From: Takakia lepidozioides
Lineage: Eukaryota > Plantae > Bryophyta
NCBI GenBank assembly: GCA_030704615.1
Contig: CM060731.1
Location: forward strand, 72,044,001-72,108,000
DNA length: 64,000 bases
Direction of reading: 5' to 3'
In this document: in pieces, positions 1 through 64,000 of the stretch
Numbering within the stretch: the first letter of the stretch is position 1
Layout of the letters: each line of letters starts with the position of its first letter
The notes under the pieces: generated by a model
The model's database searches: none
What the model saw: the letters and a program-made list of their open reading frames with translations, nothing else
What the model was told of the DNA's origin: nothing
Made by a program: the position numbers and the translations under genes

Positions 1-1950
1 ACTTACTACAGGAACCAAGAGCTTTTGATCAACTCACTCCACAATATTTGCAGCCATCTTCAAGGTTGTCTGAAGTGTCAGATGTGCCACAGGTGCTTGG
101 CACAGACGTCATATATTTGGCTGTCTTTGATTTGGCAGCCTGCGCAACAGGTGCCAATCTGTATTAGAGATGGAATTCTTGCAGTTGCCCGCCCCATGCA
201 GCTTTTATTCTCTTCATACACATGAATCAATGACTTTCTGCTTCAGCTCTTCAAATACAGTAGGCAGCATACCTTTTGGTGTTTCGCATCAGGGGTAAGT
301 TTATCAGCAGATTTCACTTTCAGCCGAGACCTCCTCTTTAGCCTCGAAAACATCAGAGGAGTGTCCTCGTCAGAAGATATATCAATGACAGCTGTGACAT
401 GGGTTTTGCGTTCTATTCTTTTGACTTGATGGTTGTTTTGATGAAGATTCTCAGCTTGTTCATGTGTGCTGCCACTCTTTACTCGATCCGTTCCTTTGAT
501 GATTGGCACATATCCCTCATCCAAATCAAGTAGACACTTGGGCCCCTACAGTTTAACCACATTCCTTGTTAATCACGACTGCATGAGAAAATGCTGTTGA
601 GTGTTTTAGATTGTGCACAGATTCTTAGTGTTAACTGCATGGATCCATTACTCTCACACTTCAGCAATTAAAAAACAAGTCAGCCTCCTTTGATATGACA
701 GACGATGCAGTCCAAGATGCTTCCTGCCTCCATAAAGTTCTATTACTCAAATCTCAGCACGGAGTGCGGTACAACAAAAGCAACATTTCAAATGTCCTAT
801 GTCTTTTAGCTGATATAGCCAACAGTACCATTGCCCTTCTAGTTGTTTTTGAGAATAAAGAGGGACTCCATTGTGTTTTTAAGGGTAAAGGGCAACAGAA
901 TGAAGGGAAGACAAGCACCTTCTTCTCCTTGTATCTGTAGCATGCAACACATATTTGTGACAGAATCTTATGTACAAGGCGTACATGAAGTGGGTGATAT
1001 ACTGGCATCGGAAGAGTTATGTGTCCAAAATGTCCTGGGTCAGCAATGCAATAGTGTGAGAGGAAATGCAAGCTGGGTAACCCGGTACAGCAGAGGAAAA
1101 ATATGAGTACATCAGCACACCTTGAGCTTCTCTAAATTAAATTTGTCAGGTGGCCAATGTGTGAAGAAGAAAGCATATGCTGGGCATGTCAACATCAAGT
1201 ATATAAAAGTCAGATTATTCAATCAAAGTCTCAATTGAAGACTTGGGATGTGCAGACAAACTGAACAAGCAATAGAAGACAGTCAACTATTAGACCTGCA
1301 TACCTTCACAGTTGCCAGGCTTCCCAGCACTGCAAGTGCCACACCGAGCCACATTGCCTAGTACTGCATGCAACCCAAGCCGAGGATCCCAGAGATCCTT
1401 TCTTCTTTCTATAGACTGGCTCCTCTCAAACACCGACACCTTCAGCTGCAGCAAAGTAGCAATGTACAGGGCATCAACAGCTGTCCACATCTTCCACTTT
1501 TTGTGGCTGGCTTGAGGCAACATTATCAACAAACCCCCCCAACCCCCACACAGTCTCTTTCCTTTAAAAGTGTTTCAAGTGGCCAAAAAAGAGTTGACAC
1601 CCAACACATTCCCAGGTTTCATCCACTAGTAGCATCGATTGAGAAGATGATCCATTCAACATGAGCGAAAAACTTGGCAGCTCTCCGAACCAGAGCCTTT
1701 GATTTCAGACATCCTACAAAACAATCCGGAATACTCTTACTTGCGGAAAATTCGTCACAGCACAGCATATAGACGACACGGATGAGCTTTCAGCCCTGTA
1801 GAACATTCACACCCCTCACCTTGAAAGCATCGTAAACGAAACAGGACAAGTTTGGCTGCTTACAATGTCCTCGTTGGTCATTAGCCCAAACTGAATTCCA
1901 GTCAAATCCGCCAGTGGTGGCTCTCCAGCCCCCGGCTCCGAAAGCTCCAT
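1..1950 (-). CDS. NRPD1/NRPE1: RNA polymerase IV/V largest subunit, 5' exons only (gene continues beyond the left edge)
   Basis: Spliced reading with GT-AG sites: 1950-1864 MELSEPGAGEPPLADLTGIQFGLMTNEDI; 1445-1304 ...WDPRLG...CGTC...NCEG; 1034-919 HFGHITLPMPVYHP...ICVAC; then 545-271 and ~140-40 (...GCKYCG). This is the RPB1-family clamp zinc domain, too divergent for Pol II. NRPD1 vs NRPE1 cannot be resolved here. Confidence 0.8.
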
Positions 1951-4900
1951 GAGCCCGAAAACTCACCAACGTACCCAATTCAATACGCCACACTACCCAA
2001 TTCACATAGAGCTTGCAGACGATCGCTCACACAGACAAATCCCAATTCCCCCCTCCCCCACCACACCGATCAACACTCGCAGAAGGCATTACGGAATAAC
2101 ATGGGACAAACGCCAGCGACTATCAACTCAAGATAGTTGTCAAGCCCGAGGACACAATCAATGCCCCCTCGATGCTTGGCACGTGCTAAGTGTGCGAGTT
2201 GTCACGTGAGCAACGTCCTTGCTCGCACTTTTCCTCTCCTCCTGCCCACTGCATGCCCCCACCTTCCACCCCGGATCCCACCCAATCCTTCCCATTCCTC
2301 ATCAATCTCCCACAACCCAACTCCCCAAATACCACCACTCCGCCAACTATCCCACTATCACCTGGAGGCGATCCTCCACAGATATTTCTCGCACACATCC
2401 ACCCCCACCACCACCCTCCTTCCCTTCTTCCCTTCCATGCATCTGCAACACATCTCGCAGCGGATTTGAAGCAGCAAGGAGGCAAGCGTGCAGGTAGGCA
2501 GAGAGACTTCAGAGACCGAGCCCCACTTCCTATGCACTTTGCTCTAGTGTCTATAGTGGTGTGCAGGATCTGGCAGAGGCATGGCTGCCCAGCCTCTTGC
2601 TCTTCTTCTCTGTGGGCCCTCTACGGCAGCCAAATATACACAGACCCATCATGCACATTCCCTTCCATCCATCCAAATTCCCAGGATTCATCTCTTTTCA
2701 ATGGTATTCATCCTTCTTTCATGATTATACAATAACAGTGGTGATTTGTCAGTTGTCCCTGCCTCTAAATACAGGATAGATGTGCTCCTGTACCCTCAAC
2801 TAAAGGGGGAGTTATGTAGCCCATAAATGGGTGACTGCCCCATAAAGTTTGAGATAGGGACTCCCGGACCTGCCCAGGTGTCCTCTCACCTCTCAACCAT
2901 CAATAGCTCATGGAGTGTGTCTAGCTTGGTCGTTTAGTAACGGAAATATATACTTCTCCCATACTGGTTGGCATCACAACTGAACCTCCCTGAGTTCTGG
3001 CCGCGGAACTTGAAAGGCCCATAACTTGCAGAGCCATGAAACTGAAGGCATCATGAGACGTGCCGCCTCAAAAATTCCTGAAACAACATTCCACCGAGGA
3101 CTCATCCCCAAGGAAGCGTAAATTATAGTGTCTCCGTTCAGCTTGCCGAAGTAGGAGTGGGGAGATTTATAGCATATTAGTGAATAGGTCCGAGGAGTTG
3201 CTTCAACCTCCCCATAGTCCACAAAACTCAAAGGATCAATATACGACGGTTTGGCACATCGACAGACAAATAACTTAAAAGCGTTTGGTCTGTGATCTTA
3301 TGAACGGGTTCTAGGGAGAACATTTTGCAGCATATATAACCCACCAAGCTTCAGAAGTTTTGAAGTTGTTTTGATTGTGGCCGGGGACTTGTCAAGGATT
3401 GGCCGCGCTAGAATGTCACTTGGACTGGTTCAATCCATGGAATCCAAAGGGAATGTGATATGAGATTTTTTAGATTAGAGCTACCCTGCCCGGGATTTTT
3501 CATTCCACCACATAGAGGGTCTCTAACGCTCACCTGCCGTTGGTTGGCTGACCTGGGGTCCCATGCTGCCATGCAGGGGGGTTCAAATAGCCACCCTTGT
3601 ATACCCTTTAACCAGGGTTAGTCATGGGGCAGCCCAAACCCAAATAAAGTATGTCACCTCGCAAAGGAAGCCTAACTAAACTATGGTGTCTCTTGACCCA
3701 ACAAGGGCGGCAGGAAGGTGGACACTAGACACCTTTGTGACACCAATTGGTGGATTGAACCCACAACCACTTCCGAGGTGGCATGTGCCATTCCCACTGG
3801 GCTACAACTTGGTTGTCCCAAGTGCAATCCAACGGAGTTGGCCACTGCCACTATTTAATTTTGTGTAATTTTGCTTCAGGAACCCTCAAGTTGTCACTCA
3901 AGACCAGAGGGAGTTATAAGCAGGGACTATTGTGGGGCAGCTTTTTTCAGCATTGACTGCAAAATCTGCACCTCTGACCACATTTTAACTCATAACTGAA
4001 AGCATGATAGGATCTACAAAACTTGAAGGTTGCATCACTAGTACCGTACATTCCCTACCTTCACCTAAAATTTCATGGAATTCTGCTGTCAGAATTAGAA
4101 TCTTATAACATTTTTGTGAGCATGAAAAGATCCTCCGACTAGAGTCAGGCTGCAGAATGGGAACAAAATTTATCAAAATCCAAAATGGATAAGTCAAATT
4201 GAGTCGAAATTCCACACCATATTGGCCACCTTCTCCTAATTTTTCAGAGTTTTTGGACAAGATTTTGGTATACTTCCATTGCGGTGGTGGTGCGAGGGTG
4301 GTCCAAAACTGCGGCATTTTCTGCACTTGGGACGGTAAAAGCACCGCTAAGAAGTATGGGAATTGGAAAATGGAACAGGTAGTTGGGAAGGTCTTCCTAA
4401 ACTTTTTATTTGACGCCTCTAACTTTGCACTGCCCCCTTGCTCCTCAGGGCTCTTGGAATGGGTTCCTCTGTAGATGGGGACGCCCCACCAACTAGCGGG
4501 TGCCGCCCTGCAGTCGCTGCAGGCCCACATCCCCGCTTGGTATCCAGTATCCACCGGAACACACGTGCCAAAGACTCGGGCAGCAGGCAAGGCATATCTT
4601 TGGAAAGCCCTGGGGGCGGGATAAAATTTTTCTGCTTACTGGATAAAGATAAAGATAAAGTTTCTTTACTGGATTGGAATACAGGAAGCTACAGCAGCGT
4701 GGCAAAATGGAGTGCCCCATTGCACCCATGTTTTAGGGGTTAAATCTGGGCATGTAAAAAAACGCTTGGAAATTTCCTTTGTTAAAATTGTTACCTTCTC
4801 AGATGGGAAGTTTTCATCCTGACAGGAGGGGTGGACCTTGCGACACCTAGTGCCTTTCGAAATTTATAAGATGACAATTGCCGGCCGACCCATTCTTAAA

Positions 4901-7534
4901 CGGCGGAAGGGCTCATCGGTTGCCCTTACCGGATACTATATATGTCTTCGAGACCATATATAGATAGATATATCAGAATTGGTGAACGGCGATGTCGCGA
5001 TGTCGGCATTGGATTCTTGAGAGGTAAGGACTATGATGGGATTTTTCACAGATTTCAGGGACACGACGTCCTTGGCTTCAAGGATCATGTCCCAGTGATG
5101 CACCACTCGACGCCCGCCCTCACTCGCTTAAAGCCCATGAATAAGACCTGAAAGTTCAACCATCAAGTGATTAGTTGATGGTGAATTTTTTTATCTTGTC
5201 TAAGGTGGGGGTTTGGTAGAACGTGAGCACACCTCACCTGAGCGCAAAAAAATGGGGCCATGAGCACAAAAAAGGGCAATAGGGTACCCATGTTTCTACA
5301 AAAATAGAATATGAAGGACAGACATCATAGGTCATTATCCAACAGTTTCATGGGCGAAACAAAATGAAAATGTGACTATTTTTGCATATTAGGGACTGTT
5401 ACTAGCAACAAGTACATCACATGATTGAGAAAACAACAAGTAATCACCATTCATGGTTTAGGAATTGGCCCAACAGAAAACTCCCTAATCCCCAACTATG
5501 TGGCTTGTGCTCATGTGGTCAAACATTTAAATAAGTTTCGCATTTCGTAAGGCACAAACACATTTTAGTTTCTCCCAAGCATCTTCCAAGAATATTCGTG
5601 GAAATTTTTGGTATAACCTCTTATGCTGTGAGCACGCTCACTAAAGCGTGAGCTTGCGCACATGCTACCCAACATCTTTCTATTGTACATAACACCCGTT
5701 GAAATCCATGCCTATTTACTAGATAGTCAGACAATGAAGGCCCCACACTTTCTCCTTTGCGGAATTTACAGAATATGTCCAAGAAACTTCTGTCCAAGAT
5801 CAATTTAGCCGCTCCAGTTTAGCCGCTCCTTTTTGGGATGAGATGGATAGCCAAAATAAACTTGTTGCAAAGTGTCCTCTGATGGGCTAAATTGATATTG
5901 TTTTGTAATTATAGCCGTTTGTAGCCAAATCGAATCGCTTGCTCATTTTGACAACCCCAACCATTTGGTAGGACCTAAATTCTTCTTTGACTCTTGATCA
6001 CACTCTACCCAACCTAATCCACAGCGAAACGAAATTGGCGAAACGAACAATTATGCAAAACTAACACATAAAGAACAAGTAGCCCTTATACCTGATGAAC
6101 ATGTTACCCTGTAGGCGTGGCTTTTTTTCCATAAGAGGCACGAGAGTGGGCAGTGAGGCTTCACCTCAAATTTAAGGTCTTCGCCCATGGATAATTTTGC
6201 ATGGCGAAACTCTGTACCGACCAGCCTGAGAAGAAATCACACTATAGCTAAAAGGATTAATATGCCACTTTTAAAGTCCCCACCCATTCCTTTTGGATGT
6301 GGGATTGTTGGGTGATGGGATTTCGTATACTTGGAAAGTTTTACTCAAGCTAGACCACTAAGGGTTTCTCAATGCGAAACCCACCACTGCTTAGGTTTGT
6401 GCCCATATCACATATCATTTCTCAATGTGAAATTCGTCGCCGCAGCTATAGGTTTAGGGTTTCTGGCTACACTACTAAAGATTTCGCCTCGCTGAATTGG
6501 AACAGATATACCGTACAAATGCACCAATCCTTTATTATTCCGTTTTGAAAACATATAACTCCTATGGCCGAGGTTTAAAAACATAAAACTCCCATGATCA
6601 TGGGTTGTGCTCACATGAGCTTGAGCACTCAGGCTCTGCTCACATGATACCAACCCCCCACTCAAGAGTTCTACTTGAAATTGCCACAAGAGTAGATTGG
6701 ACTACCGCATGGACATTGAGTTTTCCATTGAAAGCCCATGTCTACAATATCCATAGACCGAAAGACCAATACTGGAACAGTAATGAATGACCACCGCCAC
6801 GGGCTCTACTTAAGTGACCCTTCACCCTTCATCCCCCAACTTCCAAGTGACCCCAAGGGGCACTTTGGGGGGGGGGGCGGGGTTTCAGCATCTGAAGATG
6901 TTGTTTGATAGGGATCTGAATGAAAATTGTAGGGTCCCTCTCATCCGGCCTCTCCTAAGAAAAAAAATCAATGTCCAAGGTGGGTGAATTTCCGCCCACA
7001 ATGGGTGACTGCCCGCCCACAATGGGTGACTGCTAGGGCTTGGGAATCCAAGGTTGATGGACACATGGCAAGGGAGTGTTGCTGAGCCCCGCCTACTAAA
7101 CTCCTCTTGTGGTCTTGTGCAATGCTACACTTGGTGCCCTACATTTTGTAAGTATTTAAGCATGGTACTGACACATCTACTGTGAGGTTTCCTCAAAAGT
7201 TTGTAAAAATCGCACTTTGTCTGAGGTTGGCATTTCTACCTTTCATAACCACATGTAAGCCAATATATATATATATTATATTAAACCACTACAAAGCAGC
7301 CCATAGGACAACAAGTCATATATATATATATATACATGATATTTTCGCAGGGTGGTAGTTGTCATTGCACAAATAGAACATATGAGTCTCAAGCTTAGGA
7401 AAATTAGGAAAAGCCAATTTGTGGTTGCCCTGTTTGGCCGATTCTGCCCTGTAAGCCGCCTTTGGGCGAGCCCGTCCGGGCGAGCCCTATGGTCGCGCAC
7501 AGGGCAGAGTCGGCCAACACAGCCCCTTCACTGG

Positions 7535-7817
7535 CGTTAAAAGCAGGTGTGGCGGATTCTCGCCGCTACATGGCGCAATATGATTGAGGTTCGATTATCC
7601 CATATCGATTGCCCAGATTCAGAGCCCCAGAGAAGGTATAAAGGGGGCGAGCCTCAAGGGAAGTTGGGTGGGTTGATGGCTGATGACATGGGCCTCGGTT
7701 AGGTCTGTTGTCCTCTGTGCGTAATCGGCCATCCCTGCCAATTCTGCCCTTGGTTGCCGATTCGGCCTGAGAATTAGGCCAAAAAAGTGGCAGAATCCGC
7801 CACACCTGCTTTTAACG
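7535..7817. mobile_element. MITE-like element with 26-bp perfect terminal inverted repeats
   Basis: cgttaaaagcaggtgtggcggattct (7535-7560) and its exact reverse complement (7792-7817); non-coding interior; no clear TSD. Confidence 0.65.
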
Positions 7818-8911
7818 TGTAGGAGCTCAACTTAACTCCAGTCCCAAAAAAAGTTATAAAATAATTATTTCCATGGTCAAATCCTGCCAACTTTGGAGAA
7901 CCGAACTTTTGTGTGATCCATACCGGAACTAGGCTCAATGTTATAGAGCTGGAATTTGTGGATGAATGGTAGTAGGTAGTGATTTTAGTGCAGCAAGGTA
8001 CAAAAAATGACTAGGGGGATTATTGTTTAAAAAAAATCATTGATAAAAATCCAGATCACAAGCGTCAGCGTGAGTACATTTTGTATGTACCACTTCCCAG
8101 TCAGAGTCCAACTGCACATCACTGAGACCACCTCACATCAAACATTTCTCAACCAGAAGCCTTGGACACAAGTTTGGCAAGAAAATCTGACCATGGCAGG
8201 GGCAGGAGGGGCAGAGAAAAGTGCAAATTTGACTTGCCACCCACCCTGTAGGTGCAAGTCCGATAGATGCTTCCCCCTCCAGGAACATCCCATCATGAAC
8301 CAGTACCATCTTCTCTTGATTTGTGTTTCTTGGAAAGGACTGCTGTCGGCCTGGTGGCACTTTTCAAGTCTGGAGCCTGTTGATGTTCACAGTTTGAATG
8401 TTCAATGTGCACATATGACAACATTTGAGATTTGAGAACGTGTTAACTACAATGCTAGAGCATGCTCCCACTGCGTTCCCCAACTACTCTGTGGGAGCAC
8501 CTAATATAAGGATGGGTGCTGAGAGCACAGATTTATGCTAACCATCATGCTGTGTGCTTAATGATTCGCTCGTGCACATGTGAACACTCCATCCTTATCC
8601 AACATAGTGTCAGCAATGGAAAACTCACACCATACAGTTATGATGAATGCCCAAGCTTTCTCTAGTTATGACCATGCAAGAAGTTCATTAAGGTCCCGAG
8701 CAATGTGCTATGGCGTTTAGCTGCATCAAGGGTGCATCTGTCAGACCAATCCATACTGCGGGCTTTTGAATATTGTACTGTATCTGATTGTCAGATCTTA
8801 TGAAACAATACACAGGTGACTTGGAGAGCAGAAAGTGGTTGATGTCTGCAGCCAGAATGAGACGACATGTGGAAAATTGGAAAACGATGCTCTTGCATGG
8901 TTTGAGCCAAA

Positions 8912-11900
8912 TCACTCTGACCCTGACTCAGACGTATATGCTTGAGCATGGTCTCGACTGCCAGACCCGTCGATATTTCGCAAGTGCGAGGACGCATTCT
9001 TGCTTCTGGTTGTCCTTCCTTCAGTTAGTTGGCTGCCTGCATCTTTTGTGTTTGGATTTTCTTCCTCATCCACCACAGTACTACTCCACTGCTGCTTGGT
9101 GATGTCAGGAACTTGGAACTCCGGCTCCTGCTCAAGAGCAATTTCTTGGCAAATGTTCAACAGAAGGTCCCAGATGGCATTCTACACTTCATAACACTTC
9201 AGGTGTACACAAGCAAAAGGAATCACCATCAGCAGCAATGATCTTGAGTCAGATGGTTCAGAAGGAGATGCTAACAGAGGGAGCTGCAGAGCTGTGGGTG
9301 CCTAACCTGTGGTACATTTCACTCACGCTGTAGCTCTTTAACTCCGCTATTTCAAAATTTAGTACTGATGCCCAATATTGAGACCAAGGAACATGACTGT
9401 ATGACGTGTGGCAATCAATGCAAGTGAGGCACCACCCAAGAGAGAGGTAGGATGTGTGTACCTTTTTAGCAGCTTCCATCATTTTCTTACGCAGAGCCTC
9501 ATGCTCAGCTCGCACACGAGAAGGCACACCTCTGGTCTGGTAAATATTCTGTTCTGCCAGGTCTTCGTTGATATAGTTCGTAGTAGTTGCAAATGGATGA
9601 TTTGATGGAATCCACCTAATCTCGTCAGGATCTACCCCCTCAGGCACAGGATCACCTTCATTCAAAAATACAACAGGCCGCTTCCATTTGTAGGCCTGAA
9701 TGCGTCTGTTCTGGTGACTGGCTACCTGTTCATCTGTCAATGTTACAGGTGCTAGCCTAAATAACCTTCCACACATCTTGACCATTGGATTCTTCTTCCC
9801 CATCTTTACGAGAGGGTTATTGAAAGGATCTTCAAACTTCAATGAAGTTGAACTGCACCCATGTACAATACACATAAATACGCACAATCAGAACTTACAA
9901 ATTCAGTTTATTACCACACATAGCACCTAGAATCTTATCTGTCCAGAATAGGGACAGCCATAGAGACTTCCTATAATCAATACAAACTTGATAGTGAAAG
10001 CTTCCCACAACCTACAAGAAAACTCATGACAGGTAGAATGTACTCATAAGACGTTGTTTGCCGTAGCCTTGTGGCCATTGGCCACGCGCCCAGTTTGAGC
10101 AGAACACAAAGGGACAGAACCTACATTTGTCAGGGGCTGACACCGGTAGTAAGACTTACCTTGGAATAAACAATTGACCCTGGTTTTCCAGCTACCCTCT
10201 AGAAATTCCTTTACACAAGCATCAACCTGCTGTGAGTGGTTCGCCCAATAACTAGGCCCCAAAAGGGCCTGGACTTTTGGCTCAGCCTCGAGACTTTCAA
10301 AGTTGGTAAACAGAGGTACAGGCACAAACCCTTGATATATTTGAAGAGAGCGTCTCTCTGGTGGGAGAACCCCGGACAATATCAGAAATGAATACTGTCT
10401 TCAGGTTGCCCACACAACTGGCAGTTGCACTCTCCCTTTCCTCTCTGCTTCTGTTTGCTGTTCAAAGGTAGGCTTCCCGCCCCGAGTTTAAATTTCAGTC
10501 TAGTGCCGAGAATAGGTAGACCCTTGAGGTCATCCATGATGTCCTCCCCCATGTCACAAACTGGAAACAAGTTCAGGGAAGTTTTCTGCATAACTCATGA
10601 GAGGTAGAGAGAGAGGGGTGGGGGGGTGGGGGACATACCCAGATTTCCTATCCGACCTGAGCTGGCCTCTCTTTACAAGATCAGACACAGAACCTCCCAT
10701 ATCATCACGAGGTTTTGCCAAAAACCCCAGCACCACCATCACAAACACTGCTGCAGTAACACCAACTCCAGCTGCCAGGCTCATTGGCACCGGGCCTCTT
10801 TCAATCTGCAAACAGACTCGGCCACGTCATGACCACTAGCCACTATCTCACTCTGTTGACAGAAGGCTCACCTCCATCTCGGAAAGATTGAGAGCAACTT
10901 GAAGTCCTCACAAGTGGGATGTACTCAGTCGGGGCCATTAAGAAAGGTAAAGAAACGGGATTCTCTGGCATGCCTGCAACTTTCAAGTTTCTCTGGCGAC
11001 TTGAATAGTTCTCAACCCAGTATATAGCTCTCCACAGCAAGCTCAAATCTACTGAAGAGGAGGTGACCACAATGGCACAGGAGCTGTAGAGGCAGGGAGA
11101 GGCGGTAAATGTTTCATCTGAAAGGGTAGGTAAAATTTGTATCTTGCAGCTGCATCTTGCAACTTAGGTGCAGCTTTAGAAGAAAGAAGGCATGCAGTCA
11201 TGGCGAGTGCAGAAGTGTTGGCATAAGTAGCAGCAGCTCGACTCATGTCGACAAGAGGCAACAAGGGAGATGAGAATATAGTAAGTAGCCAAGTTCCGAT
11301 GGTCTTTTTTCCCTCTCTTCAATGCAGCTGAGGAGGAAAAAGAGAGGAGACAATCTCACAACCCCATTGAGGTAACCGAGCTCATCAACCACAAACCCCT
11401 AATCAAGCGGCACGCTACCTGCTATGTACGATTTGGTTTATTCAAAAGATTGCCAGAATTTTACCTTGCGGATAACACTGCAGGGATCTCAAAGTCACGA
11501 TGATAGCAGAGGACACAGAAAGTGTAGCTCGTGCAGCTATGGGTAAACAGATAGACACAAATAGAGTCCAGCATATTCTACACTCCTAAGTCTGATAACT
11601 ATACAACAAATGGAAGCTTACCTGGCTTTTAGGAGCCATCGAAGACAGAAGAAGGTCATTGTTAGCTGGCATTTCATCCTCAGAGGCAATCTTGCGAAAG
11701 GCGTCTGCGAAAATTTTCTTGGCCGCAACCCTAGGCGCTGTCGATTCAGCTGTATCAGCTTCAGGCTTCGATGGCAGCCTTCTATCAATCTCAACGTTCC
11801 TCTGTTCGGCTACAACAAGGCCAGCACTACAGAGAGAGACTCTTCGCGCAATAGAAGGGTAACGCAGGACTCCGCTGGACCTTACGACGGGAGGGAGAGG

Positions 11901-11957
11901 AAAAGAGAGTCGCACTGAGTGCCACGATGATCTGAGAAGACGACAAGCTCCTTCCAT
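8912..11957 (-). CDS. MCD1: MULTIPLE CHLOROPLAST DIVISION SITE 1 homolog (4 exons)
   Basis: Exons ~11957-11622 (transit-peptide-like), 10805-10639 (TM helix + SDLVKRGQLRSDR), 9852-9462 (EDPFNNPLVK...MCGRLFRLAPVTLT...AYKWKRP...RWIPSNHPFATT...RAEHEAL), last exon ending 8912 (acceptor uncertain). Motifs match plant MCD1. Confidence 0.88.
10045..10597 (-). mobile_element. 5'-truncated LINE 3' fragment in MCD1 intron 2
   Basis: LGTRLKFKLGAGSLPL...CQLCGQPEDSIHF (C-terminal zinc-binding region of LINE ORF2); near-identical to segments at 17640-17800 and 40924-41262. Confidence 0.75.
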
Positions 11958-12718
11958 CGAGTTATAGCAAAGAGAGAGACGTGAAGCATAGTTAACTAAG
12001 TTCTCTGATCTTCTCTTGCCATCTTGTGGTAAACCGTGCTTCGACACTGGCACAGGTCTAGATGACCCTGATACATACAACCCACTAAAATCAGAGCGCT
12101 GAAATCCCCATGAAACCACCGGCCATGGAGAAGTAGGCAGAGTTTGAGAGGGGACAGTAGTAGACCAGTACGTCGAATGCAACATTCTGGAATTTCAACA
12201 AAACGGTGGTCTACGTTGCAATCTCTGCGCCCTCAAATTGCGACTGCGTAGGTGGGCCATGCTGCAAAGCAAAGATCATAAGGAGACTTAGTATGGCATC
12301 CGCTGCCCTTCTTGCACAACGATATCCCCACTCAGAGCTGCTGCAGGGTAACCCCGTGAAGAAAGGGATGGTACTGGTGTTAAGTCAGGTTGCACTCGAT
12401 TTTTGGTTGCGTGGGTACCCACATATTTTGGCTCTGAAAGTGCTGTCCTTGAAACCGAATGACAATTTGAGCTTACCGTAAAGAAAGTGCTCATCTAACT
12501 TCGTGAATTATTCGAGTTTATAGCATCACCCACAAAACATTTTCTAGATTATGTGAAGGTGGCTGAGGCGGTGTCGGTGCTACCCAGCTTTTCACGCAGG
12601 TATGCCAAACAGTCATTCCGAGTGACGGTGCTGCTGCAATCTTCACTGCAAAATCAAAGCTTGCGCTTGCACACTGCTGTATTGCCTGTAGGCTGTTCCC
12701 CTGCTACACGGTCTCAGC

Positions 12719-15700
12719 ATGGCAGGCATAGCACTTGTAGCAACGCCAGCTCCTCCTGTTTCTTTGCGATTATTTGTTGGCAATTTCTCTTCCTCGCGGC
12801 GTCCTGGCGTGCTAAGTAAGGCAAGGAGTGCATATACAAGATGTGGAGGTCTTTTGCAGTTGAATAGAAGCGAATTGGAAGGCTTCGGGTATACTCCTCA
12901 GCTGTCAAGTATCCTACACTTGAAGCACGCATGTCTCTTCCACCGTGCCAGTGGAAGTGCTCCGAAGGGAAGCTTTCCCGAGGGTTTTTCCAGGTCTCGC
13001 TTCAGCAATGTAACAGTGACCCGCATGATTCGCTGCCAGTCCACTGGTAAACATCCTGAGTGCAATCGCAACTGTGGAATTGAAGATGCAGAACAAGGGG
13101 GGATTTCTATGTAAAGTTGTCAGTATGCTAGGTGATTTCTGCTTCGAAAGTAGACGATAAAGCACGGAATTCTTAAGACCATGGTTGGATCCAACGAAAT
13201 GGATATCGTTGAAAATCCGGTCGGCAATACTGCTGCCTGCTTACCAGGCCAGTTTTAGGTGATTGTTGCAATTTCAGTTCCTGATCCGCACAGTAGCTGA
13301 ACGACCATCCACCTACGTGATAGAGGTGCTTTGGAGGTAAGTTGTAGTGCATAATAGCTGCCTGCATTCCAAACTGCAACAGGCTCAGTAGTGTAATACT
13401 GGCATCCATAATCCTGTGCGAATATTGGCTCTGAAATTGCTCATCGCCATGGTGCTGTGCTTGCCAGTACCTTCATAGGATGTAGATGTGGTGAATGTGT
13501 TCTTGCATCTGTTGCAGGGTTTGTTGCCAGTGATAAACCCTATTGGGGCCTTGTCTGTTGATGCCATAATATCTTCCCCCTGACTATCTGTTATCTGCAT
13601 GGGGTTATAGCAAGTGTTTGAAGTGGCTTAATTTTAACGTGGCATGGGTTGATGGTTGTGCAGCTGGGGCAGTGGCAGATTCCGTTGAGAGGGACACAGG
13701 GTTTGAGGCCATGGTGGCAGGCACAGCTCGCAAGTATTACATGCTAGGAGGCAAGGGCGGTGTGGGAAAAACAAGCATGGCTGCTAGCCTGGCTGTAAAG
13801 TTTGCCAATAGCGGCCATCCCACACTCGTGGTGTCCACCGATCCTGCACATTCTCTTAGTGACTCTTTCGCCCAGGCATGTGTATATTGTTGTTGGCTTT
13901 GAAAGAGGATTTGCAGTTTGAAGGGAGAGCTGAAACCATAAATACTCTGGGAAGATTGGAAATTCTCAACCTATATTGCACCATGAGTATTTTGGAGTGA
14001 ATGCATGCCGTTTCCTCCTCGGTTTGCTTCTTAGGAGTGCTTGCAAGGACTTGGCGGGATAGCTTACAAGGAACAGTGTGGCAGGATTTAGGAGGTGGGA
14101 AGCTAGTCCCAGTGGAGGGTATGGATTTGCCACTCTTTGCAATGGAGGTTGGACCCTATTCATTTTGCTTCTGTGAAATCTCGTTTTAATGTCTACTTCT
14201 TGTTACAGGCCTTCATATCTGTGCTAATTCCTTGGTTTTTCCCTTAATCTCAGGCCCCACTCTTCTATTGTTCCGGTGAGCTCCATTGGGGTGTCAGACA
14301 GAATGTATCCATTTGCCTTGTGGTGACCAAACTTGGATGGAGCAGAGAAGGGGAGGATAGGTGGGGAGTGGAGACCGGGCCTCGCTACCAAAGCAGAAGG
14401 CTCTGGGACTACGTTAGAAATGTATTGTGAATTCTGGCTATGCAGATTATTCCAAAAACCTCTACAACATGATAGCAGTTTGATATGAGAGAAAGCAGAT
14501 ACCATTGGAGGGAATTTTTTGTTCCTGGATAGTGGTTTGCAAATGGTTGTCTACTAACAGGAGGATGTACTGCAGATAAATCCAGATCAAGCCAGGGAAG
14601 AATTTCGAGCATCAGCTCAGAAAGACGGGGGCACTGGTGTGAAGGATTTCATGGACAGTGTGGGCCTGGGTGGTTGGGTGGAGCAGGTATTTCATCTTCT
14701 GTCACTGTTTGGCCTTCAGCAACTCATGGCATGACACTTCAAAAGCTGCATTTCTGAAAGGATGAAAAGTATTGTGGAAGGGAGGGTGTACAATGATAGC
14801 ACATGTTTGTGGATGTGGGTGGGGTTTGTGTTAAGTTAAGTGAGCTAAAGCTTGGAGAGCTACTCGACACACCACCACCAGGTCTGGATGAAGCCATGGC
14901 CATCTCCAAGGTGTGTGCCTTGTTTATTTTGTACATCCTCACCCTCACCTCTAAGTTTGAAGGGAGGATTGTCTTCCTTGTAGTCAAGTGCAGCTGTCGC
15001 TTTCCACTTCATTGTGGCCTACTTTGTTGCCAAGTGGGTTTGCTCCAACACATTTGAAATCGACTGCCTTTGTGATCTTGTGTGCACTGGAGCTAGTTGC
15101 CAATTAGTGTTCACATGCTTATTTATCTTGGGGCTCTTGTAGATGCATTTGAGCATGCATTTGGCTCTTCTTGTTGTGATTCTGATTAGAGTGTTTGGGG
15201 GCAAGATCTGAATGGCAGGTGGTCCAATTTATGCAAGCTCCTGAATACAACAAGTTCACCCGAATTGTTTTCGACACTGCACCCACTGTAAGGCTTTTTT
15301 CCTGACACAGCTTCATGCCTGTTATGCTACTGCTTGGGATAAGGGCATTAATTCAGCGGTCAGGATTGACTTAAGTTTCTAATACATTGACTTGGAAATT
15401 TGTCAGGGGCATACACTGCGTCTCTTGTCATTGCCTGACTTCTTAGATGCCTCGATTGGTAAGATTTTGAAGGTATCTCCACCTCTTTCATCACCTGTAG
15501 GGATAAGGAGTACTCTTGCACATTCACTACCAGCCGTAATATAGCTTTGTCCACTTCAAACTGTATAAGTGGGAGATGTTGTGAGTTTTCAGTTCTATCC
15601 AGGGTGGTTTCAGTGCCACAGGTTGATTGCCTTAGAGTGGCAAACATAGTGACTGTCAAGTGTTTGTGTTGTGCAGCTGAAGAAGAAGCTGGCATCAGCG

Positions 15701-16652
15701 ACTGCAGCCATCAAGTCTGTGTTTGGCCAAGGTGACGGTCGTGATCAGTCGGTATGTCAACTGCTCATTAGTGCCTTTTTCTATCTTCCTTAGCTCTTCT
15801 TGTTGACAAGGTCGTAGCCATGTTATTAGGTTATATCAACTTCACATACACAAATGACTTCCAGCAACTGCATGCTTTTATAAAAATGAGGCCAAAATAA
15901 ACGGCAGTGGGTTTGTACTGTGATGGCTGCCAGACAGACAAGCTGGAAGCGCTAAAGGAGAGGATGGTGATGGTCCGAGAAATTTTTAGGAATAAGGAGG
16001 CAACAGAATTCGTCATTGTCACTATTCCTACGGTCTCTCTTTTTCTCATGCAATCATACAAAGTAGTCTTTGAAAAAGTAAATTGGAGTGTGTGATATAT
16101 TTATATTTCTTCAACGTTTGCTGCCATCTTTCGTGAAAGACATAATGAGCTCAAGGGGGTAAAAGCATTGAGGTGCAGGTTATGGCAGTTAGTGAGAGTT
16201 CACGTTTGCAGCAGTCACTACAAAAAGAAGGGGTCCCTGTGAAGCGGCTTATTGTAAACCAGCTGCTACCAGCCTCTTCGTCTGACTGCAAGTTTTGTGC
16301 CATAAAACGCAAGGTATCTGGGTAAATATGTTTTTCCGTTCAGTGCATTGAGTGTCTCGTCTTAGCTGGTGTTCTCTCAGGTTACATCTATGAGTACAAG
16401 TGGCATGGGAGTATCCCCTGGTCGTTGGAGGGAAGACTGGTTGGTATACATTTTGACTTGGTCTAGTTCTCAGAATGCTGTAAGCATTGGTGATGGGTGG
16501 CCATGAATGTGCAGGATCAAAGAAGAGCGATGGATATGATTTCGCATGATCCCAATTTGTCAAGTCTCCAAGTTATTGAGTCCCCATTGTTTGACCTTGA
16601 GATCAGGGGAGTTCCTGCTTTGAAGTTCATGGGTGACCTTGTTTGGCAATAA
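12719..16652 (+). CDS. GET3B: Organellar GET3/ArsA-family ATPase (GET3b/c clade), ~11 exons
   Basis: Transit-peptide-like exon 12719-13046; exon 13664-13875 with P-loop GGKGGVGKT and [10 protein letters not shown]; later exons [58 protein letters not shown]; stop at 16650-16652. Confidence 0.92.
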
Positions 16653-16920
16653 TGACAGCACCTAACCTTTACATGCAGTTTAGATCACACATCTGCAGTA
16701 TTCCTACAAACTTATGGACTTTCAATGTCCGCATTACATGTCAAGAGTTATCTTCGGGAGAAATGCCACTAATGGTCCCTGTTGGCCATGAGCATATGAG
16801 AAATGGGCTCTTGGTCAACATTCCTGCACTGCTAGATTTTCTCAAATGTGATGTGAAAGCTAATTCCTTGGTGCAAATCTTCCTGTCATGAGCATCTCTC
16901 TCTCTCTCTCTCTCTCTCTC

Positions 16921-17800
16921 ATGAAGTTTGATCTTTGGGAGCTAGAGGCTAACGTCAGTAAATGTGCAGTGGTGGCATTCAACGACAGAGGAGAGGGAGG
17001 AAGTGATCTCAAGTGGCAGTGGGGTAGCCAAGAGATTCCGGTCCTCCCTTCCTACACTTACCTGGGCGTTGAGTTTTCCTCCAACTGTAATTGGGATGCA
17101 CATATTCGGAAAGTTGTTCAAACTGACAAGGGCAAAGCGCTGGGTCTCACTAAAGTTTTACACTGCAGAGGGGTCAACTCTGAGGTTAAGAAAACCATGC
17201 TTTGTTGCGTTATTAGACCTGCCTTGGAGTACGGATCTGCAATATATGGGTTGATAACTCCAACCAGGCTAAGTCTTTAGAATCCATTCAAGTGGGGGTG
17301 CTTAAGGAGTGCATGTCAGCATGCTCCAAAACAGCCAATGTGGCTGTTCGGGGTGGGCATCCCGTCCTTAAGCTCCCCACGAGATGAATTCAAGGTCCGG
17401 TGGTGGGGTCAGCTGCAACATATGTCCAACACCAGATATCCTAAGTCTCTATATCTTGGAAACAGGACTGCCCTGTCAAACAGGCTAAGTCCTGGCAGAA
17501 GAGAGTAAGAAGAGATTCTCAAGGATCTGGATCTGGATTCACAAGTCTTGACTCTTGACCCTGCTCGATAAATCTGACTTAGAGGCTGTAGTGTCCAAAC
17601 CATGTCTGTTGCCATGAAATTGTCTGATGAAAATGAAGTTAAGCAGAAATCTTCCCTGAACTTGTTTCCAGTCTGTGACATGGGGGAGGACATCATGGAT
17701 GACCTCCAGGGTGTACCCACTCTCGGCAATAGACTGAAATTTAAACTCAGGGCAGGAAGCCTACCTTTGAACAGCAAACAGAAGCAGAGAGGAAAGGGAG
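16921..17800 (+). mobile_element. Degenerate LINE ORF2 3' fragment next to a (CT)n microsatellite
   Basis: YTYLGVEF...IRPALEYGSA, LKFKLRAGSLPL; homologous to 40270-41040. Confidence 0.75.
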
Positions 17801-20338
17801 CCCTAACCATGTTGGGGTCTAATTGTTGGGCAGCTCAAAGCATCCAAAAGATGGCCGAGTGGTTAGGACACAAGACTGCCTAACAAGTGGTCTGGGTTCA
17901 AAGACCACGTATGTGTATGTTGGATGTCACCATCATATAATCCAACCCAGTTATAAAAAGGGATCCCAAAGAGACACGGCTATTTGTAACTGAGGACATG
18001 AGGTCAATTGCATTGCCTTGCTTACAATCATTAGAACTTGTCCATCTTCCAAGCGGCCCCTTGGGGATGAAGTGACACCATAAGTTATTTGTGTTTGGGC
18101 AGGAGTCCTCCCGCTCCTTGGGCAGTTCACACACTAGTTGAAGCTTGGTGTGAAGGGCTTTCTAGAGGACATCTTTGAAAACCTGAACTAATTGTCTTCA
18201 CCATGTGCTAAGTCATACTACCGGAGTAAGTGGATGTCATTTCAGCCAAAATGGCTATTATGACATTTTAATTCATTTTATTTTTAATGAAAGGCCCAAG
18301 TTAGGCCACAATATATTTAAAATGAGGAAAAAGTAACCTCACATGACATGCCATGGAGGCTGAAAAAGGGCACACTGCCCCCTAACCAGGAAAGTCGTGA
18401 AGAAGAGCCTAGCATAAGTCTATGAGGGAGAAGAAGGTCCGAAAACGTAATAATCAGAACCGCAGGAGGGAGGGGAGATTCAACGAGGAGTTCATCGGAA
18501 CCAGCGTAGAAGAAATCGTTGGAGAACGCGCCAGAAGAGTCACTGGAGGTCACACCTGAGGGAAGTCCGACGCCAAAGACCAATCTAAGTTAGTCCCTGA
18601 CCATCACCTTTGGAATTCGAGGATAACATCAACTGGAAGCACAAGAAGAATAGGAATTCCAAGATTAAAGCTCAGATCTAAGCGTTAGGCCTTGTTTCTC
18701 AGCTCTCGTCCCCTTTTCAATCCTTGTTCTGCAGGGTTGTTTCACTTTTGGCATAGATGGTATAATTTCTTGTTAGATTTATGCCTTAGTGGTTGTTTTT
18801 TAGGTTTGGTTTTCAGCAGCTGACTCTTTCAGTAAAGCATGACTGGTAATTATGGCTACCCATTGCGGTGCTCTGAGAGGTTCCCCACGATTGTACTGTC
18901 TTATGGCCCTCAGGAGGTTATTTTTTCCTCGTTTCTTAATTTGATTAGAAGGGCTCCGTTCCCCTTTCCTTAAATAAAAAATAAAAACTAATAAAACTTT
19001 AATAAATACCTTTCTTTGTATCTTTCTTTTTACAGGCTATTTTTCATTTTGCCTTTCACACAGGCAATATATGGTCATTGCCTTTCTTTTGACAGGCCGG
19101 TTTTTTTTTTTTTTTGGGTATTTTTTGCCTTTCAAATGCCTTGTAACAAGTGCAAAAAGCAACCTATTCATGACATTCGGCCGAGCCACTGGAAAAAGAA
19201 ATCATACTATACATAGGTCTTACATGGCATTTGGATTATTTATAAACACACCTCAAGCCAGTAGGAGCATGCCTAGCATTGCCAAAAAGAAGGGCGCCAA
19301 CTTCAAAATGATGCTTCCGGTTTTTTTGGCTGGCTTCCCGTCCCCAGCAACACCGCGAGGCTCTTTAAGGCCGCCTCCCCACTAAAACTCATCCTCTCTC
19401 CCATGGCATCTACTGCTCTTTGCTGACCCCCTCGCACGCTATCCTCAAATTCGGTGGGCCTAAGTTTAGGTTGTGGAGAGCATGGGCCAGTCCCTCCTGG
19501 CCTCCGGCTTGGGAAACCTAGTGTATGTGGCATTTTTAGGCTATGGTGGAAGTGAAACTGGTACCGATAGATAACCGCGCCAGAATGGCGTGCATCCGTC
19601 GATTGCTGGGGCAAGTGGCAAGTTGGCCACTTGCTCGCATTACTTATTGCCGCAGCAAAAGACCCACCACTTTGACGGTTTTGCGACTGTTTGGTGAGGC
19701 TGTGCTGGTCATGCCCTAAGACAATATTGTCGTAGCAGCATGTACACAAACAAACAAGTACATTCCATATGACATAAATCAAATGCCAGACCGAAGAAAA
19801 AGTTTAATTTTTATTAGCCACGAACTCATTCAAAGCCGCAGCATCACTTGGATCTAAAGAGTACAAGTTTTGAGATGGTTCAAATGACATAGTCACTGTT
19901 GAGATTATGGTATCAACATCAATCCACTATGTATCACTGGAGTCATATTTGAACTTCAGATGATCCCTACCTAATTTCATCCTGATGGATTGGAGCCGGA
20001 TGAAATATGAGAAACTTGAAAAGGATGGATACATTATATTGTAGATAAAACCCTTTAAGGTAGTGGCATCTAGAAGTGTGCGCGACCTTATTATGTCCCC
20101 TATTTTTGATGAATGAAGTCACCATTTTCATTTTTGTACTGTGCACTTTTGTAAAGGAGGCGATTCAAGGTTAATTCTTGCTTTGGATTAGGTACGATGT
20201 GAGGTGTTTTGGAGTACAAGGGGTTTATTTAATGCATTAGTGAAGCTAATTACATAGCAGCCTATTGATTCTTATTTCAAATTCCTAATTTGTTTTTTGA
20301 AATGGAGGCGAGTGTTTTGGGACAATGGCCAATTAATA

Positions 20339-20857
20339 TGTCGTGCGCATACATATCGCTACACAACTACATCGCTGTCCAAACCACACCACACATATAT
20401 GCACAATAAAGTAGTCTAGCACAATGATAAAAAACTTGAAAAAGGACACACTCTCAAACACAAAATATGCAATCCCTCAAGATCACTCTTTAAATAGTCG
20501 AGCCAGGGGCACCCCAAGCTATGGGGACTCCACCCCACAACAACCTACACTCCCATCATACACTCAGATCTAAAATGCAGGAGCTCGTCGCGCAGGCTCA
20601 ACTCGAGAGAGATGAGCTGCGCGACTGCCGCTCTCGTGAAGATAAGACGACCAGGTGTCAAACTAAACTTGACACCTGATTTAACACTTGACCTAAATCC
20701 AAGTGTTAAATACAAATAACTAGTTTTATTCTAGCTGTTTTCACACTGTGCTTATTTAACTTGACAGCTGTCGTGCGCATACATATCGCTACACAACTAC
20801 ATCGTCGCTGTCCAAACCACACCACACATATATGCACAATAAAGTAGTCTACCACAA
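20339..20857 (-). repeat. 3' terminal B1-gc-A2-B2 repeat block
   Basis: An ~87-bp B unit is present twice, flanking an ~342-bp A unit that recurs at 31892-32246, 58593-58949 and (reverse) 61287-61541. Confidence 0.9.
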
Positions 20858-21114
20858 TCGCCCCCCTAGCTGGTGGATAGGTCCCTCTACCTCCAGATAG
20901 CTACAAGATGTAATAGCCACAGCCGTACTAAGTCCTCTATCACTGTCCCTATCGTACTCAAACTCTATAGACCAAGAGGCCGGGTACAAGAGTAGCCCCA
21001 TCGTTAGTCGCCGTCTTGCAATCTGTGAACTTGAGCCAGGACTCGTGTGTTCAAGGTCTCCTAGTAGCTGGGCCTTGCGTTTCTTGTTAGCCTCCATGGT
21101 TGTATCCACTCCCA

Positions 21115-22380
21115 CTATCCAATGCAATGTGGACATAACCAATCCCCATCCGGAACCATCTCAAGAGGTGGAGTCAAGCATCCCATATGCCAACCTCTAG
21201 AGCATCGATCACACACCAGCATGGTGGCTGCCCCTTTAGCAGACCCACACAACATGCACCTCAAACCTGCAGATACCACTGCCAGGTTTGGGTCAATCCT
21301 GCCATCGACATTCGGAAGGTGACATGGCGCACAATTACGCACATGGTCCTTCCAAGTTATGCCATCCCGACCCTCCAAGACCAAGACGCCTGAGGGCAAG
21401 ACCTCTCGAACCCTCAAAATAACACGTCCTGCAGTCACATCCAGGGTCGTAGGAGCAGTCTGCTGCAGATAGACATAGTCACCAGGGTTGAATCTCCGAA
21501 CCCCAGGACGATAGCCCCCACCACGTATGGTAGCATACCTCAACGTATCACGGTGTTGTGCAATGGCAAGGTTCTCGAAAGCCATGGGCATGACTCTCTT
21601 GAACAACTCTGCACGCTGCTCACATGCACGTGCCCACACGTCCGGATCGTCAAGGTTAAGAACTGTAGCAGCTTCTCTGCGAATGGATGTAGGCAAATCC
21701 GGCTCTCGGCCAAAGAGAAGAAAGTATGGTGAGAAGGAGGCAAGTGATGCTTGCTTGCTGAACCTGTAGCCCATGGCTAACCAGGGTAACTGAAGGTCCC
21801 AATCTCCTAGGTGTCCCTTCTGCAAGCCATACTTGCGCAAACCCCTCTTTACTGTCTGAACAACTCTCTGCCAAGCCATCGGCCTCAGGATGATCCCGAG
21901 AAGTGGCGGTGGTCTATCAAGGCCTTGTCACACAAAGCCTGAAACTCCCCCAAGAACTCTCTCCCTTGGTCCGTGAGTACCTCAGCTGGAGCACCGAATC
22001 GGCTAAGCACACAATCCAAGAATGCATACGCAGCTCCCTCACTAGCCTTATCAGGCAATGGAACCAATTCAATCCACTTGGAGAAGTGCTCCCACCATCA
22101 CCAACACGTACTTGTTGTGGCGCATGGTCAGTGGCAACGGCCCTGCGAAGTCAACTCCACCTGTAGCCCAATCCCATGATCGGAAGAGGGTGCAATTGTG
22201 GAGTAGGGGCGTTGAATGAAGCACGCACCCTGTCACACACCATGCACCTAGCCACAAATTGTTGCACCTCTGTGTGCATACCACGCCACCAATACTGCCC
22301 CTGCAGTAGACTATGAGTGCGTCGCACCCCAAAATGCCCCAACTCCTCATGGGCATGCCGCACTAACCGTGCCCGCTGTG
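21115..22380 (-). CDS. DDE integrase (HHCC zinc finger, rve core, SH3-like region) with C-terminal PHD finger; frameshifted in this copy
   Basis: HEELGH...CMVC; DFAGP / TDQGREF / GLAERVVQT; RFNPGDYVYL; CMLC...CDRC..GWHMGC...WLCPHC. The same region is a single ORF at 59944-60939. Confidence 0.93.
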
Positions 22381-22859
22381 TTGGGTGAGGCACAATCCTC
22401 ACTCGACCATCCTCCCACACTCGGAGCAGGTGTGTCCCCTCCCACCTGAACCTCTTGGCTCGTTGTAGGATCCGATCCCTCTCCTTGGCAGTCATAGTGG
22501 CTGCCGTGTCTCCACTGCGGAGGTAGTCCAACACAACTGAATCCTCATGTATATCTTTGGCGCCACCCTGCTCATTGCTGGCCTCAGGGTCCTCAGACAC
22601 TTGATCTACAGTCATCCCTGTTGTAGGTCCAACCTGGCCTTCCGCTGCCAAGATACACAGAAATGCAGATGCATGCCATCCGGGCACCATCTCCTCGTCC
22701 GTCTCACCATGCCACCGAGCTCCAGTGTCATCCTGCTGGCTCGTGCATGGATTGCGACTCAACCCATCTGCATTTCGATTGACCAAACCCGGTCGATGCA
22801 CCACCTGAAAGTCATACTCTTGAAGGATGAGTGCCCACCGTGCAAGCTTCCCGTAAGCT

Positions 22860-24081
22860 TGTCTGACTCCATCAACCACTTGAGTGGTTGGTGATCCGTG
22901 ACAAGGGTGAAGAGATTGCCGTATAGATAGCACCTGAAGTGTGCCACGGCCCACACTGCAGCTAAGCATTCTCCCTCATATGAGCTATACTTAGACTCTG
23001 CAGCATTGTTCGAGCGGCTAGCATAAGCCACTACGAACTCTCTTCCCTCATCATCCACCTGTGTGAGCACCGCTCCAAGCCCCAGCATGCTCCAATCTGT
23101 ATGCAGCTGAAAAGGACGCCCCCTGATAGGTCGTCTCAAGATGGGCGCCGAGGTCAACCTCGCCTTGAGCTCTTGAAAAGCTTGTTCTTGCTCATCTTCC
23201 CACTGCCACTGGGTCCACCTTGGTCAGCTTGGTTAGAGCCTTTGCAATGGCACTAAATCCCTTAACAAACCGTCTGTAATAGTTTGCTAACCCCATGAAA
23301 GCTCGAACTCGGCTCACATCCGTGGGGCGTGGAACCTGTGCAATGGACTCTACCTTAGTCTGCTGTACCCCCAATCCTCCAGGATATATCATGTGACCCA
23401 GATACTCAATCTGGTTGTGGAAAAACTTGCACTTGCCCGGATGTAACTTCAATCCGTGCGTCCTCAAGCGCTCAAATACCCCCTGAAGGTGTCTCTCATG
23501 CTCCTCCACCGTAGCACTAAAGATGATGATGTCATCTATGTAGCACCGAGCAAACTCCACCCCTGCTAGAATCCTGTCCATGACTCTTTGAAACTCAGCG
23601 GGAGCGTTTTTAAGCCAAATGGTAAGAACCGCCACTGGTATAGGCAATCCTTCCCGTGCTCATTGATCCCCCAGAATGCCGTCTTTTGCTTATCCGCCTC
23701 CTTGATCGGCAACTGGTGATATCCGGATCGTAAATCCAACGTGCTAAAGACCTTGGAATGCCCAATGGCATCAAAGATCTCCTCTGGTGTTGGCATGGCA
23801 TACCTATCGGACTTGGTCTGACGATTTACAGGCCGGTAATCACCGCACATACGTCTCTCCGTCCAATTGCCATAGACATCCTTCTTAGCTGGCATCACTG
23901 TGGCTGAAGCATACTCTCCACCAGAGAGCTCCACCAAACCTGCCTCCCAGAGATCTTGAGTCCTCATCTGAATCAAAGACCTCTCCATGTCACTGTATCT
24001 ATAGGGTCTCCGAAAGATTGGCGTGTCAGTGGCCAACTCAATACGGATCTCTTGACCCTTCAGTGCTCCCAAGTCCTTCAA
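22860..24081 (-). CDS. Reverse transcriptase + RNase H (Ty3/Gypsy type), several 1-nt frameshifts
   Basis: RRMCGDYRPVN, FSTLDLRSGYHQL, LPFGLKNAPAEFQR, CYIDD, IEYLGH, FMGLANYYRRF; RNase H LHTDWSMLGLGAVL, YSSYEGECLA, TDHQPL. Confidence 0.95.
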
Positions 24082-24529
24082 ACTGAAGGCAAAGCAATTC
24101 CTGTAAGCCCTCAGGAACCGCCGTATACGTCGTCTCTCTCCTCCGGTGACAATGGGTCCAATGTCAGGCTCCCAATTGTCCTCCGTAACTGCAACCTTAA
24201 GTCCAGTGGGCTTAGAGGTAGAGGACGCGTCCCGTGGTTGCTATGCTGCAACCTCTTGAGCAGTACCCCCTTCCTGCTCAGTCAATGACAAGGCCTCATC
24301 CTGCCCCATCATCTCATCATTGAGAACCTCCTCATCCCGAGAAGAATCCCCAACCTCATCCATCACAGCTGCCTTCGCTGCCAACTCCCCTCTGAACCTC
24401 GCACCTCCCACATGTGCCATGGATGTCTACCTCGTGGTCCTCACCGGCTCGCCCCCACTCGCTGCCTGTACCGTCTCGGTAGGCAGAGAGACCGTCAAGG
24501 GAAGTGCACTCCGCACTCTACGTTGCTCA

Positions 24530-25485
24530 GCCATAGCCAAGCTGACAATCCAGGTCAAGCAATTGAGATCCATTGCTTGCCCCAACACCTGACGACGTGA
24601 TGCCTCAGAAAGAGAAGGCACCGCCGTGGTCCCAGTGGAAAACCCCATAGCCCGCTCTCGCTCGTCGGCATTAGGCTCCACTAACTGCTGCAACTGAGCA
24701 TCCCACAGGAGGCCAGGTCCACCATCCCGAAAAGCATGGGATCCTGGGAAGCTGAGCAGTGTAGGTAATGCTGCTCGTGGTTGACCCACCCTGTTGACCA
24801 CTGCCAAAGGCGAACGGTCATCGTGTCTCACACGTTGAGACTGCCTTCCTGTGTCCAAAATGCCATCCACGGTGAGGTGTGCTGGCCGCTGCACCCCATC
24901 AAATGCACGCTTGAGCAGTGCGGGTGGCATCAAGTTAGTCCACCATAGTCGTGGACGATGAGCCCGTGACCCCACTGCAGCTGCATCCAGCAACACTGCT
25001 GACCCAAGCCACGACCGGACTTGATGCACACTGGCCATCACCCTGGCCCGAGAATCACCCATCAGTGGTACATTCTCCAAGATGTATGCTGGAGATACAG
25101 CTTGATGAAGCTGCAAGCAGCGCAAAATCCGCACCATCTCCCAAAACAGACCCGTCCTCGAGTCTCGCAATCCATTGCCATGCCCGGCTGATGAATGCCC
25201 TTGGCAGGGCCAACCTGCCACTATCAGATCAATGAGCCAACCTGCTCCAAATCTTGCGCCCCCAACAAGGAAATGTCTGCTGGCAAGGCTTGTTGGTATC
25301 CACGAACTGCAGACACAGGCAACAAGTCAGGGTACTGCTGTACCAACTGAGCCACATGGCGCAGTGAGACGCGTCGTGCAGTCTCATCCCTCTCCACATA
25401 CAGGTAACGCCTTACCCGCACACCTGCCTGTAGCACAGCAGCCAATCCGGTGCTGATCCCGCCAAACAAGTCCAGAAGGCAAATG
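24530..25485 (-). CDS. DNMT3-like C5-cytosine DNA methyltransferase domain inside pol
   Basis: Motif I LLDLFGGISTG; II YVERD; IV IDLIVAGWPCQG; VI YILENV; VIII AHRPRLWWTNL; IX ERERAMGF; X RRQVLGQAMD. One 1-nt frameshift at ~25235. Confidence 0.9.
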
Positions 25486-25879
25486 CCTTCATCCGGCCGC
25501 TGCCACACAAGAGGTGTGGTGTCCAATGGCGACAACTGAGGTGGCCCTGGTGCAATCACCGCACTCTCCTCCTCTCCTGACGGTACAAAAGCTTCTTCCC
25601 AAGCTTGTTGCACCCGTCCATCAGCAGCTTGCTGCAAATCCTTGCTCGTACCCCACAACGGAGTGTGAGCAACCATGGCAGGCAACTCCGCCGTACCATG
25701 CATGTCATCCTGCTCTGCTGGAGGTGGCACATCCTCTGCATGGGCATTGCCTTCCAGCAACTCTCCAGGCCAACTAACTGCAGCTGTGAAGGCGGCTAGT
25801 GTTGGCATCTTGCCCCGCTGGGCAGCTGCAATACCCCCAATGAATGTCACAGGGAGCTGTGCACGGCGACCATCCCCTG

Positions 25880-26290
25880 ACTGCCATCCAGGCCTGTAGG
25901 ATGCTGACTCCTCCCAGAAATCCAGGGTGAAGCCCATGGGGTATAACACTGCCCCACCAACGAGGACATCGTAAGAGACCGCGTCTGTCACAATGGCCTT
26001 GGCTCGCATCACTGAGCCATCTACAGGATGATCCGGCTGCAGTCTAATAGCCAACTGATGCCGTGTCATGCCCCGAGCCTGCTCTGATCCTCCCAGAGAT
26101 GTCTGTATCTGGAAAGGACAAGGCTCCATATCCGCCTCCATGAGGCCCAAACCTGCAATAGCAGCTCTGCCCAACATCAGTGGCTGAGCTCCTGAGTCCA
26201 ACAAGACCCGCAGTGGCCGGTACTTCTTGCCTGCGGTCCACTCAAAGTGAAAATGCCTCCCTGGTTGTCTAACAAGACAACTCCAGGTGT
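25880..26290 (-). CDS. Retroviral-type aspartic protease
   Basis: VLLDSGAQPLML...YDVLVGGAVL, in frame with DNMT motif I in ORF 25224-26204. Confidence 0.85.
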
Positions 26291-26829
26291 CACCATGGCG
26301 CGCTCAAAGGCTGGCCTAGCTGGCAGCTCCGTCAACTGGCAGCTGCAGCTTGCCAGGGCGCTGCCGTGGCAGTCTTGACCCTCAAATCCGAGGATCCCTC
26401 TGCCACTACACCTTCCACTAACTCCGCAGAAGATGAAGTGACCTCCCACTCTCACAGAGTTTGCTGCTAGTCTGAACACTGCAGCTGGTCTCACCCCGGC
26501 GTCGCAATCATGGTTGCCGAGAACAGTGGGGCTTGACACACAGAGGTGGCTGCCCCCAATAACACACCGCCGCACTAGCCTTGGCAGCAGGAGTCAATGC
26601 TGCACGTGTAGCTCTCCCCAATGGCATAGTAACCTCCGCCTCGGTAACAGTCGGGCGAGAACTAGGTGCCATGGATGGCGTCGACACAGTCTCCGCCAAT
26701 GTGAATGACTGAGGAAGCCTTGCCTGACGGCTTGCCTCCCCACGCTGTGGATCCAATTCCACCTCTGCACCTCGTGGCTCAGGAACTCGTGCTGCTCCTC
26801 GAGTCACGGCTGCAGCAGACTCCACCTGC

Positions 26830-28410
26830 TCTAGTGGTAGTGCTGCTCCGCACATAAATCCCATGCCTCCCATATCTCCTCCCCAGGAGCAGGAGGTGGA
26901 CCATCCCGCCTGGGAGCCGAAGCTATAGCCATGGCAGCGAGCCTCTGCTCTAGCTGCTGAAGCCGGTTGGCCATGCCTTGATCAACGCCCTGACCTCCGC
27001 GTCCTTGGCCATGTTGAGCTTGCCCTTGGCCTGCACCTCGTGCCCGACCACCTCGTCCTCTCTGGGCTGGTCCACCTCGCCCCCGGCCACCATTGTTCCC
27101 TTGGAACTGGCCTGGGCGCAACTCAGGATGCAAGTCATAACACTGGGCATCTCCATGCCCATACTTGCCACAATGCCCACACTGCAACTGTGCAGGCTGT
27201 GCTTGTGCCGGCCTTCTGCCACTCTCTGGGCAATCTCTCTTGACATGGGGTCCTCCACATGTCCAACATATCACCCCTGGTTGCTGTTGGCCTGCAAAAG
27301 ATGCCACGGGCCTCTGCACCTGAGGCCCCCTGTAAGCTCCATGGAACTTGGGCTGGGCAACCTTGCCCCCTGACCACGCTGTTGGGCAGTCCCTTGTGCT
27401 TGTGGGCTGACAGCTGTGCCCCGTACAGGCATGTCCTTGCCAAATCCAATTGTAACAACTCGTCCCACCATGTTGAGCTCAATCCGCTCAGCCAGCAGAA
27501 ACACATCTGCTAATGTGGGTTGGGCTGCTTGTAACAGGGTTGCATCTCGCACCCTTCTCTTGAGCTCCTTGTCCAGAATTCCATACCAAAACTGGATTGC
27601 CTGAGCTTCAGTAACCCCTTGGGTCACACTTATCAAGCGCCTCATACGAGTGTACGCCTCTCGCAGGCTCTCACTGGGTTTGCGCTGGAAGTCTTGCAAA
27701 CTTCGCAGCTTCTCTGTCCGTACACCTTGGTAGTTCCTCCGCAACTCCTGGAAGAACTCCACCACCGGGTTGAATCTAGGCACATGTGTTGTAGTGTGGC
27801 AGGAGGAGTAGTAGCACCTTTGAACTGGTACCACCTGCAGAAGTACCAGCACTACCTGCTCCACTACTAGTGCTGGCAGTGGGAGCTATTGGTACTGATG
27901 CAGCTACTGGTCGCGTCGTGCCTCGAGTAATGGAGATGTAGTCAGGTGACCAATACATCCTCACTCCTCAATCTCTGCTTCATGTCCTCGCCTGAACTCG
28001 TGGTAATCGTCCATAGGCGGGCCTTCCAAATGCTGGAACAGTCCCTTCCACGCCATGAATGGGGTGAATAGATGTGGATTGCGCATCTGCTGCAAATCAC
28101 ACCAGCTGTCGAACTCCTGGATAAAGTCATCCAACTCGATTGTGCCCACAGCTCCAGAGTACCTACGAGGCCCCTTGGTAGCTCCATACATCTCCTCCAT
28201 GTCGTCCCACAACAATGGCGAATGAAAGTGCACACCTGTTGATGAAGCCTCCGAGTCTGTGTCTGACTCTACAGTAATTGAGGGTGGCGGTGAAGGTGGT
28301 CTGAACCGAATACCTCGTCTTGTGAACCCACTCTCACTGTTACTGCCTGTAGCCGTACTCCCCTCCCCTGGGTAACTCCGTAATGACACTCACAATGTGC
28401 ACCTCCTCCA
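26830..28410 (-). CDS. Gag (capsid + two CCHC knuckles), frameshifted
   Basis: FQRKPSESLREAYTRMR (major homology region); CWTCGGPHVKRDC and CGHCGKYGHGDAQC. The capsid part is one ORF in the second copy (53914-55011). Confidence 0.85.
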
Positions 28411-28927
28411 CGTGACACTATAAGGCTCTAGTACTAATCTAATAGTGACACGGGTGGGCACCTGTTGCAGTCTAAGGGTCATATCCCAGTGGCTCAGGGC
28501 ACCTGCACCTGCATCCACCGCAAGAACTCCTATGGTTGGCTGGTCATCAACCCAGCCTCACCATAGAAGAAACACTGGTGGTCTTGCTGGTCATCACTCC
28601 AGCCTCACCACCGACAGCATACTCTAGGATTGACCGGTGATCAAATCCGGCCTAATCCCTATGAAAGCAAGCGCCCACACAAACCAACATGGCGCACAGT
28701 CAAGCATGCAGGTTTGGGGGGATCCAAACACAAGAAATCAAAACATCAACACCCCCACACCAAAATCCAGCTGCAATGCTGATCCTGCAGAATATCCCAG
28801 CCCAAAACCCCGGACTGACTGGCCTCCACCAAGAGAGGCTTTGGCAACTACAAGTACAAGGTAATGAAAATAGTACAGAGATGGAGGGGAAGAATAGAAG
28901 CCCGCCCAAGCAAGATCTAATCCTGAT

Positions 28928-29730
28928 CTATGCTATCAACTTCCAGACTTCTCTCAAAGTGCCTCGCTCTGCTTGATGGTAAGGTGTAGGAGGTATATCT
29001 ATGTCCAGAAACCTGCCACTAACCTTGTCCCAAGCTACAGTAGCTCGCTCTAACCAACCCTCCTCCTCTTTCTGCCAGGTAGAGACAAAGCAACACTCTG
29101 CTATCTCCCGCTCACTGAACACTAAAGAAAACAAAGGTAGGGTCTGATAGTCTCTCAACTCGAAAGCTTTGACGGTTGCGGGTGTCTTCATTGCGAATGA
29201 CTGCATCGCCTTCAAACAGAACAAACTTGTCCTCGCTAATGAACCCCCGCTCATGGTTGCCTTGTGCAGAGCGTGTCCGACTGCAACACTGTCTAATTGC
29301 ACAAACTTGTGCAGCTCCTGCTCCTCTGCTCCAGTACACCACGGCCTTGTGGCTGAACACCTTGGTCCCCGGGGCTGTCTTTGGCTGTGTTCCAAGCCTA
29401 GCTTTCACCCACTTTGGTATTTCACCTACAGCTGCAGAACTGCTGGCTCCAACAGAGTTCTGACTGTCCAAGGCGATATTGAGGCCCTCAATGCCAACTA
29501 CAGCAGTCTGTTGTCTACTGCTAATGCCTGACTCCCAGTATGCAATCAACTCGTCCAACTGTTCTCCACTCAAATCAGTCTGAGTTTCCTTGGGAAACAT
29601 AAATCGTGTCCCCTTGTGTGCACAGACTAAGAGAAGAGACCTGCCCTTCAATTACGTCCTCATTTCCCCCAGCCATGCAAGTACATCCACCAATTTGTCT
29701 CTCATATAGACCAGCACAGGTTCTAGAGAC
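28928..29730 (-). CDS. Unknown ORF (~260 aa after frameshift correction) upstream of gag
   Basis: Overlapping ORFs 29112-29651 and 28928-29395; conserved in the second copy at ~55529-56345. No family recognised. Confidence 0.5.
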
Positions 29731-31891
29731 AGGATTGTGGATCTTTCATGGCACACTCACACTCTAAAAATTCCATAGATTTTTAGCAGAGTCCCAAAAA
29801 CAGAAACCAGGTTTAGATAGGTAGATTTCCCCTTTCTGCAGCTATCCCCCAAAAACTGGGTCAACCAGAGTCCATTTGACAAGATATGATGAATTTGGCT
29901 CCAAATCATTCAAATTAGATTAAAAAGGTTTTTTTTTTTTTTAAAGTTTAAAGTTTAACATTTAAAGTTACACCCAAAATGTCTGGTAACTGGTTCCCGG
30001 TTCCCTAAGTTCTATATGGCATCCTAGGTTCCCTAGCCACGTGCCCTGTAATTTCTAGGATTTCAGTTGTGTTTACAAATGCACCCCCCACAGCTCTTGG
30101 TTACCAGTGACCTGCTCTCCTCCAGTCGAGATCCGTAGCTATGCCGAGCCTCTAATCCTTTGCACCAATATTCCCAACAAAAGCAAGAGCACTTACAATG
30201 CAACCCCGGAAAGCACCAGAACTGACTAGCTTGATCAAGAACGCTTTCAGCCCTTCATGCGTGCTGATTTTTCAAGGTGACAACAACAGATCTGCTATCA
30301 CTGATTGTGTAAGCCTTTCCATGGAGTTGGCACAGGCTGCCCTCAAGTCCTGAATTGTAAACATAGACCAAGCAGGTCGTGTAGTGAGCTGGGCCCCTTC
30401 AGCTCATATCCCACTCATACACCAAGTGTCACCTGGTGAGTCCACAGTCTCCCACTCTCATACTCTCTGCAACAAACACAACCTTGAGGTTTCAATCCTC
30501 CAAAACCTGAGGATCGCCAGCCTGGGAGTTGACACTGTCAGAAAGCGCCCTTCCCTTCCAGCAAATGGCCTAAGATCTGGTGACCTTGTCTATCCTTCCC
30601 TGGACAGCTCTTGCTTGGCCTTTCTCACAGCTGCCTGACATTAGACTACCCTCCAACGAATCGGGTGAAGAGAGATGACCAGTAATAGATTGCCTGGAGG
30701 CTTGCTGCTGCAAAGGGGCTGGCGTAAGTGCAGCAGCTCGTTGTGCTGGCTCAATGTGGAGTTCAGCTGCATTACCCGTGTACTGCCTGGCAGGAAGTTG
30801 CAATGCCCCACATCAAGGTGGCCTGTAAGCGCTGCCACCACGAGCTCCTCTTCAACAGTGCGCGGCAGGTGTCCAACTGCCCTCATGCCTTCTGCACTCC
30901 AGCCATCTCGAGCCAAAAACCCCATTCCACTAGAAAGCAACACTCAACCAACGAAGTGGCAATGGAAGGCTACACAGATGGTACGCCGAGATCAGAGACA
31001 TGCATCTCTCTGACGAACAGTTCTTTGCAACGGAGCGCGCCTACCAAACTCGCTCTGCGCAGAATCTGCCAACGATCAATGACACACATGCCCCAGGCGC
31101 TCCAGCAACACAAACTCCTGTGACAACCAACCCGTCAGACCACCAGATTATCCTCCGCTCTGCAACGCCTACGCCACCTGGTGCTCTTGGCTAACAACCC
31201 AGGTATCAAACGAGCACCGAGTGCGCTCAACAGTGATGCCGGCAGCTCCCACTCTGATCCCAAAAGTATGCTACGCCAGGCCCCTCACAACACATAGACA
31301 CCTCCAGTTCACCGATCACTGCCTTTACTAAGCACGGTAGCAAACTATGGTCTGGACTTCTCAAAATCGAGCTCCTCCACCCTGCGACTGATGGCATTGC
31401 GCTCTTAACAGACAACCGCGCCTTCGTTATGGAGATAGCCTTGGCGATTCCCATTCAGGACAAAGTGGAGAAGGCCCACGACCTACCTGCCTCCTCCACT
31501 ACCTTTCCCTGTACGCTGGCAGCGAGTCTCTACAGAGCACGGTGAATCCAGCAATATGCTTGCAAGCCAAAATGGGCTACCAGCCAATGGCCCTTCTTGA
31601 GCTGCAACACAGATGACCACACAAGTTGGGCACGACTGGCCTACTGGGTGCTCAGCCTGCCCCAGCGCTCAGGCAGCAGAGTCGCCAAGGCCCCCTGCGC
31701 GCACCCGCCACCACAAACAGGGATGACTACACCCTGATCACCACTAACGCCCATGTGTAAACAACAAGCGCAAACCCATGGCAACAGCAGGACTAGATGG
31801 GCTCCTGCCCCAAGTCATATATTTAAATAGTGTTAAAGAACATTGTATCTAGCTTAGCACTAGAAAACTAGATAGGCTCATCTCTCTCGAG

Positions 31892-32246
31892 TGATAAACA
31901 AACTTGAAAAAGGACACGCACTCTCAACACAAGAAATATGCAATCCCTCAAGATCACTCTTTAAGATAATAGTCGAGCCAGGGGCACCCCAAGCTATGGG
32001 GACTCCCCCCCACAACAACCTACACTCCCATCATACACTCAGATCTGAAGAATGCAGGAGCTCGGTCGCGCAGGCTCAACTCGAGAGAGATGAGCTGCGC
32101 GACTGCCGCTCTCGTGAAGATAAGACAGACCAGGTGTCAAAACTAAACTTGACACCTGATTTAACACTTGACCTAAATCCAAGTGTTAAATACAAATAAC
32201 TAGTTTTATTCTAGCTGTTTTCACACTGTGCTTATTTAACTTGACA
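31892..32246 (-). repeat. 5' terminal repeat A1 (LTR-like, TG...CA)
   Basis: Direct repeat of 20425-20766; not followed by a B unit. Confidence 0.9.
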
Positions 32247-32889
32247 AATACAACAACCAAGCATCAATGCAAATGGGATGCATGGTGCACCTTATATAGT
32301 GTTACAATGCACACATTTTTATCATACTTCCGTTGCCAAGGATGGCGGAAGAATGGGAAATGAGGGAGTTGTGGAGTCTTTTGGCTGTGTCCAGGGGGTC
32401 GGCTAGTTCCCTCCAAAGGAAAGTTATGGGTCCTTCCATAAGTAGATGTGCCCAATTCCGCGTTGGGAGACCGTTACTTTTGGGCCCGCACATGGCCTAG
32501 TTTTGTTAATTTTTGGGACAGGTTTAGGTGCACATCTTGTGCACTTAGGGCAACTTAAAGCACATATCAAGGAGGATTATAGGGCATTATAGGATGGACC
32601 TACTGAGCAGTAGTGGGATAATATGTACTTTGATTTTGATAATTCATATATAATACATCCATGATTGGAAAATTATGTGCTTTGCACAAATGATTGTTGC
32701 TTCATTTACTATTCTGCTCATATAATTTTTGTGACACTACACCCTCTGAGGAGTTGCACACTGCTTAAAAGCACACTTCAAGATACCACTATCTTACATT
32801 AATTTTTTTAAGTAAAACTTTGGATTTTAAAAATTGGATGAAAGGATATTGCCTTACCGTATTTTCTAAGTAAAGCTTTTCTAAAATTT

Positions 32890-35000
32890 ACCTCAAAAAA
32901 ATAAATTGCACCCTATATTTGTTCTCACGTGGTTTTGAAAATACCGTGTGTGACCCCCCCCAAGGAGCATATGAGCCCCTGATTCCCCAGGTGGAGCATA
33001 ATTTATGATAACTGGCAGCAGCGCTTTGGGGTTTCCGTTGGATCTCTGGACATGTGAGTCTGTAGAGGTTCATGCACTTGTTGGGGGGCTTGAGTTGCTT
33101 GCACCACCTGGGTTTTGGAGATGTTGTTGACCTGGGAGTTGCTGGTTTGGCCCTTGCAAGAAAATCTCTAGTTTGCTGCAAGTCCATTCTATGATTTTCT
33201 TCAATCTCAGCGTCGAGAATAGCATTGAGGATCTGGAATGCGTTGATCAAGCTGTCTTGATTCCTGATTTGGAGCCTATGGCCTCCCTTAGGTATATCCA
33301 GACCTTCTTCATAGATCCACCCTGCCTCAATGGGAGGGGGCAGATGGTAAATGTCTGCCTCCTCCATAAGGGCGAGGAGATGGGTGGAAGGACTGTAGCT
33401 AAGGCCAGGATGATCTTCAAGGTAAGCCCCCCAGAAGATTTTTGTGGATGCAGCCAGCAGGTAGTGTGGTTAAAAGGCCTGGAAGAAATCATGGATTTTG
33501 CTTTTGAGGGTGATTTAGAGGTTGCCATTGGGAGGACAGGTTCTTATATTGTTTGACATCCTCCGTTGTAAACCAAAGGGACTCGACAAATTCCCAGTCA
33601 TCAGAGGTAATGAGCACATTAGGCCTATTTCCTTTCCTATAAATGATTGGCGTGACACATGTTGCTAATGACGCTTCCGTGGATTCCAGGGCTGAGCACC
33701 CTTTCAGGTCCTGGCCTGGAAATGAAGCCTGCCTGAGGCAAGTTTTTGCAAAAGATGGATTGTTTGCAATACTGGTAAGGATTTTGGAGAGTGGACCACC
33801 ATAGAAGGCATAGCTTTTTGTGCTAATGGAGTTGATCTGATTTGTGCAGCAGCTCTGCTGCTATCCTTTTTGCCAAGTGGCTGCCTGCGAGGGGTGGATG
33901 CCGCTTCGAGTTGCATAGGGTCCTGATTGCTGATATGGCGTTGGAAGACACCTCTACTGCCCGCAACTTGCAAGTGATCACTGGGGGGAAGAGGTGGGGG
34001 CCGAAGAACAGAGGAGATCTTGGGATTGAGCACTTGATTGTTGTTAATGCACTGGAGGGAGGCCCTGTCATTTGACCCTCTAGTTTGGCTGCCCAGTGGC
34101 AGCTTGGATTTATAGAGAAAGCATTCTCTTTCCTGTTGGGCAATCCACCTTAATGTGTCCCATTTGGCCGCAGTTGAAGCAGACTGCTGAAGAGCAGTCT
34201 TCGATTAGACGAACTGTGAAAAAATTCCCCTTATTGTTTATAGGAAGTCTCACATACTCAGGCAGGATGTCCTCGTTTGGCATGATAAGGAAATTTTTTG
34301 CTGATCCAGTTTCATGGAGTCTGGATACTATGGTTGCCCCATGCACGCCGGATCTTGTCTGAGGTTTCCTGTGTCCATCTGGGGGTCAAAAACAGCTAAA
34401 CATCCAAGATAGAATCCGAAGAGTCTGGCTATATCTGGCAGGTTGACCAAATACTGATTAACATTGAAACCTCTTGTATGAGGGTTGAAACAAAGAGCTT
34501 GAGGAGCTGCCTCTGCTGTTTCAAATACAATGGAATAAAATCCGCGACCCTTGGAGTGACAGAATTGTTGTCTCAGCTCACCAGAGCCCCCCAGATGTCT
34601 GATTGCCCAGTCCCTCACATAAGCCCTATCCACTTTTTTGCCAAGAAAGTGGACAGGGATTCCATGCTCTTCCAAGGTTGTCACCCTCTCTTCCAGTTCT
34701 GGAATGCTGATATCAGCCAGCAGGAAGTCCTTGTTCATAGCGTCTTGGTTGATGGCTGTCTCCTCCACAAAGTATTCTGCTGGCCGGGGAGATGGAGGGG
34801 GGATCCCCAGCAAGGCAGGATCAAGTCTAGGCATCTTGAGAAGGGGTAACGGGGTGGGGGGGGGGGGATGGAAACCTTACGAGCCCTGCCGAGCCTGCCT
34901 GTCTGGATCGCGCTTAGTGGGCCAGGAAGAATCTCGTACCCGATGACGGGACAAAACTCCTGCGTGCAGGCTGCATGGGGTGTTCATGAGGTTGACGATT
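32890..35000 (-). mobile_element. Degenerate L1-like LINE (ORF1 region with zinc knuckle)
   Basis: KGRGFYSIVFETAEAA (plant LINE ORF1 style) followed by CFNCGQMGHIKVDC; multiple stops; limits approximate. Confidence 0.55.
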
Positions 35001-37067
35001 CTCCATTTTGCCTTTTAGCTTGAGTTTGTTTTGACTGTTGGGTCCCATAATGAGGTGATGGACGCGGGTGAGTGAACTAGAAGGAAATAGAGAGCTGAAG
35101 AGGGGAAAGGGATTTACTAGGACAAACTGAGACTAATGAAGATGCAGTGAGGTGGACTGAATTAGATTCCTGCGAGGTGGAGATTAAAGCAAGAGAAGGA
35201 GTTGAACTCTGTGAATCTGAAAGCTATACGAAGATAGTGGAAAATTGATGAGGATGTAGAAATGAATAAGAGTGCAGTGCAAGAAAATGAGCTTAACACA
35301 GAGAATCTGAATAGCTTTATGAAGAGAGGGAGACGGAGACGCAGTCCAGAGCTGAATGCGAAAACATAGAGGTCGAAGGAGTGAGATTTGGGATAGCTCC
35401 CGCGTAAGGCCGACCAAGCTGTGTAGTCTCTTAATTAGCCGTCAACTCATCATGGGCAACAGATAATGGAGTGCCGCCTGATGGAGACGCAGATTACAGC
35501 TAGTAACAGGGATGAACAGTTCATTGAATGGAGATTTTTGTGAAAGGAGTAGTTCAGAAAGGAAAATTCTAACTGGATAATATAACCTATTAAAATGAAG
35601 CTTGAAACACAACGAATGCAATAATCCCAGTGAGATATAGAAGCAGCAGATCCTTATCCAGATAACATGGATTAGAAATCGGGAGAGACAAAGAGACCGT
35701 TGGGGTTCTCTCCGTGAGCTCGCCATCCCCCTCCTTTTTTCATGAATTTTGAGTAGTAGAATTCAAACGTTTCAATGGCCTTTCAATACTGTTTCATTGG
35801 CTCAGATTCACTGCAATGTGTGCAAATGTCTCTCACCCATCACTTGTAGTAAATGACAAACAGTGGCTGATTCAACGCATGGGCCCATGGAGTGCTTCTT
35901 CCATGGAGTTCTAAATGATGAAACGTTGTAAAGCTTTATCATATGAGGTAACTGTACAAAAGATGGAAAGTTCCCATAGCAAAGGAAGATTTAACATAAA
36001 GAAATGAAAAAAAAGGTGTAGCAAGCCAATCAAATCAACATGATCATCCCATCCAACTGCCTGAATCACATCAGACAAAGAAATGGGTGTGACATTGGGA
36101 AGAGCATAAAGATGAGACGAAGCCATGCTAGCTACAGTAGCCCCATGCCAGATGGACATGGCCTCTGCCCTCTCTAGAGCACAGAGAGATCCTTCTAAAT
36201 GGTCATTGTTTGCCATCAATGCAATTGGCTGTGCCCACCGTGTCCAGTTTTCAGACCTTCCCAAACTCCCCAAATGAATTGGGATACACACCTCCTACTT
36301 CTATGCTAGCCTCTACACGTGCCCTCACATTTCACCCAATCCAACGCCCTCCCCATTGGCCGTCCAAAGCTCCCCCTTCTTTTGACCTTGGGGACCAGCC
36401 CCTGCCAGGATTTGGGACCCTCCCTTATTTAATCCCCATCAAATTGTAATAGTCTTACAAGGGCAGTAAAAAACCATCGAAAATTGCCAGAGTAGTGCAT
36501 GGTATCCGCAGGGGGGTTTGGGTTCCCAATTCTAGGAAGAAAACTCTGATGGCATACACAGAGTTTTTTGCTAAGGAGTCTTAGACAGGGGATGCGAGGT
36601 TTCCAAGCATATCAACCTTGAAGTGCCAACCCTGTAGCAGGCCTAATGTGGAACAGCAAAAAGAGCAGTGCGTGAGAAACCATAAGAGCTCCCTAACTAA
36701 GGATGAAGCTGTAAACGATTAGCAGAGAAGAATACAGGGAATCCAGGTGGGGGGATTTCTTGAATTATCAGGTTCCAGGCTCTAGCTTTGCGGAAAGATA
36801 GCATATTAGTAGCCGAGTAGCCATCGCGGCAGACAAGAAATGTCCCGAGTCCTAGAGGTGAGAGAAGTGTGAGATACCTGCAGCTTCCCAATCAGCCCAT
36901 CTGGCTGAACACCTAAGCCAAATTTCTGAATCAGAATTGTAATGTGTAACTATCTCTACTGGGATTCGAAGGTTTGGGTATACTTGATGTGATTCCTGAT
37001 TTGATATCACTCCCTCAGTTTCTCAAGTGCAGTGGAAAAAGGGTTCGTCAAGGGAGAGAGAACAGCC

Positions 37068-40000
37068 ATGGCAGAGTATGGAGTGGGCTCGGTACCTGCG
37101 GAGATGTCTGCCTTTTCCAGATGTTCTCCAGGAGTTTCGGGGTGTCCTCAAACGTCTCCCGGAGGCTATGCTTCTTGCAAACCTGGGCCAGGGATGAACG
37201 CTTCAAGAAGGTGCGAGCCGTGCTCCCTGTACGGTCCTCTGCATTTTCCCAACAGCATGGTATTGGAAATTGCTTCGAGAAATTGCAAACCGATTGCGGG
37301 CCCATGCAGACCGGTAGCGAAGTATGAGATTTATGAAAAGGGACTTAAGCAAGGAGGTCACCTGGAGGTGCAGAGAAATGAGTGGCCCTGTCCCCCCGTG
37401 GTCACAATCAGCAAGGAAATTGACAACAGAGGAAGCCACAAGACGAATGAAGAGGGGCTTTGGAACGAGTATTTTGTAAACCCGAGTCGATTGTGGGGCA
37501 ATCGAGGCAATAAGGTGCATGCCTGCTACGTTGAAGCAGAGAACAGAATGCAGTGAAATACTTTCTCGCAAATTGCTGAGGGCACCCACTCTCTCGCTCT
37601 CTGCCTTTTTCTTCTCAGGACTGTGCTCTGCCAGGGAAACCACTTTCAAATGTGTAGTTGATCGACTCTTCCATACCCTAATGAGTTGGAGCCTGATCTT
37701 GGGAGGCTTGTGGGTGTTTGCTATGGAAATTCTGGGTTTTTTCAGCCACTTGCGGCGAATCCATGCAATTTTTTACCGGGAGACGGATGCTGAAGGAGGC
37801 AGGATGTAATATGGGTGCAGATCCACATTAGAGGACCTGATTTCAAGCACAAGAGGACCAATGAGGCACTGTGGACTGATAGCTACAAGAAACCTGCATG
37901 GGTTGATGTTCAATTAAAGAAGCTGGAGGTAGCTAGGGGTATGTATCATGAAATGCTTCTAAGACAGGTGATGAATATGGGCTGGCTTTCCCTACATTGG
38001 CACTTTGAAGTCACATGAAAGGACTTTGGCAAGGATTGCTCTTTGGACTGGGTTTTCCTTGGGAGGGCCTAGGATCGTTTCTGGAACCAGTTCAGGATTT
38101 GGTCAGTGTATGTTTCATCTTCTATCAGAGGTCATAACGGGGAGTTTATCATGAGCTTTGTGAGCGAACTTGTCTTGTTGATGAGTATTCTTGACATGTG
38201 ACTGCAACTGGGTTGCAGGCAAATATCCGAATACCCACAATAGTGATGTGGAGAAGCTTGGGAACGGATATTTATCAAACCCTGGTCAATGGTTGGACAA
38301 ACAAGCCAAGAAGGTGACAAGATAACACTACTGGCGAATTAGTGATTGCAGATTTGTGGACTCTCTTTTACCCCTCCTCCTCTCTCTCTCTCTGGATGTT
38401 TGTTTGTTTTGACGTGAACCCCACTTTGCTTCAGGTAAGGTAGTGCGTTGGATTTAGTTGGAGAGTTTGGGGCCTCTCCCTCTTTAGAATATGCCTACGC
38501 GGGCTATTGCCTGCAGCTCCCTGGAGTGTGATCTCTGAATGGTAACAAGCGGACCCTACCGCATGGGGGCAGCCCCTCCGCCCAGATTGGGCAGTTGTAT
38601 GCTCTGTCTCATACTCGGCACTTGGGCTAGGGTTGGTCCTTGTGCTTATACTTATAGCCTGCGAATTCTACCAATACATTACCTCTTATCAATAACAACA
38701 CTCCCCAGGGTGATTCCTGGGAATTGGTTACTTACGCCAAATCTAGGGCTTCATGTGTAGTTTCTGGGGTGAATCCCAGGATGGATGATGTGTCCTTTAA
38801 AACTACATGCTCCAGTTTAGGCTTGGATTATATGGATAATGGTTCATCTCTAGACTTGATAACAGAGGTACTTCGAAGGTTGCAAAGCCCAAGAATGCTA
38901 CTAATAGAGTCTCACATCGATTCAATCTCAAAGAAGTTCGTCCCTTGACCGGCTGGAGAGCAGTCTTAGACATTGGTGATTCAATGAGGCGCTCTAGGAA
39001 GACAACCAAGGGCAGGGACTTCAACTTGAAAGTTTCTAACCGGTTTGATGCACTGGATGAGGCTGATTCCAAGCAGTCAGTGCTGAGCCTGAGCGTCGTG
39101 TGACTGAAGGATTTGGTAGTCTGAATGGTTTACCAATCCTTAAAGTTTACACAAGATGTGCAAAATCTGCACACGGGGTAATTGTCCCCCCTTTGCAGAA
39201 CGGTTGGCCGTCCAGGAGCAACCATAGGCTACCTAGACGACAAACAATTCATATGCAAAGGGCTGGCTTGCGGCTGGGCACTTTCAATTTCTCAGGGCCG
39301 ACTAAGCAAGAGACATGGGAAACTTCGGACAAACTGGTTGGAGTTGTCAATGGTTTTAAATGGATCGGTAAGATGTGCGCTCTTAAGCAGTGAAGGGTCC
39401 TCTGAAGAATGGAAGGACACAGTTGGAAAAACTGTTCCTATGATTCAAGACAAACCTGATGACTTGGAGTATATTTCAAAGGCTTACAGCGCTCCCATTA
39501 GTTCTTCTGAGATTGTGGAAGCAATTGAGCATTTAAACGGATATAAAGCTGGTGGACCTGATGGCATAGTCAACGAGCTTATCAAGCACGGTGGCGATCC
39601 AATGATAGAGGCCCTTGTACTTCTCTTTAACCTTATCTGGAGGACTGAACGATCCCCTTATGCTGATGACAGGGGGTCATTGTCAATCTATACAAGAAGG
39701 TGTTAGAGAAGAACCGGGGAACTACCGAGGCATCACACTCCTCAATGCAGTTGGCAAGATATAAGTACTCGTCTCAAGGTTGATCTGGAATCTAGAGGTT
39801 GTTTCCATGAAGGCCAAGCTGGCTTTCGGCGAAATAGGGGCTGTGTCATATCTTCACTCTAAGCCAGATTATCCAGGGAGGGAAAATAGAAGGGAAACCC
39901 ACTTCTGTATTTTTCTTGGATGTCAAAAAGGGTTATGATGTGGAGAGAAGGACTCTGGTCATGTGGGATCAAGGGAAAGATGTGGAGAGTTGTCCATAAC

Positions 40001-43000
40001 TTGTATGCTCACCCAAAAGTTGTGTCACTGTCAATGGACAGAAGTCTAACTTCTTTGACATAGACCAAGGTGTAGCTCAAGGATGTACTCTCTCCCCTCT
40101 GCTATTCAACGTTTTCATCAATCAACTCCTTGAGGATGTGGAGAGTGAGGGATTTGGGTTAAGGGTGGGTGATGCCACCATACCAGCCCTTCTGTTTGGG
40201 GATTCGCAAGCATAGAGGGGAGACTCCTTCCAATCTCCAGGAGTTGATTGAGCGTGCAAAGGGATACTTTGACCTTTTGGGGCTAGAGGCTAACGTCAGT
40301 GAATGTGCAGTGGTGGCATTCAACGACCGAAGATAGGGAGGAGGTGATCTCAAGTGGCAGTGGGGAAGCCAAGAGATCCCGGTCCTGCCTTCGTACACAT
40401 ACCTCGTTGTTGAGTTTTCCTCCAACTGTTATTGGGATGCACATATTCAGAAAGTTGTTCAAACTGGCAAGCACAAAGCGCTGGGATCAACTCTTGTGGT
40501 AAAACAAACCATGCTTTGTCGCGGTATTAGACCTGCCTTGGAATATGCATCTGCAATATGGGTTGATAACTCCAACCAGGCTAAGTCTCTAGAATCCATT
40601 CAAGTGGGGGTGCTTAAGAAATGCATTTCAGCATGCTCCAAAACAGCCAATGTGGCTGTTCGGGGTGAGTTTCGCATCCCTTAAGCTCCTGACTGGAAAA
40701 AAGTTCAAGGAAGTTTTCTGCCTAACTTCATTTTCATCAGACAATTTCCTGCCAACAGACATGGCTTTGGACACTACAGCCTCTAAGTCAGATTTACCCG
40801 CAGGGTCAAGACTTGCGGGCTAAGATTCAGATCCTTGAGAATCTCTTCTACTCTCTTCCGCCAGGACTTACGCTGTTTGACAGGGCGATCCTGCTTCCAA
40901 GACATAGAGTCGATTGACTTACGGAGGACATCATGGATGACCTCAAGGGTCAACCTCCTCTAGGCACTAGACTGAAATTTAAACTCAGGGCGGGAAGCCT
41001 ACCTTTGAACAGCAAACAGAAGCAGAGAGGAAAGGGAGAGTGCAATTGCCTGTTGTGTGGGCAATCTGAAGACAATATTCCTTTTCTGATTCATTGTCCG
41101 GCGTTCTCTCACCAGAGAGACGCTCTTCAAATCTATCAAGGGAATTGTGCCTGTACCTCTGTTTACCAACTTTGAGAGCCAAAAGCCCAGGCCCTTTTGG
41201 GGCCTAGTTATTGGGCAAACCACACACACCAGGTTGATGCTTGTGTAAAGGAATTTCTAGAGGATCTTTGTTCACCCTTTCTCCTCGAGACTTGTGACTG
41301 GCAGTGCAACCACAGTCAAATGTGTCATCTGTTGCAAGGTAGAGGGTTAGGGGAACAGTTCTGCAGCAAGCTCATGCTGTCTAGCCTGAGGCCGATGCCA
41401 GCACACGTACTTGGATTGTTGTTGGGTGTGAGGGAGCCTTATTTGTGGGGCTGTCTGAAATAGCCTGGTGATTATCCCACCAGATTAGCAGTGCTCATAT
41501 CAACTTTGTTGGGTCATGATGATCTGCTACATATGGGGATGGGATCTATGCATTTTGATAATGGAGGCGGGGATAGCTGAAGGAGGCAGGGAAGGAGTTT
41601 GGGTGCAGATGCATACTAGAGGACCGGAGTTCCAGCAAACCGAGGGACTGTATATTAATAGCCACAAGAAACCTCTGCGGGTATATGGTCAACTAGAAGC
41701 GGCAGTGGCAACACAGTCACTTGAATCAAGCACCTCCACCAGGAGCACTGTTGTTGAAAAAAGACTAAGAAAAGGAGTCCACAAGAAGTCTTCCGGTAAT
41801 TTTGGAGATGTGAGGACACTATGTAAGGCAGGACAATTGGAAAAGTTGCTACACATTTTGAACCAAGGTCGCATGTTGCCAGACTCTGGAACTTATGTCT
41901 GTCTCTTGCAGGAGTGCATCAAGAGGAAAGGTCTAGTAGAGGGAAGGCAGGTACACACCCACATTATCCAAAGTGCATTCAAGCCAAACATCCTTTTAAA
42001 CAACATGCTCATCAATATGTATGCCAAGTGTGGGGGCATTGCAGATGCCCGCATAGTGTTTGACAATATGCCTGAACGAAATATTTTTACATGGAATATA
42101 ATGTTGGCAGGATATGCCAAGGCAAATCCAGCCAAGGAGGCCTTGAAGATCTATGAGCAAATGATACGAGAAGCGGTGAGTCCCAACAGGGTCACATTCC
42201 TTTGTGTTCTCAAGGCGTGTGCCAGCTTGGCAGCCTTGGAGAAGGGCAGAGAGGTCCATGCTGATATGGTCAAAGCTGGAATTGCATCAGATATCATTCT
42301 GGACACTGCCCTTGCTGCCATGTATGCGAAATGTGGGAAAATGAAGGAGGCTCGTCAAGTTTTTGACAGTATGGCTCAGCGAGATGTTGTTTCGTGGAGT
42401 ACCATGATAGCAGGATATTCTCAGCAGGGGTGTGGGAGGGGAGCTTTGGAGATCTATGAGCACATGATACAGGAAGGGGTGATGCCCGACCAAGTTGCAT
42501 TCGTGTGTGCTCTGAATGCATGTGCCAGCCTGGCAGCCCTGGAAAAGGGCAAAGATATCCATGCTGAGATCATCAAAGCTGAAATTGAGCCCAATATCAT
42601 TGTGAAGAATACCCTTGTGGACATGTATGCCAAATGTGGGAACATGAAGGATGCACGTCAAGTATTTGACAGTATGACTCAACGAAATGTAGTTTCCTGG
42701 AATGCACTGATTGGAGGGTATTCTCACAATGGGAGTGATAGGGAGGCTTTGGAGACCTATAACCAAATGGTACACAGAGGGGTGATGCCTGACCAAGTCA
42801 CATTCGTTTGTGTTCTCAATGCATGTGCCAGCCTGGCAGCCCTCCAAAAGGGTAAAGAGATCCATGCTGATGTCATTAAGGCCAGAATTGAACCAACTAT
42901 CATTCTGGAGACTGCACTTGTTGATATGTATGCCAAATGTGGGAACTTACAGGATGCACGTCAAGTGTTTAACACCATGGCTCACCGAAATGTGGTCTCT

Positions 43001-43831
43001 TGGAATGTGATGATTGCAGGATTTGCTCAGCATGGCTGCGGTATGGATGCTTTGGAGACCTATGAGCAAATGAACTGGGAAGGGGTGGCACCTAACCAGG
43101 CCACGTTCGTCTCTGTTCTCAAAGCATGTGCCAGCCTGGCAGCCGTGGAAAAGAGCAGAGAGATCCATTCTGACATTATCAAAGCTGGAATTGAGCCCAA
43201 TATCATTCTGGAGACTGCTCTCATCAATATGTATGCCAAATGTGGGAAGATAAGTGATGCCCGTCAAGTGTTCAACGACATGACTCAACGAGATGTAGTC
43301 TCATGGAATGCGATGATAGCAGGATATTCTCAGCAGGGGTGTGGTAGGGAGGTCCTGCAACTGTTGCAGCAAATGAGACAAGAAGGCTTGAAGCTGGATG
43401 GTATCACCTTAATATGTGTTCTCTCTGCATGCAGCCATCTGGGCCTAGTGGATGAAGGCAGTCACTACTTTGACACTATTAGCCGAGATCATGGCCTCAC
43501 TCTTACAGTGGAGCATTTTGGCTGCATGGTGGACCTTCTTGGCCGTGCAGGGCGACTGTATGAGGCAGAAGATTTTATTAACAAAATGCCAATCAAGCCA
43601 GATGCTTCAGTGTGGCGGGCCTTGCTTGGTGCCTGCAGAATTCATGGCAACGTGGAGGTGGCAGAGCGTGCAGCAAAGGGCCTTCTCAAGTGTGATCCAC
43701 AAGATGCTGCAACTTATGTGTTACTATCAACCATCGATGCTGCAGCTGGCAGGTGGGATGATACTGCAAAGGTGAGAAAAGTGATGCAGGACAGAGGTGC
43801 CAAAAAGGAGCCCAGGTCGCTGTTGCATTGA
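37068..43831 (+). CDS. PLS-class PPR protein with N-terminal OSB-type PDF motifs and E domain (4 exons); DYW tail disrupted
   Basis: Exons 37068-37514, 37821-37938, 38219-38313 and 41609-43831, all GT-AG and phase-compatible (0,1,0); five L-S-P triplets then L2-S2-E1-E2 (HFGCMVDLLGRAG...WRALLGACRIHGN). Confidence 0.8.
38780..41262 (+). mobile_element. Degenerate LINE (RT-containing) in intron 3 of the PPR gene
   Basis: GPDGIVNELIK, NYRGITLLN, QAGFRRNRGC, FLDVKKGYD, GVAQGCTLSPLLFNVFIN and the C-terminal zinc motif; many frameshifts; 5' limit uncertain (possibly ~38400). Confidence 0.85.
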
Positions 43832-44151
43832 GGTCAACAATCAGGTGCATACATTTGATGTAGACGGCGAACGGCATCCACAAATTGATGAAATCCATGC
43901 TTAGCTGAAGAGAATGACTGGGCAGAGAAAGGAGGTTGGGTATGCTCCTGACACACGCTTTGTATTGCACGAAAGCAACTGGAGGCGGAGAAGCCAGCCC
44001 CAATGATTCGAGTGAAGGAGAAGCCAACCATCCCAACACACCCCCTGGTTCGCCTCTCTCTGCCATCAAGAATCTTCGGGTGTGTGGTGACTGCCACATG
44101 GCCACCAAGTTGATCTCAAAGATTGTTGGCGAGCAATTATTGTATGGATGA
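43810..44151 (+). pseudogene. Decayed E+/DYW cytidine deaminase domain
   Basis: After a +1 shift: EPGRCCIEVNNQVHTF...HPQIDEIHA*...[11 protein letters not shown]; then [26 protein letters not shown]. No HxE motif and no terminal DYW. Confidence 0.8.
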
Positions 44152-45799
44152 AGTTTCCTTCCTCATATTTGAAGCCACAGACTTTTGCTCGTGAAGTTGG
44201 AAGAAACTAACCTCCCTGGTTCCGGCAACTGGGAGTAATGAGCTTGCTGTCAGGTGATAGTGATAATTCCGGAGGTGGGAGGTTTTGCAACACAAAAGGT
44301 GTTATGCGGGGAAGCCTCACAAGATCAGAAAATTGGTTGTTCAGAAGGGTTTTCTTTGCATTGATCAGTATATCCAGTATGTCGATGCATGTTAACACCT
44401 AGCCTTCTCTTGCCAGAAGAGATGGAGAGAACTTTTTTACTCTCGTTTTGAATCCACCAGAGTTTGCATGGTGGATGGGGTGCCTTGCCATGGCTAGATA
44501 TGGTTGTATGACCACCACAGCAGAGCTTATTTCATGAGGTGGTTGGAAAAATGAGGCCCCCGAATAGTTCTACAGTCTTGTATGAGAACCACGGTAGGTG
44601 ATGTGAGGTCTTGACAGGATGAAATGATGTGCCTCAGTCGGATGAACATGAATTGGAGCAAGCAGACAACGAGAGATTGATACTATCTTAGCAATATCAG
44701 AGTCAAGGGCTTCAAACAAACAGTTCTATCAGTTTGAAAACTTCATTAGATTGAACTAAGTTCCTAAAGGGGGAAGGTGTTTATGCTAGAAATAGTTTTC
44801 AAGCCACCACTAATACTATTCTCTTGATTATTGTCTATCTAATAGGCCCAACAACACGGATCATTTCTTGGATCAAGGAGAAACTGAAAGTATTTCGACA
44901 AGAAATTACAACCAGGGTGGACCGGTCGCGGTATGATAAAATTCCAGATCGTTTGGACGATGACAGTTGGCCCTTCAAAGAGCCAAAGGAGGAGCAAGAT
45001 AGTGACCCATGACCACAACAAGAAGTTGAAGCAGCCAACACCCTCAAACAGTCAAGCCGGGATCGGGGGACATGGATGGCACAAATCCGAGGGAGGACAG
45101 AGAAGGAAGGAAACGGAGAAAGATAAAGTTGTGGTGCCCAACTGGTGGAGGTCAATGCCTACAATAGTGACCCCATTTGTGAATTTTAAGAAGTCATGAA
45201 GCAGATGGCCTTCATGAAGAGAGCCTCTTGTTCCTTTGACATTTGGATAGGCCAGAACAATCATTGTTCAATCCTAGAGAGCATCCAACAAATGGCCTAG
45301 TGGTTAGGGCGCAAGGTCGCATTACAAGTGGTAGTGGGTTTAAAGTGTGTATGTTGGATGTTACCCCTTATGACCAACCCAGCTATAAAAAGGGGATAAT
45401 AGGGTCAAACCACTTAATGCGTGGGGTAACTAGAAACTTCTGAGTCTTGGGGGGGGGGGGGGGGGCGTTGGGCAACTGCGTTGCGTTATCAATATATGAA
45501 TCGAGACGTTTGTTTTGTTTTGTTTTGTTTTGTTTGTTTTATTTTGTAGATTTGAGAATGTCCCAAAGCGCAAGGCCCCCCAACCCTGGTGCTTCGTACC
45601 GTTGGAAAGCTCTTGATGAGGAGGGGTGCACCGGCTTGGTCTCATGATTTTTGGACTAGCGGTGTGGGAGATGTGGCATTTCAAGTACTTTTGGTCGTTG
45701 GAGAAAAATAGCAAAGTGGGCTTTCTTGAGAGGCCTCAACAGGAGATATATCAATAATGAATGGATATATTACTACTCAATAAATCAATGAAAAAAGAA

Positions 45800-46240
45800 A
45801 ATTGGGCCTTGACATGGGAGACGTATTTGGATACATAGGAGATTGCACTTGGGCAAGTTACATGACACTGGACACTTGGGCCTCTGCATGGGAGATGCAC
45901 TTGCATGATACATAAATAGAAGATTGCATTTGGGCTTAGATGGACCTCAACATAGGAGACGCACTTGGATACGTAGGAAATTGCACATGGACTTAGATTT
46001 CAATTCTTTACACATGGGCCAACGGCATAGGCTACACTAGAGGTCGCACTTGGGCCTCGACATAGGAGACGCATTGGGATATATAGGAAATTGCACTTGG
46101 TCTTACATTTCAACTCTTCATACATGGGCCAAAGGCACATGCTATCCTAAAGGTCGCACTTGGGCCTCAACTTAGGAGACGCAATGGGATACATAGAAGA
46201 TCTTACACTTGGTGGGCCAATGGCACAGGCTACCCTAGTG
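45800..46240. repeat. Degenerate tandem repeat (ggagacgca...tacatagga...ttgcacttggg units)
   Basis: Units recur every ~55-110 bp, e.g. 45945-46055 vs 46055-46165. Confidence 0.6.
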
Positions 46241-48765
46241 GCCATTAAAATGTGCCCACCTTCCAAACCGAAGGCATTAGTCCTTCGGGATCACATAATA
46301 CCATAAGTTATGCTTGTTTTGGCAAGAATAATCATTTTTGGTTTTTTTGCCCTTCTATTATAGAGATTTTGTGACTTGCAAGAACCTCGGGATAAGAGGT
46401 ATTGGATGAAATCCAAAAATGATGCAAATGGGAGTAATTTCTATCATGCTCTATATATATATACATATTGTGATATCTTATATTGCGCAGACTTCATTTC
46501 ATTCACAATGTTTTTTATACATGTTGTCTGAGATAGGGGATGTTTGGGAAAACTTACTCCAAAATATCATATTGTTTGTGGGGATATGCGATTTTTATTG
46601 TGGGGGGAGGTGGACATTAAGAAAAATGAGGGCTTTGCTAGAGCCCGCAAGGCAGTTACAACATGCCTAGAAAAGATGGACTAGTCCACACACATGTTTG
46701 GCATTGGGGGAGCCAATTCTTTAAATTGTCTTTGGGTTGAAATAACAAATAGAAGTTACATCTACTTCAATATAAGTCTTCCTCTTATTTACAAATCCTC
46801 GGTCCAATTGCAAGGTTGACACATTCTAAGGGTTGTAACGGAGCAATGGGGTTAAACTCCCCCCAAAACCCCCAAGTACCCACACATTAGGTATTCAGTT
46901 GACCTAAGCAACCTTCTTTAAGAGCTGGGTTGGCTATAAATGGGTGACATCTAGCATACACCTATGCAGCTTTGAATCAAAGTTGGCAGTTATATTTAAT
47001 TTTTGATACTGATTGCCGTAATCTCTCCTCCACAGTGGCAAGAGTGCGTTGAGAAAGAAGAGGTCTAATTCTTGACTATGCATCCCAAATGGATTGCTAT
47101 GCCATGGACACAAGTGGCCGAGCTCATAATGAACGACTACCCGTTTGGGATCCCTCTTTGGTTGGCATCGAAGGACAGTCCATGGACCAAAATCAGGATG
47201 ACCACAGGATTTTGGTCCATGGTCATTCTGGGCGTCCCTTAAAAGAATATCCTATTTAGACCAATGGACTTGGTTTAATTTAAACTTGGGGTGGTTGATG
47301 GGGGCGTCCCTTAGAAAGAAGACTCCAGCCAAGCTGACGTAACTAAGAGTCACTTCATCTTACGGCTACTGGCTCCTTTTGGGGATGAGCCCTATAAAGA
47401 AAACATGTGTCCAAAGGACACCGGATAACCAGGGGGAGGTAGTAAATCGGGTAGCGGTGCCTAGGGTACCCGGGGTACTGCAGAGGGGTTGGACTCGAGT
47501 TTTCGCTTATTGGTGATGATGGCAGTGGGGGAGCAAAGCGCAGGGAGGTGGATGGCTTGAAAGCATTTGTGGATCGGGGGATAGAGATTTTAAGATTGTC
47601 GTGTAACCTTATACTGGTGGTATGAATCCCACCTCTAGTACCGGCTGTGATAACTGATAGGGGGCCGGTGCGCCACCCACACTGGCGGATGACGAGGATG
47701 AGAATGGGCATATTTTTGTCGTTTTCTAGGATGGAAGGGGCTGGGTATCAGTCATGACAATATATGAATTCAACGAAGTGAATGGTTAGTTCTGGGGAAT
47801 GAGAAGAGAGTAGAGGGGCATTGATGGGTAAGCCATGGACAAGTAGGATATCCGGGTAGAGCCGAGAGAGACAGGTACAGGGTGAGTGATGACAAGTATA
47901 CGGAAGTATCTAGTAAGGGATAGTGTGGTCAAGGGGTCGGCCTTGGTAGGTACCGGCATTGATGAGTGAGAACCATCTAGTTTCTGATTTGGACATGAGA
48001 AGTTTATGGATGTGTCAAACTGCGTGATTTCGACGAGTGATGCGGAGGCCATATATTACGGGGTGAGTACATTGACTGAGGATGTGGGACCAATTGTCAC
48101 GTACTGTATGTGTATGTAAGCATAACGGGCAGTTGGGGAATGGGAATAGGCGTGACCAGAAGATGCGTTTGCGTTGGTATCCCATATATTAGGCGTAACA
48201 AAATTTGAGTGTTTGTCGAATTTGCGCGTCGGTGACAGTCTTGGTGTACCAGAAGTACTTTGACAATTTGTGGTGAAGAATTGTAGATTGCGTCCATTTT
48301 TTGACATGGGCTTTGGAATGGTTGATAGAGGCTGAGGCTTAACCCTATTTCAATTAATTCTGGATTTTTGGCTTAAATGGATATTCGTATTAAATTTAAT
48401 TGAAATATTAATAATATCATGGTGTAATGTGTGATTGAACTGTGTGAAATTTCAGGTGATGTCATACTTGTTTCAAAATGTGTCATAGAAGAGGTCCATT
48501 TGACATTGAAGTGCTCAATGTGAAGTAACAGTATTGAACAATTCATTGAACATCCACTTTGAAGTCGAATAAAATAATATTCCATTACAGGTCATCATGA
48601 TAAACAAATAGGTCGCATCGAACATGGGCCAAACTCGTACTGTACCATACTCGATACAACTTGCTAGTAATTTTATTGATCGAATCTTCATATGAAGCAC
48701 AATGTTCACATACCACGCCATTGGAATGAATCATGTTTTGGATGTGATAAGGGCAGTAAAATATT

Positions 48766-50400
48766 AGAATAGCATGAAACATTCGGAAAAGGTATTAGGG
48801 TAGTACAATAAGGTTTGGGGTGTAACTAGAGAGAAGTGTAATAAGGTTTGGGTTTACAGTAAGGGTAAGGGTTTAGGGTTTGGATTTAGGGTACAAAAAG
48901 ACAAACAAATATGATGGACTCACACTCGGTAGAATTAAGAAATGGTTGAGGAATTTGATATCCCTGTAATCATTCTATCATACTTTATCCAACAAAAAAA
49001 AAAATTAAAATAGCATGAAACATTGAGAAGATGTAACATGGTAGTACAATAAGGTTTGGAGTGTAACTAGGGTAGTACACTAAAGTTATTGGTTTATGGT
49101 AAGATTAATGGTTTAGGGGTGATAGTAAAGATAGGGTTTTCGGTTTGGGTTTAAGAACACTATTGGACAAACAAATATGGAAGACTCACAGTCACTAGAA
49201 CTTGGTGTGTGTTAGAAGGATAAAAATAAAAAATAAAAATGGAGAAACAAATATTATGGAATAGTCATTGGGTCGGAGAAGTATTTAGATTGAGGATTCG
49301 TCCTTGGAACCTGGTATTAAGATACGTATGGTTATGGTATGGATACTTCATTCCCATTTGCAAGGGAAGGGTAAGTGTTTAGACGTAACAATGGCGTAGG
49401 GTTTTGTTTAAGGTTCGCGACGAGGGTTTAGGGTTTGGGTTGAAGGCAGAAATGGTGAGCATACATGCCGGAAGACTCGCACTCGCTACAACTTAGTATT
49501 GTTAGTAAGGTAATACTAAACAAAATAAAAATGAAGAACCTAATATTATGGAAGTGTAGTCATTGCATCGGACAAGTATTTAAATGAAGACTCGTCCTTG
49601 GAACCTGGTATTAAGATACATAGAAAGCAAAGTTCGATAAAAAATGTAAGTGCATGTCAATCCAAACCAAAGGCAAAACCTTGCGCAAGGTGAAGGGCAA
49701 AGATATTTGAATAACCATAAATAGTTATGGTTATGGTATGGATACTTCATTCCCAGTTGCAGGGGAAGGGTAAAGGTTTAGACGTAACAATGGCGTAGGG
49801 GTTTCCTTAGGGTTTTCGACGAGGGTTTAGGGCTTGGGTTGAAGGCAGAAATGGTGAGCATACATGCCGGAAGACTCACACTTGCTACAACTTAGTGTGT
49901 GTTACTATGGTACAAAATGGAAATTTGGTTACATTGAAGAGATTTGGATAACCAAAATGGTTATAATTATGGTATGGATAATTGATTCCCATTTGCAAAG
50001 GGAAGGGAAAGGGTTCTGGGGTATTGGGTTAAGGGTAAATGTTTAGGGTTTTCTAGTAAGGGTTTAGGGTAAGGGTTTAGGGTTTTTGCTTAAGTTACAA
50101 AATAGACAAACACTAAGTCTTATGGAAAACTCCAGACTTTGCTAGAACTTAGTGTTGTTAGTAGGGTACTAGTAAGCAAAAAAAAAATGAAGAACCTAAT
50201 ATTATGGACAAGTATTTAAATGAAAGACTCGTCGTTGGAACCTGGACCTAGTATTAAGATTTAACATAAAAAGCAAACTGTAACATGCCTAAAATGCATG
50301 TCAATCCAAAACAAAGAAAAAAACTGGCGCAAATGTGAAGGGAGAAGACATTTCAATAACCATAATGGTTATGGTTATGGCTAAGGTTATGGTATGAATA
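48766..50400. repeat. Degenerate tandem duplications rich in telomere-like TTTAGGG
   Basis: ~240-bp period at 48766-49200, ~400-bp period at 49327/49726; many gtttaggg motifs on one strand. Confidence 0.6.
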
Positions 50401-50914
50401 GATTTGGAAAGAAAATGGCGTTATATAACGACTTTTGGGAAGCGCCTGGATCTCATGGGAGAAAATGGATCTGAAGAAAACATGAGAGAGGATAAAAAGT
50501 CAGACCACCAAATAAAAACTATGAGAAATAAAATTTGCTTAAAATTTGAACAACGGAAAAAGACATGTGAAATTCCATCTTAAACCAGGGCCAAGGATGA
50601 GAAGTATGAAAATGAAATGAAATGAAAATTTGGTGCAGAAAAGTCGTAGAGCTTAGAGGGAAAATGGAGGAAAACCTCATAGAAAAAACTTGAGGACTGG
50701 CAAATTGAAGAACTGTATGTCAACAACGATTGAGTAAGGCTCCTCCTAGTGGGAGACTTCAGTGGGAGAATTGGTTATGCGAAAAGCAAGTCCAATGTTT
50801 CAGAGAAGGACTGGAAATGAGGCTATTTTCTTCCGTTGTTAAAAACCTCTTTGACAAAATTTGAAGACTCCAGTGGTCGTGCCCGCCCATTTTGTTCTTA
50901 TGATCCATATGTTA

Positions 50915-53810
50915 TGTCGCGGCCCTTTGCCTTGAGGGCAGGGGGGGGTCGGGACACAAGAGGGGCTGCCCCTGTGGTGGGGGCAGTAGCAGCGATAGGT
51001 ACGGGGTCTGAAGCACTCTTGAGTGCCCAAGGCACTCAAGGAGGCGGAGGCGCTCACTAGGTGGAGCCCCGCACACCGGGTTGCGGTGGGGGTGGCTCCA
51101 CAAGGGGTGGTGGTAGCTTAGCGGGTCTTAGTGGGGGTGGCATAGGACTCACCATGGGGTGGAGACCTCGAGGTGGGAGTCGTGGGGAGTCTTGGGACTC
51201 ATCACGGTCCATTGGGGCCGCGGTGAGTGGGCCAAGACTCACCGCGACTCACCACCGGGAATCGAGCGTCTTCGTGGTGGTTCGCCATAAAATGGCATGG
51301 CTGGTTGTGAAACCCCCGCGGACAGCTACAGAAGTATATATAGGGAGTAGTAACCCCGAGAACGGTGCAAGCCCGTTGGTGACCAAAAACTAGTGAGTAA
51401 GCGAGCGAGCCGGAAAGCGACCAAAGAGTGGGGAGCTGTTCCAGACTGCCATCTACCAAAGGGAATTCTCCTAGTCCCAAATAGGTGGAGGGTCGAGAGG
51501 GAAGTGAAGGGGGACTGTTATGTCCCGGTGAGCAGCCGAAGCTCCAAGTCGGCCCGGGCGGCCAGGTTGGGAGTCAGGCGCGCGCATCAAAGCGAGTAAC
51601 TATGACTTGAAGGGGAGCTTACCGAAGTGAGGTGCGCGACACTTGGTATCAGAGATTAGAGTTCAGTACGCGATCGTCCTTGGGATTGGCCTCATCATGC
51701 GGTCGGGCAAGCCGAAGAGAAAGCGGAACGGCCCAAAAGATGATGATCCCGGTGAGCCCGATGGGGGCGACGTGTCACCGAAGCGGCCGTTTGAGGAAGC
51801 GACGCAGGTTTATGAAAGCGAGGCCGCTCAAGAGCGGGAGGAATCCGAGGAGTCGGAACCCGAGGAATCCGTGAGAGCTCCGACCGACCAACAGATGCCT
51901 CCCATACCAGCAGCCTTTTGGGAAGGGTTGTTGGCGCAATTTGGCGGGACGTTGAAAGACGTGTTGAAGGCGGCTAATGCCACTTCCACTAAGGCAAAGT
52001 TTAAAGTGAAGCCTAAGGAACCCGGCACCTTCGAGGGCGTCCGAAATCGGAAGGCACTCAACACCTGGCTCCTGGAGCTAGAGCAGTACTTCCGGGCGGT
52101 CAAGTTGAGTGACGAGGATCGGGTGGAAGTGGCTCCCACCTATTTGAGGGGCTATGCTCAACAATGGTGGCAGAAACGCCTTCACGACCGAGGCCCAAGC
52201 CCGGAAACCTTGAACTGGAGTGGGTTCAAGGAATTGATGAAGAGACAGTTTGTGCCCCTCAACGCGTCCTGGCTTGCCCGGGACAAGATGAGGAATTTGA
52301 AGCAAACAGATGACATTCGGGGGTATGTCCAGGCTTTCAATGTGCTGTTGCTCGAAGTCGCGGACATGGCAGAACCAGAAATGGTCTTCAACTTCGTGGC
52401 GGGACTGGCCCCATGGGCCAGGCGGAAGTTGGAGGAGAAGCCACCCAAGACTTTGCACAGGCAATTGAGAGGGCTGAATGTTTCTCGGATGTCCCTAGGG
52501 TTGAGAGACAAGACCGTACGGAGCTGAACCACAAGAAGACCCGGCGGGAAGGTGACTCATTCCGACCGGAAAAGAGGTGGGATAGGCCACGCGGCGACAA
52601 TGGCACGTGGAAATCGAAGGGAGGGCCTTCACACGTCAAGGCGGCACCCGGTGCTTCGAAAGGAAAAGCAGGTGGAGCGGCTTATGGCGGACAAAAGGCG
52701 ACCTTTGATGGAGTGTGTTTCAATTGCGGGGAGCCCGGGCACATGGCCAAGAAGTGCACGAAGCCCCGGCAATTGAACATGATTCGGGCAACCACGGAGC
52801 TGTCGGAAGATACCATCAGTCGCTTGGTGGAAGCGGTGGTCGCCAGGACTTACAAGGTAGGCAACTATTCTTGTGAGTTGTATCAGGAAACTGGCGCCCT
52901 ACGTAAAGGGAGTCAGTTATTGTTCGTGGATGGGATAATATCCGGAACTAATGTGTCGTTGTTGGTGGACACAGGAGCGTCGCACTCTTTCATGACACCG
53001 GCAACGGCACAAAAGCTGGGACTCCCGACAAGTGACGTGGGGGCCTCTATTGAGGTGCGTTCTGCCAAAGGAGAACCACAGTTGGCGACAAGGTTGGCGT
53101 TTGATGTTCCTCTTCAACTGGGGAGTTGGGAGGGACGTGAGAACTTCACCATCTGCGAGATCGATGGAGTAGATCTCATTTTGGGGATGACCTTTTTGAG
53201 CAAATCCGGAGCGGTCATAGATGGCCGCAAGAGAGTGGTCACGCTGCCATGTGGGAATGGTGGCGAGGTTTTACGTGTGTCGGAAACGCCCAAATCCGTG
53301 GGAGGGCGAATAAACCTTCTGTCAGCAAGGGAGTGGGCCGTGGAGGAGGCACACGAACCCCAGTTTTTGCTTTACATTAGAGAAGTGAAGGGAGAAGGTG
53401 ATGGGGAGCCGAGCCCAGATTGGATCAAGGGGATTTTGGAGAAATACCAGGATGTGATGCCGGAGGATTTACCAAGCAGCTTGCCACCCCGAAGAGGAGT
53501 TGACCACAAGATTGAGGTGATACCGGGAACGGAACCGCCTGTCAAGGCACCCTACCGGTTGAGCCACAGGGAGTTGGTCGAGCTGAAGACTCAGCTCAAG
53601 GATCTAATGTCAAAGGGGTACATCTGGCCGAGTAAGTCACCTTACGGAGCCCCGGTGCTATTCGCAGACAAGAAGGATGGGACGCTGCGGATGTGTGTCG
53701 ATTACAGGGCTCTGAATAAGGTGACTATCAAAAACCGGTACCCTTTGCCAAGGATCGACAACCTCTTCGATCGGTTGGCAGGAGCGAAGTATTTCAGCCG
53801 GATCGACTTG
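50915..53810 (+). mobile_element. Conventional Ty3/Gypsy (chromovirus-like) element, 3'-truncated in RT
   Basis: 727-bp LTR 50915-51641 with TGTCGCG...CGCGACA ends; tRNA-iMet PBS tggtatcagag at 51644-51654; gag, [27 protein letters not shown] start to FSRIDL. Confidence 0.9.
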
Positions 53811-53854
53811 CACCTGAAATCTGTCAGCATAAGATTGAACTGGAACCAGGAAAG

Positions 53855-56800
53855 TCGTGGCTCAGGAACTCGTGCTGCTCCTCGAGTCACGGCTGCAGCC
53901 GACTCCACCTACTCTAGTGGTAGTCTCCATGGAACTTGGGTTGGGAAACCTTGCCCCCCTGACCACGCTGTTGGGCAGTCCCTTGTGCCTGTGGGCTGAC
54001 AGCTGTGCCCCGTGCAGACATGTCCTTGCCAAATCCAATTGTAACAACTCGCTCCTCCACCATGTTGAGCTCAATCCGCTCAGCCAGCAGAAACACATCT
54101 GCTAATGTGGGTTGGGCTGCTTGTAACAGGGTTGCATCTCGCACCCTTCTCTTAAGCTCCTTGTCCAGAATTCCATACCAAAACTGGATTGCCTGAGCTT
54201 CAGTAACCCCTTGGGTCACACTTATCAAGCGCCTCATACGAGTGTACGCCTCTCGCAGGCTCTCACTGGGTTTGCGCTGGAAGTCTTGCAAACTTCGCAG
54301 CTTCTCTGTCCATACACCTTGGTAGTTCCTCCGCAACTCCTGGAAGAACTCCACCACCGGGTTGAATCTAGGCACATGTGTTGTAGTTGTGGCAGGAGGA
54401 GTAGTAGCACCTTTTGAACTGGTACCACCTGCAGAAGTACCAGCACTACTTGCTCCACTACTAGTGCTGGCAGTGGGAGCTATTGGTACTGATGTAGCAA
54501 CTGGTCGCGTCGTGCCTCGAGTAATGGAGACGTAGTTAGGTGACCAATACATCCTCCACTCCTCAATCTCTGCATCATGTCCTCGTCTGAACTCGTGGTA
54601 ATCGTCCATAGGCGGGCCTTCCAAATGCTGGAACAGTCCCTTCCACGCCATGAATGGGGTGAATAGCTGTGGATTGCGCATCTGCTGCAAATCACACCAG
54701 CTGTCGAACTCCTGGATAAAGTCATCCAACTCGATTGTGCCCACAGCTCCAGAGTACCTACGAGGCCCCTTGGTAGCTCCATACATCTCCTCCATGTCGT
54801 ACCACAACAATGGCGAATGAAAGTTCACACCTGTTGATGAAGCCTCCGAGTCTGTGTCTGACTCTACAGTAATTGAGGGTGGCGGTGAAGGTGGTCTGAA
54901 CCGAATACCTCGTCTTGTGAACCCACTCTCACTGTTACTACCTGTAGCCGTACTCCCCTCAAAACCCTTGGGTAACTCCGTAATGACACTCACAATGTGC
55001 ACCTCCTCCACGTGACACTATAAGGCTCTAGTACTAATCTAATAGTGACACAGGTGGGCACCTGTTGCAGTTTAAGGGTCATATCCCAATGGCTCAGGGC
55101 ACCTGCACCTGCATCCACCGCAAGAACTCATATGGTTGGCTGGTCATCAACCCAGCCTCACCATAGAAGAAACACTGGTGGTCTTGCTGGTCATCACTCC
55201 AGCCTCACCACCGATAGCATACTCTAGGATTGCCCGGTGATCAAATCCGGCCTAATCCCTATGAAAGCAAGCGCCCACACAAAACCAACACGGCGCACAG
55301 TCAAGCATGCAGGTGTTGGGGGGATCCAAACACAAGAAATCAAAACATCAACACCCCCACACCAAAATCCAGCTGCAATGCTGATCCTGCAGAATAGCCC
55401 AGCCCAAAACCCCGGACTGACTGGCCTCCACCAAGAGAGGCTTTGGCAACTACAAGTACAAGGTAATGAAAATAGTACAGAGATGGAGGGAAGAATAGAA
55501 GCCCGACCAAGCAAGATCTAATCCTGATCTATGCTATCAACTGCCAAACTTCTCTCAAAGTGCCTCGCTCTGCATGATGGTAAGGTGTAGGAGGTATATC
55601 TATGTCCAGAAACCTGCCACTAACCTTGTCCCAAGCTACAGTAGCTCGCTCTAACCAACCCTCCTCCTCTTTCTGCCAGGTAGAGACAAAGCAATACTCC
55701 CCTATCTCCCGCTCACTGAACACTAAAGAAACAAAGGTAGGGTCTGATAGTCTCTCAACTCGAAAGCTTTGAGACGGTTGCGGGTGTCCTCATTGCAAAT
55801 GACTGCATCTCCTTCACGCACAACAAACATGTCATTGCAAATGAACCCCCGCTCGTGGTTGCCATGTGCAGAGCGTGTCCGGCTGCAACGCTGTCTGATT
55901 GCACAAACTTGTGTAGCTCCTGCTCCTCTGCTCCAGTACACCATGGCCTTGTGGCTGAACACCTTAGTACTCGGGGCTGTCTTTGGCTGTGTTCCAAGCC
56001 TAGCTTTCACCCACTTTGGTATTTCATTTACAGCTGCAGAACTGCTGGCTCCAACAGAGTTCTGACTGTCCAAGGCGATATTGAGGCCCTCAACGCCAAC
56101 TACAGCAGTCTGTTGTCTACTGCTAATGCCTGACTCCCAGTATGCAATCAACTCGTCCAACTGTTCTCCACTCAAATCAGTCTGAGTTCCTTACTCAAAT
56201 CAGTTTGAGTTCCTTGGGAAACATAAATCATGTCCCCTTGTGTGCACAGGCTAAGAGAAGAGACATGCCCTTCAATTACGTCCTCATTTCCCCCAGCCAT
56301 ACAAGGAGTACATCCACAGATTTGTCTCTCATATAGACCAGCACAGGTTCTAGAAACAGAATTGTGGATCTTTCATGACACACTCACACTCTAAAAATTC
56401 CATAGATTTTTAGCAGAGTCCTAAAAACAAAAACCAGGTCTAGATAGGTAGATTTCCCTTTTCTGCAGCTATCCCCTCAAAAACTGAGTCAAACAGAGCC
56501 CATTTGACAAAGATATGACCAATTTGGCTCTAAATCATTTAAATTAGATCAAAGGGTTTTTTTGTTTTTTTTTTTTTTTTTTTAAAGTTTTCAAGTTTAA
56601 AATTTAAAGTTACACCCAAAATATCTAGTAACTGGTTCCCGGTTCCCTAAGTTCTATATGGTTTCCTAGGTTCCCTGGCCACGTGCCTGCTGTTCCCCCC
56701 ATTTCATTTGAGTTCAACAGCGTTGTGAGATCCGAAACTTCAAGTAGAGTGAGGCTGGAGATTTCATCAACTAGCCTGTGAATCTTCTCCGATGGCGGGG

Positions 56801-58949
56801 GCATCTGAGCTCTGGCGATGGCGGATCTGCTCCTGCGCTATTGCTCCTCTTCCTCGAACTGGGCGTGCACGCTGCGGCTGAAGATGGAGCTTGCAACAGT
56901 GAGCGGCAGCAGGACGAGGCAAGAACTGACTCGTAGCAGGGAGCTCCCTTGCTCTACAATGGGCCCCATCTTCTTTGCCTCCCGCTCTTTTCATGTGCCT
57001 GCTCACCTCCCTCTCAGTGCAGCATTCCTTCTAATGCCACCCGCAGTGCTCGCAATTTCATGTTGCCACCAATACAGGGAAGTGCCACCAATCCCGAGCT
57101 TATTCTGTCTTCCTTGAAAGCCTGTTGGCCTATCTCAATCTTCTCATGTACTTAGCTTTTCTATCACATGTACTTGCCAGTTCACCTCCATGGCTGTGAC
57201 CCTGCTCTCAAACAGTATAAACATACATAAACTGTGCATCACACAGGCAGTCCTAAGGCTCTGTATTCTCTACACCTTTTAGCCTGTGACCACCTTCTTG
57301 GCAACAATCCAGGCTCTAGGATCTAACCTGCAACATGAGTGTGCAAAAGAACCGTTGTGATGCACACTCATCCAAAGAGATCTGCTCCAGCTCAATACTC
57401 CATGCCCATTTGCTCTCACTCCTTACGGGCCGTCAAGTGGTCTTGGATAGAAAACTCCCAGCTATCAAGACTTTATGGAGTGGTATGAAATGCGACAGTC
57501 ACCCAGTATGACTGTGTTGAGCGCACCGATACATTAAAACGCTTACTGAAATGCTGCTTTTCGCTTTTTGGCAGCCTTCTTGGCCATTCGAGAACCTTTG
57601 TCTGCAAGAAGAATGGAAGCAAACACATGTGTGTCTGCTCTTCACCCTCTCCAAGATCTGCCACATGAAAGCCTTGTTTTACCAGACCTGTGTAGGGAGG
57701 CTCTTGCAAGGCCTGCATCCCTCAAGACTTCCTCTATTGCAACATCATCATTCCATGCCACCTCAGGAATCACTTTGTTAAAATGACGTTGAATCTTCGT
57801 GACGTTTCGCTCATCTTGATCTATGAGCAACAAATTGAAAGCAACACCTTTGCGACCAAACCGCCCGCTTCGACCGATTCGGTGCAGATATGTCTCAGGG
57901 AGCTCTGTTCCCGAAAGCTTGACTGAACGAGGGAAAGTGGTCCGGTGCAGAATCTCAGCGACATCAGCATTCCTCAGAAGTTCGTCTCCTTCATTGTGAC
58001 CGGAAGTCAAATGCGTTCACATTGGCGAAGGTAACTGGTGCCTTGAACTTCCAACCCTGCAGCAAATGGCCATTGCGAGAGACAGCAAACAATGCAGACT
58101 TGCTGCCCTGCAAATTGGAACTAACTTAAGCCGGGAGAGACCTAATATTGCATGGAACGGAAGCCAGTCCCACTCATGCTGGCGGAATATCGCTGGTCAC
58201 CAAATCCCAGCCAGCGCGGGCCCTTCGCCGGGAGAGAGCAGGAGTAGCTTTAGATGAAGAAAGCAGTGTCTCGTTATCCCAGATATGAGAGAAATGGCTA
58301 ATGTTGGCCGCCTCCCATGGGCCCATCGCGCAGGCAGACAGTTCAGTGGTCACTGCAAGACTCCATCACCAAGACCTTGTGGCCAACTATCAAAGTCTCC
58401 AACCTCCACACCTCTTGTTTTTATTTTATTTTTAAAACTCACGAGCAGAGACAACAACTAGATCTGCGCGCACAGCCCATGGCAACAGCAGGGCCAGATG
58501 GACTCCTGCCCCAAGATGTATATTATAATAGTGCTAAAAAAACATTGTATCTAGCTTAGCACTAAAAACTAGGTAGCATCATCTCTCTCGAGTGATAAGA
58601 AAACTAGAAAAACACACTGTTTACACAAGAAAACAACATGAATCCAACAGCATCACTCTTTAAGATAATAGTCGAGCCAGGGGCACCCCAAGCTATGGGG
58701 ACTCCACCCCACAACAACCTACACTCTCATCATAAGCACACTCAGATCTGAAGCGATGAAGGAGCTCGGTCGCGCAGGCTCAACTCGAGAGAGATGAGCT
58801 GCGCGACTGCCGCTCTCGTGAAGATAAGACGGACCAGGTGTCAAACTAAACTTGACACCTGATTTAACACTTGACCTAAATCCAAGTGTTAAATACAAAT
58901 AACTAGTTTTATTCTAACTGTTTTCACACTGTGCTTATTTAACTTGACA
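53855..58949 (-). mobile_element. 5' half of a second copy of the split-repeat element (A1, cargo slot, unknown ORF, gag)
   Basis: Collinear and highly similar to 26772-32246 except the cargo slot and a ~495-bp deletion at 53924; A1 at 58593-58949. Confidence 0.9.
57704..57900 (-). pseudogene. Captured C-terminal fragment of DEAD-box helicase DBP5/DDX19 (plant RH38/LOS4)
   Basis: [24 protein letters not shown]...[28 protein letters not shown]: motif VI plus an RH38-like tail. Confidence 0.75.
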
Positions 58950-59099
58950 GGCCGAATAATATATTTGTTTTTCCTGACACATTGCATTAAAGTATTGTTT
59001 TTTATTGTTTTTTATTTTCGAAATTTGTACTTCTGCTCATGAAAACCGATTGTCTTACTACTCCGCTCATGCCGCTCATGCTCATAAAATAGCAAACCT

Positions 59100-59942
59100 C
59101 ATTGTAGACACAGGCTGTATCAAGCAATCAATCGAATTGCCCATGAGACAGGAAACACAGACCTGAACAGCAAGGTGACCAGTTATAATGTGAAGCCGGA
59201 AGGGCGAGAAACAGTCATGGACTTTGATGATTCTATGCCAGTAATCCAATTGAGAATTGGAAGCACAGAACTAACTGATGTACTGATAGATGGAGGCTCT
59301 GGAGTAAATATCATGACAGACCAATTAAGAAAGAAGCTTGGTCTAAGTAACATGAAACCAGCCCCATTTACAGTAACAATGGTAGATCAAAGGAGTGTAC
59401 AGCCATTGGGATTAATAAGAGGAGTTAAGATACAGATACAGAAGATGATCTTTATGATCACAGTAACTGTGTTGAAGATGGATGAAGTCATGGATGCTTA
59501 CTCCTTATTATTGGGACGTCCGTGGCTGAAACAGGCCAGGGTATTCCATGACTGGAATTCTCAGTTACTAACCGTGCATAATGGGATGCACGAGATACAA
59601 ATTACCACAAAGAAATCTAGTAGATTACCTGCTACGAGAAGACTTCGAGGGGTCAGAGAGTATGACTGGAGAGGAGGACTGGATGAGGAGCAGGAAGCTA
59701 CCCTGTTTGCGGCACACCCAGAGTGGGAGCAGGTTGCAGAGATGCGGCTGGAAGGCCTAAGTTGTTTAAGAAGTATTTGTTGTGGTGTAGTGTCAGCAAC
59801 ACCAATTGAAGAGGAAGAGAAGGAGAAATGGAAATCCTAGAGGAACCAGCCATTGTGAGTTTACAGGATGAAGTGGTGACTGGTTGGACAATCACAGCTG
59901 ATGAGCAGGTGAGGGAAGTGAATGTGGGAACTGAAGAGGAAT
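59100..59942 (+). mobile_element. Fragment of another Gypsy element (protease region)
   Basis: VLIDGGSGVNIM...YSLLLGRPWL, followed by the pre-RT linker EVNVGTEE; cut at 59942. Confidence 0.75.
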
Positions 59943-61541
59943 CGTGTTGGTGATGGTGGAGCACTTCTCCAAGTGGATTGAATTGGTTCCATTGCCTGAT
60001 AAGGCTAGTGAGGGAGCTGCGTATGCATTCTTGGATTGTGTGCTTAGCCGATTCGGTGCTCCAGCTGAGGTACTCACGGACCAAGGGAGAGAGTTCTTGG
60101 GGGAGTTTCAGGCTTTGTGTGACAAGGCCTTGATAGACCACCGCACCACTTCTCGGGATCATCCTGAGGCCGATGGCTTGGCAGAGAGAGTTGTTCAGAC
60201 AGTAAAGAGGGGTTTGCGCAAGTATGGCTTGCAGAAGGGACACCTAGGAGATTGGGACCTTCAGTTACCCTGGTTAGCCATGGGCTACAGGTTCAGCAAG
60301 CAAGCATCACTTGCCTCATTCTCACCATACTTTCTTCTCTTTGGCCGAGAGCCGGATTTGCCTACATCCATTCGCAGAGAAGCTGCTACAGTTCTTAACC
60401 TTGACGATCCGGACGTGTGGGCACGTGCATGTAAGCAGCGTGCAGAGTTGTTCAAGAGAGTCATGCCCATGGCTTTCGAGAACCTTGCCATTGCACAACA
60501 CCGTGATACGTTGAGGTATGCTACCATACGTGGTGGGGGCTATCGTCCTGGGGTTCGGAGATTCAACCCTGGTGACTATGTCTATCTGCAGCAGACTGCT
60601 CCTACGATCCTGGATGTGACTGCAGGACATGTTATTTTGAGGGTTCGAGAGGTCTTGCCCTCAGGCGTCTTGGTCTTGGAGGGTCGGGATGGCATAACTT
60701 GGAAGGACCATGTGCGTAATTGTGCGCCATGTCACCTTCCGAATGTTGATGGCAGGATTGACCCAAACCTGGCAGTGGTATCTGCAGGGTTGAGGTGCAT
60801 GTTGTGTGGGTCTGCTAAAGGGGCAGCCACCATGCTGGTGTGTGATCGATGCTCTAGAGGTTGGCATATGGGATGCTTGACTCCACCTCTTGAGATGGTT
60901 CCAGATGGGGATTGGGTATGTCCACATTGCATTGGATAGTGGGAGTGGATACAACCATGGAAGGCTAACAAGAAACGCAAGGCCCAGCTACTATGAGACC
61001 TTGAACACACGAGATCCTGGCTCAAGTTCACAGATTGCAAGACGGCGACTAACGATGGGGCTACTCTTGTACCCGGCCTCTTGGTCTATAGAGTTTGAGT
61101 ACAATAGGGACAGTGATAGAGGACTTAGTACGGCTGTGGCTATTACATCTTGTAGCTATCTGGAGGTAGAGGGACCTATCCACCAGCTAGGGGGGCGATT
61201 GCGGCAGACTACTTTATTGTGCATATATGTGTGGTGTGGTTTGGACAACAATGTAGTTGTGTAGCGATATGTATGCGCACGACAGCTGTCAAGTTAAATA
61301 AGCACAGTGTGAAAACAGTTAGAATAAAACTAGTTATTTGTATTTAACACTTGGATTTAGGTCAAGTGTTAAATCAGGTGTCAAGTTTAGTTTGACACCT
61401 GGTCCGTCTTATCTTCACGAGAGCGGCAGTCGCGCAGCTCATCTCTCTCGAGTTGAGCCTGCGCGACCAAGCTCCTTCATCGCTTCAGATCTGAGTGTGC
61501 TTATGATGAGAGTGTAGGTTGTTGTGGGGTGGAGTCCCCAT
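59943..61541 (+). mobile_element. Inverted 3' piece of the second copy: integrase core-PHD, B1-gc-A2 (partial)
   Basis: ORF 59944-60939; B1 ~61198-61284, gc, A2 61287-61541. Confidence 0.9.
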
Positions 61542-62802
61542 TTGTGGCGCATGGTCAGTGGCAACGGCCCTGCGAAGTCAAGACTCCACCTGTAGCCCAA
61601 TCCCATGATCGGAAGAGGGTGCAATTGTGGAGTAGGGGCGTTGAATGAAGCACGCACCCTGTCACACACCATGCACCTAGCCACAAATTGTTGCACCTCT
61701 GTGTGCATACCACGCCACCAATACTGCCCCTGCAGTAGACTATGAGTGCGTCGTACCCCAAAATGCCCCAACTCCTCATGGGCATGGCGCACTAACCGTG
61801 CCCGCTGTGTTGGGTGAGGCACAATCCTCACTTGACCATCCTCCCAAACTCGGAGCAGGTGTGTCCCCTCCCACTTGAACCTCTTGGCTCGTTGTAGGAT
61901 CCGATCCCTCTCCTTGGCAGTCACAGTGGCTGCCGTGTCTCCAGTGCGGAGGTAGTCCAACACAACTGAATCCTCATGTATATCTTTGGCGCCACCTTGC
62001 TCATTGCTGGCCTCAGGGTCCTCAGACACTTGATCTACAGTCATCCCTGTTGCAGGTCCAACCTGGCCTTCCCCTGCCAAGATACACAGAAATGCAGATG
62101 CATGCCATCCGGGCACCATCTCCTCGTCCGTCTCACCATGCCACCGAGCTCCAGTGTCATCCTGTTGGCTCGTGCATGGATTGCGACTCAACCCATCTGC
62201 ATTGCGATTGACCAAACCCGGTCGATGCACCATCTGAAAGTCATACTCTTGAAGGATGAGTGCCCACCGTGCAAGCTTCCCCGTAAGCTTGTCTGACTCC
62301 ATCAACCTTTGAGTGGTTGGTGATCCGTGACAAGGGTGAAGAGATTGCCGTATAGACAGCACCTGAAGTGTGCCACGGCCCACACTGCAGCTAAGCATTC
62401 TCCCTCATATGAGCTATACTTAGACTCTGCAGCGTTGTTCAAACGGCTAGCATAAGCCACTACGAACTCTCTTCCCTCATCATCCACCTGTGTGAGCACC
62501 GCTCCAAGCCCCAGCATGCTCCAATCTGTATGCAGCTGAAAAGAACGCCCCCTGATAGGTCGTCTCAAGATGGGCGCCGAAGTCAACCTCGCCTTGAGCT
62601 CTTGAAAAGCTTGTTCTTGCTCATCTTCCCACTGCCACTCCTGGTCCACCTTGGTCAGCTTGGTTAGAGCCTTTGCAATGGCACTACATCCTTTAACAAA
62701 CCGTCTGTAATAGTTTGCTAACCCCATGAAAGCTCGAACTCGGCTCACATCCGTGGGGCATGGAACCTGTGCAATGGACTCTACCTTAGTCTGCTGTACC
62801 CC
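61542..62802 (-). mobile_element. RT C-terminus/RNase H/integrase N-terminus of the second copy
   Basis: Highly similar to ~22115-23370. Confidence 0.9.
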
Positions 62803-63179
62803 AGAAACTCAAAGAGGAAAATGAAACAGTGCGAAGAAACACGCGCGAAGAGAATGGAGTCCACAGGGAACATGAGAAGAAATTAGAAGTAGAAGGGGGA
62901 AAGTGGGCATGGCACTACCGACGTGGCGCGATTTCACAAGCGCCAACTATCCGCCGTCATCGCATTGAATACGTCCACCGAACGAACGCATCGTACTAAA
63001 TTCATCCACGGTTCTCGCACGTGCGGCAGACTCATTTCCCATTGGGCCGAGAGTCCAGCGGACCGCCAGTCCAGCGGACCGACTGCACAGCAGACCGACG
63101 GCCCAGTGGGCCGACTGTGTAACGACAAAAGAATTAGAGGCGAAGAGCGGACTGACGACGTGGCACAAGATCACTGGCG

Positions 63180-64000
63180 CCTGGTTGCCGCAGTACTGGC
63201 ATTTACTCAGTCCAGAAGACTACCACGTGTTCAGAAGGACGGTCCACCACACCCACACCGAAAGGACTAACTAAACGGAGGACTGATAAAGTAACTCCCA
63301 ACAGACACATCGCAAGAGACGGAACCCCAGCAGACTGGTAGATAAGCGACATATGGAATGCAGTGGTGGGTCGGCAGACCTACTGCGAGCAGACTCGTGG
63401 CAGGACTGAGTGACAAATTGATGGGCAGACTGACTGACATGATCCATACAACACGATTGTGGAGCAAACGGACAGTTCAGCGGGCGGACTGACGACCAAA
63501 GAGACTGAGAGGAGAACATGAAAGTCGACCAGACTAGCAAACTCACTGGCTGCACAACAGACTGATATAGTGACAGTCCAACAGACTGCTATCCATGAAA
63601 AAAAAACTCTACTTCAACAGACCGACAAGAGAAGAAGGCAAAATACTGGAAGGACATTTGATTGAGGGGATTGATGGGAAAACAAGAAAGTGGAAGAGAC
63701 ACACTTCCAATAGACTTCCGGCACAACAGACAGAGAAAATGAGGAGTCCCACAGACTGATTTCACAACAGACAGACTTCCAGCAGACTGTAAGTTCAACA
63801 GACTAACGATAAAACTGATTGAGGCGAAGCGGCTTCATATTGGAGGTACTTCCCTGCCAGCGGACAAACTGCGAAGAGACTAGCAGTCTGTTCGTCTGGT
63901 ACTTTGTCAGTCTACTAGACGAACAGACTGATATCCATTGGGGAACGATTGTCGAACACACCTCCGGTTCAGCAGACTAGTTTGCAAAGAAGCGGGCGGA
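63180..64000. repeat. Low-complexity region of dispersed cagact(g) motifs, probably TE-derived
   Basis: cagac/agact recurs every few tens of bp on the + strand. Confidence 0.4.

Follow-up and report, generated by a model that had tools for sequence, protein, structure and literature searches.

A DNMT3-like methyltransferase domain and a conserved, probably leaky stop codon in a land-plant Gypsy retrotransposon

Introduction

A Gypsy retrotransposon of 11.9 kb, lying at positions 20339-32246 (minus strand) of the window (the whole 64,000-nucleotide stretch of Takakia lepidozioides DNA analyzed here), encodes a protein domain that, judged by its sequence and by the modeled fold of a close relative, is a genuine DNMT3-like C5 cytosine methyltransferase. 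The domain completes a reading frame that begins with Gag and protease, and this frame ends at an in-frame stop codon that is conserved in the family. On balance, we lean toward reading the element as a young split-repeat Gypsy copy in which a leaky stop would leave the enzyme at Gag levels and the enzyme would methylate the element's own cDNA.

Results

The methyltransferase domain most closely resembles DNMT3

The following features define the domain and its immediate surroundings.

24520-25490, minus strand: DNMT3-like C5 cytosine methyltransferase domain, motifs I-X, supported by Pfam, structure ranking, fold match and motif alignment
25475-25446, minus strand: motif I
25233-25235, minus strand: one-base frame break, likely an assembly error, without counterpart in a contig from another organism (run X10) or in other host contigs
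25215-25201, minus strand: motif IV (GWPCQ)
25077-25069, minus strand: motif VI (ENV)
24963-24949, minus strand: motif VIII (AHRPR)
24663-24640, minus strand: motif IX
24585-24562, minus strand: motif X
24427-24429, minus strand: premature stop private to the window copy, missing in relatives, with short gaps at 24400 and 24428 relative to other copies
24235-24243 (stop at 24241-24243), minus strand: conserved in-frame TAG followed by CAA CCA (CAR-YYA), the predicted readthrough site

The original prediction that all major C5 methyltransferase motifs occur in canonical order was confirmed. When the whole domain is aligned, motifs I, IV, VI, VIII, IX and X follow one another on the minus strand and include the catalytic Cys, Glu and Arg residues by which such enzymes are recognized. 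The Pfam DNA_methylase profile, named earlier as a check, matches the larger piece of the domain with 47.3 bits (cut-off 22; E 2.6e-12). Motif I shares one open frame with the protease motif LLDSG (ORF 25224-26303), and motifs IV-X lie within ORF 24427-25326, such that a single frame change at ~25233-25235 accounts for the entire domain and an intron is not required. The domain is therefore intronless and in frame with the upstream protease apart from one 1-nt shift, as had been proposed. The further statement that the coding region is broken only by this shift holds within the domain, but two in-frame stops separate the domain from the reverse transcriptase (RT), one private to this copy (24427-24429) and one family-wide (24241-24243).

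The proposed resemblance to DNMT3 is upheld both by sequence and by fold. An intact relative ranked against PDB entries matches DNMT3A best (3.6e-11), followed by DNMT3B (6e-08), DRM (1e-06) and HaeIII (4.5e-05). DNMT2 scores no better than E 0.42. The structure predicted for the domain of locus L002, which is 71% identical to the larger piece of the window domain, has a pLDDT of 93; its best Foldseek match is DNMT3A (E 1.4e-20, TM 0.73), and all matches listed are DNMT3 proteins. Unlike those of DRM, the motifs are unpermuted, which together with the nearest sequence and fold supports a DNMT3-like assignment.

The domain resides in a Gypsy coding region

The remaining coding parts of the element are as follows.

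21118-21270, minus strand: PHD finger at the end of integrase (Pfam PHD, E 5.8e-11)
21271-22402, minus strand: integrase, H2C2 zinc finger and core, frame-broken as assembled (Pfam Integrase_H2C2, E 6.3e-17; tblastn to the open frame of L059)
22762-23205, minus strand: RNase H (Pfam RT_RNaseH_2, E 1.4e-34)
23195-24150, minus strand: RT, in two frames as assembled (Pfam RVT_1, E 4.5e-09 and 2.7e-18)
25881-26258, minus strand: aspartic protease, with LLDSG at 26204-26184 (37% to L059)
26300-28200, minus strand: Gag, comprising a capsid region, two zinc knuckles and an RG-rich linker, frame-broken as assembled
30046-31767, minus strand: variable 5′ segment of low copy, where depth drops ~1000-fold

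The domains are thus arranged as Gag, protease, DNMT, RT, RNase H, integrase and PHD, which preserves the Ty3/Gypsy order of Gag, protease, RT, RNase H and integrase. The protease of the window copy yields no Pfam match, and its homologue P0027 matches Asp_protease_2 (E 6e-4). Gag matches Retrotrans_gag at E 6e-4, below the Pfam cut-off; in homologues, Gag, protease and DNMT occupy one frame. In the 5′ region, 22 translated frames give no Pfam match to a tyrosine recombinase or any other known domain. The segment at 30046-31767 does not align to the corresponding segment (56688-58468) of a second family copy in the window, and this position appears to be one at which the family exchanges captured sequence. 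The variable segment of the second copy carries an intron-free DEAD-box helicase fragment (57642-58016, minus strand; DDX19/DDX25-like, E 1.1e-12).

Split terminal repeats define the ends of the element

The ends of the element are formed by the following features.

20335-20338, strand not applicable: target-site duplication, 3′ side, 4 bp, identical at both ends
20339-20425, minus strand: terminal repeat B, outer copy, with the element ending in ACA (96% to 20769-20858)
20425-20766, minus strand: repeat A, 3′ copy, beginning TGTCA (matches 31892-32246)
20767-20768, minus strand: two extra bases at the internal B/A junction, with the same junction in L002, L020, L038, L064 and L075
20769-20858, minus strand: repeat B, inner copy, resembling B of Sphagnum-like loci
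20859-20869, minus strand: polypurine-tract-like run just upstream of B, with its G-run kept in the window, L020, L038, L062 and L064
31892-32246, minus strand: repeat A, 5′ copy, at which the element begins with TGTCA
32247-32250, strand not applicable: target-site duplication, 5′ side, 4 bp, identical at both ends

Instead of ordinary LTRs, the element has a 355-bp repeat A at its 5′ end and the series B-A-B at its 3′ end. Among 36 long loci examined, the A-coding-B-A-B layout is complete in L038, L062 and L064, and the covered part matches in five more. The TG...CA ends and short target-site duplication are those of a Gypsy element, whereas the split ends, A and B-A-B, depart from the canonical LTR form. 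A 4-bp target duplication flanks the element in the window as well as in L062 and L064 (which represent one insertion), and that of L038 has one mismatch. Inspection by eye of the sequence after the 5′ A found no TGG-like start of a tRNA primer site, and the run at 20859-20869 may act as the polypurine tract. The internal B/A junction joins the end of the element to its start, as a circle junction would, and it likely serves as a template for rebuilding the ends. Membership in DIRS/PAT was considered and rejected, given that the 5′ region has no tyrosine recombinase and that an integrase and a target duplication are present.

The window copy appears young but imperfectly assembled

As assembled, the element has at least 10 frame breaks outside the methyltransferase domain. 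Alignment of the two A repeats of the window copy (356 columns) shows a single substitution but 10 short gaps, whereas aged loci show 17-30 substitutions and 0-1 gaps between theirs. Ten of the 12 indels listed relative to other copies are bases absent from the window, and 3 substitutions and 9 gaps separate the window from a contig of 2173 bases that comes from another study. This gap-rich, substitution-poor and deletion-biased pattern is better explained by a young insertion with errors from long-read assembly than by decay. The frame break at ~25234 is thus likely to be such an error.

A conserved stop codon separates the methyltransferase from RT

The domain had been described as part of pol, located between protease and RT. 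Its location is as described, but the domain does not belong to the Pol frame. It closes the Gag-protease-DNMT frame at the stop at 24241-24243, and RT follows in the same frame. Among proteins in which the domain precedes RT (type I, see below), 30 of 35 measured end 57-181 residues past the domain.

We surveyed 82 sequences (81 loci and the window), of which 62 have RT within 1.5 kb downstream; these 62 loci amount to about six independent lineages, down to 50% identity. In 59 of the 62, the RT frame contains a stop 18-33 codons upstream of RT. The exceptions are two decayed-looking loci with a sense (Tyr) codon in its place (L031 and L045) and one locus whose stop is out of the RT frame. 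The stop is followed by CAR-YY in 57 of the 59, compared to a background of 252 among 31,921 (0.8%) for any stop triplet. An exact CAR-YYA follows seven stops (the window and six other loci), and CAA CCC follows 47, nearly all from one Sphagnum-like family. By lineage, the contexts are CAA CCA, CAA CCC, CAG TTA, CAA TCA and one that has decayed. The second codon after the stop can specify Pro, Leu or Ser while YY is kept, which points to a signal read at the nucleotide level.

Some loci are open on both sides of this stop. In L059, the conserved stop is the sole divider between a 1369-codon Gag-protease-DNMT frame and a 1047-codon frame extending from RT to PHD, and L061 is open from the domain to PHD except at this codon. 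From these sequence patterns, it is probable that a minority of ribosomes read through the stop to reach RT. In plant reporters, CAR-YYA alone drives tobacco mosaic virus readthrough at 20-32% (PMC2754532), and retroelements require ~20 Gag per Pol (PMC2194720). If readthrough does occur, the protease and the methyltransferase would both fall on the abundant side of the stop.

Alternatively, TAG might not be read through at all, and access to RT might depend on splicing or on an internal promoter. We judge this to be improbable, though it has some merit. TAG could serve as a splice acceptor, the six loci evaluated reveal no conserved RNA structure downstream of the stop (z -0.5 to -2.5), and Tca2 provides a precedent in which a similar-looking stop exhibits no measurable readthrough and a junction promoter is present (PMC2194720). 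However, the open loci keep their frame across the stop, and there is no Met ahead of the RT core, as evident by the fact that the first Met after the stop is codon 117, inside RT. Moreover, the bases upstream of the stop are purine-rich and the conserved CAR-YY lies on its 3′ side. TAA replaces TAG in 16 of the 59 loci, which also disfavors a splice site, although these loci may be decayed. Readthrough therefore remains our preferred route to RT.

In eight proteins from deeper type I relatives, the domain is fused to RT without a stop. The stop looks derived within type I, since the fused relatives that are included in the tree fall outside the stop-bearing group.

The domain is a widespread trait of the family

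The element is very abundant in its host. In host DNA run X1, summed contig depth over the domain is 18,000-21,000 (a value that is not a copy number), similar to that over protease and RT, compared to ~10 for single flank contigs. A 5-kb contig from run X10, which is labeled as a different organism, matches 24429-25560 with 68 differences, and this match indicates that the family is common to different species labels.

A search at E<=1e-10 yielded 112 homologues, including records from Marchantia polymorpha (15), Calypogeia (2), Sphagnum (2), Closterium (2) and Spirogloea (1), and a profile search (73 matches) added chlorophyte relatives. Neither set contains a vascular plant or Klebsormidium record, which is weak evidence. 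A search of protein representatives gave 267 clusters at E<=1e-30, and a search of viral contigs gave one locus only (L001), which looks unrelated.

Two architectures are evident. In type I the domain lies before RT, and in type II it lies between RNase H and integrase. The chlorophyte branch of type II is large, with 55 proteins having the full order and with named hosts Monoraphidium, Haematococcus and Cymbomonas. The two types separate both on an RT tree (support 86, 43 rows) and on a DNMT tree (support 98, 49 rows drawn only from retro-elements and one dinoflagellate), and the window groups with bryophyte rows in both; these were quick trees of selected rows with long outgroups.

All four catalytic residues (the Cys, the Glu and both Arg) were found in 135 of 145 full-length domains, comprising 57 of 64 of type I and 78 of 81 of type II. 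Many type II domains deviate nearby, as Glu, Ser or Asp replaces the Pro before the catalytic Cys in 45 of 81. These counts bear on the idea that the domain has a non-catalytic role, either binding DNA or RNA within the particle or modifying the element's RNA. Consistent with this idea, the Klebsormidium domain gave no activity in yeast (PMC5890265), and the catalytic loop of the window domain reads PCQ, not the PCN of DNMT3A. However, retention of all four catalytic residues across land plants and algae, a fold that best matches the DNA-acting DNMT3, and the poor DNMT2 score make a role of this kind doubtful, and we continue to favor an active DNA methyltransferase.

Selection on the domain

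Among the open loci L059, L051 and L061, dN/dS of the domain is 0.136, 0.12 and 0.10. These ratios of 0.10-0.14 between open copies lie far below the value near 1 that would have refuted the original prediction. Comparisons of the window with six loci give 0.08-0.22, with synonymous sites near saturation. Among close Sphagnum-like copies, the DNMT ratio is 0.40-0.96 and exceeds the 0.18-0.72 that these pairs give for RT or RNase H; decay of dead copies or relaxed selection may be the cause. By these substitution ratios, the domain is kept under purifying selection.

A neutral or one-off capture of a host methyltransferase gene by a single copy is rejected on these grounds, and we assign it almost no probability. 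The helicase fragment in the second window copy does indicate that the family picks up host sequence. Nevertheless, the methyltransferase occupies the same position with the same catalytic residues in liverworts, mosses and algae, the trees are congruent, and dN/dS is ~0.1. Absence of the domain from other family members, a second result that would have refuted the original prediction, is contradicted by the relatives in Marchantia, Calypogeia, Sphagnum, Zygnematophyceae and chlorophytes.

Genomic surroundings and CpG content

The host gene MULTIPLE CHLOROPLAST DIVISION SITE 1 (MCD1) is located at 8963-10811 (minus strand). Its product is 79-84% identical to proteins from liverworts, Sphagnum and lycophytes and 61-72% identical to named fern and seed-plant proteins, and a small tree built without hornwort rows places it no more closely than among bryophytes, with weak support. 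This comparison agrees with the land-plant host assumed at the outset and points to a bryophyte as the likely host. An intron-free PPR gene with 303-base repeats occupies 41489-43831 (plus strand) and looks to be of the PLS class, the one used in organelle RNA editing. Pieces of another repeat, LINE-like in appearance, are scattered at 10196-10595, 16927-17800 and 39182-41263.

Two further copies of the family, both partial and here termed the second and third, lie within 53855-62802, with a 5′ part at 53925-58950. There is also a 3′ part, in which the last 1.6 kb is inverted (59943-61541 versus 61542-62802), due to rearrangement or mis-assembly. The second copy breaks an unrelated Gypsy element (51631-53850, plus strand) that encodes a Ty3 capsid, zinc knuckle, protease and the start of RT, and that has no methyltransferase.

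CpG depletion was considered as a sign of self-methylation. The CpG ratio is 0.50 for the element, 0.84 for the neighboring Gypsy and 0.43-0.44 for the host flanks. Four stretches of the element contain 25 CpGs at codon boundaries where 73 are expected, compared to 53 versus 69 in the neighboring Gypsy (the one comparator) and 11 versus 59 in a host gene. Depletion does not decide the matter; the element is more depleted than the neighboring Gypsy and no more so than the host flanks. Run X5, whose identity as RNA is a guess, does not cover 24631-25051, and this has no bearing on expression.

Discussion

A possible role for the methyltransferase in marking element cDNA

The organization of the element suggests the following series of events. 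Most ribosomes would very probably halt after the methyltransferase, with a minority reading UAG-CAR-YY and continuing into RT-RNase H-integrase-PHD. Such readthrough would yield methyltransferase at Gag levels, above those of RT. The protease would then likely release the domain inside the particle. There, the domain might methylate cytosines of the cDNA before integration, such that a new insertion would arrive marked as silent, host-like DNA; we consider this last step as apt to be wrong as right. The element's own cDNA is our best guess for the substrate, and we hold that guess with the same evenly divided confidence. Fusion of the domain to RT in deeper type I relatives, and its placement between RNase H and integrase in chlorophytes, count against the reading as a whole, as they imply that Gag-level amounts are not required everywhere.

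The enzyme could instead act in trans. Excess protein would enter the nucleus and methylate host DNA, further copies of the element or the site of insertion, with help from the integration-steering PHD finger. Placing a stop behind the domain would yield enzyme well beyond the requirement of a single cDNA, and Symbiodinium retro-DNMT3 domains equipped with a nuclear signal methylated yeast genomic DNA (PMC5890265). Yet the Klebsormidium methylome is plant-like despite the presence of such elements (PMC5890265), and other relatives have the domain attached to Pol, as would suit work on cDNA. We therefore regard action in trans as unlikely and methylation of the element's cDNA as the better working model.

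More tentatively, and with less confidence than we place in the cDNA model itself, the Gypsy lineage with this domain may be old and green-plant-wide and may be active today in bryophytes including Marchantia. Relocation of the stop behind the domain in the land-plant branch would then have brought the methyltransferase to capsid stoichiometry, with each new cDNA methylated before integration and the element silencing itself without small RNAs.

The function of these enzymes was left open by the 2018 paper, whose Gypsy example was inactive in yeast (PMC5890265). Because relatives occur in the genetic model Marchantia polymorpha, the question can be put to experiment, and the conserved stop offers a concrete prediction regarding the amount and location of the enzyme. 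If the element does mark its own cDNA, plants would gain a transposon-supplied route to de novo transposon methylation. There is also a practical consequence, as public gene models for bryophytes include such domains, either without a name or labeled simply as methyltransferase genes, and these can inflate host DNMT counts.

Comparison with known systems

The closest known element is KnitGypsy-Dnmt3 of the alga Klebsormidium nitens, as described by de Mendoza et al. in 2018 (PMC5890265); the likeness rests on that published description rather than on direct sequence comparison. Both elements combine Gypsy domains with an intronless, unpermuted Dnmt3-like domain, both have DIRS-like A-coding-B-A-B repeats (Fig. 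4c legend, PMC5890265), and in both the domain is under purifying selection (PMC5890265). The window element thus shares the KnitGypsy-Dnmt3 layout. It differs in having a land-plant host and in the frame that carries the domain, which is the Pol frame according to PMC5890265 and here is the Gag-protease frame, ending before the stop. The available portion of the KnitGypsy-Dnmt3 account makes no mention of readthrough (PMC5890265). When expressed in yeast, the Klebsormidium domain yielded no methylation, a result that its authors call inconclusive (PMC5890265).

SymbioDIRS-Dnmt3 and SymbioLINE-Dnmt of Symbiodinium are likewise retrotransposon-borne cytosine methyltransferases (PMC5890265), and SymbioDIRS-Dnmt3 carries out de novo CG methylation in yeast (PMC5890265). 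The Symbiodinium elements are of the tyrosine-recombinase or LINE type, whereas the window element encodes a DDE-type integrase with PHD, has TG...CA termini and is flanked by a 4-bp target duplication.

Two in-phase frames divided by one stop are also found in MuLV gag-pol, SIRE1 pol-env and Tca2 (PMC2194720), and the UAG-CAR-YYA context of the window stop is shared with tobacco mosaic virus (PMC2754532, PMC2194720). In contrast to these stop-separated retroelements, the stop in the window element comes after protease and methyltransferase rather than after Gag, and its readthrough is predicted.

Cellular DNMT3 proteins, including human DNMT3A/B and moss PpDNMT3a/b (PMC6453930), have the same motif order and fold. 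The retro-domain is only 21-24% identical to DNMT3A/B, has PCQ in place of PCN and is embedded in a polyprotein; Pfam detects no PWWP, ADD or DUF3444 domain in the homologues P0005, P0027 and P0208.

A literature search confined to papers outside subscription found no land-plant report of the element and no report of its stop, in keeping with the original prediction that no characterized land-plant example was known. In the text available for each source, PMC12344493 mentions only 'streptophytes', and PMC6453930 and PMC11982613 do not mention the element. The kind of element is already known from Klebsormidium (2018), and the window element departs from that example in its land-plant host and in the conserved stop behind the domain.

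Follow-up and report, generated by a model that had tools for sequence, protein, structure and literature searches.

Introduction

Tf1 primes reverse transcription with 11 bases of its own RNA that are freed by RNase H cleavage (passages in PMC7175516 and PMC4600332). A sequence test for such self-priming looks for a region 0-5 bp after the 5' LTR that is complementary over at least 10 bp to a site within the LTR, and the passages describing it name only Tcn1 and TAR elements as reported plant examples (PMC6317226). Split end repeats are typical of another group, the YR elements Ngaro, PAT-like, VIPER and TATE (passages in PMC6681497). They have also been described, as DIRS-type repeats in the order A-coding-B-A-B, in KnitGypsy-Dnmt3 of Klebsormidium nitens, whose gypsy pol contains a DNMT (de Mendoza 2018, passages in PMC5890265). 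The passages of PMC5890265 and a term search of its three supplement files contained no primer-binding site (PBS), priming, target-site duplication (TSD) or integration model.

Self-priming (in Tf1 and Tcn1) and a split layout (in KnitGypsy-Dnmt3) are each already published. REM1 of Chlamydomonas is a gypsy element with a PHD finger and unusual LTRs, and TOC1, also of Chlamydomonas, has split LTRs. Passages citing REM1 describe its integrase as truncated and reversed, and PHD-bearing retrotransposons are confirmed in passages of 10.1101/2021.11.30.470311, PMC9940879, PMC6673714 and PMC2774666. Nothing in the literature that we searched brings self-priming together with split repeats and a DDE integrase; the original description of REM1 may already cover split repeats or priming, and Repbase entries may also describe parts of this. 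Here we analysed a retrotransposon within a 64,000-nucleotide stretch of Takakia lepidozioides DNA (the window) and its relatives.

Results

A Ty3/gypsy element with split end repeats

Repeat A is the 5' end repeat of a Ty3/gypsy element on the minus strand. Read along that strand, the element has the order A1, PBS, leader, gag, protease-like stretch, C5 DNA methylase, RT, RNase H, integrase, PHD finger, polypurine tract (PPT), B1, GC, A2 and B2. The leader between PBS and gag spans 3.5 kb, and the genes are frameshifted. We read the 3' end of this family from two window copies and from relatives. The features of the element and of two further copies are as follows.

32247..32250, minus strand: 4-bp target-site duplication, left
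31893..32246, minus strand: A1, the 5' end repeat, 354 bp, beginning TGTCAAG, with no B upstream
32065..32103, minus strand: 13-bp hairpin enclosing the primer site; its formation is predicted for the 3' RNA copy
32079..32091, minus strand: predicted self-primer, 13 nt, its start placed from relatives; the complement reaches 32095 in this copy
31971..31979, minus strand: U5 motif, complementary to the 3' end of the primer and 6 nt beyond it; predicted second helix where the cut is expected
31876..31892, minus strand: primer-binding site, without TGG
26834..28389, minus strand: gag region in frameshifted pieces (PF03732, weak, below cut-off)
24430..26303, minus strand: protease-like stretch (motif by eye) and C5 DNA methylase (PF00145), in two frames
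22762..24240, minus strand: RT and RNase H, frameshifted (PF00078, PF17917, PF17919)
21115..22975, minus strand: integrase with H2C2 zinc finger, D-D35E core and C-terminal PHD finger, frameshifted
20859..20867, minus strand: polypurine tract, conserved in relatives
20769..20858, minus strand: B1, 90 bp, ending CACGACA
20763..20772, no strand assigned: B1/A2 junction, a 10-bp palindrome centred on CA-GC-TG, candidate internal att site, of the same form in relatives
20426..20766, minus strand: A2, second copy of A
20339..20425, minus strand: B2, right end of the element
20335..20338, minus strand: 4-bp target-site duplication, right
58579..58949, minus strand: copy 2, A1 (no B upstream) and 15 nt of PBS
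61189..61541, plus strand: copy 3, PPT, B1, GC and truncated A2, within an inverted fragment

The order protease, RT, RNase H, integrase, the D-D35E integrase, the PPT and the TSD, with four identical bases flanking the element on both sides, are those of Ty3/gypsy elements, but instead of two equal terminal LTRs the element shows A1-internal-B1-A2-B2. Its DNA methylase (PF00145) sits between protease and RT, and the integrase C terminus gave no chromodomain match and carries the PHD finger instead. At the A2/B2 joint (20425/20426), the end of A minus its last A meets the base that follows the PPT. We rejected the identification as a YR element: a D-D35E integrase is present, and no tyrosine recombinase was found in 95 scanned frames (31 and 64), a scan that short or decayed frames could escape.

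Several observations concern the surroundings. Copy 3 (59943-62802) is broken by an inversion at the integrase (at the equivalent of 22108-22115), and its A2 is 99.6% identical to A1 of copy 2. Copy 2 is interrupted by a gag-protease fragment of a different gypsy element (51631-53999, plus strand). Upstream of gag, two overlapping frames of 158 and 179 aa without Pfam match (28931-29651, minus strand) lie in a stretch common to the window element and copy 2. An intronless 780-aa PPR protein with an E motif is encoded among retrotransposon pieces (41489-43831, plus strand), and ARAGORN found no tRNA in the 64-kb window. The closest named proteins, among the matches listed, come from Calypogeia, Marchantia, Sphagnum and Klebsormidium, and the C5 DNA methylase of pol (24430-26303, minus strand) has counterparts in numerous proteins of Marchantia, Calypogeia and Sphagnum that carry host-gene annotations.

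The PBS is complementary to a site within A

The first-pass annotation had reported that the sequence at the usual PBS position after A1 is exactly complementary, over 17 nt, to a site inside A. This holds. The PBS (31876-31892) sits directly after A1, and comparison letter by letter showed it to be the reverse complement of 32079-32095, with the match ending at 17 nt on both sides (minus-strand reading). The match begins with the A of what looks like the terminal CA. All four window copies of A contain the identical 17-nt target (20601, 32079, 58783 and 61437-61453), and copy 2 has kept 15 nt of the PBS (58579-58593), as had also been claimed. A chance match was rejected: no other start position in the window reached 13 nt against the LTR (0/124,062, with the LTR 1 nt short in that test), and none of 1000 shuffled LTRs matched even 12 nt.

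We also examined assembled DNA contigs of the window family from public runs. The distal PBS bases 31876 and 31877 vary there in 18-39% of the depth, and among the contig variants listed there was no matching change at 32094-32095 and no variant within 31878-31896 or 32056-32126. Hence, no more than 15 nt of primer duplex are conserved in the window family and 12-13 nt across families, and the length of 17 nt is specific to this copy. Summed contig depth reaches 8.5e5 on A compared with ~1e3 beside it, a measure of depth and not of copy number, and the window's A belongs to a very abundant family. Across 31843-32247, the summed depth over A is ~100-300 times that of the leader, with the PBS stretch intermediate (again depth, not copy number); this contrast hints that solo A or A-B units, and non-autonomous derivatives, are numerous. 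Contigs from one possible RNA run yielded three partial pieces, which are uninformative on expression.

Compensatory changes maintain the duplex between families

Relatives were taken from the best 80 of 135 metagenome loci and two loci of a genome collection. They form three further families, whose A cannot be aligned to that of the window, and all 14 relatives tested contain the DNA methylase. A MAFFT alignment across families left the primer sites unaligned, and we therefore counted covariation by position from the PBS. In a matrix of five elements from three families, each PBS matched the LTR of its own family over 13-17 nt (17 and 15 nt in the window copies, 17 in L011, 16 in L020 and 13 in L082) and foreign LTRs over 5-9 nt, and for each of the five none of 1000 shuffles reached 12 nt. 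The region 0-5 bp after the 5' LTR is thus complementary over at least 10 bp to its own LTR, as in the published test for self-priming.

Between the window element and family 2, six of the 12 core positions have changed in primer site and PBS alike with pairing retained, and L020 and L082, both of family 3, differ at two compensated positions. The primer:PBS duplex is therefore kept through compensatory changes in two related families with unrelated A, which answers the earlier proposal to look for conservation there. All primer sites end in AGT, and the PBSs, without TGG, begin with ACT in three families. The families are related, so they count as three families and not as three independent origins.

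Family 2 has a 12-nt PBS that is exact in 7 of the 12 loci having a 5' end, with a complementary site in its own A. An uninterrupted match of at least 10 nt in the locus's own A1 is present in only 4 of the 12 (3 of 10 distinct loci); the primer site is deleted in two loci and mismatched in the remainder, and copies are ~8% diverged. Distinct loci, here and for the 3' ends below, were counted by eye. The family 4 locus L010 shows the same site geometry and has no 5' end. L082, a circular contig with one B-A, and L020, with the order B-A-PBS, may both be collapsed assemblies. L082:1-9285 and L083:1-2905, members of this lineage, are filed in a cyanobacterial genome assembly, likely as eukaryotic contamination.

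Predicted transcription start and RNA folding

TATA-like boxes lie 29-31 nt upstream of the primer site in family 2, L010, L020 and L082 (families 2-4), while a canonical TATA box at -30 is absent from the window LTR. The match in L082 ends after 13 nt, at the predicted start. Transcription of the window element would start at ~32091, which would make the primer site the 5' end of the RNA, like the primer of Tf1. When we folded RNA from the predicted start, the 8-9 bases at the 5' end of the primer paired with the PBS with P ~1 in both window copies. In L011 and L082, 11-12 primer bases paired, and in the decayed L034 P was 0.1-0.5. The last four primer pairs in the window fold were outcompeted (P 0.00-0.22) by the second helix with 31971-31979, which had P of about 0.9-0.96 in the window and ~0.2 in L082. 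The window copies and 9 of 10 relatives tested carry the U5 motif complementary to the bases flanking the predicted cut, and by eye it can also be recognised in L010.

Three loci, representing two distinct insertions (L032 is the same as L036), end in a fold-back consisting of B-A, a copy of the PBS and the inverted 5' half of A.

L032:3361-3878, L036:1412-1929 and L056:1283-1798: fold-back elements, ending exactly at the A terminus

Such ends would be expected if plus-strand strong-stop DNA had copied the self-primer and folded on its own LTR. Together with the compensatory changes and the TATA-like box ~30 nt upstream in relatives, they support the tRNA-independent self-priming that had been suggested for this site. 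Minus-strand synthesis is likely primed by the first 12-13 bases of the element's own RNA, as in Tf1. The RNA 5' end would pair with the PBS, a step for which complementarity and covariation have been shown, and the second helix with 31971-31979 is predicted to flank a cut after 32079. By analogy with Tf1, cleavage at this point by RT/RNase H would free a 3' end for extension. After strand transfer to A2 and priming at the PPT, the cDNA would have B+A at both ends.

Covariation is blind to whether the 5' or the 3' copy of the site acts as primer, and A2 holds an identical site. The transcript could hence end at the A2 primer site and pair with the PBS through its own 3' end, with no cleavage. 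We consider this unlikely, since in four relatives the TATA-like boxes, lying 29-31 nt upstream, point to a start rather than an end, and the A2 site is locked in a hairpin of -28 kcal/mol. Moreover, a polyadenylated Pol II transcript would not end at such a site.

A predicted hairpin around the primer site

The hairpin had been described earlier as a 13-bp stem with a 12-nt loop. The stem is as described (32103-32091 with 32078-32065, minus strand; -28.1 kcal/mol, z -3.5, equalled by none of 200 shuffles), but the loop is not fully open, as the minimum free energy structure closes three extra pairs inside it. A hairpin occupies the location of the primer site in all four families examined. 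This stable and recurrent structure, together with a CTCGAG palindrome whose loop-loop duplex reaches -8.7 kcal/mol, is what could be expected of a kissing-loop dimerisation signal or switch of the kind formed by retroviral DIS hairpins, and the first-pass annotation had proposed one. A retroviral DIS has a conserved palindrome in an open hairpin loop. Here, a palindrome of 4-8 nt occurs in only one of five primer sites, on which ground we rejected the kissing loop, and in two families the primer site lies within the stem and the loop has only 3-4 nt. The self-duplex of the primer site is imperfect in L020 (-8.1 kcal/mol) and reaches -2.2 to -4.3 kcal/mol in the other three sites, and the PBS duplex is far stronger than loop-loop pairing (-20.5 to -28.6, computed one base out of register). 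A kissing loop would also leave the match at the PBS position unexplained, and we regard it as very unlikely. A switch at the 5' end is disfavoured as well: part of the hairpin is made of sequence lying before the predicted start, and an RNA that begins at the primer site could form it only in A2, the 3' copy. There it may mask the second copy of the primer.

Most plant LTR elements use tRNAs as primers (passages in PMC6317226), and a host tRNA, half-tRNA or other small RNA could prime here too, with the LTR match being incidental. The absence of TGG and the covariation between PBS and LTR led us to reject tRNA priming: with a fixed host primer, the PBS could not have changed along with the LTR from family to family. 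Chance was excluded as the source of the match, and an Rfam search gave three matches, all far below the gathering score. Priming by a host RNA is highly improbable. Least probable of all is that the match is a functionless relic of a local inverted duplication in the window copy, which would suit its frameshifted genes and the two distal bases that vary among copies without compensation but is largely refuted by the cross-family matrix, as two other families have the same position and geometry with different sequence; the 15-nt core, with no variant across DNA contigs among those listed, also speaks against it.

Integrated ends begin with A and end with B

We surveyed 3' ends in 52 loci with a 3' match to B. 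Twenty-one end in B-A-B (13 distinct by flank) and 24 in B alone (20 distinct); the others are the three fold-back loci, two interrupted in A, one cut by the contig end and one of family 4. No locus of the 52 had a complete A followed by host DNA, and no B was found upstream of A1 in the 12 loci having a 5' end. B-A-B also occurs in L010 and L083. TSDs of 4 bp flank the window element and five of seven testable loci (three with A-internal-B-A-B and two with A-internal-B), whereas L077 lacks a TSD and L063 is ambiguous. The B/A junction has the form CA-NN-TG, often as a 10-bp palindrome, and B ends with an inverted repeat of the sequence that opens A. In 18 of the 21 B-A-B loci, the A2/B2 joint consists of A minus its last base and the base after the PPT, without insertion; the other three have 1 or 19 extra bases, as in end joining. 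If pairing of the primer includes the terminal A, the predicted ends agree with this joint, although the A/B joint of L083 is without the expected A. B1 and B2 are 0.923 identical within elements, hardly above the 0.912 between elements. A search for relatives in viral contigs gave one weak protein match, and all 11 junction-motif matches were without PPT or integrase and were taken as chance.

Ordinary LTR replication would give B-A-internal-B-A, and ligation of its ends would produce the A2/B2 joint. Integrated elements always have the start of A at one end and the end of B at the other, which points to the internal B/A junction as the place where integrase cuts; we put the chance that it cuts an internal att site (CA-NN-TG) of joined or circular cDNA at about even. 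Under established integrase chemistry, cleaving each junction strand after its CA would be a staggered cut that leaves the usual 2-nt overhang and produces the observed termini. The arrangement A1-internal-B1-A2-B2 could then arise from a two-LTR circle or concatemer opened at one CA-NN-TG junction, and we lean slightly towards its derivation from end-joined cDNA opened in this way. The integrated ends would accordingly differ from the presumed cDNA ends with B+A LTRs.

Random opening of two-LTR circles predicts A-B-A-internal-B, and its absence from the 12 loci with a 5' end and from both window copies counts against random opening. B2 could be acquired through a circle with asymmetric cutting, a concatemer or a template jump. 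A-internal-B could stem from one-LTR circles, linear cDNA cut at both junctions, B1-B2 recombination or assembly collapse, and that the last two can also explain B-only ends speaks against the integration model, as do the missing A-B-A-internal-B loci, the lack of a TSD in L077, the A/B joint of L083 and the nearly equal B1-B2 identities. LTR circles are dead ends in retroviruses. If the model is true, this would be an LTR retrotransposon with LTR circles as a productive intermediate, and the Ngaro/PAT layout would have been reached without a tyrosine recombinase.

Discussion

Overall, we think it likely that this element primes its own reverse transcription; integration through an internal junction is a bolder proposal, well motivated but with about even odds. 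More broadly, the odds seem balanced that a green-lineage gypsy clade of liverworts, mosses and charophytes combines self-priming with a permuted LTR, its DDE integrase disregarding the cDNA ends, cutting an internal palindromic att site with a 2-nt stagger and integrating circular or end-joined cDNA. Covariation in a gypsy lineage bearing PHD fingers and DNMTs extends predicted self-priming to a further group, and the 12-13-nt primer and the cut site are now defined in a form that can be tested in vitro. The difference between presumed cDNA ends and integrated ends suggests a mechanism, open to testing, by which the so far unexplained DIRS-like repeats of KnitGypsy-Dnmt3-type elements could arise. 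LTR finders that rely on a pair of equal terminal repeats would be expected to mis-delimit such elements, whose DNMT and PHD pieces carry host-gene annotations in bryophyte genomes.

The window element resembles Tf1/Tf2, Tj1, the Tf1/Sushi group and the plant Tcn1 clade in being Ty3/gypsy with a PBS after the LTR that complements an LTR-internal site (passages in PMC7175516, PMC4600332 and PMC6317226), a site that is taken as the RNA 5' end in the Tf1-type systems described there. It differs from Tf1 and Tcn1 in its 12-13-nt core, in the DNA methylase within pol and in having split repeats rather than two equal LTRs, and from the Tf1/Sushi-Tcn1 chromoviruses in that a PHD finger was found and no chromodomain. 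Plant self-priming has been predicted by the same sequence test for TAR/Houba (passages in PMC6317226), but those are of the Ty1/copia superfamily. Like Ngaro, PAT-like elements, VIPER and TATE, it opens with A1 on the 5' side and closes with B1-A2-B2 on the 3' side; unlike them, it has a D-D35E integrase, PPT, PBS and 4-bp TSDs, and the frames scanned held no tyrosine recombinase.

The closest likeness in layout is to KnitGypsy-Dnmt3, with which it shares both the DNMT in a gypsy pol and the order A-coding-B-A-B. No K. nitens-named protein was present among 89 DNMT matches or among the best 120 of 238. K. nitens integrase-PHD proteins are 51-56% identical to that of the window element. KnitGypsy-Dnmt3 is an element of Klebsormidium nitens and the window element resides in a land plant, as also seen from the PPR-E gene in the window and from closest named proteins of liverworts and Sphagnum; the two most likely belong together.

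Follow-up and report, generated by a model that had tools for sequence, protein, structure and literature searches.

Two copies of one retrotransposon family lie in the window (the whole 64,000-nt stretch of DNA analysed here), and their leaders raise a question: how did a single position in an element come to hold two different sequences of nearly the same length (1,722 bp in copy 1; 1,780 bp in copy 2)? Self-alignment pairs 27337-30045 with 53925-56687 (94.7%) and 31768-32246 with 58468-58949 (89.6%), and the aligned stretches end where the first-pass annotation had placed the limits of the intervening segments, hereafter the slots, whose near-equal length it had also reported correctly. That annotation went on to propose recurrent capture of host RNA at a fixed site under a length constraint, with the slot exchanged as a cassette and with a possible link to silencing through the element's own DNMT.

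Copy 1 is a complete Ty3/Gypsy-DNMT element with the repeat layout A-coding-B-A-B, flanked by a 4-bp TSD, AATA, at 20335-20338 and 32247-32250 (Table 1). A Pfam search gave the order gag, protease, C-5 DNA methylase, RT, RNase H, integrase, PHD, with gag and the integrase core scored in copy-2 frames. Both rve and H2C2 integrase domains were found, a DDE integrase and a PPT are present, and there was no match to a tyrosine recombinase in this search. The copy-1 DNMT (window 23569-25490; PF00145, E = 2.6e-12) lies between protease and RT and keeps the motifs DLFGG, PCQ and ENV, with a frame break near 25230 as assembled. Either decay of copy 1 or errors in the assembly would account for its frame changes; at many window positions every sequencing run compared disagrees with the assembled letter. 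Because the primer site directly follows A1, the slot lies between the primer site and gag. This primer site is complementary to a stretch of A1, a self-priming-like arrangement that we take to resemble Tf1, and the A-to-primer segment folds with z = -7.0 in copy 1 and -4.8 in copy 2. The joint between B1 and A2 is the palindrome GACAGCTGTC. Copy 2 is broken and partly inverted, and the partial A of one of its rearranged pieces (59943-61541) is identical to copy-2 A1 at 255/256 positions. Downstream of the slot, the annotated sense A-tract is present in both copies, with its copy-1 start at 29929 rather than 29928. Further towards gag, the broken ORF-like stretch is very deep in DNA runs and may be either an older, fixed cargo or an extra ORF; a homologue search with it was negative, tblastx against 80 metagenome loci gave no match, and the Atlas leads for it stood at 0.90 or less and carried no family.

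Table 1. Coordinates of the two element copies, their slots and the pieces recognised within the slots (window positions).
Feature	Position	Strand	Remarks
Copy 1, complete Ty3/Gypsy-DNMT element	20339..32246	-	11,908 bp; TGTC...GACA ends
Copy-1 3' end	20339..20870	-	PPT, B1 (20856-20769), GC, A2 (20766-20425), T, B2 (20423-20339)
Copy-1 coding region, gag-PR-DNMT-RT-RH-INT-PHD	21115..28200	-	about ten frame changes as assembled
ORF-like stretch, broken, in both copies	28930..29900	-	~300 codons
Copy-1 sense A-run	29929..29942	-	14 nt
Spacer between slot 1 and A-run, conserved	29943..30045	-	
Slot 1	30046..31767	-	patchwork
Probable exon, intron ends kept	30197..30466	-, sense	270 nt; T-rich CAG acceptor ending 30467; GTAAGT donor 30196
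Slot-1 piece in 303-nt X6 contig (RNA guessed)	30524..30727	-	contig continues differently
Slot-1 piece in 307-nt X6 contig (RNA guessed)	30780..30907	-	other sequence on both sides there
Conserved 5' flank of slot	31768..31875	-	31768-31891 diverged 11% from copy 2
Primer-site position, copy 1	31876..31891	-	16 nt complementary to 32080-32095 inside A1; self-priming-like
Repeat A1, copy-1 5' end	31892..32246	-	4 substitutions vs A2 in 342 aligned columns
Inverted repeats joining slot ends	30070-30081/31752-31763; 56686-56697/58481-58492		P 0.018, 0.016 vs random window pairs, post hoc
Copy 2, 5' part	53925..58949	-	A1, primer site, slot 2, leader, gag start; cut in gag
Copy-2 sense A-run	56557..56583	-	pure run 56565-56583
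Slot 2	56688..58467	-	mosaic of at least 4 host sequences
Mitochondrial rpL12 5' region	56713..57131	-, sense to element	Pfam 1.6e-5; PDB mitochondrial L12 0.0026
DDX19/Dbp5-type helicase C-terminal coding end + 3'UTR	57126..57897	-, sense to element	DDX19/DDX25 1e-12
Third transcript piece	57891..58021	.	X6 2,154-nt and X9 1,678-nt contigs; RNA guessed
Fourth transcript piece	58184..58306	.	X6 686-nt and X9 151-nt contigs; RNA guessed
Copy 2, rearranged 3' piece INT-PHD-PPT-B-partial A	59943-61541	+	
Copy 2, rearranged 3' piece RH-INT	61542-62802	-	

We then compared the two slots with each other and confirmed that they are unrelated at the DNA level: the best blastn match had E = 0.11, the local score of 29 fell within the range of 40 shuffles (mean 26.4, maximum 33) and the global score of -291 stood beside a shuffled value of -294. 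Neither slot occurs a second time within the window. The LTR-side boundary of the slot is fuzzy because weak slot-to-slot similarity continues for ~25 nt inside it. Base composition was of little help: CpG o/e is 0.50 and 0.54 in the slots and 0.51 in gag-pol, uninformative on donors, and sense T+G content gave no clean split between cargo and native leader.

To this comparison we added contigs of public runs, aligned to the window, with contig depth summed (a quantity that is not a copy number). X5 is a DNA-like run from another study; X6 and X9 are runs of separate studies whose RNA nature is guessed, and the lack of any X9 depth on the element spacer, where X1 reaches ~20,000, fits RNA. Contigs of X5 span the boundaries 30045, 56687 and 58468 and the internal junctions 57891-57897 and 58017-58021. 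Since these DNA-like contigs bridge boundaries and joins alike, the slots are not assembly artefacts and the mosaic in slot 2 is real DNA.

The proposal that pieces of host RNA were captured was supported by matches between slot 2 and transcript-like contigs. In each of X6 and X9 (RNA guessed), four separate contigs match this slot, the first at 56713-56800 together with 56905-57131 and the others at the helicase, third and fourth pieces of Table 1; they differ from the slot at 0-3 to 14 positions per piece, and those for the first three pieces continue into sequence other than the slot. Both parts of the rpL12 piece are held in one 1,888-nt X9 contig, with a gap of 166 nt between them vs 104 nt in the slot, a mismatch without a ready explanation, as X6 also has a path that contains the slot's 104 nt. 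The helicase, called LOS4 in plants, is represented in X9 by a 1,944-nt contig, relative to which slot 2 has two internal deletions. One of them, in the 3'UTR, extends from one copy to the other of a repeat of 89 nt that the donor contig has twice, the outcome that copy choice would predict; the other removes 88 nt at a 3-nt overlap. Microhomology was scored at three joins between pieces and at one internal deletion, and the pieces overlap by 6 nt (57126-57131), 7 nt (57891-57897) and 5 nt (58017-58021, DNA contig), for which the chance per join is 1.3e-3, 3.8e-4 and 4.6e-3, respectively. Of the X5 DNA contigs, two break off at 57846, directly behind G|GT, a point that the slot and the RNA-like contigs continue across, and low-depth X5 contigs near it have the donor allele at 57867. 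An intron was probably lost at 57846, judging from a single site in a plant metagenome whose contigs there are of low depth. In X1, donor-allele contigs had a depth of 79-86, and slot-allele contigs, at 361-693 for slot 2 and 282-364 for the slot-1 core, were 4-9 times deeper; these depths, which are not copy counts, suggest a low-copy donor of the slot-2 cargo and several copies of each cargo.

The view that both slots are coding-like patchworks thus held for slot 2, with its rpL12 and DDX19 pieces, and only partly for slot 1. Two X6 contigs share pieces of slot 1 and then diverge from it, which makes slot 1 a patchwork as well. Splice signals delimit a probable exon with its intron ends retained, as would be left by unspliced RNA: neither slot has a strong T-rich acceptor other than the one ending at 30467, where two X6 contigs break, and the sole GTAAGT has the break of a low-depth X1 contig next to it, at 30198. 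As this probable exon seems to retain its splice sites, the cargo is unlikely to be spliced mRNA throughout, and this piece may have been copied at the DNA level. Sense orientation and intron loss, the signs of RNA capture proposed as checks, gave a mixed picture: the three readable pieces (rpL12, DDX19 and the splice-site-flanked exon) are sense in 3/3 cases, too few for a bias test, and intron loss is probable at 57846, but the slot-1 exon seems to keep its intron ends. At 30467 we also observed that two X6 contigs with different upstream letters meet at the cargo acceptor and that one extends into the element spacer; this acceptor may act as a splice site for element or read-in transcripts. 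The contig that connects slot 1 to the spacer is a single one, and contigs reveal no start, strand or level. X6 has no contig cover on 30915-31823, and no joint that skips either slot was among those listed; contigs do not demonstrate absence, and neither point carries weight.

No donor of slot 1 emerged from the searches made. In six frames the one Pfam result was a zinc ribbon on the + strand, below threshold; PDB in 3/6 frames returned none (best E 0.1), and a word search with the + ORF 31258-31542 returned none. The likeliest frame of the 270-nt exon was not assigned to a gene by Pfam or PDB, the two searched. A full HMMER search with one minus frame of 30011-30943 gave no donor; its sole match, P0091, was ruled out as a homologue, being the sum of weak matches to a repeat.

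The contigs also bear on how the slots change. Contigs that contain the flanks depart into a third sequence at 56721 (X5) and 58468 (X1), and slot-1-type ends are found at 56687 and 58476. Each boundary of slot 2 is thus a place where three different sequences come together within about 10-35 nt. With third junction variants at both of these boundaries, the notion of only two fixed variants is refuted there. Further contig breaks lie at 58017, 58217 and 58330 in slot 2 and at 30467 in slot 1; some internal breakpoints may be donor loci and not element variants. The 3' 450 nt of slot 1 are deeper than its core in X1 and X2. Exchange of a whole cassette, as first envisaged, is not supported by these observations, since there are many points inside the slots where contigs depart, and slot 1 has a 3' part that occurs more widely than its core; capture of host RNA pieces stands, and the nested pattern of breakpoints indicates that turnover is piecemeal and not a swap of whole cassettes. 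Loose contig ends at 29835, 29849-29855 and 31839 were considered as cargo joins and rejected. They are diverged versions of the flanks, and the drop in depth there therefore does not count variants.

We consider it probable that the slots were filled through capture of host RNA by reverse-transcriptase template switching, with the products surviving in a tolerant zone of the leader. Reverse transcriptase would use short words common to both to jump between the element's RNA and host RNAs packaged with it, the templates being spliced mRNA with some unspliced RNA. Switches would happen along the whole RNA, and spreading copies would keep only those that spare gag-pol and the primer site; the site would appear fixed because survival is confined to places where both stay unbroken. 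Every new switch out and back would replace or delete part of an older cargo, and through such repeated partial replacement the content would turn over piecemeal and the length drift slowly. Recombination between co-packaged element RNAs would amplify cargo lineages and move them to young gag-pol backbones. The two copies differ little in pol (1-2%) and gag (0.4-3%), more in the leader (3-9%) and most immediately behind the primer site (11%), and this rise in divergence towards the slot fits old cargo lineages recombined onto younger backbones. The cargo itself is most likely passive, and nothing observed gives the element DNMT a way to find donor genes.

Near-equal slot lengths could also reflect a structured cargo site, with paired flanks that close a loop of ~1.7 kb, fix the switch ends and hold the length for packaging or leader folding. 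We think such a site unlikely. The slot lengths differ by no more than 3.3%, a closeness with a 3-7% chance under three simple ad hoc nulls, and with n = 2 the annotated length constraint is only suggestive. The convergence of three sequences near the same boundary on each side of slot 2, together with, as a post hoc lead, an 11-of-12-nt inverted repeat that links the ends of each slot in letters that differ between slots, fits a structured site better than pure tolerance. However, the conserved flanks alone are no more prone to fold or to pair with each other than shuffled sequence (z -0.3 to +1.0; flank duplex -41.9 vs -41.5 and -47.8 vs -41.1 +/- 4.8), and folding of the slots gave no signal, with 1/22 windows at z -3.2. 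In addition, the leader of relatives is about 2.5 kb shorter, many breakpoints fall inside the slots, and common descent with roughly length-neutral patches also keeps lengths similar. The leader could even be a built-in cargo loop, with paired flanks and 1.7 kb rewritten repeatedly from the host transcriptome in coding-competent elements, the changing host library beside the element's own DNMT and PHD finger being used to blunt or redirect silencing. This is a long shot by our estimate; were it true, siRNAs against the element could, for instance, come at a cost to rpL12, DDX19 and other housekeeping genes.

Microhomology joins are also produced by DNA repair, and the slots might have been filled at the DNA level, with filler taken from other loci during break repair of genomic or extrachromosomal element DNA. 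The slot-1 exon with both splice sites would suit this origin, yet the slot-2 pieces match RNA-like contigs, and among them are a 3'UTR and a probable exon-exon join; filler from repair would be expected to come largely from repeats and from either strand, whereas all three readable pieces are sense; filling at the DNA level is accordingly very unlikely. The downstream A-run and the short inverted repeat near the slot-1 ends could instead point to insertions at one site, either nested transposons or LINE-made retrocopies. This reading is already largely refuted and, in our assessment, hardly credible. The best TSD at the slots was 4-5 nt over 625 boundary shifts, not beyond chance, the best TIR candidates matched at 9-10 of 15 positions and none was accepted, and no transposase or RT was found inside slot 1 in Pfam (six frames). 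Between the cargo and the A-run both copies have a common spacer of 100 nt, and the cargo piece beside that spacer is the 5' part of rpL12 and not an mRNA end; at this distance of ~100 nt, the shared A-run is no tail belonging to the present cargo.

We also compared the element with its relatives. A search with the DNMT gave 89 related proteins, the best named relatives being liverwort proteins (Calypogeia fissa, Marchantia) at 66-71% among the top six matches, and the DNMT alignment retrieved 80 metagenome loci. Leaders were compared in the six close loci that have a gag start and upstream DNA (L001, L006, L009, L012, L022, L023), L022 and L023 being one locus. These leaders, which come from another host, are colinear, 1.1 kb long and 86-92% alike between distinct loci, and none of the six holds a cargo or variable slot. 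From A to gag they measure 1,432-1,492 nt in the five loci having A, vs about 4,050 nt in the window element. L023 is complete: it has the A...B-A-B layout and a 4-bp TSD, and its self-complementary primer site, 17 nt long, differs in sequence from that of the window element. Because the leaders of relatives are free of cargo, the cargo was added in the window family and is not required by the lineage.

Several features of the repeats and of the DNMT recur or shift among these relatives. The primer site is self-complementary in both families in letters that differ (window 31876-31891 with 32080-32095; L023:2017 with 1842). The B/A joint GACAGCTGTC lies at window 20764-20773 and 61282-61291 and was found in 8/52 element-like loci (L001-L052; L001:14348, L023:10347, L017, L027, L034, L038, L047 and L052), with 0.32 expected, and in 0/28 others. 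The PPT and the primer site define a normal B+A LTR, and the integrated ends are cut at the internal palindrome with loss of GC, a pattern that suggests integration from a two-LTR circle. L009:11523-11650 and L010:6934-7060 stop after B with no A-B behind; these ends would be a one-LTR-circle product, a result of B-copy recombination or an assembly collapse. In the more distant relatives P0059 and P0060 the DNMT lies between RNase H and integrase and not between protease and RT, and the domain therefore occupies two positions within one lineage.

DIRS and Ngaro elements carry a tyrosine recombinase instead of a DDE integrase and are not known to make a TSD. The window element differs from them in its DDE integrase, PPT, 4-bp TSD and lack of a tyrosine recombinase match, and shares with them the A...B-A-B layout (PMC5890265, in the part of that text available). 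It is also similar to KnitGypsy-Dnmt3 of Klebsormidium nitens, which has a DNMT in a Gypsy Pol and A-coding-B-A-B repeats; the window element resides in a land plant, judging by the PLS-type PPR gene with E motif in the window, and no leader cargo is mentioned for KnitGypsy-Dnmt3 in the accessible portion of its description (PMC5890265). Streptophyte DNMT3-bearing retrotransposons are likewise mentioned without leader cargo in excerpts of two other sources (bioRxiv 10.64898/2026.05.21.726589; PMC12344493).

Capture itself has clear precedents. According to the sections available, LTR-mediated retroposition yields partial copies from several parents with a median of 6 bp of microsimilarity and secondary spread (Tan et al., 2016, PMC5131818), and the window element resembles this in being an LTR element with partial gene pieces, several parents and microsimilarity joins. 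The same sections describe one recurrent switch-back site in Drosophila, where the cargo replaced parts of the ORFs in all cases (PMC5131818); in contrast, the window element keeps gag-pol and has its cargo in the stretch from primer site to gag, where more than one cargo lineage exists side by side. Maize Bs1 is similar as a template-switch chimera (PMC5131818, PMC13317346, both in extract), and capture of gene fragments by TEs is described as common in vascular plants in the portion seen of a further paper (PMC13477047). Titles and abstract openings returned by literature searches contained no recurrently rewritten cargo zone between primer site and gag; subscription papers and supplements may hold one. 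The process is known, and it is the site, repeatedly rewritten, that is unusual.

Most known cases in which LTR elements captured genes are one-off chimeras whose coding capacity was lost. A high-copy family with gag-pol retained and host RNA sampled repeatedly at one site would supply many dated, independent switches, which could measure the RNAs entering particles (spliced or not, their strand and their genes), the packaging length limit and any protection of the TE from silencing by its cargo. The self-encoded DNMT opens a question of epigenetic conflict in a non-seed-plant lineage, in which the link to donor genes is conjecture. Retrotransposon DNMTs are reported to carry out de novo CG methylation (de Mendoza, 2018, PMC5890265, as excerpted), and captured fragments in silenced maize TEs can direct siRNAs to donor genes, according to the extract of Muyle et al. 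(bioRxiv 10.1101/777037). That route uses host siRNAs and needs no TE-encoded DNMT, and it is the known way in which the window cargo could touch donor methylation.

Other features surround the two copies. The start of a second, unrelated Gypsy element (gag-protease-RT; 51631-53855, +) adjoins the cut end of copy 2, and a protease-like fragment (59088-59837, +) lies between the copy-2 pieces. Dispersed repeats at 16864-17800 and 39182-41263 are LINE-like by eye. The window also holds a GET3/ArsA exon (13570-13899, +) and a PLS-type PPR gene with an E motif (41489-43831, +).
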